DNA of 64,000 nucleotides. Origin: Octopus sinensis (taxonomy: Eukaryota). The stretch covers positions 78,120,001 through 78,184,000 of the forward strand of contig NC_042997.1 in the NCBI RefSeq assembly GCF_006345805.1, read 5' to 3'. Shown here piece by piece: positions 1-64,000 of the stretch. Position 1 is the stretch's first letter, and every line of letters starts with the position of its first letter. A program made the translations under genes and the position numbers. The notes under the pieces are model-generated. The model worked only from the letters and a program-made list of their open reading frames with translations. It did no database searches and was not told the DNA's origin.

Positions 1-48
1 CCACCACCACCACCACCACCACCACCACCACTACCATCACCACCACCA
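1..48. repeat. (CAC)n microsatellite
   Basis: Direct inspection; the tract runs off the window start. Confidence 0.9.
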
Positions 49-129
49 ATATCAACACCATTAACGAAAAGGACAACAAAGAAAACGAAACGCAAATATT
101 CTGAGTGTATGTTGGAGAAATGTGATACT

Positions 130-1000
130 AAATAATCCTAGAACTGTCCAGGAAGAAGCTAAGTTGTGGACAGTTCTATGTAAAACAAGTGGAGCCAAGT
201 GTAGAAGATCAAAACATATGTAGCCAGTGGGGAAAATATAAGGCTATCGAATTGAGGTTCGCCTCAGAGGTGGAGGCCAAAATCACTCAACAGCCACTCT
301 CACGAGTGACGAACTCATCATTATCCTCATCTATCTAGGTCGAAGAGTGTTAAAAGTAAGAATACTTCACGTACCACCTGAAATAAACATCTGGTGGTTG
401 GTGGCTGCGATCCTCTTTGATATAAAAGAGAAAACCACTATTCTGCGAATATAAAGAATACAGACGCAGAAGTGGTTATAACAGGGAATGTAGCTACTAA
501 TACAGGCAGAACAGCAAAGCATCGATACAATCCCGGACTTTGTAAAGCTACCAGATGGCACAAAGCTTCATGCGGCTGTTGAGGGTTGAAAGCCAAGATG
601 TCACCTGTACAAGGACACAAATCACATCAAAGCTTTCTGCCCACAACAAAAGACAAAAGTGAACCCCTCCCGCCCCGTTATAGTCGACATCACCACCACC
701 ACAACAACACCAACAGCACCAGCAGAATCAGGTGACCTGCAAAAATAAAACAGTAATAGTAATAGTAGTAGCAGCAGTACTGACAGGAGTAACAGCAGTA
801 ACAACAAGAATAACAGTGGAAGCAACGGCATCAAACACAATAGAGAACTCACGAACATTGACAGCAGCAAAACAACAGTATCAGAATACCCCAAAACAAC
901 AACTTTATCAACAGAAAAACAGCAACAAGTTCCCCTGTTCGAAGCAATCAGACATGTCCTGTAGTGAGGGGGAAGATGAAGAGCCGAAATGACAAAAGGT
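130..1000 (+). mobile_element. Decayed ORF1-like (gag-like) region of an L1/Tx1-type LINE with a degenerate CCHC zinc knuckle
   Basis: Manual translation near 525-645 gives DTIPDFVKLPDGTKLHAAVEG*KPRCHLYKDTNHIKAFCP, matching C-x2-[C>Y]-x4-H-x4-C. It lies upstream of an APE-RT ORF2 on the same strand. Confidence 0.5.
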
Positions 1001-1639
1001 CAATAGATCAAACAAAAGAAAAGAAAACAAAGTAACACTGATATCAATTCAAAAAATTAGCAGATATGACCAGAGCGGGAGGCACCATCCAAAACAAATT
1101 CACAAATACCTCCCCAAACAGCAGCTACACCAGTATCATCAGCACCATTCCCATCACTACCATTATCACCGCCACTATCACAGATACCATCATCACAAGC
1201 ACAATCCAGTTCACACATACAGCTTTCAGATCGCATTGCAACAATGAAACATTTTCAACTACACAGCAATAAACACGAATAAAGAACTAATGCATCACAT
1301 CACTAATGCATAGAGATATCACACACACCGACTTTATCACCCCAAGAAACAACACCAACACACATGAATGACACGAATAAAAGACTATATAAAGAACTGC
1401 TAGTAGAAGCATCTTCATATACCTATGAGACCGGAACATCCATTCCCTCCTCGCCATCTAAATCACTGTAAGTAGCCTATTCCGCTTCTATACCTTAATT
1501 TAACATGGCCTTGCTCAGAGTTAGGCAGTATAAATGCACGTTGCCTTGGGTTGCCTTGGAAACAAGGACATCTACTCAACTTCCCCAGGTCATTAAGTGT
1601 CGATGTAGTGGCCATCAGCGAAACCACCCTTTCCTGCCA

Positions 1640-3033
1640 ACAAGCTTTTATGCCCATTTTCGGTGCATACGAGATCTAGTTATCTCCATGTCAACTGGGA
1701 ATGGTAGGTGAAACCGCGGTGTTGTTCTAGAGATGCCCGAATCTCAATATAAGGCTATCTTCCTGGATTCAAAAGTTAAGCTGGTGGTCTTGGATATGAA
1801 CAGTAGTGATGTGGGCTCCCTCAGACTGGTGGCTGTTTATGCTCCGACAGGAACAGGACAGCCAGATTTCTTCAGATTTCTGGAGGTTTTCCCAGGAACA
1901 TCCCGACCTCTAGTGTTAGTGGGCGACTGCAACGCCGTCTTAGAACTACGTTTGGACTGTGTGGGGCTAGTAGATAGAAAGTGTGGTAAAAACCTCACAA
2001 ATCTTTTCAGATATTTCCAACTGTCTAACAGGCACCGACTAGATTTCCTGGATGTGCCAATGTAGACGTGGAAGAAGTGCATCGGATTATCAAGGTAGTA
2101 TCTAGACAGGGTATTCTGTAGGCCAGTAGATAAGGATAGTATAACTTGTACGCTTTTCAAACTGGTCGGGTACACAGACCACAAATGTTTGATTTGTAAG
2201 GTCTATCTATTTAGGCTTCGAAAGCAGGTAACCTGTTACTGGAATCTGAACGCGTTATTTCCGGCGTGCCAAGCTTACAGAGACCGGATTAGAGAATTAG
2301 TTTAGCGGGTGCTAAAGCATTAGTGATAGAAAGAAATAAAATAGAAGGGAACTTCGTTAGAAACCTAGAAGAGGTGCTTAGGAAAGGCATTGCAACTGGC
2401 GTGTTGGCCGTGCGATTGACACTGAACCAATTTTTCAATGTTAAACACGAAGATTGTATCGTCATAGCTAAGGCGTGAGCTCTAAGACAAGAGGGAACGA
2501 AAGCTGTTCGATGGCGCAAAGTGGCAACAAAGCCACGATTCAGTCTTTAATGAACCAAATGGGCGCATGGTACTCGAGCCTGAGCAGATGTGCACCTCAT
2601 TTCAGCAGCACTTAACCCAACTCTTTGGGACGAATGGCAGCCTGGGACGCAGGATAGACTTCAGTACATACCTCGATGGCATGCCACGACTCTCAGAAAT
2701 GGGGCCGAAATTTTGTGAAATGCCAATAATAGCCGCTGAAATACGGGATGCGATGACGAGTTTCACGGGGAGCAAATCGCCTGGTTTTGATGGTTACCAT
2801 AAGAGCTTTACTTTTTATATGCCAGATATGTTCGGCAACCTTTTTTGGCAGATATCTACCGCAACATGCAGCAGAACGGAGGAATTCCTAATTTTGTTAG
2901 TCGAGGAGCAATAACACTGCTAAGAAAGGACCCATACAAGCGGTACCAAATAGAAAATTTTGGGTCCATAACACTGCTGAACGCTGACTTCAAAATTTTA
3001 GCCAAGGTGTTAGCAAAGAGGCTGGTACTTGTA
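1640..3033 (+). mobile_element. L1/Tx1-like LINE ORF2, 5' part (APE endonuclease and start of RT), frameshifted
   Basis: ORF fragments VYAPTG, LVLVGDCNAVL (GDFN-like), KSPGFDG and SITLLNADFKILAKVLAKRL. Confidence 0.85.
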
Positions 3034-3199
3034 GAAGAACTGACATATATTGACATATGCAGACGAGGACGTAGTGTCGAACAGCAGACACAGAGACCTG
3101 GTGGGCACTGCTCTAAAAGAATACGTGGCGGTGAAAGGAGCAAAAATCAACCAAGAAAATCTAGTAGGCCTGCAGCTTGGCATCTAGGGAGGCAGGTCC

Positions 3200-4320
3200 A
3201 TGTCATCCAATAACGTTGTGGGACGCTGGATGGAAGTACCGGTTAAATTGAAAAGGGTCTGGTTTAATCCCAATCTCCAGGTGCAGAAGTACTGAGACAA
3301 GGTCATGGAGCAGGGTGGCTAATCTCACCCAGAAATGGGTCGAGAGAAAGCAATCTCTGAAAAGTCGGGCAGAGGTGGAGAACGCATACATTGCCTCCGT
3401 CATATATTATCACCTGACCGTCGTGCCTTGCCCCAGTTTACGTCTGACCAAACTGGAGCCCGTACTCTTTCGTTATCTGTGGAAAAGAGGCTTTTCACTG
3501 GTCAGGTATTTCATTAGATGTCAACAGTCACTGAGCATTCTGTGTCTACTGATGAGAGACATGCGCTGAGGCTGCGATATTTCCAGTGCTTTCTAGACGG
3601 TGAGCAAGTGTGGTTGCTGTTTGTCAGACACGATTTTCCAGTTCAGCTCAAGCGTCAAATGTAGACCGATGCATGATGCCTGGCACCTAGAATGTCGTCA
3701 GGAGCGCACAATCTTCTATCAACCGGACAATGCGGTCTTTGGAAGTTATACTTAGGTGTTCTGTAGAGGGTTAGTGGTAGGCAAGTGCGAAGACGTACTT
3801 GGGGAGACTCTGGGCGTCGATGAGAATGAACTGGCTGGTATGTTCAGGGGACTTTCGGGCCAGGGCCCATGGATAGCATTGCCGGATCGTAATAAATTCT
3901 GGAGGCATCGAAGTGAAGTCATACAGGCTTGCCAAAGGTATGCGCAGAGCGACGAGTGTTGCTGACTTGTGGTTTTATGTCGAACACCTGCTGTCGCGTG
4001 CAGAACGGATCCGGCTATCAGCTAACTCCATCGTGAAAAATTATTCCGTTGCCTTCCTTTGGACGTGAAGGACAGGCAGTGTTTCTTTGTCTGATGGTCT
4101 TAGCGAAAGAAATTGTGTGGTGGATCAGACTGAAAAGACTGAAGATAGACGCTTTCCTCTTTGGCCAAGCCCTCGTCAATTTTTTCAAGTTTCACTTGAA
4201 AAAGAAAGTGAAGGTAGAGAGGGAAGTGCTGCCTCCCTGCAATTTTGTTAATAGTCGGGTGAATCTAGTGCGAATGGCCCGACTGAAAGAACCTGCTCTA
4301 AGTGGGTACCTCTAGATCGA
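3200..4320 (+). mobile_element. 3' fragment of a second L1/Tx1-like copy, nested inside the first
   Basis: AEVENAYIASVIYYHLTVVPCP duplicates the region at 5117-5368 (ANAHIASVIYYRLTVVPFP); LMVLAKEIVWWIRLK C-terminal segment. Confidence 0.75.
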
Positions 4321-4473
4321 GGGTAGATAAAGTGGAGAGGGCACTTTCCCTAGAAGTCAGGGCGATCGTTCGTAATAACTTGTACATTACCAGGTTTATA
4401 AAATACTTTACCAGGTTTATAATCTTAAGAATATTATTTCTCTCGCTCGCATTTTCCCATGTAATTCATGTAA

Positions 4474-5870
4474 TCCAGGCTATCCATGACAACCTCCACC
4501 TCATGCGATACATCATTGAGAAAGTGATGCTCTGATCAATTTAGATCAGTCTAAAGCTTTCGATAGGGTCAAACATCTATACCTAGCAGCTGGTTTCGGG
4601 CCTGTATTCAAGGGCTGGATCGGTGCAATGCACAACGACATCTGTTCAGTGGTCAGAGTGAACGGTCACCTCTCAAAACCGTTCAACATCATACGCTCGG
4701 TCCAGCAAGGTTGCTCACAATGATCACTCTTGTACGCACAGACTCTCGAACCACTACTAAACAAGCTGGAGATGTTGAGAGGTATACCGCGTGACCAAGG
4801 TTGAGGGAAATGCGTGTCGGCATATGCCGACGACATCACCGTAGTGGTATCGGATCATAAACATATGAAAATAATCGGCACCGCTCCCAGGGACTATGAG
4901 GCGGTTTCAGGAGCGACGATTAACCAGGAAAAGTCAGTGGACTTGCGGCTCGGCACCTGGAGAAGAAATTCCATGCCGTGCAACCGCGTCGTTGGTCGCT
5001 GGACAGATGGACCGGTTAAATTGCTCGGGGTCTGGTTTGGTTGGGAAATCTAGATAGACAAAAACTGGGACGAGGTAACGTCCGAGAGGAAGCTATCCCT
5101 GGTAGATCGGGAAGAGGTGGCTAACGCACACATCGCGTCTGTCATCTACTATCGCTTGACCGTCGTGCCTTTTCCCGGACACTGGCTGATTACGTTGAAG
5201 CGTATACTCTTCCGCTTCTTGTGGAAGGAACGCGTCCTGGTAGTCAGGCGGTCTATCTGCTCTCAACACCCGCTGCGTGTTGGCCTGAGTATGCCGTGGT
5301 TCACGATGTGCAGACATGCGCTGAGTCTACGACATCTCCAATGCTTCCTTGAGAGTGAACAGCTGTAGTCGCCGTTCGCCAGACGCGTATTTCCTCAGCT
5401 AGTTTCTTTAACGGAACTGCTGTCCTGGGACATTTGGAAAGTGGAATGTCTTCAAGCGCTCACAGCTCTCATCCAGTTGGACTCTGCGATAGGAAAAACG
5501 TCCACTTAAGCTCTTTATAAAGGATTAGTGGAGGGAAGGTGCGACTACGTTTTTGGGATACCTTGGGCATCGAAGAAGATCAGCTAGGCGCTCTTTTCTA
5601 GAGAATTTTCGAGCCGGAACCAATAGATAATTTCCAAAAATCTCTGGCCTGGCAATGGTACCAGGGAGCTTTGCCTATATGAGGTAAACTTTACAGGCGC
5701 GGAAGTGCCGTCAGACGAGCATGTCCGAGATGCGCGAAGGACGAAGGGACGGTCCTGCATGCACTCGACCAGTGTCCGAGCATTGCTGACCTGTGGATTT
5801 ATGTTGAGCACCTGCTGTCGCGTGTAGGACAGATTAACTGAATCCATCGTGAAGATGGCCTTTATGTTGC
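4474..5870 (+). mobile_element. L1/Tx1-like LINE ORF2, 3' part (RT core and C-terminus), decayed
   Basis: IHDNLHLMRYIIEK, LDQSKAFDRV, VRVNGHLSKPFNI..SVQQGC and SAYADDITV (YADD catalytic motif). Confidence 0.85.
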
Positions 5871-6789
5871 ATTTTACCAAATCTATTTTATTCTATTTAT
5901 CTACTCATGCCATTTATCTTTACTAGAGGATTTATTTTTTGGTTTTGGCCGGTGCTTTTATTTTCCTATCTTATTATTCACGTTACTTTGACACCTGACG
6001 CATGGTACACCGTGCACCTGTTCAGGCAACATTGATTTGATGGAGGGAGTGAGCTAGTGTACAGCACATACATTTGATGACTATAAGCAAATCACTTATG
6101 CAAGCCGTTCGGCAAAAGCTGGACACTAATACGTCGTCTTCGACAGGAGACTAATATTGAAAGGTAATATTTATTCCCACTTAAAGTAGATGTTCTGATA
6201 GGACAAATAATACTGCGGTAGTTACCACGAAACACACTCTCATATTGGCTTTCAGTGCAAAACGCACTCCTGTTCATATCACTAGCGGGAAAATTAATCC
6301 CCGCTAACGCCATCGCCGAGAATGCCAGGTCACGTAATTTCGACCTTCTCTGGCCTTGTCAGTGATGGACGCCCGGACTTTAGGGATAGCAACGATGTAT
6401 TTTTGCCAACAATATATAGAATCACAGTGTCATAACAGGTGTCGCGATTAGCCATTTACTGTAAGCTCGTTTAAATTTTCAGTAGGTCAATGGACCGATT
6501 GAGAAAACAGTGCCATGACTGCAGCTGTAATGCATAGCAGAAACAGCTTTAAGTAAAGATTGCACTAATAAGTAAATATGTAAAAATCATCTTTTATGTC
6601 TTTTCGTGTATATTACTCTTTGAAAAAGACCACTTTAACTAGGAAATGGACTTCAACCTCAGATTTTGCCATGGGAATACCTTTACTAATCTGAATACAT
6701 TTCGTTAATCCGGCGTATGTGTATAAACAGAAAGCTTGTAAAGTATTTTGTCCGGATTATAAATCCTTTATCAATGACTCTTTATCCTG

Positions 6790-7275
6790 GTATATACATA
6801 TACACGCATACATACATACATGCATACATACATACATACATACATATATACATACATACATACATACATACATACATACATACATACATACATGCATGCA
6901 TGCATACATACATACATACATATATATATAAAGTTGAAATTTATAGAAAAACAAAAGGCAAAGACAGGTATATAAATATGTGTGTGTGTGTTTATATATG
7001 TATATATTTATATACACATACATACATACGTACATACATACATACATACACATATACATACATATATACGTACATACATATATAAATACATACATATATA
7101 CATATATATATATAGTTGAAATTTATAGAAAAACAAAAGGCAAAGACAGGTATATATATATGTGTGTGTGTGTGTATATATTTATATACACACACATACA
7201 TACACACATACATATATACACACATATATACACAAATACACATATACGTACATGTATACATACATACACACATGT
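6790..7275. repeat. (TACA)n/(TA)n microsatellite block containing a ~182-bp direct duplication
   Basis: AGTTGAAATTTATAGAAAAACAAAAGGCAAAGACAGGTATAT occurs at ~6932 and ~7114. Confidence 0.85.
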
Positions 7276-7284
7276 ATGTCAGTT

Positions 7285-7475
7285 CGTGTCCCACCACCCC
7301 TTAACAATCGGTGTCGGTGTGTTTGGGACCCCGTAACCTAGCTGTTTGGCAAAAGAAATGTATAGAATAAGTGCCAGCCTTAAAAAAGTACTGGGATCGA
7401 TTCGTTCGGCTAAATTTTTTCAAGGCACTGTCCCAACATGGCTGCGATCTAATGACTGAAACAAGTAAAAGTTAA
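7285..7475 (+). mobile_element. 3' part of the abundant tRNA-derived SINE family
   Basis: Shares GGTGTGTTT..CCCCGTAAC.TAGC..TTGGCAAAAGA and GACTGAAACAAGTAAAAG with the fuller copy at 40671-41073. Confidence 0.75.
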
Positions 7476-7767
7476 TAATTGGAGAATCTGTAGAAAATGT
7501 TTGTGCATGGAATGAGATTCTTATAAAAAGTAAGCGTTTTTTTTTTGATAAATTATAATGTTTATTCTAAATTCAAACTAAAATTTAAGTTCTTGACAGA
7601 CGTATATTATTAGAAATATTTCCCACACGTTCACAGTCTATCTCTGGTCTGTTAAATCTATGTTATTTCATGATTGCTTTGAAATCTGCAAAAATAATCT
7701 TTATTGCTGATTTAATTTACGCAATTGTTAGAGGGCATACATTGTATTATCAGATGTTCATAGCAAC

Positions 7768-7901
<134 letters not shown>

Positions 7902-8199
7902 CGCCGCTGCTGTAGTCGAATAATATATTTGATATTCAGGAATTTAAATATAATCTTTTTTCCTATGGTAACTGTTGCATTTATAAGACTTGCTTTTACT
8001 CCAAGAAATTAATTTGCTACAGATGGATTGCTCATATATTTTCTGTCTGAAAATCAATAATTCATACCTCTTTCAGCTCGTTTATTTTCTTCGAACTTTA
8101 TATATGTTTTAGTTTTAGAGTGTACGGGTCAGTACACACGCACACGCGCACGCACGCACACAAATACACAAAGGCACTCATACACGTATTTGCCCTTTC

Positions 8200-8204
8200 A
8201 CTTC

Positions 8205-8249
<45 letters not shown>

Positions 8250-8511
8250 GATAGATAGATGCACAAGCACATGTGTTTCTGTGCGTATATGTCTTTCTGA
8301 ACATATAAATGCCCACACACACTTGCATATACACAAATACGTACATATGTACGTACGTATGTGTGTATGTATGTATGTATGTATGTATGTATGTATATAT
8401 ATATATATATATAAACACACACACACATATATATATATATAAACATATATATATATATTATATATATATAAACATATATATACATATATATATATATTAT
8501 ATATATTTATA

Positions 8512-8569
<58 letters not shown>

Positions 8570-8970
8570 TATATACCTCATTGAATACGCCAGATAATTT
8601 ATTGCAAACGTGACTTCAGTGAATAGATTGTCTTGGAGGTAATTTTTAATAATAGTAATCAGAATACTTACCTAAGGCTTAATAGGCGCTATCACCTGTA
8701 ATTTAAATATTCACTTTAATGCATACTTCCTCTTCTGTTCATGAATATCTTCAATTGAAACGTCATTCTTGGCGTTTTATTCAGTGTAATATTAATCTCA
8801 TCAGAGAATTCCCTTCGTGACAGCGACAGAAATAACATCCCCACCATAGACACATGTACACTCATCACACGCAGCCATAGAAACATATATTGTAATACAC
8901 ACTTGCATATATTTATACATGCATAAAGGCACACTACATATACATACACACGCATATTTATGTATGTGTG

Positions 8971-9046
<76 letters not shown>

Positions 9047-9334
9047 TATATATACATTATAGGTAAATCCAATAGTTAATTAACGTTTCTAGGTCTCCCT
9101 CTACAGCTCCATCTTCTGAACATACAAATGCTATTACTTTAAACTAAACACTTAAAATATAAAAGATCCAAAGTCCAAATTAAACTTGAACATAGTTTTT
9201 ACAATAAACTATCTATCTGTCTGTGTGGATATCTATCCACAATTTTATATATTTATCTATCTGATGTATATGTATGTATACATATATATTCATGAATATA
9301 AAGATAATTATATGGTTATAATTACAGACATATA

Positions 9335-9382
<48 letters not shown>

Positions 9383-9414
9383 CATATTATATATATATTA
9401 TATATATTATATAT

Positions 9415-9456
<42 letters not shown>

Positions 9457-9500
9457 ATATGTGTGTGTGTGTACGTGTGTGTGTGTTTGTGTGCATTTAT
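8200..9500. repeat. Cluster of (CTAT)n, (TA)n, (TATG)n and (TG)n microsatellites with short unique spacers
   Basis: Direct inspection; the ORFs called here are low-complexity translations. Confidence 0.9.
8672..8695 (-). CDS. Possible 24-nt terminal coding micro-exon (VIAPIKP*) of the unidentified minus-strand gene
   Basis: The minus strand reads ttacag|GTGATAGCGCCTATTAAGCCTTAG|gtaagt, with a consensus donor. Phase 0 is compatible with the 14189-14458 exon. The polypyrimidine tract is weak, so this could be chance. Confidence 0.25.
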   Translation of the reverse strand: MIAPIKP

Positions 9501-11009
9501 TATTTTTGAAGAAGAATATTATTGACAGTGTCTTCAAGGTTTCGGCCAGTTAAGCCATCGATAATTTTAGGAAGAAGCATATAAATATCTTTAAACAACT
9601 CTGCCCAAGTGTGTTACAAACAACTTAAGCAGAGTTTGTTCCTAGGCCTTAAGACAGACACACACTACCGCCACAGAAAGTATAAATAGGAATATGTATA
9701 TATCAATAGCAAGTCCAAGTATTCACAACTTTAGTTAGAAATCTAGTGGCAATTATCAGCAGAAGATGCTGTAATCTATGCGCAGCCAGAGATGTCTTAA
9801 AACGGCGGCACGCCATTACAGCTTGACACTATCGAAAAATGGTTTCATTGAAAACTTATCTGGTACACTCCTCTTTTTATCTAAGGGTCTGAACTAGCTA
9901 GAAGTTTCCTGATCCTAATTAGTTTTTTTTTTCAGATTTAATGCTCATAACGTAAAGATTAGTTATTCAGTCTTAGATAATGTCGTTTCAAACATTACTC
10001 GATGCAAGAAGAACGAACACGCATTCAATTAATCTTCAGCGCAAACCATAAAATGTCACTAGCAAAGGCCAAGCAACTATTCATTGAGAGGAACCTGCCC
10101 TAGAAAGGCTCTGGTCTATAGAGCTCCCCACAGTATCTGAGAGCACCATTAAGCCTTGCACAAGCGTAAGGTCAATACTTTCAAAGGAAGATTTAGGCAA
10201 TACAAATCTATTCAGGTGTAGTGAAGACTCTACCTCCACGCCACACTTCTGTAATCTTCGGAATCAAAGAAACAAGTTACCGAACATAATGTGGAGAAAT
10301 TTTGACAAAGACGCTCCTTACCCACCTGGAGTTCGCCTGTGTATGCTTCTACAGAATGCCATATGCATCAGCAAAAAACTAATCTAACCTTATGTTGTCA
10401 CCGAAGACATAACCTCTTAACTTCAAGCCACTAGCCGCTGATAACACAGAAAGACCACCTAAGACCTAACTAGCCCATGCGCAGTTTTGTTGTACACAAT
10501 CCCTCTTCCACTACAGTGTGATTATTCAGTGTCCTACTTTCACTCATTGACACATAAACTGACGCTTTCAGATCCGTTATCTTACCTCGTGAAATATCAG
10601 CATCTAATATCGTTGAATTCTCAAACTCTACAGGTTATTGATTATCTGACGTCAACATATCGTCTGTCTACCACGCGGCAATATATATATAGAGTTGTAA
10701 TTGTTTTACCAAAGAAACTTTAGGTAACACGGATTTAAGTCAACCTTTATTAACAACAAAACTCGAGATAAATGCGTTAAGTGCTATTTTCTTTCCTCTG
10801 TACGCCTACATGTACGCGCACATATATACAAACGTACACACACACATGCACATACACACACAAATAAAGTATTTTCCATCACACAAACTGATTACATATA
10901 ATATAAAAATGCATACACGTCATGCCACGTACACATATAAGTATTTATGTTGATATAATATGTATGTATGTGTGTGTGTATGTATGTATGTTTGTATGTC
11001 ATTGTTCAG

Positions 11010-11525
11010 TTTCATTTCAAAATTTCTTGCCAATAGAGAAAGAACCGGTTTCTAACCTAGATTCAAGGCTCCTTCATTGAAATTTCAACATTAGCAACAG
11101 AGTATTGTTGTTTGTATTTATGTATGTATACGTGCAGTTTTGTATGTTTCGCTTTATGTATATATTATCATGCATATAGTTGCATTTCTAGACATATTCA
11201 TATATATTTAAATGATAAATTTCTTGAAAGGTTTACAGATTTTTACAGTTCCGGTGATGGATTGGATCTGTAGTCTTCGAATCAACTTTCTCCTTTCTGG
11301 TTTTGGTATAAACCTGAACTTGTAATCTGGATAGAGTACCTGCAAATTCTTAATAGTTCAACGTAGGTTTTCTCTTTTTCCCTGATCTTCAGCTTTATGT
11401 TAACATCCGCTGGGCAGCCAATTTCCACAAATGTGCACAGCTTCTCTTCTCTATCTCAAATCATTATATCAGGCCTGTTGAGCTTACATTTTATTGAGGT
11501 ATTCAATTGGACATTCCACCAGCAC
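11010..11525 (-). mobile_element. 3' end of an R4/Dong-type LINE (restriction-like endonuclease domain and 3' UTR)
   Basis: The minus strand translates WWNVQ..RPDIMI*DREEKLCTFVEIGCPADVNIK, followed by a UTR and a (TACA)n tail. Confidence 0.7.
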
Positions 11526-11558
11526 ACCTTTTTATTATGAGTGGCTATGGCTTCTACC

Positions 11559-11589
<31 letters not shown>

Positions 11590-13069
11590 TGTATGTATGT
11601 ATGTATGTATGTATGTATGCACGTATCTATGTATATGTTTATGATTGTGTGTGTGCGTGCGTACATATTTATGCTGATATATGTATTTATGCGCATATGC
11701 CTGTTTGCATCATATATAGTAGAATGTGTATGAATATACATGTGTATTATTTAAATACTTTTCATAAAGTAGATATGAAAACATGTTCTAAATACTGAAA
11801 GTAAATATCAATATCTTACACGTGTGTAGGCCTCAAATTTATAGTATTCCGAAAATAAATTTTTGTAACGTGCATGAACCTGTGAAGAAAATTGCCGAAC
11901 GAAGTAAATAGAAATAGCTACAAGCTGGAATAGAAATCGTATTGTAGACCAACCTTGCTGGGAGCTTACGTTTATTTTATGTAGGTTACCATGTGAATGC
12001 AGAAACTTGATTTCTGTTTTTTAGAGACGAATTTTACTTTGTCTGACAGAATGAGAATATGTGATGGTGACGGCTTCATCATGACAACGTGATGTGAGTA
12101 AATTGATGAAGTTTTGGGGGGTTAGTTCATATCTACGACACTTTTCTCTACACGAATTTTTATTCTTCTCAGTTTTTACACTCCCAATAGAATATTCACC
12201 ATTAACATCTATGAATTTCAAGTTATCCTGTCCTTTGCAATACTTTGTCAAGAGATTAGGACCACCTGTTCATCGGTAGGACTGCAACTCCTTCTAGGTG
12301 AGTGGGGTTAATCATTTTCGTGTTTTGAGATCAGACGGTATTCCAGCATTTTTTGAAGCTGTACCTCAGATGTCATCAAACTCTGGCAGAAATGTTCCTT
12401 TGTTCGAGACAGACATAGATGAGTTTGATTCCGTTAATTCTCTGAGTGCATGAAAGGTTTTTCCTTTTGAAGCATAGCTGCTCACCCTATGCTGACACTT
12501 TACTACGTCCACATAGGAACCGTGTGGGCCATCTTTCGTATCTCTAGAACGAAGTCCCGCACATGCACGAGAAGAGCAAATGAATGGATGTAGAATATTG
12601 ATTTGTTATATGGGATTAAAATCTTTGGAGTTTCTAGACGAATGAAAGCAGCCATTATATTTATACCCTTTAATTATCCATCTAACAGGTTGGTAATTAT
12701 TCTTTGTTTATTAGTTTCTGTAGTACTCGTGTACTTTCAGGTCGAATCAGGAAAAACGACAATTTTTACTCCGGTTTTCGGTTCAATTTTATGAATAAGA
12801 ATTATTCTTATTTCTTTTTGATTTTAAAATATTATGTAGAATATATATCGCAAGCATACATTCAGAATCGTAACCCAAGTAGAGTCGTGATTGAAAGTGT
12901 TGTATGACTAAACTTCACAGTGTTTCCAGAGATTCTGGCAATGAATTCTAGGAAACTAAATTGTTTTGGAAATTGCTGTTTTTACTATGGACCTGCTTAT
13001 ATCAATTCTGTCACTTACGAATCTGTCAATTTATATAGAAATTCAGTCATACATACATACATACATACA

Positions 13070-13103
<34 letters not shown>

Positions 13104-14188
13104 CACACATACACACATACATACATACATACACACATACACACATACATACATACATACATACATACATAGATACATACATACATACATATATAGACAT
13201 GTACATATATGCACGAACACATACATGCTTAACGTTCTACTGATCTGAGTCTCTATTGTAAATTGAACTTATAAAATATACTGAACATTCGTAACCAACT
13301 GTCTTTTAATACACATGAAACCTCAGTAAAGAACTGGTCCACCTGAGCCCTCTTTTTATGACTACGAAAAGAATGCATAAGAAAACAATTCTTTACGACC
13401 GACCAATGTGTTTAGTTTTTAATCTATAGAAACAATGTTGACTGGACTCTACAGATTTATTCCGAAGGATATTATAGCATAAAATATTAAAACTAATAAA
13501 ATTTAAGCGCGCGCGTGCACACACACACATACGCAATCTCTCTCTCTCTCATGCACACACACACACACACATACACACACACGTAAGATAAGCTAAACTG
13601 AAGAGACCCTTGAAAATAAAACCAAGGTACGTTTGAAATAAATAAGATGTGGTACTTTCTCTGGACGTAATAACATTGCAAGCAATCAAATATCCATAGT
13701 ACTATACGGATAGATGATACTTTCTACAGCAGAACCGCAATTAAACAATATGTTATATGATATTTCAAATAGTTTTTCTTTCTAGCTATTACAATATTGC
13801 TAAAAAAAACCTCTGATTGTTCACTTGTGTTGAGTTCATTGTGATCAATGTGGACAAAAATATATTTTGCCTATAATTGCACACGCACGCGCGCGCACAC
13901 AAAGGCACACACACTCACACACACATACACACACACACACACACAACACGAAATTATAAGTGTTTAAATAGCAATTTGGTTTGCAATTTAACCCTTTGCA
14001 ACCTCACATGTACAGAGTTAGAGTAAAAAAAGCTAAAGGTGGTTTTTTGTCGAGAATGTTTGGAGTTTCCATTTGACAGTTCATATTACCTGAATAGATT
14101 GATAAAGCAGCGACATCTATAGTCTAAATTTCACCAACTGTACACTGGGACAATCTTGTTTCTCAAAAACTGTTGTTTTTAGACTCAC

Positions 14189-14458
14189 CATCACCTCTTT
14201 TGGTGGTATCACGAAATAGCACACATCTGTAGCAGCCAAGGTTTTCAAAGGAAGATTTAGGTTACACATGTACTTCTTTGGGTGCTGGGACAAGGAAAAT
14301 TCTGTACTGCTTCGTCTAGAGACTCCAAGATCAAGGAAACGATCCTCAACATTACTTGCAACCTCCTTGACAGATCCCTTCCCTAGATCCCTAGGTTTGT
14401 AATTATCAACTCCATCTGCGTGAGAAACTGCATATACTGTAACAATTGCAATATCCAC
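14189..14458 (-). CDS. Internal coding exon (270 nt, phase 0-0) of an unidentified host gene
   Basis: Acceptor ctgactgtttttctttag|GTG and donor ATG|gtgagt. Open 90-codon frame of normal complexity: VDIAIVTVYAVSHADGVDNYKPRDLGKG...KTLAATDVCYFVIPPKEVM. I do not recognise the protein. Confidence 0.7.
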
Positions 14459-15727
14459 CTAAAGAAAAACAGTCAGACAAACTGATCTATCTCATCGGCG
14501 TAGTCAAACATACGCCCTGTTGATAAACTTCAAGCAATTGGCAGCTAATAGCGGAAAGAACACTTTAAACCTTAACTGACCAATGCACAGTTGCAAAATA
14601 ACGAATCCCTTATTGTCCTTGGTGAGATTATTTCTTTTCCGCGCACCGTCGTTGTGGCGTTCAAGCATCCAGCTAAAGTTATGCCAGACAGCCATGCACG
14701 AGACGCAAACTCACATGCAACCTGGCACCACTAGACCGATTGCCTCACAACGTGGGCCTACTTCATGCCATAACGATCAGTGTATGGCGTTGCTGATTTC
14801 CATAACCATACAAGTCGTCAACACAACCTGACATTAAACTATTTGGTTTTTCAAGTGAAGACGAAGACGAAGAAGAAAAAAATAAGGAAAAGGAAAAAGA
14901 AAAAAGGAGGAAGAGATGGTGATAATGATGATGATGATGATGATGACGATGAGACAAAGCGAATAAGTATGAAAAGGAGAAAGATATGAACAACAAAATA
15001 GGAAAGATAGGATGAGAAGAAGCAAAACATGATAAAGTATCAGAAGCACCAAAAGAAAGTAATGATAATTGTACAAAAGGAACTGGAACTATAAAACAAC
15101 GAAATAACAAAGAGACGATAACAGTAAAATTATAACAAATAAATAAATTGTAAGCAGTTTTCGTTGATTGATTCTTTGAACATTTTCCGTTCACTGGACT
15201 TTATCAGCAACGTATAATTATCTCAAGCCAACTTTGATGAGTGGACATAATTTTTTACAATTAGAAAACAATTTATGAAGAATTTTAGTTAGCTTATTTT
15301 GCATAATTGGAAAGGTAAGCTATGGGTTGTAATTTAAATGGGCTAATGGCATGAATTTATATTATTCAGCTAAATACACGATAACAAATCTAAAAAAAAA
15401 ATTACTTCGCCTCACAAATGGGAGGTAGGAAACAAAAACATAACGTCAACTGTTAACGACTCTCAAAATAAATCGAAGATCGTCTCAGAAATTTATAATT
15501 AATCTCGCAATACCTTGAATTTTCATGCGTAATAGAGCAAATCTGATTTTTATTAACAACTAGGAAGTTCCGATTAATAATGAACAACAATTAATAGTGA
15601 CGTAAATTTATACAAAATATCACATAATAATCTACTAACACCTCCAGTTATTGGAATTCTTCAGCACTAACAAATTTAGCTTTACGTTCTTGAATATACA
15701 AGATGCTGTTCTGAACGAAAATAAATA

Positions 15728-16300
<573 letters not shown>

Positions 16301-16429
16301 CACACAACCTATTTCGCTATAGTCACAACATAGAAAACTCCCTGTCATTTCTGGTCAAAGGAAGGCGATGGATTAATCTTCACGATGGAGGTGGTTGATA
16401 TCCGAATCCGTCCAATACGCGCCAGAAGT

Positions 16430-19160
16430 TAGCAATGCTCAAGTGTTGCACGAGTGAATGCAGAACGGTTTCATCGTTCTGCGTACGCATGAGGCAGGCG
16501 TAGCTGATGACACAACTATACCCGTAGTGTTTATCTAGAATCGGTTATGCTCCTACTTAGCACTGCCATGCAAAGAATTTCTGGAAGTTATCCATAGGTT
16601 CTAGCTCGAACGTTCTCCGGAAAAGGCCAGTCAGTTAATCTCCATTGATGCTCAGGGCTTCCCCGAGAAAGTTGTTGCTCTTATCCGCCACTAATCTTCT
16701 GTAGGACGCCATGGTAGAACATTCACTGACTACATTGCTAGATTGATAGAGGGCTTGGAGCACCTGACAGCATTCAAGGTGCCAGGCATCTTGTTTCGTA
16801 GGTCTACGCTTGGTCCAGAATTGCAGCTTAGTCAAAGTTGCAGAAAAGCGCGTCTAACAAACGGCGGCCACACTTGTTCACGGTCAAGAAAACGTGGGAG
16901 ATATCGCAGCCTCAGTAAATGCCTGCGCATCATTAAACACAGTATCCTCCACCTAGCGGATGTTTTCAGCAAATAACCGTCAGGCCAATGGAACACATCA
17001 CCTATACAGAAAGCAAGAGAGTAAGCGCTCCAATTTGGTCAGCCATGAAGCGGGAAATGGCACGGCGGTTAGGCGGTAAGCATTATCCATTTCCAATCAG
17101 CACTTCAGGGATAGTTTTCTCTCAGCCTATTTGTGGGTGAGACTAGCTACCATGTTTGTCATCTTTTCTAAGTTCTTGTCCACCAAAAAATTCTGAGTAA
17201 ACCAAACCTCGAGCAATTTAAATAGTCCGTCCGGCAAGTGCGAACAGTCCGTCCGGCAAGTTAATTTTTGCTCCTGACATCACCTCGTAATTCTTCAGAG
17301 TAGAGCCGATCACGTCGGTATCTGATACAATGACAGTAAACACGGTTCTTCCACATCCTAGTTCTCATGTGATGCCTCTCGAAATCTCCAACTTTCTGCA
17401 GTAGTGGCTCAAGAGTCGGTACATACAAAAATATAGGGAGGGCACATCCTTGGCGAACCGAGCGCATGATACTAAACACTTTCGACAAGTGGCCATTTAA
17501 TCTGATTACCGAGCAAATTTCACTGTATATTGCAGCAATTAAGTTTCTGCAGGCAGGCTCCAAATCAGCCATCTTCAGGACAGCAACCAATTATTGATGG
17601 TCAACCCAATCAAGCGTTTTCGAATGATTTAAATTGACCAGAGCTCCATTCTTGCCAATTTCTTTAGCTTTCTGAGATGTATCATATGACGAAGAGGTTG
17701 TCGTGGCTATATATGTTTGTATGGCGCTTGTCTGTACCTCACCTCTAGAGTATCAAAGATTCTTTGCTTGCACTTTGGTCAAAATTTTGCACACTGTGTT
17801 TAGCAGAGTTATGGGCCTGAATTTAAAATTATTCCCTCCCTCTTGTTCAAGTCCTTTCTCAGCAGCACCTTTACATCTCTTCTTGCAGGGTTGGATTCTC
17901 CTGTCCTGCAGCCAGTCGCATAAGACATCTGCCAAGAGGTTACCTAGCAAGTCTGGTACATGGCGATAAAGCTCGTAGGGCAGACCATCCAGTCCTGGCC
18001 ACTTCTCCATCGTGCAACCCGTCATCGCTTCTCGTATTTCGTCAGTTGTTATCAGCTTTTCGCAGAACTCTGCATCTCGAGCCGAGAGCCGCAGTAGGCC
18101 ATTGAAGCAAGCGGTAGGGTCCACTCCCATCTCCAGCCCACCGTTTGCCCCAAACTACTGAATGAAATGCCACTGAAAAGCCTCACATGACAGCATGGAA
18201 TCGAGTATCACGCGCTCCTCCCGATCCTCCAAAGACAAATCCACTAAACAGCTTTTGCTTCCCCATGCCTTAGAACTTGTGCCCTAGCTCTGACAATGCA
18301 ACCTTCGTGCTTACCGCTCAAGAATCGATCACGGACCAATTTCGACGCCAGCATGTCAGTTGCAATGCCTTTTCTAAGTGCCTCTTCTAGGTTACTAACT
18401 AGCCCACCCACTACTCGAGAATTGTCTACAACAATTCCCTTACTAAACTTTATCCATTCTAATCTAATAGCTCTTTTCATGGTAAACCACCATCAGTTGT
18501 TGACTATTGCCTTCTTGTAACTATTTCTCTAATCCGGTTTCTGTTAATTTGGTGCGCCAGAAAGACTCATCAAGTTTCCAGTAACCGGCTTCATGTCTAT
18601 ACAGCCTATCGAGTCGACCGTACAGCTCACAAATTTGTGGTTTGTATAACTGAAGATTTTGAATTGTGGACAACCTGTGCGATCCCTATCTAATGGCCTA
18701 CAGAATACTCTAGATACAATCCGGATGTTCCAGTGCTGTTTACCCATGCCTACATTGGCGCATTTGGAAAACTCAGTCGGTATCTGTCAGCCAGTTGGAA
18801 ACGACTGGGCAGATTTGCCAGGATTGCACATCCCTTTCCTATTAACTAACCCCACACAATCCAGACGTGCGTCCAAGATGACGTTCTGATTGTCTACTAA
18901 CACTAGAAAGTGGGGCGTCCCTACGAAGATCTCCAGACGCTTTAAAAAATCCGGCTGATCCGTCCCAGTCAAAAGGCGCCACCTTCGCTCTGCTATTCAC
19001 GTTCAAGACCATCAACTTACCTCCGGAACCAGGAAGATCTACCTATCTCGAAGAACAACGCCACTCCGACCCTCATTTTGGATCGAGTAAGTGACGCGAA
19101 GCTCTTAGAATTGCTCAAAATAACCAAGGCGCCACGTGCATTTATAATTCTCCGTATAAC
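16430..19160 (-). mobile_element. Near full-length decayed L1/Tx1-like ORF2 (APE + RT), same family as 1640-5870
   Basis: Minus-strand ORFs: FFKRLEIF..LVLVDNQNVILDARLDC, KWPGLDGLPYELY, FRPITLLNTVCKIL and IRLNGHLSKVFSIMRSVRQGC. Confidence 0.85.
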
Positions 19161-20459
19161 AAATGGTGACCACTCCTGCTTACTGTCAAAGGAGCGCTGG
19201 AGTCATCGTAGCTTCAGTGCGTGTCTGTGTATCATTATCCACAGCATGTGAGGCCCGCCACCAAACAAAATTCCGTAGGTTCCTGCTTGTATAAAAAATG
19301 AAGCTGTTCATTTTCCTTGATAAATCACCAGCTGAAGTTTTCAACTCATTTTCTTTTTATAAGAAAAGCTCATATTTACAACGTTTTGGTTTGAAAGTGT
19401 TAAGCAGCTTATTGATTCATGTATGAATAATCATGTATGACATTAGTAAACAATAATACTGCTCTTATTTAAGGGAAAACTTAAATTATGTTTCACCATA
19501 TTTACTTTTAAAGATTTTTGACGCAAAATCTTGTTCTTTGTAGTGAAAATAATAGGTTGAAATAATGAAGTTATCTCTGAAAGAACATGCTTTCGCTTCA
19601 ATATATGGTGCCTTCATATACTCACAAAGTGCCTTAAGCTGTAGGCGAGACGAATCTGAAAGTAAGTTTCGATTTTCTTGGTTGCAGTAATGTTTCTAAA
19701 AAGATATGGCCACCGTTCATTCCTCTTTTCTCACGAATTCTAAGACCTTGTAACTATATAATATTCCAAAGATATGAAATATCAATTAGAAAGCAACACG
19801 GTTTCCTGTATATATATATATATTACCTCGGATTACTTTAAAAGCAGATTCGTTATTAGATTTTGTTTACTATGTCACATTTTCATATCTATAGAAATAC
19901 AACATAAAGTAATTAAAAGAGTCCATGGTGTTCTCTCATTCGTGGTTTTCCAGGGCTAAACAGCGTCATTAGTATCAAATAGTTCAAGTGGAAAGTCTGG
20001 TCGCTATGAAATGTACATTCGGCACCAAAGCTGCGTTTCAATACTAGTCACTAGATTTTCACTGCCGTCTTTATTTCATAAGACTTTGTAAATTATATAT
20101 GAACTGCATAACTGATAGCTAATCATTACGTAAAGTTTTTTTTTTAATAACAGATTATTTCATTACAAAAATCTACAAGACCAACCAGGCACATACAAAT
20201 ATATCAGTGTTTTAAAAATATTTATTAACTGAGACGGACAAACGCAAATCAAAAATCATTTACATAATTTATCAAAGCACATTAATAACCCACTGCGATT
20301 CATTTCTTTGAATGACGCTTCAGTAACCAGAAAGTCTAATGAAAACCTGCTAAACATTCCAGGTTTAACCCAAATAAAGTACTGACGGAGGAATTCAAAT
20401 ATATGAAATTTGCTTAGGGATTCAGAGACAGAGATAGTTGATGGAAAGTGCTTTTAGAT

Positions 20460-20573
20460 TGATATTAATAATGATGGTGGTGGTGATGATGATGATGATA
20501 GTTGTTTTTGTAGTTGTTGCAGTGGTAATAATAACAACAACGAACAACAACAACAACAACAACGACGATGATT

Positions 20574-20650
<77 letters not shown>

Positions 20651-20652
20651 AA
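20460..20652. repeat. (GAT)n/(AAC)n compound microsatellite
   Basis: Direct inspection. Confidence 0.95.
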
Positions 20653-21202
20653 TAATTCTCTTAATATGTATACTCTAAAATGTGTAAACATCTGTTTTAT
20701 CTATTGGACGAATACGATTGAATCCACATGCTGAGATGCGCGAGGAAATTTTCTCCTTGGTAAAGTCTACCCCAACAAAGTAGTGTCTAACATTTCTGAA
20801 GCTACTCACTGGAGAATTTTCCTGGTAAAATAACAAGCCACCGTCACATATGTTCAGAGAGCCATAATTTACGGTTACTCTGTTTTTATCTACTTATACA
20901 CCTTGATGGTTACGATTACTAAGTGCACAACTTACCTTTACTCTCTCTCTCGCTCTCTCTCTCTCTCCCCCTCTCTCTCACACACACACACATATACACA
21001 CGCACATATACATAAATACATACATACATAATACATATATACATACATGCACATATACAAGAACACATACAGGTACACAGAAAAACTTACATACACTTGC
21101 ACACGCGTGCGCGCTCACACTGCACACCCAGATACAAATAGTTATACACATGTAAGGTAGAAGGAATTGAATAACTAGTAACTTAGTTTAAGCTGCTTGG
21201 TT

Positions 21203-21255
<53 letters not shown>

Positions 21256-21714
21256 TCTCTTACTCTTTTATTTGTTCCAGTCATTTGACTGCGGTCATGC
21301 TGGAGCACCGCCTTAAGTACATCAATATATGTGTGTTTATGGGTGCTTTTATGAAATGCATCGTAACATACACACTCACGCACGCACTCACGCATGCACA
21401 TATATGCGCACGCGTGCACACACATAAATATATATGTAGATTTCGGTTCATAGCCCTTTGCGCCTGAATTCAATTAATTGAAATGATAGGAGACAAGAAG
21501 AAAAGTCATTAGCTTTAATGACAATTTTTAGCAAGGGAGCAAGGGAAAGAACTTTAAAATTTACATTGCATAACAAATCGACTGAGAATGCAGTGGGTAT
21601 TTAGTCCGATATGTGGTAGTTGAAATGACCACACTGGACATGTCTCGATCTTGTAGGCCTTCTCTAAAACATAGTGTAATAAATAACATGGCAAGAACGA
21701 CTGTCAGAAAATTA

Positions 21715-22150
<436 letters not shown>

Positions 22151-22822
22151 TTTTTAATAGATTAGGGAATTGAGACTAAGGAAACAAAACAGTTTTGAAA
22201 TCAAAATTTACATTACCATTCCTGTAAGATATTTCCACCTTTCATTGTAAGGAATGTGAAAAATATTTATATTACTTTAATTACCTCTCCTATAAAGTTA
22301 CTGTTGCATAATGTAAATTTTTACCATGAAAGCACTTAATGATATTTGCATCAATCTTTCATCAGTTCACAAAAAATTAATATTATGCTCGCTAGAAATA
22401 CCTTCAAAATAAATACCAACGCAATGGTTTTGTAGTTCATACGTAATCACAGTTTAAAGGACGAATAGAAAGATGAACAGTATACCAATTCTGTCGTCAT
22501 CTCAAAAATATATTAATTGTAGTTACCTCTTTCGGCAGTGTCCTCAAAAGATCACGGTAAACGAATTAAATATCTTCAGATATTCTCACTCTCATTCAAA
22601 ATACGTCAGTAATTCTTAAAATTAGCAAGGAAAGTGTGGGTATATTCAAACAAATAGGATCCTGTTTAATAAGTGTATCAATTGATCAAAGCGTCAAATG
22701 ATCGTTTTTAAACATTTCTCTTTGTCGCGTTCCGTCTTTAATGAGAACTGTTTGAAAAGCTTGCGGGAAATGCGACAGAAAAAATTATGCCTTCAAAATA
22801 CAGAAATTGCTACAAACAATAT

Positions 22823-22876
<54 letters not shown>

Positions 22877-22929
22877 TATCGTCACTCAGCACGAAGATAA
22901 ACAGTACGGACCAGCCATATACTCCTTTC

Positions 22930-23280
22930 CATAATCAATGTCACTTTATCAGTTGTCACAACATTAGTTTATACCAGGGCCTTGACGATCCTTTTGGAAT
23001 GACACTCACGGTCCATTCTTCCATGGGTCAATTTTCCAATAACTTACTAGCTGCTCAATACTGTTTCGGCCAGAGCTCGACAAGATGCAACAAGAGAAGG
23101 ACAACTAGAGAAGGTCACCTCACCATAGAGTTGATTATCGGAAAATCTCTGCAACCACTTTATGCAGTATGCTATTGAAGGTTTTGTCCATAGGCCTACT
23201 GATGATCCAACTTTCACTTTAGTGAAAGAACATTATGTCGATTTTTAGTATGCGGAGTTTTAGTGATGTACAGAGGTTAG
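22930..23280 (-). mobile_element. Decayed 3' fragment of an RTE-like LINE
   Basis: The minus strand resembles the RTE C-terminus (WLQRF, LYGEV, SKLL.W.P.HG); heavily degraded. Confidence 0.45.
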
Positions 23281-24269
23281 ATGTCTAAATATTGTTAATA
23301 TAATTGAGTACTTTCCAAATATGGAAATGGTTTAAAGGATATGGAATGCATTTTCTGATCATGATCTGAGACTTCAAATTAAACTGAAAATCTTGTTGCC
23401 AACATTTCAAAACCACATTTGGATTGATAAATAAAGTGGTAACTACAAATTTCTCATCATCATCATTAACATAACCATTCCTGCTCCCATGGTTATTATG
23501 ATGATAGCCCCAAGAAAGTTTTATATGAATAAAAATGTTTCTATATAGAGGAATGTAGTACACATAAAGTGAAACTTTACAAATTCATTTAACGTTATAT
23601 CATTCTACAATTGCTAATAAAAATACTACTAGTGCAATATAGATTCTAATCAGTAGAAAAGAGATATAAATATATAATAGTTATTCTCTCACTGCAGTCC
23701 TTCTACTGAGATAATAGAATAAATGTGTGAATATATGATTATCTGAAAATGCTTTCATTGTGCATAACTTGTTTCTACAGAGGCTGTGGACAGTTATAGA
23801 AGTTTTACAGTTAAACTTCTGACCACGAGGTTTAGAGTCAGATTTGTCGCCATTTAATTATTTTGAAAAAAAATCCCAGACTGCCACATCCCACGCACTA
23901 GCCACCACTCTGTTATGCTTGGGAGTTTTGTATTACTTTGTAATGAATACGAAGTGCTGCATATATAATGCTGATAGCCAATAGACGTTTCAGTAAACAT
24001 TATTAAAATGATTAAATAATTCATCGTTTTATCCTACTTGCAAAATTGTGATGCGACGTGACGCTATATTCTTCTTTATTTTTTATTATACCTCTATCAA
24101 CATTTTTAATAATAAATATGATAGCTGATACAGCAGCTATAGAACATGAATAACTAAATGTAACAATATAAATCGCACAAAGATTATTAATCGACGGTAG
24201 ATATTTGTCAAAATCGATTTTTAAAACAAAGCAACTAAATGAAGCCAAAATGTAAACGTATTGAAGGTG

Positions 24270-24715
24270 TTAGTGGCCTTATACAGCTAGAAAGCTATTA
24301 TATAACTGCCATAGGATTATAGAAATACCTACTCCAGAAGCAAAGAAAACTGATACAAATAGCCACAAAACACGAGCAAAATAAAAACCAGTTTTCTGTC
24401 TTTAAGGAAGTTGAAAATTACAAAAAAGAAGTCATAGTACCTGACAACTATGAAAAAGAAAAGAAAGAATCTGTAAAACAACTGAGATCCAAACTAAAAC
24501 TGGAACAACAGCGTATCATGGTAAAATGATGACAAGAAAGGTCCCTACATGGCAAATATTGGATTAAGGTAGACAGAAACGAAACAGACAAAGCAAAATC
24601 CCAACAATAGCTGAGAAGTGCAGGACTCAAAGCAGAGACTGAAGGATTTTTAATTGCAGCACAAGATCAAAGCCTTCCCACCAAAATTCACCAAAAGCAC
24701 ATAATGAAAATAAAT
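24270..24715 (+). mobile_element. R4/Dong-type LINE fragment (array copy 1)
   Basis: Colinear with 30710-31170 of the young copy (GLIQLE; SAGLKAETEGFLIAAQDQSLPT). Confidence 0.75.
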
Positions 24716-24744
24716 ACTAGTAACAAGAAAATAATTTCATAGGA

Positions 24745-25530
24745 AAGTTGAAGATAAGACAGACAGAGAAAAAGATGGCTATGAATGACAAAGTGTTTTA
24801 AAACCGGAAACGGAGGCTCTAATCTGTGCTGCCCAAGAGCAAGCATTAAGAACCAATTACATTAAATACAGAATAGACAACACATCAGAAAGTGATAAGT
24901 GCAGAATTTGTGGACAAAATGGTGAAACCGTATGGCATATTACCATTAATGGTACTCCACTAGCCCAGAAAGAATATGAGACGTCATGACAATATAGCAA
25001 GGTTTGTCCATTGAACACTTTGCAACAAGTATGGATTTGACAGAGCAAAAAGTGGTACGAACATAAACCCAAAGGCCTTATCGAAAATGATAATGCAAAG
25101 ATACTATGGGATTTTATGACTCAGTGCGACCATGAGATAAAGCATAAGAAACCAGACATAGTGTTAATTTAGAAAGCAAGCAAACGATGCTGGACCAGAG
25201 ATATAGCATGCCCAGCTAACAACAAGTTAAGAGATAAGCGAGAAAGAAAAGTCGGTAGATATAATAGGTTAGCTTGTGCGGTTAAGCAGCTGTGGTCGTT
25301 GAAAAAGGTGGGAGTAGTACCAATAATTGACGGAGCCCTGGGAACAGTGAGTAAAAATCTTGAGACGTACATGGAACAAATAGGGGTGGAGCACTTGCAG
25401 AAAACAGCACTGCTTGGAACCGTTCGAATACTCCGGATGGTGTTCGAAAAATAAGAGGTGTTACCTTAGTTCACTGGTAGTGAACAACTGACGCTGTAGT
25501 ACATCAACAACGTTAGAAGCTGTGCAAATA
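24745..25530 (+). mobile_element. R4/Dong-type LINE 3' fragment (array copy 2), followed by (AAT)n
   Basis: LKPETEALICAAQEQALRTNY, CRICGQNGETVWHI, RHDN and KPDIV; tail at 25540-25640. Confidence 0.8.
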
Positions 25531-25546
25531 AATAAATTAATAATAA

Positions 25547-25595
<49 letters not shown>

Positions 25596-26279
25596 GTAAT
25601 AATAATAACAATAACAATAATGATGATGATGATGATGATAAGATAACAACATGGATGTACTACACCGGGCTCTCCATTCGAAAACAAATCTAACTGAATA
25701 ACATCGGTGGAATGGGATAAAGGAACCTGTGGAAGACTTGAAGGAAGCAGTCTTTTAACGAAAATAATCACACAAACGAAATTTTACTGCCATGAAAAGC
25801 ACAGTTTTTCCTATGCACGATATCTCAGTGAAACATGTTCGAAACACACGCGAAACCAACACTGGAAAGTTTACAAATTATAAAATATAAATAGAACAAA
25901 ACAGTAAGTACATAAATTGAGTAACTACGCATACATACACTCGAATGTCTACACAATTATATATAAATTTTAATACCCATAGGACTACACAGACATCCCA
26001 ATGTTTAAACAACTACGTGAAATTTACAGGACATACATAAACGCATTCATATGCATTCATACGTGTCTCAAACGAAGCAAAAGCAAAAAAGAAAACAAAA
26101 CAAAACTATTTTTATTTTTCGAACTAACACAGAGTGAGCAATTCATAAGTTTAAAAACACAACAAAAAGACTATGCCCGGAGACAAGTCTATCAAGGAAA
26201 GGATAAAGACGAATGCAGATCTGTTAGCCTTAAGAAGCTACGTTACGAGCAATGTTTACATGCAGAGAATTCGGAGGCG

Positions 26280-29200
26280 GTGTTGTCTCAAACAAATTAA
26301 CCGTAGGCACACGATCCGTCCTCTAATGTCATCGTCTAAGCTCGTCATGCCTCAATGGTAACAAAGCAAAATACACACCGGATTTCTCGTCACCCGGAAC
26401 ACCAAGGACCACGTACTCGAAAGATGAACCAGATTCGATTTGAAAAATCAGCTACTGGTCCAAATCTTCCCGAAACACAGTAGCTGGAAGTGCTCCACAA
26501 CCAGAGTATTCCAACAGATGGCCATCCATGCTCGTCATCAAAAAGAAAAACGATGCAAAATTGTCTGGGGGAGATAATAAAAAAGGTCTTACGACCTTCT
26601 GTCATGCCATATATTTCCCCACAAATAAATCTACAACTGTACAAATCTACTTAAACTGGAGACAGAAACACCTTGAAGTAAGACCCTACATAAATAGTAA
26701 CAAACTTGCCGACTTCAGCAGAAATAGTATGAAAAAGAAATTACTTACTGAATTAGAGATTGACCAAATTAAACAACCTGTAAGTGATAAAGGGAACGAA
26801 GCTGTAGTTAAAGAAGATACTACAGAGTAAATAATTATACACTAGCCTAGGGCTGATGAAAATGCAATAATGGTTGAAAGAGTTGATGTAACTGATAAGT
26901 AAAGTTTAATACTCTCTAAACCAACCATAAAAATCAAGGCAGATGAAAATCAAATAGATGAAGAAAGTCACACAGAAATTGACCCAACAGAACTACATGA
27001 TCTAAAAACCAAATGATTGAATGGCTGAAAATTAAAGAATCCAGTATGAATGAACGCGACACTCTCTAAAAAATTCGCAATTCTAACCAAAACCTAAAAT
27101 TAATTGGTAAAACCCGCCTTGCACTTGAGGATATAATTTCAGCTAATGATGTTGACATTACAGATCTCACCCACCTGTACTATGCATCCGCGAAAATCTC
27201 GACGATTCTATGTGGTGAAAAGATTAGAAGACCATAATATTCCCACAAAAAGCCTACTTGGTAAGAGCGTATTCAACACCAAATACAGCTACTTAAGTCT
27301 GACATAGAATGTTTAAAAAATCTTAAGTTTGACAAAACTATCAAACTAACAAAAAAACTTTTAAAAAATATAATATAAAAACCATATTTGACCATAGAAA
27401 CCATCAAGCAAAAGGCATGTGCTAAAGCTGCTCACATAGCAAGGCATGAAAAGCGCGTTAGATTCTTCAAGGACAACAATATGTTAAAAAATAACCAAAA
27501 AATCTTTACAGGAAGGTAGGGAAAACACCAGTTACAGTAAAGTCCGTCCCATCAAAATAATAAGTGCAGGAATTTTGGAATAAAATTTGGGCAGAAGAAA
27601 AAACACAATGAAATGGCCCTTCGGATTGATAGAATATCTACAGACTTAGACTCCTTAGAAGAGCTAAAGTGGAAAGGTATCAAGGTAGAGGATGTAAGAT
27701 CTGCTCTCAGGAAGTCAAGCAAATGGAAGTCTCCAGGAAAGGATAAAATTCCTAATTTCTGGCTGAAGAGAGCCATGAACTGCTAACAAAACTTTACAAG
27801 ATTCCCTCTTGGCTAGTTAATGGTGTAATATTCCCACTTCCAAAAACTGAAGAAACAAATGAACCAAAAAATTATAGAACCATAATCTGCTTAACAACAA
27901 TGTATAAAATGCTAACATTTATCTTGACTGAGTATACCTATAGTTTCTTAATAGAGAGTGAGCAAAAAAGATGTAAATGTGGGTCCAATGGTTGTAAAGA
28001 TCCGCTACTCATCAATAAGATGATCTTGGAAGATTGTCACAGACACAAAATCTTGACGATACCATGGATAGACTACAAAAAATGTTTTTGATAGTCTACC
28101 ACATAGTTGGATTAAGAAATGTCTAGAAATGTATAAAATAACACCTACTCAGCGAAACTTCTTCTCTGTAAGTATGTCACTTTGAACAGTGACAATGAAT
28201 CTCTTAATGCTCGAAATGTCTCAATAGGTACAATACGATTATAAAATGTTTGATAAAAATATAAATCATCTCCTTTACACAGATGATCACTGATAAATGG
28301 CAAGAAAAACCTCTCAATGGCAAATACCCAAACAGAAGTGCCGATGTTGTCAAAGCCCTTCCCCATCAATGGTTAGTGGCTTCTGACTTAAAATCAGAAA
28401 CAGAAGATCAATGCCTACCTACAAGAAACTAACAGGCCAACATATTAAAGAACGACAACTGCCCAACATGTCGTGTATGTCAGCAACAAAATGAAACCAT
28501 TGATCATGTTGTTTCCATGTGCAGTCTTCTCGCGCCTAGAGTTTCTCAACAGGCATAGTAGAGCAGCACAATATATTCACTGGGTAATTTGCAAGCCCTG
28601 GACCTGCCCCATGATAAAAACTGGTGGGAACACAAACCACCTCCAGTGTTTGAAAATGATCCCATCCCACTCCTCTGGAACTTCACCATTAAAACTGACA
28701 GAAAGACAGATGCGAATAGGCCAGACATTCTATTGAAAGACTTCAGACAAAAACCATGCTTCCTCATTTATATGATCGTTCCAATCGATATATATGTATA
28801 TGTCACGACCGACCAAAAGCTGAGCAAGTATAAAGATCTTGAAACAGAAATTGGCAAAATGTGGAACCTCAAGACTAAATCAATACCTGTTGTCATAGGC
28901 GCTGTAGGAATGATAGCAAAAAGGGCTGATTGCTACTTAGCTCAGATACCAGGGAACCCCAATATGGCAGAAATTCAAAAGATAGTGCTCATGGAAACTG
29001 TCCGTATCCTGCGTAAAATACTATCTATGTAAACTCAAATTATAATTTTCTTATGTTTTCTTAAACATTCTCTAGCACAATACTATGTGCAAAACCAAAT
29101 GTATAATACCCTAGGCATAACACCGACATGAACTTCTAACTTGTCTCTTGAGATCTGTGGGTGAGACTTGGAACCAACTTGTTCAAATACAAAGCAAAAT
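26280..29200 (+). mobile_element. Long decayed R4/Dong-type LINE (array copy 3), followed by (AAT)n
   Basis: WKSPGKDKIPNFWL, GCKDPLLINKMI, WIDYKK, RPDILLKDF and KLSKYKDLETEI; tail at 29210-29390. Confidence 0.85.
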
Positions 29201-29278
29201 CAAACATTATTAATATTAATAATAATAATAATAACAATAACAACAACAACAACACCAACAACAATAATAATAATAATA

Positions 29279-29393
<115 letters not shown>

Positions 29394-29409
29394 GTATAAT
29401 AAAATAAAG

Positions 29410-31860
29410 TATCAAAATAACAAACTCGGCATCTGAACAACTTTGGACCCCCATAACAACTGAAGAGGTCACCCAGGCACTGCAAAAACTAAGCAACTGG
29501 AAGGCACCTGGGCATGACAAGATCCCCAACTTCTGGTTGAAATATCTAACAGGAATGCACAAAAAGCTGGCTGAAAACTTTAACAGCATACTAGCAGAGC
29601 CAGAGACAATGCCTGAATGGCTCACGAAGGGGAAAACCATCTTAATTCCCAAATCAAATGAAACAACAAAACCAGAAAACTACAGACCAATAACCTGCCT
29701 CCCTACTATGTTCAAGGCATTTACTGCAGTGATATCGCAAAGGCTGAACAAGCACCTGGACGAAAACAAACTGTTCCCAGAAGAGCAGAAAGGATGCCGC
29801 AAAGGCTCATATGGCTGTAAAGATCAACTAATGATTAATAAAGCCGTAACTGAAGACAGCCACAGAAAGAAGAAAGGCCTCAGTATGGCCTGGATTGACT
29901 ACAAAAAGGCGTTTGATAGCATCCCCCACACATGGATCCTCGAAACACTAGCCATTAACAAAGTAGCACCAACAATCATAAAATTCTTAGAGCACTCTAT
30001 GAATAAATGGCAAACAGTCCTACACCTCCAAACAAAAGAGGGACTCATGAAAACCAAAGACATCCCCATTAGAAGAGGAATATTCCAGGGAGACACGCTC
30101 TCTCCACTCCTTTTCTGCTTGGTACTGTCACCTCTATCTGATATGCTAAATAGAACTGGATGCGGATATAAATGTTACGGCAAAACGATCAGCCACCTTT
30201 TATATATGGATGACCTAAAACTATACGCTGCAAATGACAAACAGCTGGAAACACTATTAAAGACAGTTCATGGATTTACCAAAGAAATAGATATGAAATT
30301 TGGATTAGAAAAATGCGCCAAAGTAACCATGAAAAGAGGAAAACTAGTTAAGAGTAACAATATCACACTAGATAAAACCAATGAAATAAAAGAATTAGAC
30401 CAAAGCCAAACTTACAAATACTTAGGAATCCATGAACTAGATAAGACACAACACACACAAATGAAAGAGAAAATAAAAAAAAGAATATTATAGACGAGTT
30501 AGATCAATACTAAAAACAGAGCTCAATGCTAAAAACAAGATAATAGGTATCAACACTTTAGCTGTCCCAGTTATAAGTTACAGCTACAATATCCTTAACT
30601 GGACACGAAATGAACTGTCCAAAATAGATAGGAAAACAAGAAAAATAATGACAGGATCTAGGATGCATCACCCAAAATCTGACATAGAAAGACTATATAT
30701 ACAACGTATAGAAGGTGGTAGAGGCCTTATACAGCTGGAAAACTACTATAAAATAACCACCATAGGTCTGCAAAAATACCTACTTCAGAAGGAAGGAAAA
30801 CTGATCCAGATAGCAGCGAAACACGAGCAAAACAAAAAACTGTTCTCAGTATTTAAGGAAGCTGACAAATACAAACAAGAAATCATACCACCTAATAAAC
30901 ACAAAGAAGAAGAAGAAGATGATGAAGAAACAACAAAAGCTATAAAACAAATGAAATCCAAACTAAAAATAGAACAGCAACGAACCATGATAAAACGATG
31001 GCAAGAAAAGCCCCTTCATGGTAAATACTGCACTAAACTAAACGCAAAAGAAATAGACAAAGAAAAATCCCAGCAATGGTTGAGAAGCTCAGGACTCAAA
31101 GCAGAGACAGAGGGATTTTTAATTGCAACACAAGACCAAAGCCTCCCCACCAGAAATTACCAAAAACATGTAATGAAAAGAAATATTACAAGTAACTGCA
31201 GAATATGTGGAGATGGACAAGAAACAATAAATCATATTATCTCTAGCTGCCCAGTCCTGGCTAAGAAGGAATATATTCACAGACATGACAGAGTTGGAAC
31301 CTACATACATTGGAAGCTATGCCAACATTATGGAATAACAACAGAAAAAAGATGGTATAGGCACACACCAGAAAAGGTCACAGAAAACGAGAAAGCAACC
31401 ATACTCTGGGATATGCCGATACACACAGATAGAGAAATTAAGGCCAACAGACCAGATATAGTTGTCAGAGATCATGAAGAAAAAAAATGCTTTCTAATTG
31501 ATGTATCAATACCGGCAGATGACAACGTGTCTCTAAAAGAAATGGAGAAACTCTCAAAATACAAAGACCTGGAAATAGAGGTAACTAGAATGTGGAACCT
31601 GAAAACAGAAACAATTCCTATCATAGTAGGTGCATTAGGCATGATAAAAAAATATTAAGACAAATACATAACAAAAACACCAGGACTTACAAACACATAT
31701 AACATACAGAAAATTGCACTACTAGGCACTGCACACATCCTACGCAGAACACTTTCCATACAATAACCATCAGAGCATCACAACAAATCACAGCACATAC
31801 CCAAGGCACACAGAGCTGCGCTCGGTAGTGAAGTGAAATCACGCTATAAAAATAAAACTA

Positions 31861-31865
<5 letters not shown>
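29410..31865 (+). mobile_element. Young 5'-truncated R4/Dong-type LINE (RT + CCHC + restriction-like endonuclease; array copy 4)
   Basis: YRPITCL, DYKKAFDS, FQGDTLSP, YMDD, CRICG..HI..C, RHD and RPDIV. The frame is broken by a +1 in an A8 run (30475-30482) and a TAA at 31656-31658; the natural stop is at ~31766. Flanked by (AAT)n on both sides. Confidence 0.95.
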
Positions 31866-31917
<52 letters not shown>

Positions 31918-31918
<1 letters not shown>

Positions 31919-34150
31919 TTATAAAATAGTAAATTGGAATGGACCAGGCCCGGATGCAGTACAAGGCTATTGGCTGATGAATTTTACACAGTTGCATGCA
32001 AGGATCGCTGTGCAACTGTATGACTGCATGCAGTAAGGTCACGCCCCCGCCTGGATGAAAAGCGGACGAACGCTGCTATAACTCAAGATGCCCTTGAAAG
32101 GGAACTTGGCATCAAATGTTTGACCTATAACCTGTTTACCACTTCTGTGGAAACTTATGACCGGTGTTTTGGCGGAAGGATTATATAACTAACTGGAAAG
32201 TAACAACCTACTTCCAGAAGAACAGAAAGGATGCAGGAAACAAAGTAGGGCAACAAAAGATCACTAATTAGTTGATAAAATGATAATTAGGAATTGTAGA
32301 CGCAGATTGAAGGGACTGAATGTAGCATAGCTAAATTCCAAAAAAGCATGTGACATGGAACCAAACAGTTGGATAAGTAAAACTAAAAAAACGAGCATGT
32401 TTAGAATACCAAATAACTTGGAGAAGATGCTTAATGGAAGTATGAAACGTTGAAATACTGAATTGATCGAAGGAAAACAAAACTCGGAAAAGTGAACATT
32501 AGACGTGGAATATTCCAAGGTGATAGCTTATCTCCATTACTACTCGCAATGACCATAACGCCCCTCACTATGATATTACGAAAAGTTAATACGATTCGGG
32601 AAAAAGAAATGGCCAATTAAATCATTTCCTTTTCATGGATGATATAAAGGTTCATGCAAAAAAACGAGAAACAGCTTGAAAGTCTTGTACATACTATCCG
32701 CATTTTCTCAAATGACGCAGCTATGGAAATAGTGCGCTATATTGGAAATGAAAAGAGGAAGATTTGAAAGAAGGCATGGAAATGAAATGCCAAATGGATA
32801 AAAAATGAGAGCAGTTGAGACAGGACAGTCGTTTAAAAATACTAGGGAATACTGGAAGTAGACGAGTTAAAAAAATTGAAGAAATGAAACAAATGACCAG
32901 TAGGGAGTACACAAGGTGAGAAAAAGAATTATTGCAGTCAAAGCTGAATTCCAAAAATCTTATTGAAGCAATAAATTCAAGAGCAGTACCTTTAATCAGA
33001 TAGGGAGCTGGAATTATAGACTGGACCAAAAGCGAAATAAACTTGACAGAAAAACTAGGAAGTTGTTGACGATGTCTGGAGCCCACCATCAGAAAGCTGA
33101 TATCAACCGGCAGTACTTGAGGAGAGACCAGGGTGGAAGAGGCTTAACAACAGTGGAAGAAGGTGTTCCGAGGGAAAGAAAATGTCAAGTAGAGTATTTA
33201 CAGAGCAGCACAGAAAAACTACTAAAGAGAGTTAATAAAGAAGAGGTGATAAAGCGCATAATAGGACAATGGACAAGAATGAAATACAGAGGGCACGTCA
33301 GACAGATTGAAGAGAAACCTCTGCATGGCCAATTTTGGAGAGTCACTGAAGACGTATGTAGAACAAAATTCTGAGCTTGGTTAAAAAAGGAGCAATTAAA
33401 AAACGAAACAGAGAGCCTAATTGTATCAGTCCAAGATCAAAAGATAAAAACAAACAACCAGTGAAAAACTATATATGGAGAAAATGTGTGAGAAAAAATG
33501 TAAAGCCTGTGAAACTTTGAACGAGACAGCAGCACACATTGTAGCAGAATGTCCGAAGTTTGCACTGGAAGAATATAAGAAATGGAGGCACGATCAGGTT
33601 GTAAAAGTTATAAATTGGAAACTTGGTCAGAAACGGGGATTTGAAGCTGGAAACACATGGTGCAACCATCGAGTCGAAAGAGTACTGGAGTCAGACAAAT
33701 GTAAGATTTTGTGCGACTTTTCTATTCAAACGGACAAGTTAGAAAATAATAGACCAGACATAACAGTTACAGATAAGGAAAAGCGAAGTTGCTTACTTAT
33801 CGATCCACCATGTCCGTTTGATTCCATAATCGTAAAAGAAAGAGGAAGAAAAACAGAAACAAAAAAAATACAATCCCTATTTGTTTTGAAATAGGAAGAA
33901 TTTGGAGCATGAGAACAGTAAAGGCCATGCCTATAATAATTGGTGCGTTGAGAACAGTAAATAAATAAATAGACAAACGGCCGAAGGCGATTGAAATGGT
34001 ATATCTGGTAAAGCTCACAAAGAAAGTTTGTCTCTTAGGGACAGCAAGGATTATCAGGAGAGTTCTAAGCACTTGAAAGACTGCTGAAAACTTGTGGATA
34101 CCTAAGGTTACAGGTAGTAACATGCTACCCACGTGAATCCTACCAGGAAT
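31918..34150 (+). mobile_element. Decayed R4/Dong-type LINE (array copy 5), followed by (GAT/AAT/AAC)n
   Basis: PGPDAVQGYW, PITCLPLLWKL, RGIFQGDSLSP, FMDD, RHDQV and RPDIT; tail at 34175-34480. Confidence 0.85.
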
Positions 34151-34205
34151 AAGACCGAACCTGAGCTAAACCAAAATGATGATGATGATGATGATGATGA
34201 TAATG

Positions 34206-34271
<66 letters not shown>

Positions 34272-34320
34272 TAATAATAATATTAATAATAATAATAATA
34301 ATATTAATAATAATAATAAT

Positions 34321-34351
<31 letters not shown>

Positions 34352-34398
34352 GCAACAACAGCAACAGCAACAGCAACAACAACAACAACAACAACAAT

Positions 34399-34481
<83 letters not shown>

Positions 34482-34483
<2 letters not shown>

Positions 34484-35735
34484 GATGCAATTTGGCCTCG
34501 ATAAATGTACGAAAGATACCTTTATCAAAGGAAAAATGACAGACACATTGAATGTTTACCTTGAACAGCAGAATGTCACAAAGGAGTTAGAACCAGCGGA
34601 GAGCTATAAATACGTTAGGGTATCAAACATTCAGGGATGAGGGAAAGGATCAGAAAAGAATGTTATCGCAGGGTAAGAGCAATACTCAAGACAGAGCTGA
34701 ATGCAAGAAACAGGATCGAAGCGATCAATAATTTAGCCATACCAGTCATGATTTACAGTTTCAATATCATTAACTGGTCAATTACTGAAATATGTAATCT
34801 TGACAGAAAGATACGAAAATTGTTGACAATGCATAGAATGCACCACCCTAAGGCAGATAGATATAGAACGACTTTACATCCCAAGAAAAGAGGGTGGTCG
34901 TGGACTTTTACAACTGGAATTAACAATGTAGATCGTTACAATTGGCCTAGATACCTACCTAAAAAAAAAACTCTGATGACTGGATGTTAAAACTTGTCTC
35001 AAAGCATTGAAAATTAGAAATCATCATACTCAGTAAAAAACCAGGCATACGAATATCTAAGTGAATTCCAAATACAACAAATTCTAGAGTTTGTACTAGA
35101 AACCAGCACAGAAAAAGTTAAGCGTATGAAAACCCGTGCTGAAACTACTCCTTAGATATTCTTACTGGTAAATGGCAAGGAAAAACTCTCAATGGCAAAT
35201 ACCCATTCAGGCCTAATAATGCCGGTCTTGTCAAAGCCTTTACCCATCGATTATTAGTGTCTTCTGACTTAAAATCAGAAACAGAAGGGTTTATCATAGC
35301 AGCTGAAGATCGATGCCTACCTACAAGAAACTACCAGGTAAACATATTAAAGAACGGTAGTAGCCCAACATGTCGTGTATGTCAACAATAAATAGAAATC
35401 ATTGATCATGTTGCTTCTATGTACAGTCTTCTTGTATCTCAAAAGGCATGATAGAGCAGCGCAATATATTCACTGGGTAATTTGCAAAAGCCTGGACCTG
35501 CCCCATGATAAAAACTGGTGAGAACACAAACCACCTCCAGTATCTGAAAATGATCTTCGCCATTCAAACTGACAGAAACACAGATGCGAATAGGCCAGAC
35601 ATTATATTGGAAGACTTCAGACCAAAAATCATGCATCCTCATTATTATGACTGTCCCAATCGTCATAAATGTAACTCTCAGGGCCTACTAAAAACGGAGC
35701 AAATATAACGATCTTGAAATAGCAAAAGTCAAACA
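34482..35735 (+). mobile_element. Decayed R4/Dong-type LINE 3' half (array copy 6)
   Basis: RERIRKECYRRVRAILKTELNARNRIEAINNLAIPV and RPDII; trinucleotide tail at 35735-35830. Confidence 0.85.
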
Positions 35736-35831
35736 TATAATAATGATAATAATAATGATAACGACGACGATGACGATGATGATGGTAATGATGATGATGA
35801 CGACGACGACGACGACGATGATGATGATGAT

Positions 35832-36720
35832 CTTACCCAGGCAGTAAGAATATTTAGCAAGGATATTAATATGACATCCGGAGTGAATAGAATGTGCAGT
35901 TTTAATTATGAAGAAGGTTTGCAAGATAAAATCTGATGGAATAAAAGTACCGCAAGATGATATTAGATTGCTGAATTGAAGGATACAAGTAACTTGGGGT
36001 AGTTCGGGACTATAATGTGATAGTCTTCAAACAATTCAAAAGGAGGATAAGGAAAACTCTCTTAACAACACTTAATGACGGGAATGTTATTAAGGCAATC
36101 AATATATGGGCCATGGTAGAATTAAGAGATGTTCTTTTTCTAAAGTGAGCTACGGTCATTAGATAAAAGAAATAGGACGCTGCTCACAGTACACAATACA
36201 CACATCCTAAAAAATAACATTGACAGTCTATATTTACCTATAATGAAAGAAGGCAGAGACTTGTGAAGTCGTGAAGACGTCATTAGTACTGCGATATTAG
36301 TTTTGAAAAGCTAAGTTGTGTACAGTGGAGAATGTACATTATCAGCGGCTAGAAATATCCCTTAAAGTTAGTGAAACAGTAAGAGAAGACAAGACAAATA
36401 TCTGAAAAGAGAAGGAATTGCCTGACCAATTCATGCAACAAGCCGGTGATGTTGGAAGTAAAGAACGCTGGTTGTGACTCAGATGGAAAACTGAATCGTT
36501 AATTATAGCCGTCCAAGAACAAACCATTAAAAATAATTTGATAAAGACATGGAAATTATTCCTGTGGTAACTGGTACACTCGGCACAACACTCATACTAC
36601 TACTTAACAGGCTGTAGGGAATTAAAATACGCATTGTCGACCTACAGAAAAATGGCATCATGTAATCTACAAAAACTTAAGAAAAATTCTCGAGATTTAA
36701 AGGCCACTTGTCATCATTCA
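35832..36720 (+). mobile_element. Heavily decayed R4/Dong-type LINE fragment (array copy 7)
   Basis: Remnants resembling FSKDI.M..G..KCA, YKYLG, IKAINIWA, IDSLYLP..EGGR and IIPVVTGTLG. Confidence 0.65.
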
Positions 36721-36879
36721 ACAGCATCCTTGCTTATTAAATATCTAACAGTGCAGCAGCAGCAGCAGTAGCAGTAGAAGCAGCAGTAGTAGTAGTAGTA
36801 GTAGTAGTAGAGTTGGTAATAACAGTAATACTAGTACTAGTAGAAGTAGCAGCAGTAGGGTTGCAGCAAATATCCAGCT

Positions 36880-37300
36880 CAATACCACAGATTTGCTTGT
36901 CACTTGTTTGACTTTAATTAGTTGAGCATGTCTCTTAGTGGCTGACGATATCTGCATCTCTGATCACGTGCAGAAGTAGTGGGGGAGCATCATAGTCATG
37001 TATTTAGAGGAATATGGGGGCGGGGTTGAATAACTCTGGAAACATGGGTGTTTCGTTCAACATCCTTAAATAAAACAACCCTTATTCAAGGACCTTTTGA
37101 GGCTACTTGGCTTGAAGAAAATTCTAACTGGGCCCCACCTGCAAGGTCATGCACTGGTTATCGCAATATGAAATCACTATGTCGCGCACATATGGTTGTG
37201 ATGCATGTGCCTGGTGTACCCTTATCAGATGAGTAGTCATGATGGGTATATTGGGATTCGTATGTTTTACCCCAGTGTCGCTTTGATGGCATGTTCTGCT
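36880..37300. repeat. Interspersed SINE-like repeat between (CAG/TAG)n and (AAT)n tracts
   Basis: Non-coding segment with a composition shift, bounded by microsatellites; family not assigned. Confidence 0.35.
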
Positions 37301-37309
37301 CTCTCACTC

Positions 37310-37389
<80 letters not shown>

Positions 37390-37399
37390 ACAATACGAA

Positions 37400-39660
37400 G
37401 AGCGTAATGCGACGCAATAGATATTTTATTGGTTGAACGATATTTCCACAGCTAGCGAGTCTTTGTCGAGTTCAAAAGGATAAGTGATAAAAATTCAAAA
37501 TTATAGAAATTCAAATCCAAAATATGAACGAGAGCAACCAGCGTTGCACATTGATAGATTAACATAATCAGTCTGCAGATTTCAAGTTTACAATTGGCAA
37601 AGAGAAAAAGAAAGAAAAAAGAAAAGGAAAATTACATAAACAATTTTGCGTAATTATGATGAAATTCTGTCATTTTATTCATTCCTACAGAGTGTGGCAT
37701 TAATAACTCGCAAACATATTTCTCCTCATGAATTTTGAGTACTGAAAGTGTAGTAGATTCAGAATATTTTCTGAGAATATGCACTTTCAAGTCTATTTCA
37801 AATTGATGGAAAATGTTCAGCAAGTTCTGTCGAACTACTGTTATTGGTGCTTGATGCCATATCTGTCCATTGAATCTTTTGTTTAATTGTTCTGTTGTAC
37901 AACCAACATAAATCAAGTTGTCTTTGGTGCATTTTGCTGCGTACACCAATTGGGAATCTCGCCACGTCCCACTTTCCGTGTAAATCATAACATTTCCGTT
38001 ATGATTCCTGATGGAATTCACTTGACTCCTGTTGTTGCACAATGAACAGGGCTTACCTCTCTTACGGCTGTTTTTCAAGGTATAGCGTGCAGAAACTCCA
38101 ATGTTAGTTTTCTTGGAGTCAGAAGTAGAGGATAATAGTTCTCTTCTATTTTTATTCCATCTTAAGTCTACAATAGGCGTATGAAGAAATATATTTTTTT
38201 TGAAATGAGAATATTTTTCCGAAGCATAATGGTAACTGTCATGTAATACTTTTTGAAATGCCAGCGAAATTTCGGCGCCAGTTAATCACAAAAGGAATTC
38301 TGTCAGATATTGTACTTTGCCAAAATTATGAGTGAAAATTAGACTTTCTTTGCTAATCATAGCTATGTCATTTGCTATTTCCTTTAATCGTCATTCACTG
38401 TAACTGCAGTTGACATAATGGTGTACAACAGTATTTGCATATTTCCAGTAATCCCCAATGTCAGTACAAATCTATTTTATCCTAAAAAATTGGGATTTCG
38501 GATTTGACCGAATTATATGCGGATGATCGGAGCGGCGGTGGAGATAAAAGGGGAATAACGTGGGCTTGCAAAATAACTCTGTCGCTATTCTGCTTCCAGA
38601 AAACTTAACTTCTGTGACTAAAAATTCAAAGTCAGTTTTGAAAAACTGGACGTAAATTCTATGTTGGACTTAAAGCCATAGTTTTTAGCATAACTGTCAC
38701 AGAAATGCAAGAAGTCAATTAAGCTATCCTGTGATCCTTCCCAGGCAAAAAAGACGTCATCAATGAACCGTAACTAGAGTTTTGGTTCATCACCATGTAG
38801 GGATTTGAATGTCTTTAGTAACTGTGTCTCGAATTTCAGCATGAAGACATTAGCGAAATTAACTGCCATAGAGGTACACATGGCTGGTGGTAAAATTTTT
38901 GTGCAAATTTCATTGTGTTACTTGAAATTTAGATGAAATACTTTTGTTTGACCGTTTTTCGAAGGCATTCATGCATGCGTCTACCCCTTCATCATGATCA
39001 ATGTTGGGATATAAGGAAGAAACGTCCATGGTTACCAAAAAAACTGTTTAAAAAAGTGGTTGATTTTAGACACAAAATCAAAAGTATCCTGAATATAGGG
39101 ACTTGACCTTTTTGCGACAGGGAGTAGAAAGCCATCGAGTGTTCTTCTTTCTGACCTTAAAATCTTGGATTCGGCCCTATTAATGAAATTGTTTTCCTCC
39201 ATTTCCAGAATTATTTTGTCAAGTTCCTCCCTGTAATTGGGGTTTGGATCGACAGGTAATTCTTCATATGAAGTTTTATCACTTAAAACTTCTTCACAAG
39301 CCGAAATCTACTCACTCTTGTCCATAATTACAATAGCGCCTCCCTTATACGCCATTTATATAACAATAGAATCATTATTAACTATACGGCGGAGTGCGTA
39401 ACGTTGAGAACTTGTGAGGTTATACTAGGACTTCTTTCCACTTATTTTAAGGCTTTCCCCAATGCCTGTCTGACAAGATTCAAGCAATTCCAGTGGTGCT
39501 TGTGAACGCCCATCTCGAAATTTATCTGGACACCAACTGGAATTCTTTTCAACCCAATACTGCCAAATTCATCATTTTTATTTTCATCATCATCATTTTA
39601 TCAGTAAGCATAGTATTTTTTGACTGCTCGTACCATTTCTTTCAAAAAAAATTTTCCTTC
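37400..39660 (-). mobile_element. Penelope-like retroelement (RT + GIY-YIG endonuclease), decayed
   Basis: Minus strand: AYKGGAIVIMDK (PLE KPADKG..V motif), TSMAVNFANVFM and FIDDVF. ORF 37632-38078 carries CSLC, VYAAKC..IYVGCTT..L.KRF and E...GMN of GIY-YIG. A 3' region with AATAAA follows. Confidence 0.9.
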
Positions 39661-39808
39661 AGCTTGTGACGGTGGACAAAATGAAATAGCCCTTGAGCTA
39701 GTTTACTCTTGTAGAAATTCTTAGTGCTTGGGCAGAAACTCAGTTCAAGCTCCAAGACGGAGACACCCTCGGGTGAAAGTAATAATAATAATGATAATAA
39801 TAATAATA

Positions 39809-39865
<57 letters not shown>

Positions 39866-40670
39866 CAACAACATTTTCTTTATTAAACAAAAGTACAGGA
39901 TGAGGCAGTGTGGTGTTACATAAAAGTGTGTAAAAAGTAAAATAATAGAAATAAAGAAATTTTAAAATTCCAACAAGGAATAATTCCCCAAAAGAGGGAA
40001 GACATGCGTAGAAAAATCAGAAAACCCTCCGGCTAGACGAATCTATGCCTTGTAAGGCTAAATCAGCTCCCGACCTCAACAAGATGACATTCTCAGCTTT
40101 TCACAAGAAATACAAAAATTCTAACGAAACTTTTTCACAATATAGGAATGAAAAGGAAAAGTACGGAATGAGAAGGAAACGGGATCACGTTTTAAACAAT
40201 ATCGTAGCGATAGGATTATAGTCCAAACTTCGGATAGACTTTACTATGTATTATATTTCAACGATCTAAAGGAGATGGCTCCTCACTTGTTCAAAAGAAC
40301 TTTTTACAGAAGAAATTGGAATCTCCAGCCCAGAACAATTTTGGTGGGTAGCACGCTGGAGGCGTGATCAGGAATGTGAGGCAAGCTGACCAACGCAAAT
40401 GAGGTTTTTAGACAAATATCTTGCTTGAATTATTGTGCATTTTATGATACTTTATTATTCATTTCCTTGTAAATTTTTTGTTTCATTAATCCGTTCAATT
40501 ATATATTGCATAACATCTATCGCTTCTCATCATCCCTGTGTAAGTTCTTTGTTTTACCTCACATGTCTTCGTAAGACCCTTGTATTTTTCTTTGCTTCTT
40601 CGAGCCTTCGTGGTGAATTAAGAAAATATTATCATTATAAAAAAAAAATTATCATTAATATTATATCATA

Positions 40671-41073
40671 GGTGCAGGAGTGGCTGTGTGGTAAGTAGCT
40701 TGCTTACAAACCACATGGTTCTGGATTCAGTCCCACTGCATGGCACCTTGAGCAAGTGTCTTCTACTATAGCCTCGGGCCAACCAAAGCATTGTGAGTGG
40801 ATTTGGTTGATGGAAACTGAAAGAAGCGCGTCGTATATATGTATATGTATATATATGTATTTGTGTGTCTGTGTTTGTCCCCCCCCCAACATCGTTTGAC
40901 AACCGATGCTGGTGTGTTTATGTCCCCGTAAATTAGCGGTTCGGCAAAAGAGACCGATAGAATAAGTACTAAGGCTTACAAAGAATTAGTCCTGGGGTCG
41001 ATTTGCTCGACTAAAGGCGGTGCTCTAGCATGGCCGTAGTCAACTGACTGAAACAAGTAAAAGAGTAAAAGAG
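40671..41073 (+). mobile_element. Full-length tRNA-derived SINE (reference copy of the family in this window)
   Basis: Head GGTGCAGGAGTGGCTGTGTGGTAAG (A box) and GGATTCAGTCCC (B-box-like), internal (TA)/(TG) tract, and (GAGTAAAA)-type tail. Confidence 0.85.
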
Positions 41074-41773
41074 TATTATCATCAGCATCACCATATCATT
41101 ATTTTTATTGCTATCGCTATTGTGTTTTGAGCTTAATGGTTATATCAGACACAGCAATATTCAAATTTATCATTCTGAACTTTAAAGAAAAGTTGCTATT
41201 TTAAAAATATCCGAACACGTGTGAATATTTTATATTTTGTAAACATTCTTTCCCTTTAACATGGATTAACAATGAGAGACATTCGAGCATAAACGTGACA
41301 GCAACCATCACAGACTCAGGAAAAAAATGGTGAAAATATCAATAAAAATTTCAAAAGGAAAAAACACAAACAAAATTTAAATGCACAACATGGAACAAAC
41401 CGGCAGAGTATACACTGAAACGAAAAAATAAAAAACATTAAAAAAACGGGAGGAAGGAGAGACAGCGACGAACAGTAGCAGAACCAGGAACAACAACTAG
41501 AAGAATAATAAAATCTAGAAACTGCAGCTTCCCTGCAATTTCACATTGTTTCGAATAGCCAATCACGAGGTAATAGAACACACAAACGGAGTAAAGAAAG
41601 AATGCAGAAAACAGAAATAAAATCTAATTTTGTATAACATTCAAATGAAAGAGTGTTTGCACAAACCAAATTGCTAATCTATCAAATTCTATAAGTGAAC
41701 CTTCCGGAAAATAAGGCAGAATTCAAGCTTAGAATAAAACTATAAATTTTCAACGTTTATATATATATATATA

Positions 41774-42630
41774 CGAGGTCTGATCAATAAGTATCAAGAC
41801 TGTTGCTATAGTAACGAAGCTGAAGCACACAGAGTGAGGCCCCTCAGTGAAGATTAACTTTCAACTGTGCTGTACATGCGCACTATTTTAACGTTCTAGC
41901 TCAGTTACACAGTGTTTGGAAGGAAGATGTGTAGCGTGTGATCATTGTATTGACCACGACGGAGAAAGTTGTCATGATGATACATACTCAGAGGCATACG
42001 CAAAGTTGCAGAAAGTGTATAAGTGTATGGAGAGGAGTGTATGAACCGCACACAAGTATACGAGTGGTTCAGACGTTTCGAAGATAGCCCAAAAATATGT
42101 CGGTATTGATGAACGTTCTGGGAGACTCCCAACCAGCAGAACTGAGAAAAACATCTCAGTTGTGCGTGCAGCTGTGAAGGGAAATCGTCGAATCGCCATC
42201 CGTGAGTTATAAGATGATGTACAGATTAGTTACAGTTGAGTTAAGTCGATTATCATTGAAGATTTGATGATCGTGTCAAAACTGCTTTCAGCTGACCAAA
42301 AAGATACTCGGATTTCAGTTGCACAAGATCTTCTTTATTTTGTCGAGAACGATAAAACTTTGAAAACTTTGCGTAGGCCTCTGAGCAATAATCACCAAAT
42401 TTTTGGCAAAATTTCATGAAGATTCTCTACGCAACTTTCGCTATAGTAGTCAATGCGCCGATCACATGCTACACATGTTCTTTGCGAGAACTGCTTTAAA
42501 CAGCAGAAGTGAGCTAGAACGTTAAAACTTAGTGCGCATGCACATCAGTGTACGAGGTCAATCTTTGCCAAGTGGCTTCACCCTGCTTGTTTACTTAGCA
42601 ACAGTCCGGATACTTATTGATCAGACCACA
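41774..42630 (+). mobile_element. Internally deleted mariner/Tc1 element
   Basis: TIRs GGTCTGATCAATAAGTATC..GACTGTTGCTA at both ends with flanking TA. Internal remnant NRTQVYEWFRRF..DERSGR..NRRIAIREL (N-terminal HTH). Confidence 0.85.
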
Positions 42631-42647
42631 TATCTTTTTTACCTTAT

Positions 42648-43045
42648 ATCTTTTACTTGTTACAGTCATTTTTATCTGCGCTCATTCTAGGCCACCGTCT
42701 TGAAGGATTTTAGTCAAATCGACCCAAGGCTTATTTTTTAAAGAGTAGTACTTATTTTATCGCCCTCTTTGGTCGAACAGCTACGTTACAGTGACGTAAA
42801 TACACCAACACAGGTTGTCGAGCGGAGGTGGGGGACAAACACAGACATAAAGACATACACACATAGATAAATACGCATACACACACGCACATACAATGAG
42901 CTTCTTTCAATTTCCGTCTGTCAAAGCCACTCACAAGGCTGTGGTCGGCTCAAGGCTATAGTAGAAGACACTTGCCCAAAGTGCCATGCAATGGGACTGA
43001 ACCCGGGACCATGTGATTGAGAAGTAAGCTTCATACCACAGTCTA
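42648..43045 (-). mobile_element. tRNA-derived SINE, reverse orientation
   Basis: Reverse complement of the family at 40671-41073. Confidence 0.85.
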
Positions 43046-43908
43046 CTGCACTCAGAAGGGACTTACAACAAAATTTGGTTGGGTGAGCTCAATATTGACA
43101 TGAAGCTTCTGATAGCTCCAAAGAACTACAAGGTTTCCCATATCTGTACCTTATTAAGGGAGAGAAGAGAACGTTGATTAGTTGTTGGTATAAAGTAGCG
43201 ACCACAACTGCATCACGCAGAATAGTGAAGGTCATTTCAGGACCTAGAAGAACTCGAGGAAAAGCAAGGCAAAATGACGAGGGACAGATACAAAGGCGGC
43301 AACAATAATGGCAGGATCATGGTTGCTGTAACCGCTACTCCCAGAATATCAGCATTTCCCATTTTGAGGATAGCCTGAGTGGAAACGATATGTAAGTGAC
43401 TACTTGAGATTCACGGTTGTCAGAACTGTCAACGGTAATCTGATAGATTTGCTAAATAATCTGAAAGAATATTAAAGAAATATGATAATTGAAAAGGAAG
43501 TAGAGTCCGAATTTATAGAACACCTAAAAGATAGACACATGGTAAAAAATATTACTATATTCCATAAGCCGTTGAAGTTCAAATACTAAAAACAACAACA
43601 AAAACAATAAAAAAAAAATCAGTAAAAATGTGGGAGTGATCTTGCATTAGTAGCGCTGAAGATATTCACAGACGCATTCAGAAAATCTAGGGATCAATAC
43701 CCCAAGTAGAAAGCGGCTGGAGTGATCTGTTCCCATTGTGCATGGGTTTCACTTGTCTGATTTTTGTACTAAATTACAATGTGTTCAATATATTGTATTA
43801 CGTTTTTAACATCATTTATTATATGTACACCACCACATATCGTATAACCATTTGTACATAATGTGTTGTTTTGTATCGTTGCTTGGACACGTGTGGAAAA
43901 TAAAGAAT

Positions 43909-43949
<41 letters not shown>

Positions 43950-44009
43950 GAAGTAGTTGTAGTACAGCTACTACTTCTAAGACTCCGCCGGTTACGACGA
44001 CGAGGGTCC

Positions 44010-44299
44010 CAGCTGATACGATCAACGGAACAGCTTGCTCGTGAAATTAATGTGCAAATGGCTGAGCATTCCACAGACACGTGTACCCTTAACGTAGTTC
44101 TCGGGGATAATCAGCGTGACACAGAGAGTGACAAGGCTGACCCTTTGAAATACAAGTACAACTCATTTTTGCCAGCTGAGTGGACTGGAGCAACGTGAAA
44201 TAAAGTGTCTTGCTCAAGGACACAACGCGTCGCCGGGAATCGAACTCACAACCTTACGATCATGAGCCGAATGCCCTAACCACTAAGCCACGCGCCCTC
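44010..44299 (-). mobile_element. tRNA-derived SINE of another family with a CORE-like central motif
   Basis: Minus-strand head GGGCGCGTGGCTTAGTGGTTAGGG...GAGTTCGATTCCCGGC (A and B boxes), followed by TGTGTCCTTGAGCAAGACACTT. Confidence 0.75.
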
Positions 44300-44344
44300 A
44301 CACAGCTACTACTAATAGTAATACAGCTACCCCTGCTGCTTGCA

Positions 44345-44395
<51 letters not shown>

Positions 44396-44900
44396 GATGA
44401 TTAGCAAATACGACGAAAAAGCAACGATTATGATAAGCATGACCAAATAAACGTGATGGCTAGAGTCTCTAGGGCGAATAGTTATCTGCAACGAAAATTA
44501 ATTGTCTTTATCGAATAGTTAATGGTGTGATTTTTATCAATAAATGCATAAATCAATGGGTTACAAAAAGAAAACTCTTGTAAGTTGCATAATTGGTTGT
44601 TATTGTTCTTTCAACTCAGCAGGCAGGGAATTCCCTCTCTAGGCCTTTACGGCGTCTGTCACGTGTATGATCACGTTCAGCATGTGAGATAATGTTTTTG
44701 CCTTCTATTAGCATGAACACATAACTGTCACATTGTTTACCTATGCTTACGTTGAACGTTTAATGTCCGCCTACTTTATCAGGTGTGTTTGGGCAATTTC
44801 CTGAACACGTGCACAAGATTATATCTCAGTATATTTTCACATAAACATGATTGTTTGTCTATAGCATGAGCGTGAACGAAGCTAGGCTCAATTAAAAGTA

Positions 44901-46091
44901 TCAGGTCATCCCATAAGTTTTGTCCGAATTTTGAATAAAGAAAGCAAGTGATCATATGTGATATTTAATTGGACTTTAATCATCAATGTACTTTCCCTGA
45001 TTATGTATGACTTCTTTCCATCTATATACAAGCTTTTAAATCCCATCAATGTAAAACTCTTTTAGTTTCGACCTCCTCCTGGCTTGCGAAAGTTATATGC
45101 CCCAAATGATTCTGCAAACTACTAAATAAAGAGTAGTATGAAGGAGCAAGGTCGGGAGAATAAGGAGGATGAGGAATTTTTTCCCAACCAAGCTCTTCGA
45201 TCTTCTGTGATGTGATCTTTGCAGTGTGGGGTCGCGCATTGTCCTAATGAAACATCAATCCTTTTCGATTCACTAAATAGGGTCTTTTTTTTCTTCAAAG
45301 CTTGGTTCAAACGCTCTAATTGCTGACAGTAGACTTGAGCATTGATTATTGCATTAGATGGTAACAATTCAAAGTGAATTACTCCCTTGCAATCCCACCA
45401 GATAAAGAGAAGAACCTTTTTCACATGAAGTTCCCTTCTCCGTTGTGGTTGAATATTTTCCCCTTTTACCAAACCACTGTTTATGACGTTTAACATTTCG
45501 ATAGAAGATCCATTTTTCGTCACCAGTCACAAGTCTATCCAAAAAGGGTGAAATGAGTTCGCGAGAATGGAGAGAAGAGCAGATGTCAACTCGGGATTTG
45601 CGGTTGCTTTAGGACAATTCATGAGGCACCCATTTTCTATGTTTAAGAACCTTTCCATTTGCCAATTCTTCAACTGATAATGCAGGATTTTCTTCAAGTA
45701 ATGCCTCAAGGAGCTTATCATCAAACTCAACTGGACGTCCTGTTCGATCTTCACCTTCAAGGCTGAAATCTCCACTACTGAACTTTGCAAACTCTCTTCT
45801 GCAAGTTCTTTCATACAAGCATTCTTTCCCATATGTGTATGTTTCGAGTCGCTTCGGCTGAAGAGTTTCCTTTCTTGTACTTATGAAATATTATTTGCTT
45901 CAAATGCTCTTTGGATATTTCCATATTAGAAAGGGTTTTAATTAAAGAAATTTTAATTCTATTATTCTGTAAAATAATATGTAATTAGTTTAAATGGAAT
46001 TTTTAATTCCATTAGACATTCTAAAATACTATTAAATTTCATTCAATTTAAAAAAAAGGTAATATCGGACAGAACTTATGGGATGACCTGA
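44901..46091 (-). mobile_element. Mariner element with a decayed transposase
   Basis: TIRs TCAGGTCATCCCATAAGTT.TGTCCGA at both ends with TA on each side. Transposase motifs WVPHELS, TGDEKW, WWDCKG and YSPDLAP; several frameshifts. Confidence 0.9.
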
Positions 46092-46899
46092 TATTAGTAT
46101 TTCAAAGTACACAGGCATACAGAAGTAAGAAGTAAAAAACAGTTGCCAAAATAGTTTATGATTATGATACAGTAGAATTATATGGTTACAATACAGAAGT
46201 TAAAGCAATATTAAACGAAAGTAAATATCATATTAATAATAGTACTGGAGAACTTCGATCATTTATTTCTACACCTAAGAGATGCCCTCATTAAGGATGA
46301 AATACAATATTTCCTGGAGCCCAGGGTTCAGAATATATTTTATAGTATTTTTAAAATGAGATATATGACAATATATAATGAAAAGTTATAGCCACTAAAA
46401 GCATAGTTTAAATGACGCTTTAAATCGATGACTTGGTTACCAACATACTGAAGAGTACTCGAGCGTAGATACGCAGCCATATACGTACATATGTCGGGAA
46501 CACAGACACAAGAAGTTCAACAAGTAAACAAGCAGTAATAAGTTGTGCGAAATTTTAACGAGATACCTCTTAGACGTCACCCGAGGAGATATATCTGTAC
46601 CAAGGGATGCACCTCAACCAGCTGTACAGTATCCTACCTGCGAGGGGTCGATGCTTGATGGGTCGAAACGATTGTAGCAATCAATAAAGATTCACATATA
46701 TTTCATCTGCTGTCTCTCTCATTAATTACATACCCAACGAACACTGAGGAATTCTTGAGGTCGTTCCAGTGACATTTATAATAATACTGCAGATGACTTT
46801 AGCTAGTCATAGGCAGTGAACGTGCTTTACTGGCAAACTACCAGATGACTCGCGCCACCTCTATATCACCGAGGTTGAATCACACACCCCTATGCCTAT

Positions 46900-47165
46900 A
46901 TATACATACACACATGCATGCATACACTCACACATACATATACACATATATACACACATGCCCATATGTATATATTTTCACACATATACATTCACGCACC
47001 CACCTACATACATATACACATATACACACACATGCCCATATGTATATATTTTCACACATATACATTCACGCATCCACCTACATACATATACACATATACA
47101 CACACATGCCCATATGTATATATTTTCACACATATACATTCACGCACCCACCTACATACATTCCA
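46900..47165. repeat. Minisatellite of ~72-74-bp units, about 3 copies
   Basis: CACACACATGCCCATATGTATATATTTTCACACATATACATTCACGCA recurs near 46952, 47026 and 47100. Confidence 0.85.
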
Positions 47166-47709
47166 TATATGGAATCAAACTGTCTGCGAGCTGGCCAAGT
47201 TTTGAGGTGCCTGTGATGACAGGCTTCTGGTGAGATTTTCTTCCAACCATAAATTATACGAACTACGGCCGAACTCGACCATATGGGTGGGTGGACCAAT
47301 GTCCCTTGTGTGAGTTTATGTACGAGCGGGTAAGTGTGCGAATGTGTGTATACGCATTCCAACGAGGCAAGCTGGCTAAACAACCTTTAGCCAGCTAGAC
47401 ATTCGAACCTGCATATATATCTTTCCCTTAATTTTTCTAGTACCATTCATTTGTCTTAAACCCAGTGTAATTCAATCCATCCCTCTTCATCCATTTACTC
47501 TCTCTACAATTTTTTTATCAACAGTTATTTGTCTATATTTACAAATGTTTGCAATTATTATTATAGAAAGATAATAGTAATTGAAAATTGTAGCAATGTT
47601 TCATTCCATAAACAGACGGGTATATAACAACATGACAGCCGAAACTCAGGACCTTTAGCGAAACACAACATTATGTATTGATGTACCTGATGAGACACAG
47701 ACTACAGAC

Positions 47710-47773
<64 letters not shown>

Positions 47774-47977
47774 CTTAGTTTTTCCTTGGAGCTGGCCAGA
47801 TTGGAGCAATCTCAAGAATGATCAGCCGAAATTGCGGGGATAATCTGGTTCTTGACTGAAGATAGAAAACTTCGAATGACCCGTCCTTGTTTTCTTTGTA
47901 TCGTCTATCTGGATGTTTTGTTGTCCCTTTTTGTATCACCTAGTTGTCCAGATGTTTTGCGTTCTTTTCCCATTTTG

Positions 47978-48029
<52 letters not shown>

Positions 48030-48877
48030 TTCTTTATCTTTTATCTTTTATGGGTGTACCGCTTTTACTGCATCCGGGGACTTTTTCAGTATTGCTTCTG
48101 GTGAAATAGCGAGTTGGACGTTGCCGCTCTTCTTTGTGCCTCCTGCCGAGATGCGGGTTCATCCGGTATTGCAGATAAAAACTGTTAGACGTTTTATGAA
48201 GACTTCCATATCTACACCTTGCCGATCTCTGATGTTCTGTGGTATGGCACTAAAAAGTTGTGGTCCCTTGAATCCCAAGCTATTACGACATTCGGTTTGT
48301 ATCCTCGATAGGGAAGATGGGACCTTTGGTACTGTGCTGTGCCGTCCAGTTCGGAGATTGTTGTAGATTTCGATTCCGAAATTTGGAGCTAGACCCTCCA
48401 TTATTTTCCATATGTATAGCACTGCATATCTGTCATGTCTCCTCTCCAGCGAGTAGAGTCCTAGTTCCTTCAACCTCTCCCAGTGGCCCAATGTTTTTTA
48501 CTGAGTCTATCTTCTTTGTGTAGTGGCGTTGGATCGCTTCTAGTTCCGCAATTAGTTTTGCACTCTGTGTGGACACAGCTGGGAGCAGTAGCCCAGACGA
48601 CTGAGGACAAATGTTCTCCAAAGCAGAAGCATTATATCTCTGTTCCTGGTCCTGAAGAATCTAAGGAACGAACTTGCCACCCGCCTGCATAGTGTTACCA
48701 TCTGAGCAATGTGCACATGGCATCGTTGTTCATGTAGATTACCAGGTCACGCACCGACTCTAACTCTGGGATTACGTTGGCTGCTGGTTCTGTGTACTTC
48801 AGCTGTAGTTTGTTTGTGGGCTGAAAGCGAAGTGCTTGAAATTTTGCGGCATTGAACTGCATATTATTACAGAGATC
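48030..48877 (-). mobile_element. 5'-truncated CR1-like LINE 3' end
   Basis: NNMQFNAAKFQAL, FVLSRLGYCSQL, WERLKELGLYSLERR and GPQLFSAIPQNIRD. Confidence 0.85.
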
Positions 48878-49042
48878 TAAACACACCAACATCGGTTGTC
48901 AAGCGATGGTGGTGTGACAAACAGAGACGCACAAACATATACATACACATACACAAACATACATACATACATACATACATACATCATACATACATACAAA
49001 CATATAATATATATATATATATATATATAATATATATATATA
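48878..49042 (-). mobile_element. Left half of a SINE split by the large insertion
   Basis: AAACACACCAACATCGGTTGTCAAGCGATG..GACAAAC then (CATA)n/(TA)n; colinear with the intact copies at 42790-42895 and 63795-63910. Confidence 0.85.
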
Positions 49043-49126
49043 ATAATAAATATTAGGGAATAAATCCAAATTTACAGGGAAAAATCAGATTTAGGATTAA
49101 ATCGATTTTATAGTAAAATATTATAA

Positions 49127-52100
49127 AATATTATTCGAGACAAAACCACTATTTTGCAAAACAAACAAGGAAAGACTTAATCAATACATAAATTTTAATA
49201 AATAGTCAAAAAAACCGCCACTACAATCGTTTCTTGTCTTGATCGACAATCTTCAGGTGGACTTCCAATCTAAAAAATCAATATTTTAAAAAATAAAATA
49301 ATTTTAAAATAATTAAAGTATGAATGAAAAAATATAAGTATATAATCCATATATAACCTATCTATAATCCATATATAATCAATATATAACAATATATAAA
49401 CTAAAAAAACCTATCAACAATTAAATATAAAATATAAAATATAAAATATAAAATATAAAATATAAAACAAAACAAAAAAAATAATAATAATATAATATTA
49501 AACTATATATACACCCATACGCATATACCTAATTATATATAACCATATCTAACTACATACACTAAATCACACACCTATATATATATCCCTATACATACAC
49601 ATAAAAATGTCTAGGCAACTATAAATAAATAAAATAGCTAAATACTTCAACACAATACTTATTCATACTCCCACACACACACATACAACCCACATTCACA
49701 CTCTAGAAAATGGACATCACTCAAAACTATGAACGGAGAAATAGAATAAATGGAATTAAAAATTATATTCACTTGGTAAAACGAACACTACTTAAAAATT
49801 ATGAATGAAACAATGCAATAAAACAACAGACATCGCAAATAGACACAAATTACTACAAATTCCTTATCAAACCTACCATGATAACCAAAACTCATAAAAA
49901 CATATAATGATAAAATCTCCCTTTACTAAACTCTATAACAAACCTATATAGCAATCCCCCTAACCTAAACATTCACACACAAATACACACACGTAAACTA
50001 CACACCCACGACATATACAAATACCCACACCACTTACACATACCAATACATACATATAAACCTCAACATATACTCCAAAACCCACTCAACCCCACACAGA
50101 CAAATAAACACAAAAATTATGAATGGATTCTTTTATAAAACTACCATGATAAGCTAAAACTCACAAAACAGAAATGATAAAACCTCCCTTTACTAAACAC
50201 TAAAACATACTTATATATCAATTCCTTTAACCAATACATTCACACACAAAACCACTCGTAAACCACACACCCATAACAAATACAAACTCCCACCCCACTC
50301 ACACACACCCACAAGTACATATAAGCCTCAACATATACACCAAACAAAATTACTTTACCAAGGAACTTAACATATATATAAAAAGTATAACCGCTCTGGA
50401 AACGAACATCTCTAAATTAATGAATGGAGAAATGGAAGAAATGGAATTAAAAATAAAATTCACGTGGCAAAAACGAACACCACTCAAAAATTATGAATGA
50501 AACAATATAATAAAACAACCAACATCGAAAAAAGACAAATTACTACGAATTCCCTAAAAAAAACCATGATAAACCAAAACTCTTAAAAAACATATAACGA
50601 TAAAATCTCCCTTTGCTAAACTCTATAACAAACCTATATAGTAATCCCCCAAACCTAAACATTCACACACAAACACACACGTAAACCACAGACCCACGAC
50701 TTATACACATACCTAAACTAACTTATAAACCTCCATATACACCAAAACCCACTCCCTCCCACACAGACAAATTAACTCATACATCCCAAAACCTAAATAA
50801 CAAACCCATATACACATTCACACACAAAACACACACACACGCAAAACACACACACACACAACAGATACATATATTCCCTCACATATACGCATATACATAC
50901 TCACTAAACTCAATATATACAACAATATTTACGCACCCACACTCATACAGATAAATAAATTATACAACTAAAAACTCGCACACAATCTCATATACATAAA
51001 CACTCCTATGAAAACAACATTAAATACATCTTAATTAACCAGAATATCAAAAATAACAATATGACATAAAGGTAAATAAAATACATACTTACAATTCAGT
51101 GTCAAATTATGAAGTGAAATTAAATTCTTAGCCGTTAAAAAATCAAACCAAAATTACGTTACCATAGAAATAACTTATGTAAAAAAGACTAACAAACAAC
51201 TTGCAGTAACCCAATCCCATTCTCTATGCCTACCTCACTACTACACTATTCCATTCACAATTCCAAACAACACTAGTCCACCTCCCGGTTATTAACGTGG
51301 CAAAACGAACACCACTCAAAAATTATGAATGAAACAATGTAATAAAACAACCAACATCGAAAATAGACAAATTACCACGAATTCCCTAAAAAAAACCATG
51401 ATAAACCAAAACTCCTAAAAACATATAACGATAAATCTCCCTTTGCTAAACTCTATAACAAACCTATATAGCAATCTCCCTAACCTAAACATTCACACAC
51501 AAAAACACACTCGTAAACCACAGACCCACGACTTATACACATACCTATACTAACTTATAAACCTCAATATACACCAAAACCCACTCCCTCCCACACAGAC
51601 AAATTAACACATACATCCCAAAACCTAAATAACAAACCCATATACACATTCACACACAAACACACACACACGCAAAGCACACCCACACAACAGATACATA
51701 TACTCCCTCACATATACGCATATACATACTCACTAAACTCGATATATACAACAATATTTACACACCCACAACTCATACAGATAAATAAATTATACAACTA
51801 AAAACTCGCACACATCTCATATACATAAACACACCTATGAAAACAACATTAAATACATCGTAATTAACCAGAATATCAAAAATAACAATATGACATAAGG
51901 ATAATAAAATACATACTTACAATTCAGTGTCAAATTATGAAGTGAAATTAAATTCTTAGCCGTAAAAAAACCAAACCAAAATTACGTTACCATAGAAATA
52001 ACTTATGTAAAAAAAGAATACGCGTCATGGAAAGTAAACGTCATTTAAATTATGAATGGAGAAATAGAAAAATGGAACTAAAAACTATATCCACGTGGCA

Positions 52101-53292
52101 AACCAACACTACTTAAAAAAATTATTATGAATGGATTCTTTAAAAAACTACCATGAAAAATCATTATATACATCTATGAGCTTTAGCTCACCTTAGCAGC
52201 TCTAACAAACAACTTGCAGTAACCCAAACCCATTCTCTATGCCTACCTCACTACTACACTATTCCATTCACAATTCCAAGCAACGCTAGTCCACCACCCG
52301 GTTATTCACGTGGCAAAACGAACACCACTCAAAAATTATGAATGAAACAATGTAATAAAACAACCAACATCGAAAATAGACAAATTACCACGAATTCCCT
52401 AAATAACCATGATAAACCAAAACTCATAAAAACATATAACGATAAAATCTCCCTTTGCTAAACTCTATAACAAACCTATATAGTAATCCCCCTAAACCTA
52501 AACATTCACACACAAATACACACTCGTAAACCACAGACCCACGACTTATACACATACCTATCCTAATTTATAAACCTCAATATACACCAAAACCCACTCC
52601 CTCCCCACACAGACAAATAACACAAACATCCCAAAACCTAAATAACAAACCCATATACACATTCACACACAAACCCACACACACACAAAAAACACACACA
52701 CACACAACAGATACATATACTCCCTCACATATACTCATATATATACTCACTACACTCGATATATACAACAATATTTACACACCCATACTCATACAGATAA
52801 ATAAAATATACAACTAAAAACTCACACACAATCTCATATACATAAACACTCCTATGAAAACAACATTAAATACATCGTAATAACCAGAATATCAAAAATA
52901 ACAATATGACATAAGGATAAATAAAATACATACTACAAGTCAATTTCAAATAATGAAGTGAAATTAAATTCTTAGCCGTTAAAAAAACCAAACCAAAATT
53001 ACGTTACCATAAAATAACTTATGTAAGAAAAAGAGAGAATACGCGCCATAGAAATTAAACGTCATTTAAATTATGAATGGAGAAATAGAATAAATGGAAC
53101 TAAAAACTATATCCACGTAGCAAACCAACACTACGTAAAAAAATTTAAAATGAATGGATTCTTTAACAAACTACCATGAAAAATCATTATATACATTTAT
53201 GAGCTTTAGCTCACCCTAGCAGCTCTAACAAACAACCTACAGCAAACCAAACCTATTCCCAATTCCTACCTCACTACCACACTAATCAATTC
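49127..53292 (-). repeat. Left arm of a ~4.17-kb inverted repeat (PLE-like terminal repeat with internal tandem units)
   Basis: Reverse complement of 59259-63425 wherever checked (49141 pairs with 63411; 53292 pairs with 59259). This arm has an extra ~84 bp outward (49043-49126) and ~120 bp inward. Confidence 0.95.
49218..49260 (-). ncRNA. Minimal type I hammerhead ribozyme motif
   Basis: The minus strand reads CCAC-CTGAAGA-TTGTC(GATCAA)GACAA-GAAA-C(GATT)G-TA-GTGG: stem I 4 bp, intact CUGANGA and GAAA core, perfect 5-bp stem II, 2-bp stem III, and a GUA cleavage triplet. Confidence 0.8.
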
Positions 53293-53417
53293 CCAATTCC
53301 AAACAACGCTAATCCACCACCCGGTTACAATTCCCAACTCCACCCATTCATTACAATTTCAACGACATTCGCCTCCACACCCTACGCTACTTATAAGCCT
53401 CAACATATACACCGGAG

Positions 53418-53719
53418 ATACACTTACACATCCGTGCGGATGGGTGAGAGTATACATTGAGTGTGGTGATAGGGCTCCCATTACTATACACATTTGTACC
53501 TGTGTGGTAGTCTCCATGTGTATATTACGCACGGGTATAAATGCAGGGGGTACATGCGCACGTCATTTGCGTGTACCCCTCACATGTACATATGCATGCT
53601 ATTAGGGCTCGATATATGCAACAATGTAATCGCGCCCGCATACATGCATATGGGCGAATTGCACAATCAAAAAACGCACACGTGTGTGTGTGCGTTCCCT
53701 GGTTGTGCAATTCACCCAT
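53418..53719 (+). other. Block of five consecutive imperfect hairpins between the left arm and the HERC1 fragment
   Basis: Manual pairing: 53418-53453, 53461-53490, 53491-53543, 53546-53580 and 53589-53652, plus a nested stem at 53650-53719. Most imperfections are G-U on the + strand. Confidence 0.8.
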
Positions 53720-53744
53720 CTGGGTGTGAGTGGGTGTAATCTTA

Positions 53745-56700
53745 TCACTGTGGTGGAATCGGTCTGTTCCACCTCATCGATCTTCTCCATCAGTTCATTC
53801 TTGCGTGCCAGGGTTTGTTGATTGGCAAGTACAACTGGTACAAACCACATGTGTTGAGCCATATCATGAAACAATCGCTGGACAATTGTATCGAAATAAT
53901 CTCGATCCAGATCTTTAGGACATGCAGGGAGGATAACAGCCAGTAAGTGTAGCGCGATAAGACGAGTTCTCAGACTGCTGATTAATGGTAAACCTTTCTC
54001 GGAAAATTTTCCTGCGATATCAAGAAGCACACTGGTCCATTTTTTACAAGCCAAACGTGACTGGACAGGAACTGAAGCAGCAATTCTTCTAAGGAACACT
54101 AAGAAGTCACCAATAGCTATTTGGCTGGGACAGGATTCTTGCTGTATATCTTTCTCTTGAGAAACAGCTGAAGACAAGAGTTTTTCCAGTTGTTTCCACA
54201 GTAAATCCACAACATTCTGGATGACACCATCACTTAGTCTCTCGGCATACATCCCGGTGCCAACGGCAACGATTTGCAGAAGGTGTTGACAGCCCAGCTG
54301 GAGCATGTTGTTCAGCTGGAGGGAATTCAAGGCAGTTGGTGGTATCTGCATGGTGAGGGACACAGTGTGAGCATTCTCGCTGAGGCAGTAGAGGAGGGGG
54401 AGCAGCTGACCACAGGACACAGCAAGGGACAGGTCAGCTGGACAATACTTGTTGCTCATGGACAGCACAGTGGACAGGAGCAGCTTCTGCTTGGTGCTTT
54501 CCTCCAGTGTTTTAGATTTTGATGTCGTGACCAATGCCCCGACAAGCAGCTCATAGATTCGGTGGACTGCTAACTGCACCTCTTGTTGGCTTTGGGCTCG
54601 CGCCGCCTTGATCCCATCCTGATAGTGACTTCCGTCAGGCAGAGCTGATGTTGTTTCAAATGGTAAAGAACTCAATCCGAAGCAACCAGACAGGAACTGG
54701 AGATGGACAGAACTAAGTAGAGTGGTCAGTGTAAAATCTTCAGGTGAGCTGGTGTTGCTGTCCTGACTGTCAACACTGGACTGGCGATTGTTAGATGTTT
54801 TATCTTTCTCTGTGGACAACAACTCAACTATTTGGTGCAGTGAGTCAACACGTGATTGTGCCCTCTCTTGCTGATGTTCAAGGGATTTAGCAAAATATAT
54901 CTGATACATAATATGTTCGCCGCACACAAAGTGGAAAATGTCCAACATCAATTCTTTGATGCACAGCTTCCGACAGGTGTGATGTTCGTTCTCTTCGCCA
55001 AAGTATCCAGGTGTAATGTCACCAACACGTTCTTGGCGCCACCGGAGACGGCGCAAGATTTCTTTCACTTTCTGTAAGGATTCCATGCTGGTGTTTTCTC
55101 CTGAGAGAGGTGTAGCCGTACCATTGCATTGTGCAGCTGTGTAGCGCAAACCTCCATTGCCAGTGTTCTCGCTACCAGTTTAAGTTTCCCCGTTTGACTC
55201 CTCAATGTCATTCAAACAACAAAGGTTCGGAGAGCTACTTGTCCGTGTTACGGATTTCTTGTTCTTCCTCGGTGACAAATAAAGCCGTCTCTCTGTATTG
55301 TGGTCTTGTGCTACGTGGGACCGACTGCCGTAGATTGTATCAGACAAAACAAGCTCTTCATCTGCTAAAGGTTGTCTTACTCCGATAATAAGAAACACAC
55401 ATCTTTCTAACCAGGTGCGACAGATATCTTCAAAGGAACTGTCACCAGGAGATTCTTTCAACTTAGCATTGCTAGAATTATCAGCTTCATCTTTTATTTT
55501 CTCGAGTCCTTCGTCACTTTTGCCAGCTTCCCTGATGTCTTCCTCTTCCGATAAGCCATGGCCTCGTTTATGTGTTGTTATTCTGTCCGAATGTAAAAGT
55601 CCAGAGAATTTGGGGGCCTGATTCGGAGACAATTTATATCCAATAAGTCGACTGCGTGATTGATAAACCAGTCTATAAGCCATCACAAGACTGCGATTGG
55701 GTCTCTCTGTGGATTGGGAAAAGGAGAGGAGGTCACAGTGTTTCAGTAACGCTGCTAGCAAGAACCTGGATATTGTATCTAGGGAGACATCTTTCATTTC
55801 ACATGTATCCCAATCTTTTTTCTCAGCATACTCAAACATCATCCGTTGTACATGTTGCACCGGTTCCTTTGGAATGCCAAGACCAAGTTCCAGTAGGAAT
55901 ATGGTATCGGCATCGAAGTTGAGATCCTCGGGAATGTTCGCTTCGGAGGGTTTCGACGACAGAATCGAACACATACTGTCATGGATGATCAAATCTAATT
56001 CAGAAGCTTGTCTTTCAAGGCCATTGCTAAACAAACGACTGTCAAGCCACGTCGTATTGACTTTCTCTGAACTGGACAAAGGAGGACCAAGTAATAGAGC
56101 ATGTAATGACCGACCAACCAAGAGTGAACATGACCTTTCTAGGTCAAGTAGCCACGACCACTGGGATACAGCTGGACACTGAGATTCAGGTAGATCTGAG
56201 AGGTGGGGGTATTCTTCGATAATTTGGTAAGCTAAGAGGTTACGGTTGATTTTATCAAGGCATGGCAGGAAGTTGAGTAGATCATGCAACAATGGGGTGA
56301 GTGCTGAATGCTGAGGGAGTAACAACAGAGCGTAGATGACATGAACCAACATAGCGCCGGCAGGGGAATCAAACAGGATTTCTCCAACTTTCTTCAAAAG
56401 TGACGCGTTATCTTGTATATCTGCTATCATGTGGGAACAGCAGGTGATAATTTCTCCAGATAGTGGCAACATGAGAGACAAATGACGGTGGAGCACTGAA
56501 CTGGCACTGGACATGTCATTATTTTCTGAATTGTTGCGACAATAAGCTAGCAAATGTTTGTGCAAGGATGACAATAAGCTGTGCAGATGGCGTGGAGGGG
56601 AGCTGTTATCGACACACAGCAGTTGTAAAGCTTTATCACTGTTCTTCTTAATTTCATTCAAAGCTTGTACAGTATGGAAAGTGAGAGTCCTTAACACGGT

Positions 56701-59258
56701 TTTCATTAACACTTCTGCTAGTTCAACATCCATTGTGTTGTCATAGTCTGGACTGGCAGAAACGGTAGAATCGAAAGGCTCAGCAAATCCAAGAAGGGAT
56801 GCGATGTGAGAATTGTCTTGGAGACTGGCAAGAATGATGTCAAGTTGCATACGCTGGCCTCTAGATAGTGTGTCCCATCTATCACTGCCTTGTGGAAGCA
56901 GGGAATGAAGTAGTTCCATCCTCTCCTTTAATGGTGGTAACAATAATGGTGCTCCAATTGATAAAGTCTCTATCACAGCCTGTTGTACTGATGGGGGGGG
57001 TGTCGATATCTAGCAGTCGAAAGAGCAGATTACGGAATGGTCGAGAATGATCTCCAAGTATTCCCTTTGAGACTCCACTAGCTTGAGCAAGGGACAGATG
57101 AGTCCCCAGAATATTCAGACACAACTGAATGAAATGACAATGATCTTGTTTGGTGGTGAAAGGCGGTGGTGGTGCAGACCCATTGACGTCATCACAATAG
57201 TGTTCAAGAAATGTATGCAGTAAGAGAAAGGTGGATTCTTGTAAGTCGACACAGAATGGCCGATTCCATGCAATAACATTCCTGTCGGTGGGTAGAGCTG
57301 TCCATGCTATACTGTGTGATGTTCCTGCTGATATCTGGTGAATACTAACTCCATCCAACCCGATAACCTTCTTTGGCTTAGAGATGGGGCTGTGAGCGTG
57401 TCCTTGGCCACACTGACCCATTGTGTTGTTGCCCCAGGCATACACCTCATTCTCATGTGTGAGAGCCAAACAATGCGTATCACCACAAGCTATATCAGCA
57501 ATGCAGGTACTCTGGAACTCTTCTATCTGTCGAGGCCGCAGTGCAGTGTACTCAGGGGAGCCACACCCTAAACATGAACCGCACCCCCACGCATACACCT
57601 GTCCAGAAGATGTCAATGCTAACGAAGACTGCGTCCCACAAACGACTTTCCGGATGTAAAACTCAGTGAAAGTTTCAATGATTTTTGGCTTATAGAGGCG
57701 ATTGGTGTCTCCATGTCCCAACTTTCCATTATCTCCGCCGCCAAACGACCAAACTGTTTTACCATCTTGGGACACAGCAATGGTGTGTGAACTGCCACAG
57801 GCTACCTGGCCGACTCCAGAAACATCTTTGATGCATGTTGGTACGTTCTTACTGTTGCTGTCACCATGTCCCAATCGTCCATAATCTCCATCACCACAGG
57901 TGTACAGTTCTCCATCTTCAGTCACAAAGGCACTATGACGATGACCAGCAGACACACACTTGACCGCTTTGCCACTCAATGGTCCTTGAATCAGTTTGGG
58001 ATATTTCTGGGACACTGTGTTTCCATGTCCAAGTTTACCGTAGTCGCCATCTCCCCAACTGAAAACCTGTCCATCTGTTGACATTGCTAAACTGTGACCA
58101 TCTGATCCTTTGGATGACGAGATCTTTTTAATTTGAGATTTCGGGTCAAAGGTCAGCTTCTTTGGGACGGCCTGGTTGCTGGAATCTCCAAGCCCCAAAC
58201 GCCCATAACTTCCTTTACCACAGGCAGCTACTGATCCTTCATTGTGGACAACAAACGTGCAAAACTGGCCAGCTTCAATCTGTTGACAATCTCCAAAAGC
58301 TGATGTTAATTTCGGAGTGGTCACCTTCTCCTGGCTGCCCGCCCCCAGCTGGTGGCTGCTATTACTGCCCCACACATACACCTCACAGTTGGCACCAAAT
58401 ACAGATGAGTTACCTTCTGTATTGCGGTTTTCATCGGGACTCATGCACGTACTTGCATAATGCACAGCCAAGTGGTAAACCTGTTCCATCAGGTACATGG
58501 CAGCATCATACAAAGAAATCAATCCATTCTCGTCTTTTGTGGGTTTTTTCTTTACAGCAAGGAACTTATCAGCGCCACCAACGGACTGAACCATCTGCTG
58601 GATTATATCCATGAAGAAATCGTAATGGATGTTTGTCGATCTCTGGGAATGGTCATCAGATTTCATGGAAGCAGCATAAGCTTGCAGGGCGACCTCCACC
58701 CACTCTAACAGATAGCGTAAAGATCCCCTCTGGGCGGCCAATGCTAACATGAGTTCAGCAGCCAGCTGTTGACCGACCAAGTTAGCACTGGACGCTGGTC
58801 CGATTGTACTCCGCAGGAAGTTGGTCACTTGATTTAAGGTCTCCATCCCGAGTGGCGTGACCTTTATCTCATTAGCAAGGGACAGTGGGGGTAGTTTGGT
58901 GACGACGTCAACGGCTGTTTGGAAGACGTCATCGCATAAGCAAACGTTGTCAATATGAGGGGCAAGGATCCAATTCTGTCTCAGTAATGAGAACAACAAA
59001 CTCAACCCGGTCTTAATGCCCATTTCAATAAGAACCTCAGAACCACATTTTGTCTTATCCCCAGCAAACTTGCCATTGTCATTTGTTTTGTCAGCATCTA
59101 ACGACGGCTCTTCAATGTTGCTTTTGTTCTGGTCATGATATTTGCTTGATACAGCCGAATAGATTCGTTGTAAAACAGCAAGTCGCTTTTGTAAAGATTT
59201 TGTAAAAGGCGAAGTCAAACATATAGTCTCTGCTAAAACTTTCTGGCAACCCAGGAGA
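53745..59258 (-). pseudogene. HERC1: Intronless HERC1 coding fragment (roughly human residues ~90-2000: N-terminal region, RCC1-like domain 1 and central region), lacking start codon, SPRY, WD40, RLD2 and HECT
   Basis: LIEMGIKTGLSLLFSLLRQNW, LPPLSLANE, LAAQRGSLRYLLEW, RCC1 repeats (GDGDYGKLGHG etc.) and LLPPLKERMELLHSLLPQG match HERC1 as I recall it. ORFs 56882-59218, 55180-56976 and 53602-55149 join into one frame after one +1 in a G8 run (56993-57000) and one in-frame TAA (55180-55182). No introns over 5.5 kb. Confidence 0.9.
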
Positions 59259-62200
59259 GAATTGATTAGTGTGGTAGTGAGGTAGGAATTGGGAATAGGT
59301 TTGGTTTGCTGTAGGTTGTTTGTTAGAGCTGCTAGGGTGAGCTAAAGCTCATAAATGTATATAATGATTTTTCATGGTAGTTTGTTAAAGAATCCATTCA
59401 TTTTAAATTTTTTTACGTAGTGTTGGTTTGCTACGTGGATATAGTTTTTAGTTCCATTTATTCTATTTCTCCATTCATAATTTAAATGACGTTTAATTTC
59501 TATGGCGCGTATTCTCTCTTTTTCTTACATAAGTTATTTTATGGTAACGTAATTTTGGTTTGGTTTTTTTAACGGCTAAGAATTTAATTTCACTTCATTA
59601 TTTGAAATTGACTTGTAGTATGTATTTTATTTATCCTTATGTCATATTGTTATTTTGATATTCTGGTTAATTACGATGTATTTAATGTTGTTTTCATAGG
59701 AGTGTTTATGTATATGAGATTGTGTGTGAGTTTTTAGTTGTATATTTTATTTATCTGTATGAGTATGGGTGTGTAAATATTGTTGTATATATCGAGTGTA
59801 GTGAGTATATATATGAGTATATGTGAGGGAGTATATGTATCTGTTGTGTGTGTGTGTGTTTTTTGTGTGTGTGTGGGTTTGTGTGTGAATGTGTATATGG
59901 GTTTGTTATTTAGGTTTTGGGATGTTTGTGTTAATTTGTCTGTGTGGGGAGGGAGTGGGTTTTGGTGTATATTGAGGTTTATAAATTAGGATAGGTATGT
60001 GTATAAGTCGTGGGTCTGTGGTTTACGAGTGTGTATTTGTGTGTGAATGTTTAGGTTTAAGGGGATTACTATATAGGTTTGTTATAGAGTTTAGCAAAGG
60101 GAGATTTTATCGTTATATGTTTTTATGAGTTTTGGTTTATCATGGTTATTTAGGGAATTCGTGGTAATTTGTCTATTTTCGATGTTGGTTGTTTTATTAC
60201 ATTGTTTCATTCATAATTTTTGAGTGGTGTTCGTTTTGCCACGTGAATAACCGGGTGGTGGACTAGCGTTGCTTGGAATTGTGAATGGAATAGTGTAGTA
60301 GTGAGGTAGGCATAGAGAATGGGTTTGGGTTACTGCAAGTTGTTTGTTAGAGCTGCTAAGGTGAGCTAAAGCTCATAGATGTATATAATGATTTTTCATG
60401 GTAGTTTTTTAAAGAATCCATTCATAATAATTTTTTTAAGTAGTGTTGGTTTGCCACGTGGATATAGTTTTTAGTTCCATTTTTCTATTTCTCCATTCAT
60501 AATTTAAATGACGTTTACTTTCCATGACGCGTATTCTTTTTTTACATAAGTTATTTCTATGGTAACGTAATTTTGGTTTGATTTTTTTAACGGCTAAGAA
60601 TTTAATTTCACTTCATAATTTGACACTGAATTGTAAGTATGTATTTTATTTATCCTTATGTCATATTGTTATTTTTGATATTCTGGTTAATTACGATGTA
60701 TTTAATGTTGTTTTCATAGGTGTGTTTATGTATATGAGATGTGTGCGAGTTTTTAGTTGTATAATTTATTTATCTGTATGAGTTGTGGGTGTGTAAATAT
60801 TGTTGTATATATCGAGTTTAGTGAGTATGTATATGCGTATATGTGAGGGAGTATATGTATCTGTTGTGTGGGTGTGCTTTGCGTGTGTGTGTGTTTGTGT
60901 GTGAATGTGTATATGGGTTTGTTATTTAGGTTTTGGGATGTATGTGTTAATTTGTCTGTATGGGAGGGAGTGGGTTTTGGTGTATATTGAGGTTTATAAG
61001 TTAGTATAGGTATGTGTATAAGTCGTGGGTCTGTGGTTTACGAGTGTGTTTTTGTGTGTGAATGTTTAGGTTAGGGAGATTGCTATATAGGTTTGTTATA
61101 GAGTTTAGCAAAGGGAGATTTATCGTTATATGTTTTTAGGAGTTTTGGTTTATCATGGTTTTTTTAGGGAATTCGTGGTAATTTGTCTATTTTCGATGTT
61201 GGTTGTTTTATTACATTGTTTCATTCATAATTTTTGAGTGGTGTTCGTTTTGCCACGTTAATAACCGGAGGTGGACTAGTGTTGTTTGGAATTGTGAATG
61301 GAATAGTGTAGTAGTGAGGTAGGCATAGAGAATGGGATTGGGTTACTGCAAGTTGTTTGTTAGTCTTTTTTACATAAGTTATTTCTATGGTAACGTAATT
61401 TTGGTTTGATTTTTTAACGGCTAAGAATTTAATTTCACTTCATAATTTGACACTGAATTGTAAGTATGTATTTTATTTACCTTTATGTCATATTGTTATT
61501 TTTGATATTCTGGTTAATTAAGATGTATTTAATGTTGTTTTCATAGGAGTGTTTATGTATATGAGATTGTGTGCGAGTTTTTAGTTGTATAATTTATTTA
61601 TCTGTATGAGTGTGGGTGCGTAAATATTGTTGTATATATTGAGTTTAGTGAGTATGTATATGCGTATATGTGAGGGAGTATATGTATCTGTTGTGTGTGT
61701 GTGTGTTTTGCGTGTGTGTGTGTTTGTGTGTGAATGTGTATATGGGTTTGTTATTTAGGTTTTGGGATGTATGAGTTAATTTGTCTGTGTGGGAGGGAGT
61801 GGGTTTTGGTGTATATGGAGGTTTATAAGTTAGTTTAGGTATGTGTATAAGTCGTGGGTCTGTGGTTTACGTGTGTGTTTGTGTGTGAATGTTTAGGTTT
61901 GGGGGATTACTATATAGGTTTGTTATAGAGTTTAGCAAAGGGAGATTTTATCGTTATATGTTTTTTAAGAGTTTTGGTTTATCATGGTTTTTTTAGGGAA
62001 TTCGTAGTAATTTGTCTTTTTTCGATGTTGGTTGTTTTATCATATTGTTTCATTCATAATTTTTGAGTGGTGTTCGTTTTTGCCACGTGAATTTTATTTT
62101 TAATTCCATTTCTTCCATTTCTCCATTCATTAATTTAGAGATGTTCGTTTCCAGAGCGGTTATACTTTTTATATATATGTTAAGTTCCTTGGTAAGTAAT

Positions 62201-63425
62201 TTTGTTTGGTGTATATGTTGAGGCTTATATGTACTTGTGGGTGTGTGTGAGTGGGGTGGGAGTTTGTATTTGTTATGGGTGTGTGGTTTACGAGTGGTTT
62301 TGTGTGTGAATGTATTGGTTAAAGGAATTGATATATAAGTATGTTTTAGTGTTTAGTAAAGGGAGGTTTTATCATTTCTGTTTTGTGAGTTTTAGCTTAT
62401 CATGGTAGTTTTATAAAAGAATCCATTCATAATTTTTGTGTTTATTTGTCTGTGTGGGGTTGAGTGGGTTTTGGAGTATATGTTGAGGTTTATATGTATG
62501 TATTGGTATGTGTAAGTGGTGTGGGTATTTGTATATGTCGTGGGTGTGTAGTTTACGTGTGTGTATTTGTGTGTGAATGTTTAGGTTAGGGGGATTGCTA
62601 TATAGGTTTGTTATAGAGTTTAGTAAAGGGAGATTTTATCATTATATGTTTTTATGAGTTTTGGTTATCATGGTAGGTTTGATAAGGAATTTGTAGTAAT
62701 TTGTGTCTATTTGCGATGTCTGTTGTTTTATTGCATTGTTTCATTCATAATTTTTAAGTAGTGTTCGTTTTACCAAGTGAATATAATTTTTAATTCCATT
62801 TATTCTATTTCTCCGTTCATAGTTTTGAGTGATGTCCATTTTCTAGAGTGTGAATATGGGTTGTATGTGTGTGTGTGTGGGAGTATGAATAAGTATTGTG
62901 TTGAAGTATTTAGCTATTTTATTTATTTATAGTTGCCTAGACATTTTTATGTGTATGTATAGGGATATATATATAGGTGTGTGATTTAGTGTATGTAGTT
63001 AGATATGGTTATATATAATTAGGTATATGCGTATGGGTGTATATATAGTTTAATATTATATTATTATTATTTTTTTTGTTTTGTTTTATATTTTATATTT
63101 TATATTTTATATTTTATATTTTATATTTAATTGTTGATAGGTTTTTTTAGTTTATATATTGTTTATATATTGATTATATATGGATTATAGATAGGTTATA
63201 TATGGATTATATACTTATATTTTTTCATTCATACTTTAATTATTTTAAAATTATTTTATTTTTTAAAATATTGATTTTTTAGATTGGAAGTCCACCTGAA
63301 GATTGCCGATCAAGACAAGAAACGATTGTAGTGGCGGTTTTTTTGACTATTTATTAAAATTTATGTATTGATTAAGTCTTTCCTTGTTTGTTTTGCAAAA
63401 TAGTGGTTTTGTCTCGAATAATATT
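59259..63425 (+). repeat. Right arm of the ~4.17-kb inverted repeat
   Basis: Reverse complement of 49127-53292 with scattered single-base differences. Confidence 0.95.
63292..63334 (+). ncRNA. Minimal type I hammerhead ribozyme motif (second copy)
   Basis: CCAC-CTGAAGA-TTGCC(GATCAA)GACAA-GAAA-C(GATT)G-TA-GTGG; a T>C change at 63306 creates one mismatch in stem II. Confidence 0.75.
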
Positions 63426-63427
63426 GT

Positions 63428-63476
<49 letters not shown>

Positions 63477-63603
63477 CGACAGGCTTCTTTCAGTTTCCAT
63501 CTACCAAATCCACACGCAAAGCTTTGGTCGGCCCGTGGCTATAGTAGAAGACACCCAATATAGTTGGGAAGCAAGCTTCTTTCCACACAGCCACGCCTCT
63601 GCC

Positions 63604-63604
<1 letters not shown>
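63426..63604 (-). mobile_element. Right half of the split SINE
   Basis: (TA)n, then TACGAC.GGCTTCTTTCAGTTTCC.TCTACCAAATCCAC...GCTATAGTAGAAGACAC...CCACACAGCCAC. This segment follows the (TA)n tract in intact copies. Confidence 0.85.
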
Positions 63605-63635
<31 letters not shown>

Positions 63636-63644
63636 CATGTATTC

Positions 63645-63850
63645 TTTTATTCTTTTATTTGTTTCAGACATTTGACTGCGGCCATGCTAGAGCACCGCCT
63701 TTAGTCGAACAAATCGACCCCAGGACATATTCTTTGTAAGCCTAGTACTTATTCTATCGGTATCTTATGCCGGACCGGTAAGTTACGGGGATGTAAACAC
63801 ACCAACATCAGTTGTCAAGTGATGCTGGAGGTACAAATACAAACACACAA

Positions 63851-63911
<61 letters not shown>

Positions 63912-64000
63912 CTACGGGCTTCTTTCAGTTTCCGTCTACCAATCCACTCACAAGGCTTTGGTCAGCCCGAGACTATAGTAGAAAACACTTGCCCAGTGTG
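63645..64000 (-). mobile_element. tRNA-derived SINE, reverse orientation, running off the window end
   Basis: Colinear with 42648-43045. Confidence 0.85.

What the first reader, a model, noticed from the sequence alone, without database searches (positions are those of the whole stretch)
49043..63425. 14.4-kb ribozyme-tipped inverted-repeat element carrying a captured spliced host gene fragment
Seen: two ~4.17-kb near-identical non-coding arms in inverted orientation, each with a hammerhead motif ~100-130 bp from its outer end and pointing outward. They enclose a hairpin block and a 5.5-kb intronless HERC1 fragment. There is no transposase, integrase or RT inside. Established: Penelope-like elements carry minimal type I hammerheads in their terminal repeats, often integrate with an inverted 5' copy of the repeat, and in bdelloid Terminons hammerhead-bearing repeats are associated with captured host genes. 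Inference: this is a non-autonomous PLE insertion in which HERC1 cDNA occupies the place of the RT/GIY-YIG ORF. HERC1 is co-oriented with the left arm, giving 5'-HERC1-hairpins-arm-HHR-3' on the minus strand, and the right arm is the inverted 5' duplication. This would be a PLE route to gene capture in a cephalopod; I know of no description, but I cannot search the literature.
Basis: partly seen in the sequence, partly recalled or inferred. Interest (0 to 1): 0.92.

Follow-up and report, generated by a model that had tools for sequence, protein, structure and literature searches.

The report
Penelope retroelement pair enclosing HERC1 cDNA
Two truncated copies of a very abundant octopus Penelope-like retrotransposon sit head-to-head in a (TA)n microsatellite with a 5.5-kb intron-free piece of the HERC1 messenger RNA trapped between them, most likely because the element's reverse transcriptase jumped onto a host mRNA while it was inserting.

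Summary
Two inverted arms (49118-53292 and 59259-63436) are 99.5% identical. Each carries a hammerhead-like motif pointing outward. They enclose a structured block and a 5.5-kb intronless HERC1 fragment, with no RT or transposase inside.

The PLE guess is right. In other copies the arm runs directly into an RT + C-terminal GIY-YIG ORF that has every motif published for the Hydra clade of Penelope-like elements. Its predicted fold is closest to telomerase RT. The arms are the element's ~5.4-kb 3' UTR plus pseudo-LTR.

The rest of the interpretation needs correcting. This is not a non-autonomous element with HERC1 in place of the ORF. The composite occurs once in the genome, and the arms are 5'-truncated at different points. 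Both HERC1 ends lie mid-exon, with 4-nt and 1-nt microhomology. The simplest reading is a single dead-on-arrival insertion: both strands of a (TA)n target primed cDNA synthesis, and one RT switched template to spliced HERC1 mRNA.

At least one other locus of six examined holds spliced SDHD cDNA between arms. PLE architecture, hammerheads, the (TA)n target and host-gene capture (in rotifers) are all published. Capture of spliced mRNA by a cephalopod Hydra-clade PLE appears undescribed.

The parts
49002..49042 (.). Left half of the (TA)n target microsatellite
   Evidence: Other copies of the family are likewise flanked by (TA)n.
49043..49108 (-). 66-nt 'tail': the stretch between the two alternative 3' termini of the family, present on the left arm only
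   Evidence: 19 of 30 arm ends start at the position matching 49043 and 11 of 30 at about 49109. Of four other loci with inverted arm ends, three carry the tail at one end only and one (L036) at both. This matches the PLE 'tail' described in PMC8557442 and PMC11167929.
49043..53753 (-). PLE copy 1 (left arm). It is the 5'-truncated 3' part of a Hydra-clade Penelope-like element (3' UTR plus 3' pseudo-LTR), with the sense strand on the minus strand.
   Evidence: In L032, L040, L041 and L042 the family continues past the position matching 53753 for at least 1.3 kb, into the RT/EN ORF.
49218..49260 (-). Type-I hammerhead-like motif: CCAC CUGAAGA UUGUC-GAUCAA-GACAA GAAA C-GAUU-G UA^GUGG
   Evidence: the only descriptor hit in the window, against 0.013 expected. 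It is invariant in 34 of 35 other copies. Subfamily variants change only N7, loops II and III, and a compensatory 10.1/11.1 U-A to A-U pair. Related PLE contigs carry motifs of the same architecture.
50458..53327 (-). About three tandem units of roughly 0.83-1.0 kb inside the 3' UTR. A 265-bp sub-repeat lies at 49864-50344.
   Evidence: The unit number varies between copies (spacings).
53293..53753 (-). Structured 'hairpin block' of the PLE 3' UTR, present in copy 1 only. The right arm stops at its 3' edge.
   Evidence: z = -5.6. The block is part of the family consensus at many loci.
53750..53753 (.). 4-nt microhomology (GTGG on the plus strand) at the PLE/HERC1 junction
   Evidence: GTGG is present both in the PLE consensus (L032, L040) and in the parental HERC1 exon at the breakpoint.
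53754..59259 (-). Spliced, internal fragment of HERC1 mRNA (about 5.5 kb). Both ends lie inside exons, and there is no poly(A) or start codon.
   Evidence: exon-by-exon matches at 99-100% to C21:18500965-18544275. RCC1-like domain, with human HERC1 (4o2w) as best PDB match at E = 1.3e-97.
57296..58399 (-). Region coding for the RCC1-like domain within the HERC1 fragment
   Evidence: residues 287-654 of the translation of 59257..56885.
56993..56993 (-). One-base insertion relative to the parent gene, which causes the frameshift
   Evidence: It is absent from the parent exon (L047) and from the second HERC1 fragment on C8 (L039).
55180..55182 (-). In-frame stop codon created by a point substitution (parent C, window A at 55182)
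59260..63427 (+). PLE copy 2 (right arm). It is the 5'-truncated 3' part of the same element with the sense strand on the plus strand. It has the short terminus (no tail) and joins HERC1 with a 1-nt overlap (G at 59259).
   Evidence: An independent locus (L037) has the same truncation point within +/-1-2 nt.
63292..63334 (+). Hammerhead-like motif of the right arm, with a U>C change at 63306 that breaks a helix II pair
63428..63476 (.). Right half of the (TA)n target microsatellite

Best explanation
The 14.4-kb feature is one composite, dead-on-arrival insertion made by an abundant, young Hydra-clade Penelope-like element (PLE) of an octopus genome.

Shown:
- Each arm is the 3' part (long 3' UTR plus hammerhead-bearing pseudo-LTR) of that element.
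- The two arms lie head-to-head, with their 3' ends facing outward into a split (TA)n microsatellite.
- One end carries the PLE 'tail'.
- The arms are 5'-truncated at different points.
- The sequence between them is a spliced, internal 5.5-kb piece of HERC1 mRNA. It is co-oriented with the left copy and joined by 4-nt and 1-nt microhomologies.

Inferred mechanism:
1. The PLE ribonucleoprotein cut both strands of the (TA)n target.
2. Each 3'-OH primed reverse transcription near the 3' end of PLE RNA, at the two alternative start sites.
3. The left-hand RT copied 4.7 kb of PLE RNA.
4. It then switched template, through CCAC/GTGG pairing, to a HERC1 mRNA and copied 5.5 kb of it.
5. The right-hand cDNA stopped at the edge of the structured block.
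6. The two converging cDNA ends paired and served as templates for each other's second strand.

The HERC1 copy is a pseudogene fragment with no start codon, one frameshift and one stop. Nothing indicates that the composite moves.
For: The arms are PLE 3' ends:
- More than 1741 candidate copies of the arm end exist in the genome. All 40 that were scored are 95-99% identical.
- In L032, L040, L041 and L042 the arm continues into an RT + GIY-YIG ORF on the hammerhead strand.
- The ORF family has at least 14,133 candidates.

Hydra-clade assignment:
- The ORF has the motifs DKT, (R/K)WK, YRDD, CxCX5C, CxxC-E and N..CxH, and no CCHH. These match the published definition (PMC8557442).
- The best fold matches are telomerase RTs (3du5, E = 2.8e-9).
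- The target is (TA)n.
- Two termini 66 nt apart give the 'tail'.
- In full-length copies the pLTR with the hammerhead lies just upstream of the ATG.

Published biochemistry: a Poseidon-clade PLE protein cleaves and extends both DNA strands and starts reverse transcription at two internal sites (PMC11167929).

HERC1 is spliced cDNA of recent origin: at least 25 exon segments match at 99-100%, with four differences in 1.74 kb compared.

Junctions: both are mid-exon, with 4-nt and 1-nt microhomology, and no poly(A), no TSD and no target DNA between the parts.

Template jumping is habitual in this family:
- L031 is a mosaic of five PLE segments. Its orientations fit one cDNA of four serial jumps meeting a second cDNA.
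- L035 holds spliced SDHD cDNA plus another 100%-identical host piece between arms.
- L014 joins an arm head-to-head to a different (TA)n-ending repeat.
Against: - No reads were available, so the assembly of a 14-kb unit with 4.2-kb inverted repeats is unverified.
- A single-event origin is inferred from anatomy only.
- In the second capture locus (L035), the piece next to the right arm seems, on ORF evidence alone, to be in the orientation opposite to what simple serial template switching predicts. The process can therefore be more complicated than the model.
- Pfam does not recognise the RT or GIY-YIG domains of this ORF. Rfam does not call the hammerhead, although Rfam also misses canonical-core hammerheads of related PLEs.
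- Microhomologies of 1-4 nt are equally typical of end-joining repair.
Confidence: 0.68

Rival explanations
1. Two-step origin or repair capture. A free HERC1 cDNA fragment, made by any cellular RT activity, was ligated by end-joining into the break between the two PLE cDNAs, or later into a pre-existing head-to-head PLE pair. The PLE RT did not switch templates.
For: The junction microhomologies of 1 and 4 nt fit NHEJ/MMEJ as well as template switching. A separate 539-bp spliced HERC1 fragment lies on C8 next to (TA)10 with no PLE sequence beside it, so HERC1 cDNA pieces can integrate without arms. The mixed orientations in L035 are easier to explain by ligation of separate pieces.
Against: HERC1 is exactly co-linear and co-oriented with the left PLE copy, as a continuous cDNA would be. 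There is no filler, target DNA, poly(A) or TSD at either junction. L031 shows serial same-strand jumps within PLE RNA. A later insertion would need a break exactly at the arm-to-arm junction, which holds no (TA)n target.
Confidence: 0.17
2. One reading: a non-autonomous PLE derivative in which HERC1 cDNA replaces the RT/GIY-YIG ORF between hammerhead-bearing terminal repeats, mobilised in trans as a unit.
For: A. vaga Penelope elements have moved host genes framed by pLTRs (PMC3846280). Both arms end in the cis-acting pLTR with a hammerhead.
Against: The composite is single-copy. The only other HERC1 matches are the parental exons and one 539-bp fragment. The arms are 4.2-4.7-kb 3' UTR pieces with unequal 5' truncation points. 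They are not a direct pLTR pair plus an inverted pLTR. The fillers between arms differ from locus to locus.
Confidence: 0.05
3. Assembly artefact: a chimeric or fold-back join of long reads, or a mis-scaffolded repeat, created the inverted arrangement.
For: PLE tandem/inverted structures are known to trouble assemblies (PMC8557442). No reads could be inspected. No alternative haplotig with an empty site exists in the assembly.
Against: Genomic reads cannot yield an intron-free HERC1 fragment unless it exists in the DNA. The arms differ at about 20 positions, so they were not copied from one another by the assembler. The same head-to-head architecture recurs at independent loci, including one with the same right-arm truncation point. 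The HERC1 copy carries private changes relative to its parent.
Confidence: 0.05
4. Fold-back or Pack-TIR-type DNA transposon whose long terminal inverted repeats, built of tandem sub-repeats, captured host DNA.
For: There are long inverted arms made partly of tandem repeats, a variable centre and no transposase inside.
Against: The arms occur singly with a fixed outer end and variable inner truncation, followed by (TA)n. They are contiguous with an RT/GIY-YIG ORF. The captured DNA is spliced cDNA, which points to an RNA intermediate.
Confidence: 0.01

Closest known systems
Hydra clade of C-terminal EN+ Penelope-like elements (Craig et al. 2021, PMC8557442)
   Same: It shares the single ORF with RT followed by GIY-YIG, and the motifs DKT, RWK-like and CxCX5C, with CxxC and CxH around the conserved E and N and no CCHH. 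It also shares hammerhead motifs in the pLTR, insertion into (TA)n, 5' truncation, inverted 5'-truncated partner copies and a one-sided tail.
   Different: Described Hydra families are short (<3 kb) and few in molluscs. This family has a 3' UTR of about 5.4 kb with ~1-kb tandem repeats and a structured block, and an asparagine-rich insert of about 110 aa between RT and EN. It has more than 10^4 RT-bearing fragments at 80-99% identity. Its hammerhead has U-A (or A-U) rather than G-C at positions 10.1-11.1.
[quoted passage not shown]
   Same: Host sequence lies between PLE terminal sequences, including an inverted copy. That paper also invokes template jumps to explain odd inserts, and N-rich inserts in the ORF.
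   Different: There the genes kept their introns, lay between direct pLTRs and had TSDs, which was read as mobilisation of a pLTR-framed unit in trans. Here the insert is a spliced, internal mRNA fragment joined by microhomology at the 5'-truncated ends of two long copies.
LINE-1 chimeric retrocopies formed by RT template switching (for example U6-L1 and mRNA-L1 chimeras; cited from general knowledge, not checked here)
   Same: A 5'-truncated retroelement 3' part is fused at its 5' end, in the same orientation, to cDNA of an unrelated cellular RNA, with short microhomology at the junction.
   Different: The enzyme class is different (telomerase-like RT with a GIY-YIG nuclease). There is no poly(A). 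The target is (TA)n, and the chimera is capped on the other side by a second, inverted element copy because both DNA strands prime.
In vitro behaviour of the Anolis Poseidon PLE protein (Frangieh et al. 2024, PMC11167929)
   Same: Both strands are cleaved and extended. Two adjacent internal RT start sites explain the 'tail'. A hammerhead lies roughly 90-100 nt upstream of the start sites.
   Different: That element belongs to a different clade and starts RT inside the next ORF. Here the termini lie 62 and about 128 nt upstream of the ATG. Template switching to host RNA was not reported there.
Terminons of bdelloid rotifers
   Same: They combine hammerhead-bearing PLE repeats with captured host genes.
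   Different: Terminons are giant, telomere-associated, EN-deficient Athena-based units. The element here is EN+ and lies deep inside a 213-Mb chromosome-scale contig (position 78.17 Mb).

Membership tests
Penelope-like elements (general) | Reverse transcriptase most closely related to telomerase RT | tested here: met
   The AlphaFold model of the family ORF (P0001; RT core pLDDT about 90) has TERT structures as its best PDB matches (3du5 E = 2.8e-9, Candida TERTs), ahead of DRT, retron and LINE RTs. It has a YRDD catalytic motif. Pfam RVT_1 is only weak, and only in a homologue. The ORF lies outside the window, but it is contiguous with the arm sequence in other copies.
Penelope-like elements (general) | GIY-YIG endonuclease fused to the RT (EN+ PLEs) | tested here: met
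   The test is at motif level. The invariant residues Y670, Y691, G693, R702, H706, E761 and N775 lie in a VVY..YIG..R..H...E...N layout at the C-terminus. Pfam GIY-YIG is not significant for this ORF.
Penelope-like elements (general) | Pseudo-LTR: the same sequence upstream of the ORF and at the 3' end | tested here: met
   In L052 and L053 the sequence homologous to window 49389..49043 lies directly 5' of the ATG. In the window and in L032 it forms the 3' end.
Penelope-like elements (general) | Hammerhead ribozyme motif in the pLTR, in sense orientation | tested here: met
   There is a full catalytic core with three helices and a chance expectation of 0.013 per window. Subfamily variation is confined to N7, the loops and one compensatory pair. 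Related PLE contigs have the same architecture. Self-cleavage was not tested, and the 10.1-11.1 pair is not the usual G-C.
Penelope-like elements (general) | 5' truncation, inverted 5'-truncated partner copy, and an optional tail at one end | tested here: met
   In the window the tail is on the left arm only.
Hydra clade of PLEs | DKT instead of DKG; RWK motif; CxCX5C linker; no CCHH in the EN; CxxC and CxH around the conserved E and N | tested here: met
   Alignment A1 compared with the published definition. The octopus ORF has KWK where its relatives have RWK.
Hydra clade of PLEs | Insertion into (TA)n | tested here: met
   Both flanks in the window are (TA)n. The same holds for 30 arm ends and for the far side of six solo copies.
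Hydra clade of PLEs | Short element (<3 kb) | tested here: not met
   The distance from the ORF stop to the 3' terminus is about 5.4 kb. With the ORF the element exceeds 8 kb. This is a descriptive trait rather than a defining one.
Hydra clade of PLEs | Placement within the Hydra clade in an RT phylogeny | not tested
Non-autonomous PLE derivative / retrozyme carrying cargo | The same cargo-plus-termini unit is present at several insertion sites | tested here: not met
   A whole-genome DNA search with the 5.7-kb centre found only the window itself, the parental exons and one 539-bp fragment.
Classical processed pseudogene (LINE-type retrocopy) | Intronless copy reaching the mRNA 3' end, with poly(A) and target-site duplication | tested here: not met
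   It is intronless, but both ends are mid-exon and abut PLE sequence with no poly(A).
Fold-back / TIR DNA transposon | Terminal inverted repeats as the obligatory unit, with DNA-level capture | tested here: not met
   Solo arms are common. The arms are contiguous with an RT ORF, and the cargo is spliced cDNA.

The most novel reading that the evidence does not exclude
This octopus Hydra-clade PLE family, which has thousands of young copies, habitually switches template during two-sided target-primed reverse transcription. It would therefore be a recurrent source of chimeric, spliced retrocopies of host mRNAs (HERC1 here; SDHD and another transcript at C2:98.9 Mb). That would be a PLE-driven route to exon and gene-fragment duplication in cephalopods, distinct from both LINE-type retroposition and the intron-retaining capture seen in rotifers.
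Probability: 0.45. Interest if true: 0.65.

Novelty: new variant of a known kind. Interest (0 to 1): 0.55.

Why it matters
PLEs are the least understood class of retrotransposons, and their integration mechanism has only begun to be reconstituted in vitro. This locus is a natural record of one integration: two outward-facing 3' ends in a split (TA)n, one tail, unequal 5' truncations and a host mRNA caught in the middle with readable junctions. It supports the view that both target strands prime cDNA synthesis, and it suggests that the RT can jump to unrelated RNAs. If such events are frequent in a family with more than 10^4 copies, PLEs contribute spliced gene-fragment duplications to cephalopod genomes. 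Retrocopy surveys that look for poly(A) and TSDs would miss them. The finding also extends the little-known Hydra clade to a very abundant molluscan family with an unusually long, structured 3' UTR.

Tried and rejected
- **Rfam:** I searched at gathering and at permissive thresholds on the window, on the 15.5-kb region and on a 121-nt slice. No hammerhead was reported. I treat this as uninformative, because Rfam also missed canonical-core hammerheads in related PLE contigs.
- **Pfam on the PLE ORFs:** there were no significant RT or GIY-YIG hits.
- **Profile search of PDB sequences:** nothing found. Fold comparison was needed instead.
- **Empty-site haplotig:** a search with the joined flanks returned only the window itself and LINE copies of 87% identity or less.
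- **L034:** the sequence after its truncated arm is ordinary flank following (TA)n, not a capture.
- **L014:** its tail is another young (TA)n-ending repeat, not host cDNA.
- **L012:** its tail was not scored in that search, so it remains unresolved.
- **C8 HERC1 fragment:** there is no PLE sequence beside it. Whether it descends from the window copy or from the parent cannot be decided, because there are no shared derived changes.
- **Fold-back/TIR transposon and satellite explanations:** considered and rejected (see the rival explanations).
- **Larger fetches:** The survey of inverted pairs therefore stayed small.
Full report
**1. What is in the window**

A self-comparison confirms two inverted arms, 49118-53292 and 63436-59259. 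They are 99.47% identical over 4184 columns. The differences are 7 substitutions and about 13 single-base indels, many in A-runs. The arms are C/A-rich on one strand (GC skew -0.65/+0.61). They contain about three tandem units of roughly 0.83-1.0 kb plus a 265-bp sub-repeat.

Between them lie a 461-nt block (53293-53753) and 5.5 kb of coding-like sequence. The block's RNA folds far better than shuffles do: -190 versus -154 +/- 6.5 kcal/mol, z = -5.6. The coding-like sequence is on the minus strand, in three frames separated by one frameshift and one in-frame stop. No RT, integrase or transposase ORF lies inside.

**2. The captured gene**

The first frame holds an RCC1-like domain (Pfam WD40_RLD, E = 7e-133). 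Its best solved relative is human HERC1 (4o2w, E = 1.3e-97), ahead of HERC2.

A whole-genome search finds the parental gene on another chromosome, C21:18500965-18544275. It matches window 53754-59259 exon by exon at 99-100%: at least 25 segments verified, with four short gaps not scored. The fragment is therefore a spliced copy of an internal part of the mRNA.

Both ends fall inside exons whose reading frame continues in the parent. There is no poly(A). In 1.74 kb compared base by base, the copy differs from the parent at four positions:
- a +G at 56993, which is the frameshift
- C>A at 55182, which creates the stop
- two further substitutions

**3. What the arms are**

The outer 603 bp of the arm has more than 1741 candidate copies in this 2.72-Gb genome. 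All 40 that were scored are 95-99% identical and reach the query's first base.

Aligning the flanks of 30 copies shows two discrete outer termini. One matches 49043 (19 copies) and the other about 49109 (11 copies). Both are preceded by (TA)n. Solo copies are truncated at variable inner points and are followed by (TA)n again. This pattern, a fixed 3' end with a variable 5' end, is that of a retroelement and not of a TIR transposon.

In other copies the arm does not stop at the position matching 53753. L032, L040, L041 and L042 share at least 1.3 kb more. This leads into an ORF on the same strand as the hammerhead, with YRDD and GIY...YIG motifs. Coordinates from two independent searches place the RT about 1.69 kb from the structured block at nine or more loci.

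**4. Classification**

Eleven metagenomic homologues (30-39% identity to it in the alignment) align with the octopus ORF. The alignment shows these motifs:
- MRWK (KWK in the octopus)
- ADKT
- GLYRDD
- the CNCRxKxxC linker (CxCX5C)
- VVY...Y-G...R...H
- CxLCxxE
- N...CRH
- no CCHH

This is the motif set by which Craig et al. defined the Hydra clade of PLEs. That paper also reports hammerheads and (TA)n insertion for the clade (PMC8557442).

An AlphaFold model (RT core pLDDT about 90) matches telomerase RTs best, as expected for a PLE.

Two diverged subfamily copies (L052, L053) have the true 5' end. There the sequence homologous to window 49389..49043, hammerhead included, lies immediately upstream of the ATG. 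The N-terminus, MEFTGKIEPLFWDSSLKDIPIPS...SRIKWKAYYY, fits the clade consensus. The terminal sequence is therefore a genuine pseudo-LTR. The window's arms are the element's 3' UTR of about 5.4 kb plus the 3' pLTR.

**5. The hammerhead**

On the sense strand the motif reads CCAC CUGAAGA UUGUC-GAUCAA-GACAA GAAA C-GAUU-G UA^GUGG. It occupies 49260..49218 on the left arm and 63292-63334 on the right, where a U>C change breaks one helix II pair.

A simple type-I descriptor finds it as the only hit in the 64-kb window. The expected number in first-order Markov simulations is 0.013.

Rfam reports nothing. Rfam also misses the canonical-core hammerheads I found beside the ORFs of related Hydra-type contigs. 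Those share the same architecture: a 4-bp helix I, GAAA-C-loop-G-UA and sense orientation.

Within the octopus genome the three subfamily versions differ only at permissive positions:
- N7, which is A, C or U
- loop II, in both length and sequence
- one loop III base
- the 10.1/11.1 pair, which changes from U-A to A-U and so preserves pairing

This is the variation pattern expected for a constrained hammerhead. Catalysis is untested, and the usual G10.1-C11.1 pair is absent.

**6. Junctions and proposed mechanism**

At the left junction, the PLE consensus and the HERC1 exon share GTGG (53750-53753). At the right junction they share a single G (59259).

HERC1 is co-linear and co-oriented with the left copy. 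The right copy ends 461 nt 'earlier', at the 3' edge of the structured block. An independent locus (L037) has the same truncation point within 1-2 nt, which suggests an RT pause site. The left end has the 66-nt tail and the right end does not.

Published in vitro work on a Poseidon PLE shows that the protein cuts and extends both target strands. It also starts reverse transcription at two adjacent internal sites, and the interval between them is the genomic 'tail' (PMC11167929).

Putting these together, I infer one event:
1. Both strands of a (TA)n were nicked and primed cDNA synthesis on PLE RNA.
2. The left cDNA ran 4.7 kb.
3. It then jumped to HERC1 mRNA and ran another 5.5 kb.
4. Its end met the stalled right cDNA.
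5. The two cDNAs templated each other's second strands.

Steps 1-5 are inference. The anatomy they explain is shown.

**7. Is it a one-off?**

Of six loci of the family that I could examine in full:
- L031 is a mosaic of five PLE segments. Their order and orientation fit one cDNA with four serial jumps meeting a second cDNA.
- L037 is a plain head-to-head pair.
- L034 is a solo copy.
- L035 holds, between a 1.9-kb arm and a 142-nt arm, a spliced SDHD cDNA. Pfam CybS matches at E = 1.2e-19, and three exons match C2:79.47 Mb at 98-100%. L035 also holds a 451-bp piece 100% identical to C3:69.65 Mb.

Host-RNA capture is thus not unique to the window. In L035 one piece appears, on ORF evidence only, to have the 'wrong' orientation for simple serial switching, so the model is incomplete.

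The HERC1 composite itself is single-copy.

**8. Comparison with the literature**

Several features are already published:
- head-to-head copies, tails, hammerheads and microsatellite targeting in PLEs (PMC8557442, PMC4209133, PMC11167929)
- capture of host genes by Penelope in Adineta vaga, where the genes kept their introns and were framed by pLTRs with TSDs (PMC3846280)

Full-text searches for PLE-linked spliced retrocopies, template switching or octopus cases found nothing relevant. The closest mechanistic parallel is the LINE-1 chimeric retrocopy, which I cite from general knowledge.

I therefore rate this a new variant of a known kind. It is worth a genome-wide census but is not categorically new.

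**9. Caveats**

- No reads were available, and PLE inverted structures are known to trouble assemblers.
- No empty-site haplotig exists in the assembly.
- The host is inferred to be an Octopus species. The evidence is one named protein hit (O. bimaculoides) and the genome's size. It was not otherwise verified.

Noticed in passing
L039 1525-2062 (G000:C8:81281924-81282461): This is a second intron-free HERC1 fragment of 539 bp, matching window 56661-57199 at 99.4% and spanning several exon junctions. It lacks the window copy's +G at 56993 and has two private changes. Its sense 5' end abuts a (TA)10 run, and no PLE sequence lies next to it.
   Followed up: partly
L035 3270-5480 (G000:C2:98899469-98901679): This second capture locus holds spliced SDHD (CybS) cDNA, about 400 bp of unknown origin with a 153-aa ORF on the opposite strand, and a 451-bp piece identical to C3:69646367-69646817. 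They lie between a 1.9-kb arm and a 142-nt arm that begins inside the hammerhead core. The apparent opposite orientation of the middle piece is not explained by simple template switching.
   Followed up: partly
L014 2798-3380 (G000:C12:74030785-74031364): A truncated arm is joined head-to-head to a different 580-bp repeat that ends in (TA)n. That repeat has more than 2370 candidate copies at about 99% identity, so it may be another PLE-mobilised or non-autonomous family.
   Followed up: no
P0001 residues about 449-563 (L044, G000:C6:47399800-47403800): An asparagine-rich, low-confidence insert of about 110 aa lies between the RT thumb and the EN linker of the octopus PLE ORF and is absent from most homologues. 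It recalls the N-rich inserts reported in Adineta vaga Penelope ORFs.
   Followed up: no
L031 (G000:C3:117390500-117400000): This insertion is a mosaic of five PLE segments (3' end, an RT piece, 3' end again, an ORF/UTR piece, 3' end). It shows serial template jumps within the element's own RNA.
   Followed up: partly
window 48880-49001 and 63477-63600; paralogue at about 63740-64000: The two flanks of the insertion are the two halves of a common SINE-like octopus repeat that carries an internal (CA)n(TA)n microsatellite. An uninterrupted paralogue lies about 300 bp downstream and serves as a model of the empty site.
   Followed up: partly
window 59259-59262 and L037 883-884: The right arm's 5' truncation point (..G|AATTGATTAG) is shared within 1-2 nt by an independent head-to-head pair on C8. 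It may be an RT pause site at the edge of the structured block.
   Followed up: partly
window 37632-38285 (minus strand): A 217-aa frame carries a GIY-YIG-like motif (LIYVGCTTEQLNKRF; Pfam GIY-YIG E = 0.0034, below threshold). It may be a fragment of another PLE family.
   Followed up: no
window 29408-31658 (plus strand) and 45122-45526 (minus strand): The surroundings are rich in transposable elements. There is a LINE RT (RVT_1 E = 2.4e-33, then zf-RVT) and a mariner-type transposase fragment (Transposase_1 E = 3.2e-22). Further RT fragments lie at 2486-3213 and 17753-18154.
   Followed up: no
L051 (ENA metagenome contig, 7621 bp): This contig is a tandem array of a short Hydra-type PLE (period 2513 bp, 703-aa ORFs). 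A canonical-core hammerhead lies in each 401-bp spacer, and Rfam does not report it.
   Followed up: partly

What the first reader, a model, noticed from the sequence alone, without database searches (positions are those of the whole stretch)
53745..59258. HERC1 retrocopy truncated at BOTH ends, with no poly(A) tail
Seen: ~1,840 codons of HERC1 without introns, starting mid-codon series at S-L-L-G-C-Q and stopping just before the expected SPRY domain, fused directly to element sequence on both sides. Established: vertebrate HERC1 is a very large multi-exon gene, and LINE-made processed pseudogenes normally keep the mRNA 3' end and poly(A). Inference: an internal mRNA slice is better explained by RT template switching onto and off a spliced mRNA than by ordinary poly(A)-primed retroposition. 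PLEs are known for retaining introns, so a fully spliced cargo is informative about where the RNA was picked up.
Basis: partly seen in the sequence, partly recalled or inferred. Interest (0 to 1): 0.78.

Follow-up and report, generated by a model that had tools for sequence, protein, structure and literature searches.

The report
Spliced HERC1 slice inside hairpin-shaped insertion
A young, intron-free copy of the middle of the HERC1 messenger RNA sits in the loop of a 14.4 kb hairpin-shaped insertion, which is a clear but single example of host RNA being copied into DNA by a route other than ordinary poly(A)-primed retroposition.

Summary
Window 59258-53745 (minus strand) carries 1,833 collinear HERC1 codons (about residues 78-1990). 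None of the at least 28 introns found in a limpet HERC1 is present. Five of those positions are also seen in closer relatives' genomic contigs. There is no poly(A). The only defects are one +1 C in a C8 run and one TAA, so the copy is young (under about 2% neutral divergence).

The flanks are the two arms of a 4.18 kb inverted repeat that is 99.4% identical. The arms are built of roughly 0.8-1 kb tandem units of a strand-asymmetric repeat (6% G). The whole 14.4 kb unit, which has a 76 bp one-sided tail, is an insertion into the (TA)n tract of one SINE-like repeat.

Template switching is plausible. Both HERC1 ends lie inside exons in the limpet, the 5' junction has 2-5 nt of microhomology, and a 33 bp snap-back hairpin lies 23 nt from the 3' junction. 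It is not proven. A foldback-type palindrome patched with a cDNA fragment fits almost as well. No PLE hallmark (RT/GIY-YIG, hammerhead) lies in the insert. Only PLE-like architecture is present.

Verdict: real, RNA-derived, and a new variant of known RNA-templated insertions. Interest is moderate. The parental gene and other copies could not be examined.

The parts
48867..49051 (-). 3' half of a SINE-like repeat split by the insertion, including its (TGTA)n/(TA)n tract
   Evidence: This flank matches positions that directly follow the right-flank match in intact copies at 21748-22005, 40756-40931 and 63988-63783.
49052..49127 (.). 76 bp unique 'tail', present only at the left end of the insertion
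   Evidence: It is not part of the SINE and not part of the inverted repeat. It is unique within the window.
49118..53292 (.). Left arm of the inverted repeat: outer unique part, then degenerate units, then units of 833, 1013 and about 1023 bp. The + strand is G-depleted.
   Evidence: 4,184-nt alignment to 63436-59259 at 99.4-99.5% identity, with 7 transitions and about 13 one-base indels in short runs. Unit map. Composition A47 C24 G6 T23.
53293..53744 (.). Unpaired continuation of the repeat ('spacer'): the next partial unit, with normal base composition from about 53415 onward
   Evidence: 53293-53327 continues the tandem register. 53381-53695 aligns to unit positions 51544-51826 with 54 G/A and 15 T/C differences, nearly all in one direction.
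53647..53722 (.). 33 bp near-perfect hairpin (local snap-back), 23 nt from the HERC1 3' junction
   Evidence: Folding energy -60.2 kcal/mol, z = -8.4, 0 of 200 shuffles as stable. 29 Watson-Crick pairs and 4 G.T pairs.
53745..59258 (-). Intronless copy of HERC1 codons about 78-1990 (N-terminal region, RLD1, long linker; ends about 55 residues before SPRY)
   Evidence: Exon-block matches in relatives. Patella exon map.
56993..57000 (-). C8 run carrying the only frameshift (+1 C)
   Evidence: Removing one C restores TPPSVQQAVIETLSIGA, identical to the relative L001. It is the only homopolymer of 7 nt or more in the copy. It may be a read error.
55180..55182 (-). The only in-frame stop (TAA), in an unconserved linker
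59259..63436 (.). Right arm of the inverted repeat. Its inner end abuts HERC1 with 2-5 nt of possible microhomology (..CAATTC / AAT TCT).
63437..63554 (-). 5' half of the same split SINE-like repeat, ending in (TA)n

Best explanation
A single complex RNA-templated insertion. The inserted strand (the + strand) starts at a break in the (TA)n tract of a SINE.

Step 1: it runs through a strand-asymmetric tandem repeat from that repeat's defined end (49128) inward to about 53686.

Step 3: it switched onto a mature, spliced HERC1 mRNA at about codon 1990 and copied it back to codon 78.

Step 4: it switched again at a short microhomology (AATTC/TC) onto the repeat copy it had already made, at 53292.

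Step 5: it copied that repeat back to its end. This made the second arm, which is therefore a near-perfect reverse complement with exactly the same outer terminus.

Step 6: the end was joined to the other side of the break.

Shown: the HERC1 segment is spliced, internal and young; the arms are near-identical and share one terminus; the unit is an insertion into a SINE; there is a snap-back hairpin and short microhomology.

Inferred: the order of the steps, that one polymerase (an RT from a LINE or PLE, of which decayed copies lie in the window) did all of them, and that the repeat template was RNA.
For: Spliced origin.

Both ends internal to Patella exons, and no poly(A).

Youth of both parts: one stop against 2.5 expected per 1% neutral divergence, and arm-to-arm substitution divergence of 7/4,180.

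Insertion status: the flanks are adjacent halves of one SINE-like repeat.

Asymmetry: the repeat continues in register past the inverted-repeat boundary on the HERC1 3' side only. HERC1 is therefore colinear with the longer arm, as one growing strand would be.

Local fold-back: a 33 bp hairpin lies next to the junction.

Microhomology at the other junction.

Identical outer ends of both arms.

Derived arm differences fall mostly in the right arm (4-5 of 6; not significant).

RT template jumps that make multipartite chimeras, and PLE-type inverted/tandem insertions with one-sided tails in (TA)n, are documented (PMC2104539, PMC8557442, PMC3846280).
Against: No RT gene, poly(A), target-site duplication or other signature ties any particular retroelement to the event.

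The repeat has no demonstrated RNA stage.

A fold-back that lands 6 kb upstream and then copies 4.2 kb is unusually long for snap-back synthesis.

The same final structure can arise by DNA-level routes.

The parental mRNA sequence is unknown, so the length of the microhomology and the exact 3' junction are uncertain.

Only one locus was seen.
Confidence: 0.42

Rival explanations
1. A foldback-type DNA element, or a pre-existing palindrome, whose centre broke and was patched. [quoted passage not shown] Long palindromes are prone to breakage at the centre. The break was repaired by end joining that captured a free HERC1 cDNA fragment, in the manner of a class 2 templated sequence insertion.
For: The arms are 4.18 kb long, internally tandem-repetitive, have one shared precise terminus and encode nothing. 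This is the architecture described for Foldback, Galileo and Tetris (PMC4079207, PMC3573991). cDNA patches with several spliced exons, no poly(A), no TSD and microhomology are known at repaired breaks (PMC5110952). HERC1 sits exactly at the inner end of one arm.
Against: The 76 bp one-sided tail between the target (TA)n and the left terminus is not expected for cut-and-paste insertion. No transposase and no other copy lies in 64 kb. 5.5 kb is very long for a captured cDNA patch. The snap-back hairpin next to the junction points to polymerase switching rather than simple ligation.
Confidence: 0.3
2. Secondary truncation or DNA-level capture. In this reading a conventional, longer HERC1 processed pseudogene, here or elsewhere, was later cut down. 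The cause would be the rearrangement or duplication that made the inverted repeat, or a DNA copy of part of that pseudogene being moved in.
For: Nothing in the window excludes it. The 3' side is followed by a complex junction (hairpin plus 22 unassigned nt), and tandem repeats are recombinogenic.
Against: The HERC1 copy and the arm pair are both very young, so two separate events would have to fall within a short time. The whole unit behaves as one insertion into a SINE. No further HERC1 sequence lies in the window.
Confidence: 0.13
3. Assembly or library artefact: a chimeric or foldback long read, or cDNA contamination, built into the contig.
For: The arms differ mainly by one-base indels in short runs, and the only frameshift is in a C8 run. 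The assembly therefore carries long-read-type errors. Foldback reads exist in long-read data and can tangle assemblies (PMC12870357).
Against: A foldback read mirrors everything up to the read end. Here the inverted repeat stops at a defined terminus, and the two outer flanks are the two halves of one SINE in direct orientation, which is the signature of a true insertion. The arms differ by 7 substitutions. The loop is 6 kb and asymmetric.
Confidence: 0.07
4. It is part of the working HERC1 gene: a giant intron-poor exon flanked by repeat-rich introns.
For: The reading frame is long and shows codon-position conservation typical of a functional gene.
Against: There is an in-frame stop and a frameshift. 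The copy starts and ends inside Patella exons, and its borders are repeat junctions rather than exon boundaries seen in relatives. There is no other HERC1 exon within 64 kb. All intron positions known in relatives are empty.
Confidence: 0.02

Closest known systems
Class 2 templated sequence insertions (cDNA patches at repaired double-strand breaks; Onozawa et al., reviewed in PMC5110952)
   Same: RNA-derived with several spliced exons. No poly(A) tract or signal. Not anchored at the mRNA 3' end. Short microhomology at a junction.
   Different: Those patches are short and lie directly in unique DNA. Here the slice is 5.5 kb and lies in the loop of a 4.18 kb inverted repeat that came in with it.
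Multipartite chimeric retrocopies made by template jumps during LINE reverse transcription (for example the tripartite pseudogene of Magnaporthe, PMC2104539; L1 chimeras, PMC13174262)
   Same: Copies of different RNAs are fused head to tail in one orientation. They are explained by RT switching from one template to another.
   Different: Those chimeras end in a LINE or poly(A) 3' part and have TSDs. Here there is no LINE part, the mRNA was entered and left internally, and the last switch is a fold-back.
Penelope-like element insertions, including host genes mobilised in trans (PMC8557442, PMC3846280)
   Same: Partial tandems plus an inverted copy that frames the whole unit. An extension at one end only. 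Preference for (TA)n/AT-rich simple repeats. A host gene between the repeats.
   Different: The insert has no RT/GIY-YIG ORF, no hammerhead and no direct pLTR pair around the cargo. The arms are 4 kb rather than about 0.2 kb. The cargo is spliced, whereas published PLE cargo kept its introns.
Foldback / Galileo / Tetris DNA transposons (PMC4079207, PMC3573991)
   Same: Long terminal inverted repeats made of internal tandem repeats, with a non-coding body and heterologous loop content.
   Different: No TSD could be read. There is an extra one-sided tail and no second copy in the window. A spliced mRNA slice as loop content has not been described, to my knowledge.

Membership tests
LINE-made processed pseudogene (class 1 retrocopy) | No introns at positions where the parental gene has them | tested here: met
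   Five intron positions seen in closer relatives' contigs, and at least 28 in Patella, are empty in the window. The parental gene of the same species was not available.
LINE-made processed pseudogene (class 1 retrocopy) | Keeps the mRNA 3' end and a poly(A) tail | tested here: not met
   The copy ends at about residue 1990 of about 4,800. There is no A-run or poly(A) signal within 500 nt.
LINE-made processed pseudogene (class 1 retrocopy) | Target-site duplication flanking the copy | tested here: inconclusive
   The copy is flanked by repeat arms. The whole unit lies in a (TA)n tract, where a TSD cannot be read.
Class 2 templated sequence insertion (cDNA patch) | RNA-derived (spliced) insert without poly(A), poly(A) signal or TSD | tested here: met
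   The TSD part of the criterion is unreadable here.
Class 2 templated sequence insertion (cDNA patch) | End-joining marks at both junctions (microhomology, filler) | tested here: inconclusive
   2-5 nt of possible microhomology at the 5' junction. There are 22 unassigned nt plus a hairpin at the 3' junction. The parental sequence is needed.
Penelope-like element insertion | ORF with RT and GIY-YIG endonuclease (or at least element-derived sequence) | tested here: not met
   No ORF of 150 aa or more lies in the arms. The only GIY-YIG-like ORF is at 37632-38078 (E = 0.0019, below the Pfam cut-off) and shares no sequence with the arms.
Penelope-like element insertion | Hammerhead ribozyme in the terminal repeats (canonical clades) | tested here: not met
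   No Rfam hit at gathering score or at E<=1. There is no CUGANGA core in the arms apart from one isolated heptamer. Naiad-type PLEs also lack it (PMC8557442).
Penelope-like element insertion | Tandem/inverted copies framing the unit, a one-sided tail, and a (TA)n target | tested here: met
   The tail is 76 bp rather than 30-40 bp, and the arms are 4.18 kb.
Foldback-type DNA transposon | Long terminal inverted repeats with internal tandem repeats and identical termini | tested here: met
Foldback-type DNA transposon | A family of copies with the same termini and TSDs of fixed length | not testable with these tools
   There is no second copy in the window. A 32-nt arm motif was not found in metagenome contigs.
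HERC1 gene (functional locus) | Complete architecture: RLD1, SPRY, WD40, RLD2, HECT, in an open frame | tested here: not met
   Only residues about 78-1990 are present, with one stop and one frameshift. For comparison, the fish protein carries the full domain set.

The most novel reading that the evidence does not exclude
One reverse-transcriptase run produced the whole 14.4 kb hairpin. A cDNA of a non-coding tandem-repeat RNA jumped into the interior of a spliced HERC1 mRNA. It then folded back 6 kb and copied 4.2 kb of itself. The one-directional G/A and T/C differences between the innermost repeat unit and the arms would then be deaminase editing (A-to-I and/or C-to-U) of the nucleic-acid intermediate, fixed in germline DNA. 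If so, this locus is a natural record of long-range fold-back synthesis and of edited RNA being written back into a genome.
Probability: 0.2. Interest if true: 0.72.

Novelty: new variant of a known kind. Interest (0 to 1): 0.45.

Why it matters
Internal, poly(A)-less slices of spliced mRNAs in genomes are the footprints of RNA-templated repair or of RT template switching. Both processes are known mainly from short human inserts and from LINE chimeras.

This locus is unusually large (5.5 kb of mRNA) and unusually informative. It preserves both junctions, a local snap-back, a 4.2 kb fold-back copy and the empty-site context (a split SINE).

If the same genome shows that the arms come from a retroelement, this would be a worked example of how such elements pick up mature host mRNA and build long palindromes. 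Long palindromes are themselves sources of instability and of hairpin RNA.

If instead the arms are a foldback transposon family, the locus shows cDNA capture stabilising a palindrome centre.

Either way it creates no working gene.

Tried and rejected
1. Finding the parental HERC1 of the same species failed. The length filter of the homologue search excludes full-length HERC1 when pieces are used as queries, and stops must not be read through. Exon-sized queries found only distant relatives: at most 90-92% amino-acid and 75-84% nucleotide identity, with third codon positions 43-61% identical.

2. Exact look-up of six window ORFs found none in the collection.

3. Identifying the organism through the LINE RT gave a best hit of only 55-60%, with no named close relative. 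My impression that the flanking SINE-like repeat is the abundant Octopus SINE rests on memory only and was not tested.

4. A scan of metagenome contigs for a 32-nt arm motif gave 0 hits.

5. Rfam, tRNA and hammerhead searches of the arms found nothing.

6. A search for an unmutated parent of the arms elsewhere in the window, using a three-letter alphabet, gave only low-complexity noise outside the spacer.

7. A link between the arms and the PLE-like GIY-YIG fragment was not found.

8. A neighbour-preference test for ADAR-like editing gave a trend in the expected direction that was not significant (p=0.12).

9. Polarising the arm differences gave 4-5 derived changes in the right arm against 1 in the left. 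This is not significant.

10. PDB sequence searches confirmed only the RCC1-like domain. The two other pieces have no solved relative.
Full report
**1. What is there**

On the minus strand, three long ORFs lie at 59218..56882, 56976..55180 and 55149..53602. They form one collinear HERC1 reading frame.

- The first piece has a complete RCC1-like propeller (Pfam WD40_RLD 6e-133, RCC1 4e-85). Its best solved relative is a HERC1 RCC1-like-domain entry in the PDB.
- Its best named relatives are N-terminal HERC1 fragments of fish, limpet, dog whelk and zebra mussel at 52-60% identity, with E-values from 0 down to 6e-253.
- tblastn with six HERC1 proteins is collinear from residue about 78 (window 59266-59269) to fish residue 1988 (window 53797).
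- The middle piece, which has no Pfam domain, finds HERC1 of coelacanth, fish and Patella at the expected positions, about 850-1340.
- In the fish protein the Pfam SPRY match begins at residue 2045.

The exact count is 1,833 codons.

**2. It is spliced**

Genomic contigs of relatives match the window only in exon-sized blocks:

- L001 carries three exons separated by introns of about 470 and 556 bp.
- L005, L009 and L015 each add further exon blocks.
- The blocks map to window 57454-57281, 57284-57147, 57145-56979, 56982-56854, 56855-56669 and 56173-56010.
- Most of the blocks are bordered by canonical AG/GT in the relatives, while the window is uninterrupted.

The annotated HERC1 of Patella caerulea (GCA_036850965.1) has 22 exons for residues 1-1353. 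Downstream DNA holds at least seven further exon blocks up to the end of the slice. Its intron positions coincide with those in the closer relatives. At least 28 intron positions are therefore empty in the window.

Identity to the relatives is 84-95% at first codon positions, 93-100% at second positions and 43-61% at third positions. That is the pattern of a sequence that spent its history as a working gene. It also shows that these relatives are distant.

**3. It is young and only lightly damaged**

- The only frameshift is one extra C in a C8 run. This is the single homopolymer of 7 nt or more in the slice, and it lies 20 nt upstream of an exon junction. Removing one C restores a peptide identical to the relative's.
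- The two repeat arms also differ mostly by one-base indels in short runs. The frameshift may therefore be a read error.
- The only stop is a TAA in an unconserved linker.
- Random substitutions would give 2.5 stops per 1% divergence. One stop implies at most about 2% neutral divergence.

**4. Both ends are internal, and there is no poly(A)**

- Residue 78 lies inside Patella exon 1 (residues 1-274).
- The 3' end lies inside the Patella exon that continues into SPRY.
- No A-run or poly(A) signal follows the 3' end.

**5.

*The inverted repeat.* The flanks are the two arms of an inverted repeat, 49118-53292 and 59259-63436. The alignment covers 4,184 nt at 99.4-99.5% identity, with 7 transitions, no transversions in the body, and about 13 one-base indels.

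*Arm structure.* Each arm has three zones:

- an outer unique part;
- degenerate units at 81-83% identity;
- three inner tandem units of 833, 1013 and about 1023 bp at 93-95% identity.

*Composition.* One strand is A47 C24 G6 T23.

*Termini.* Both arms end outward at the same sequence, AATATTATTCGAGAC.

*Asymmetry.* On the HERC1 3' side only, the repeat continues past the inverted-repeat boundary (53293-53744).

*Insertion into a SINE.* Outside the arms, the right flank (63437-63554) and the left flank (48867-49051) match adjacent halves of one SINE-like repeat. Intact copies of this repeat lie at 21748-22005, 40756-40931 and 63988-63783. The break is in its internal (TA)n/(TG)n tract. A unique 76 bp tail (49052-49127) lies between the target and the left arm only.

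The whole 14.4 kb hairpin-shaped unit is therefore a discrete insertion. This argues strongly against a foldback-read artefact, which would mirror the flank as well (PMC12870357).

**6. Junction details**

- At the 5' junction the shared arm sequence ends ..CAATTC. HERC1 reads AAT TCT (N-S, and Patella also has N-S here). So 2-5 nt can be assigned to either partner.
- At the 3' side, 23 nt from HERC1, lies a 33 bp near-perfect hairpin at 53647-53722. Its folding energy is -60 kcal/mol and z = -8.4. In effect the repeat strand turns back on itself before HERC1 begins.

**7. Mechanism**

The strand that contains the longer arm, the spacer, the snap-back, antisense HERC1 and then the second arm can be read as one growing DNA strand that changed template four times. 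The last change was a fold-back onto its own first 4.2 kb.

This reading explains several features at once:

- why the arms are near-identical;
- why they share one terminus;
- why one arm is longer;
- why HERC1 has neither mRNA end;
- why the junctions show a snap-back and microhomology.

RTs are known to do each of these things on a smaller scale (PMC2104539, PMC3846280). Decayed LINE RT and PLE endonuclease fragments lie in the window.

I rate this model at 0.42. The main rival, at 0.30, is a foldback-type palindromic element whose centre was broken and patched with a HERC1 cDNA fragment, as in class 2 templated insertions (PMC5110952; PMC4079207; PMC3573991). The one-sided tail, the snap-back and the 5.5 kb size lean against the rival. 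The lack of any RT signature leans against my preferred model. Secondary truncation of a longer retrocopy (0.13), an artefact (0.07) and a genuine exon (0.02) are less likely.

**8. PLE question**

The architecture resembles published PLE insertions. It has inverted plus tandem copies, a one-sided tail and a (TA)n target (PMC8557442, PMC3846280). However, no defining PLE feature was found in the insert. Published PLE cargo retained its introns, and this cargo is spliced. The structure may work like a PLE-type insertion, but it cannot be filed as one.

**9. An unexplained extra**

The innermost partial unit (53381-53695) is clearly homologous to the arm units. The alignment score is 155, against 31±4 for shuffles and at most 82 for other low-complexity segments.

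It differs from the arm units by 54 G(spacer)/A(arm) and 15 T/C changes, with only 1 and 3 changes in the opposite directions. The arm units differ among themselves by an ordinary mix of changes. The composition switch lies at about 53415, inside a unit.

There are two possible readings:

- The arms descend from a unit that was almost completely C>T (and A>G) deaminated on the HERC1-sense strand.
- The spacer is an A>G hyper-edited copy. In this reading 45% of the A positions changed, and the 5'-neighbour trend T≈A>C>G has p=0.12.

I could not decide between them.

**10. Verdict**

The locus is real, RNA-derived, and not an ordinary processed pseudogene. It is a new variant of known RNA-templated insertions, embedded in an unusual long palindrome. 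Interest is moderate, because this is a single locus and the decisive same-genome comparisons could not be made here.

Noticed in passing
window 49118-53292 and 59259-63436 versus 53381-53695: The repeat arms are 6% G on one strand. The innermost, unpaired partial unit has normal composition. It differs from the arm units almost only by one-directional G/A (54) and T/C (15) changes. This looks like a deaminase-type hypermutation or hyperediting footprint whose direction is unresolved.
   Followed up: partly
window 53647-53722: A 33 bp near-perfect hairpin (-60 kcal/mol, z = -8.4, four G.T pairs) lies 23 nt from the HERC1 3' junction. It gave weak, sub-threshold miRNA-like Rfam hits only.
   Followed up: yes
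window 48867-49051 and 63437-63554; intact copies at 21748-22005, 40756-40931, 63783-63988: A SINE-like repeat with an internal (TA)n(TG)n tract occurs at least five times in the window. One copy is split by the 14.4 kb insertion. From memory only, it resembles the abundant SINE of Octopus genomes. This was not tested.
   Followed up: partly
window 49052-49127: [quoted passage not shown] It recalls the one-sided 'tail' described for PLE insertions, but it is twice as long.
   Followed up: partly
window 28289-35726 (ORFs 29537-30493, 30648-31658, 33063-33894): Nested or tandem fragments of a non-LTR retrotransposon (Pfam RVT_1 2e-33 and zf-RVT). The segments 28289-28850 and 35164-35726 are 79% identical. 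The best database relatives are only 55-60% identical.
   Followed up: no
window 37632-38078 (-): An ORF with a CxxC motif and a weak GIY-YIG match (E = 0.0019, below the Pfam cut-off). It is probably a decayed Penelope-like endonuclease fragment and is unrelated in sequence to the repeat arms.
   Followed up: partly
window 45122-45832 (-): A decayed mariner-type transposase fragment (Pfam Transposase_1, 3e-22).
   Followed up: no
window 49388-52894 (arm differences) and 56993-57000: Nearly all indel differences between the two arms, and the only frameshift in HERC1, lie in short homopolymer or dinucleotide runs. This suggests residual long-read errors in the assembly.
   Followed up: partly
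window 49246-52492 / 63306-60060: All 7 substitutions between the arms are transitions. Of the 6 that can be polarised with paralogous units, 4-5 are derived in the right arm. That arm is the one that would be the fold-back copy. The result is not significant.
   Followed up: yes
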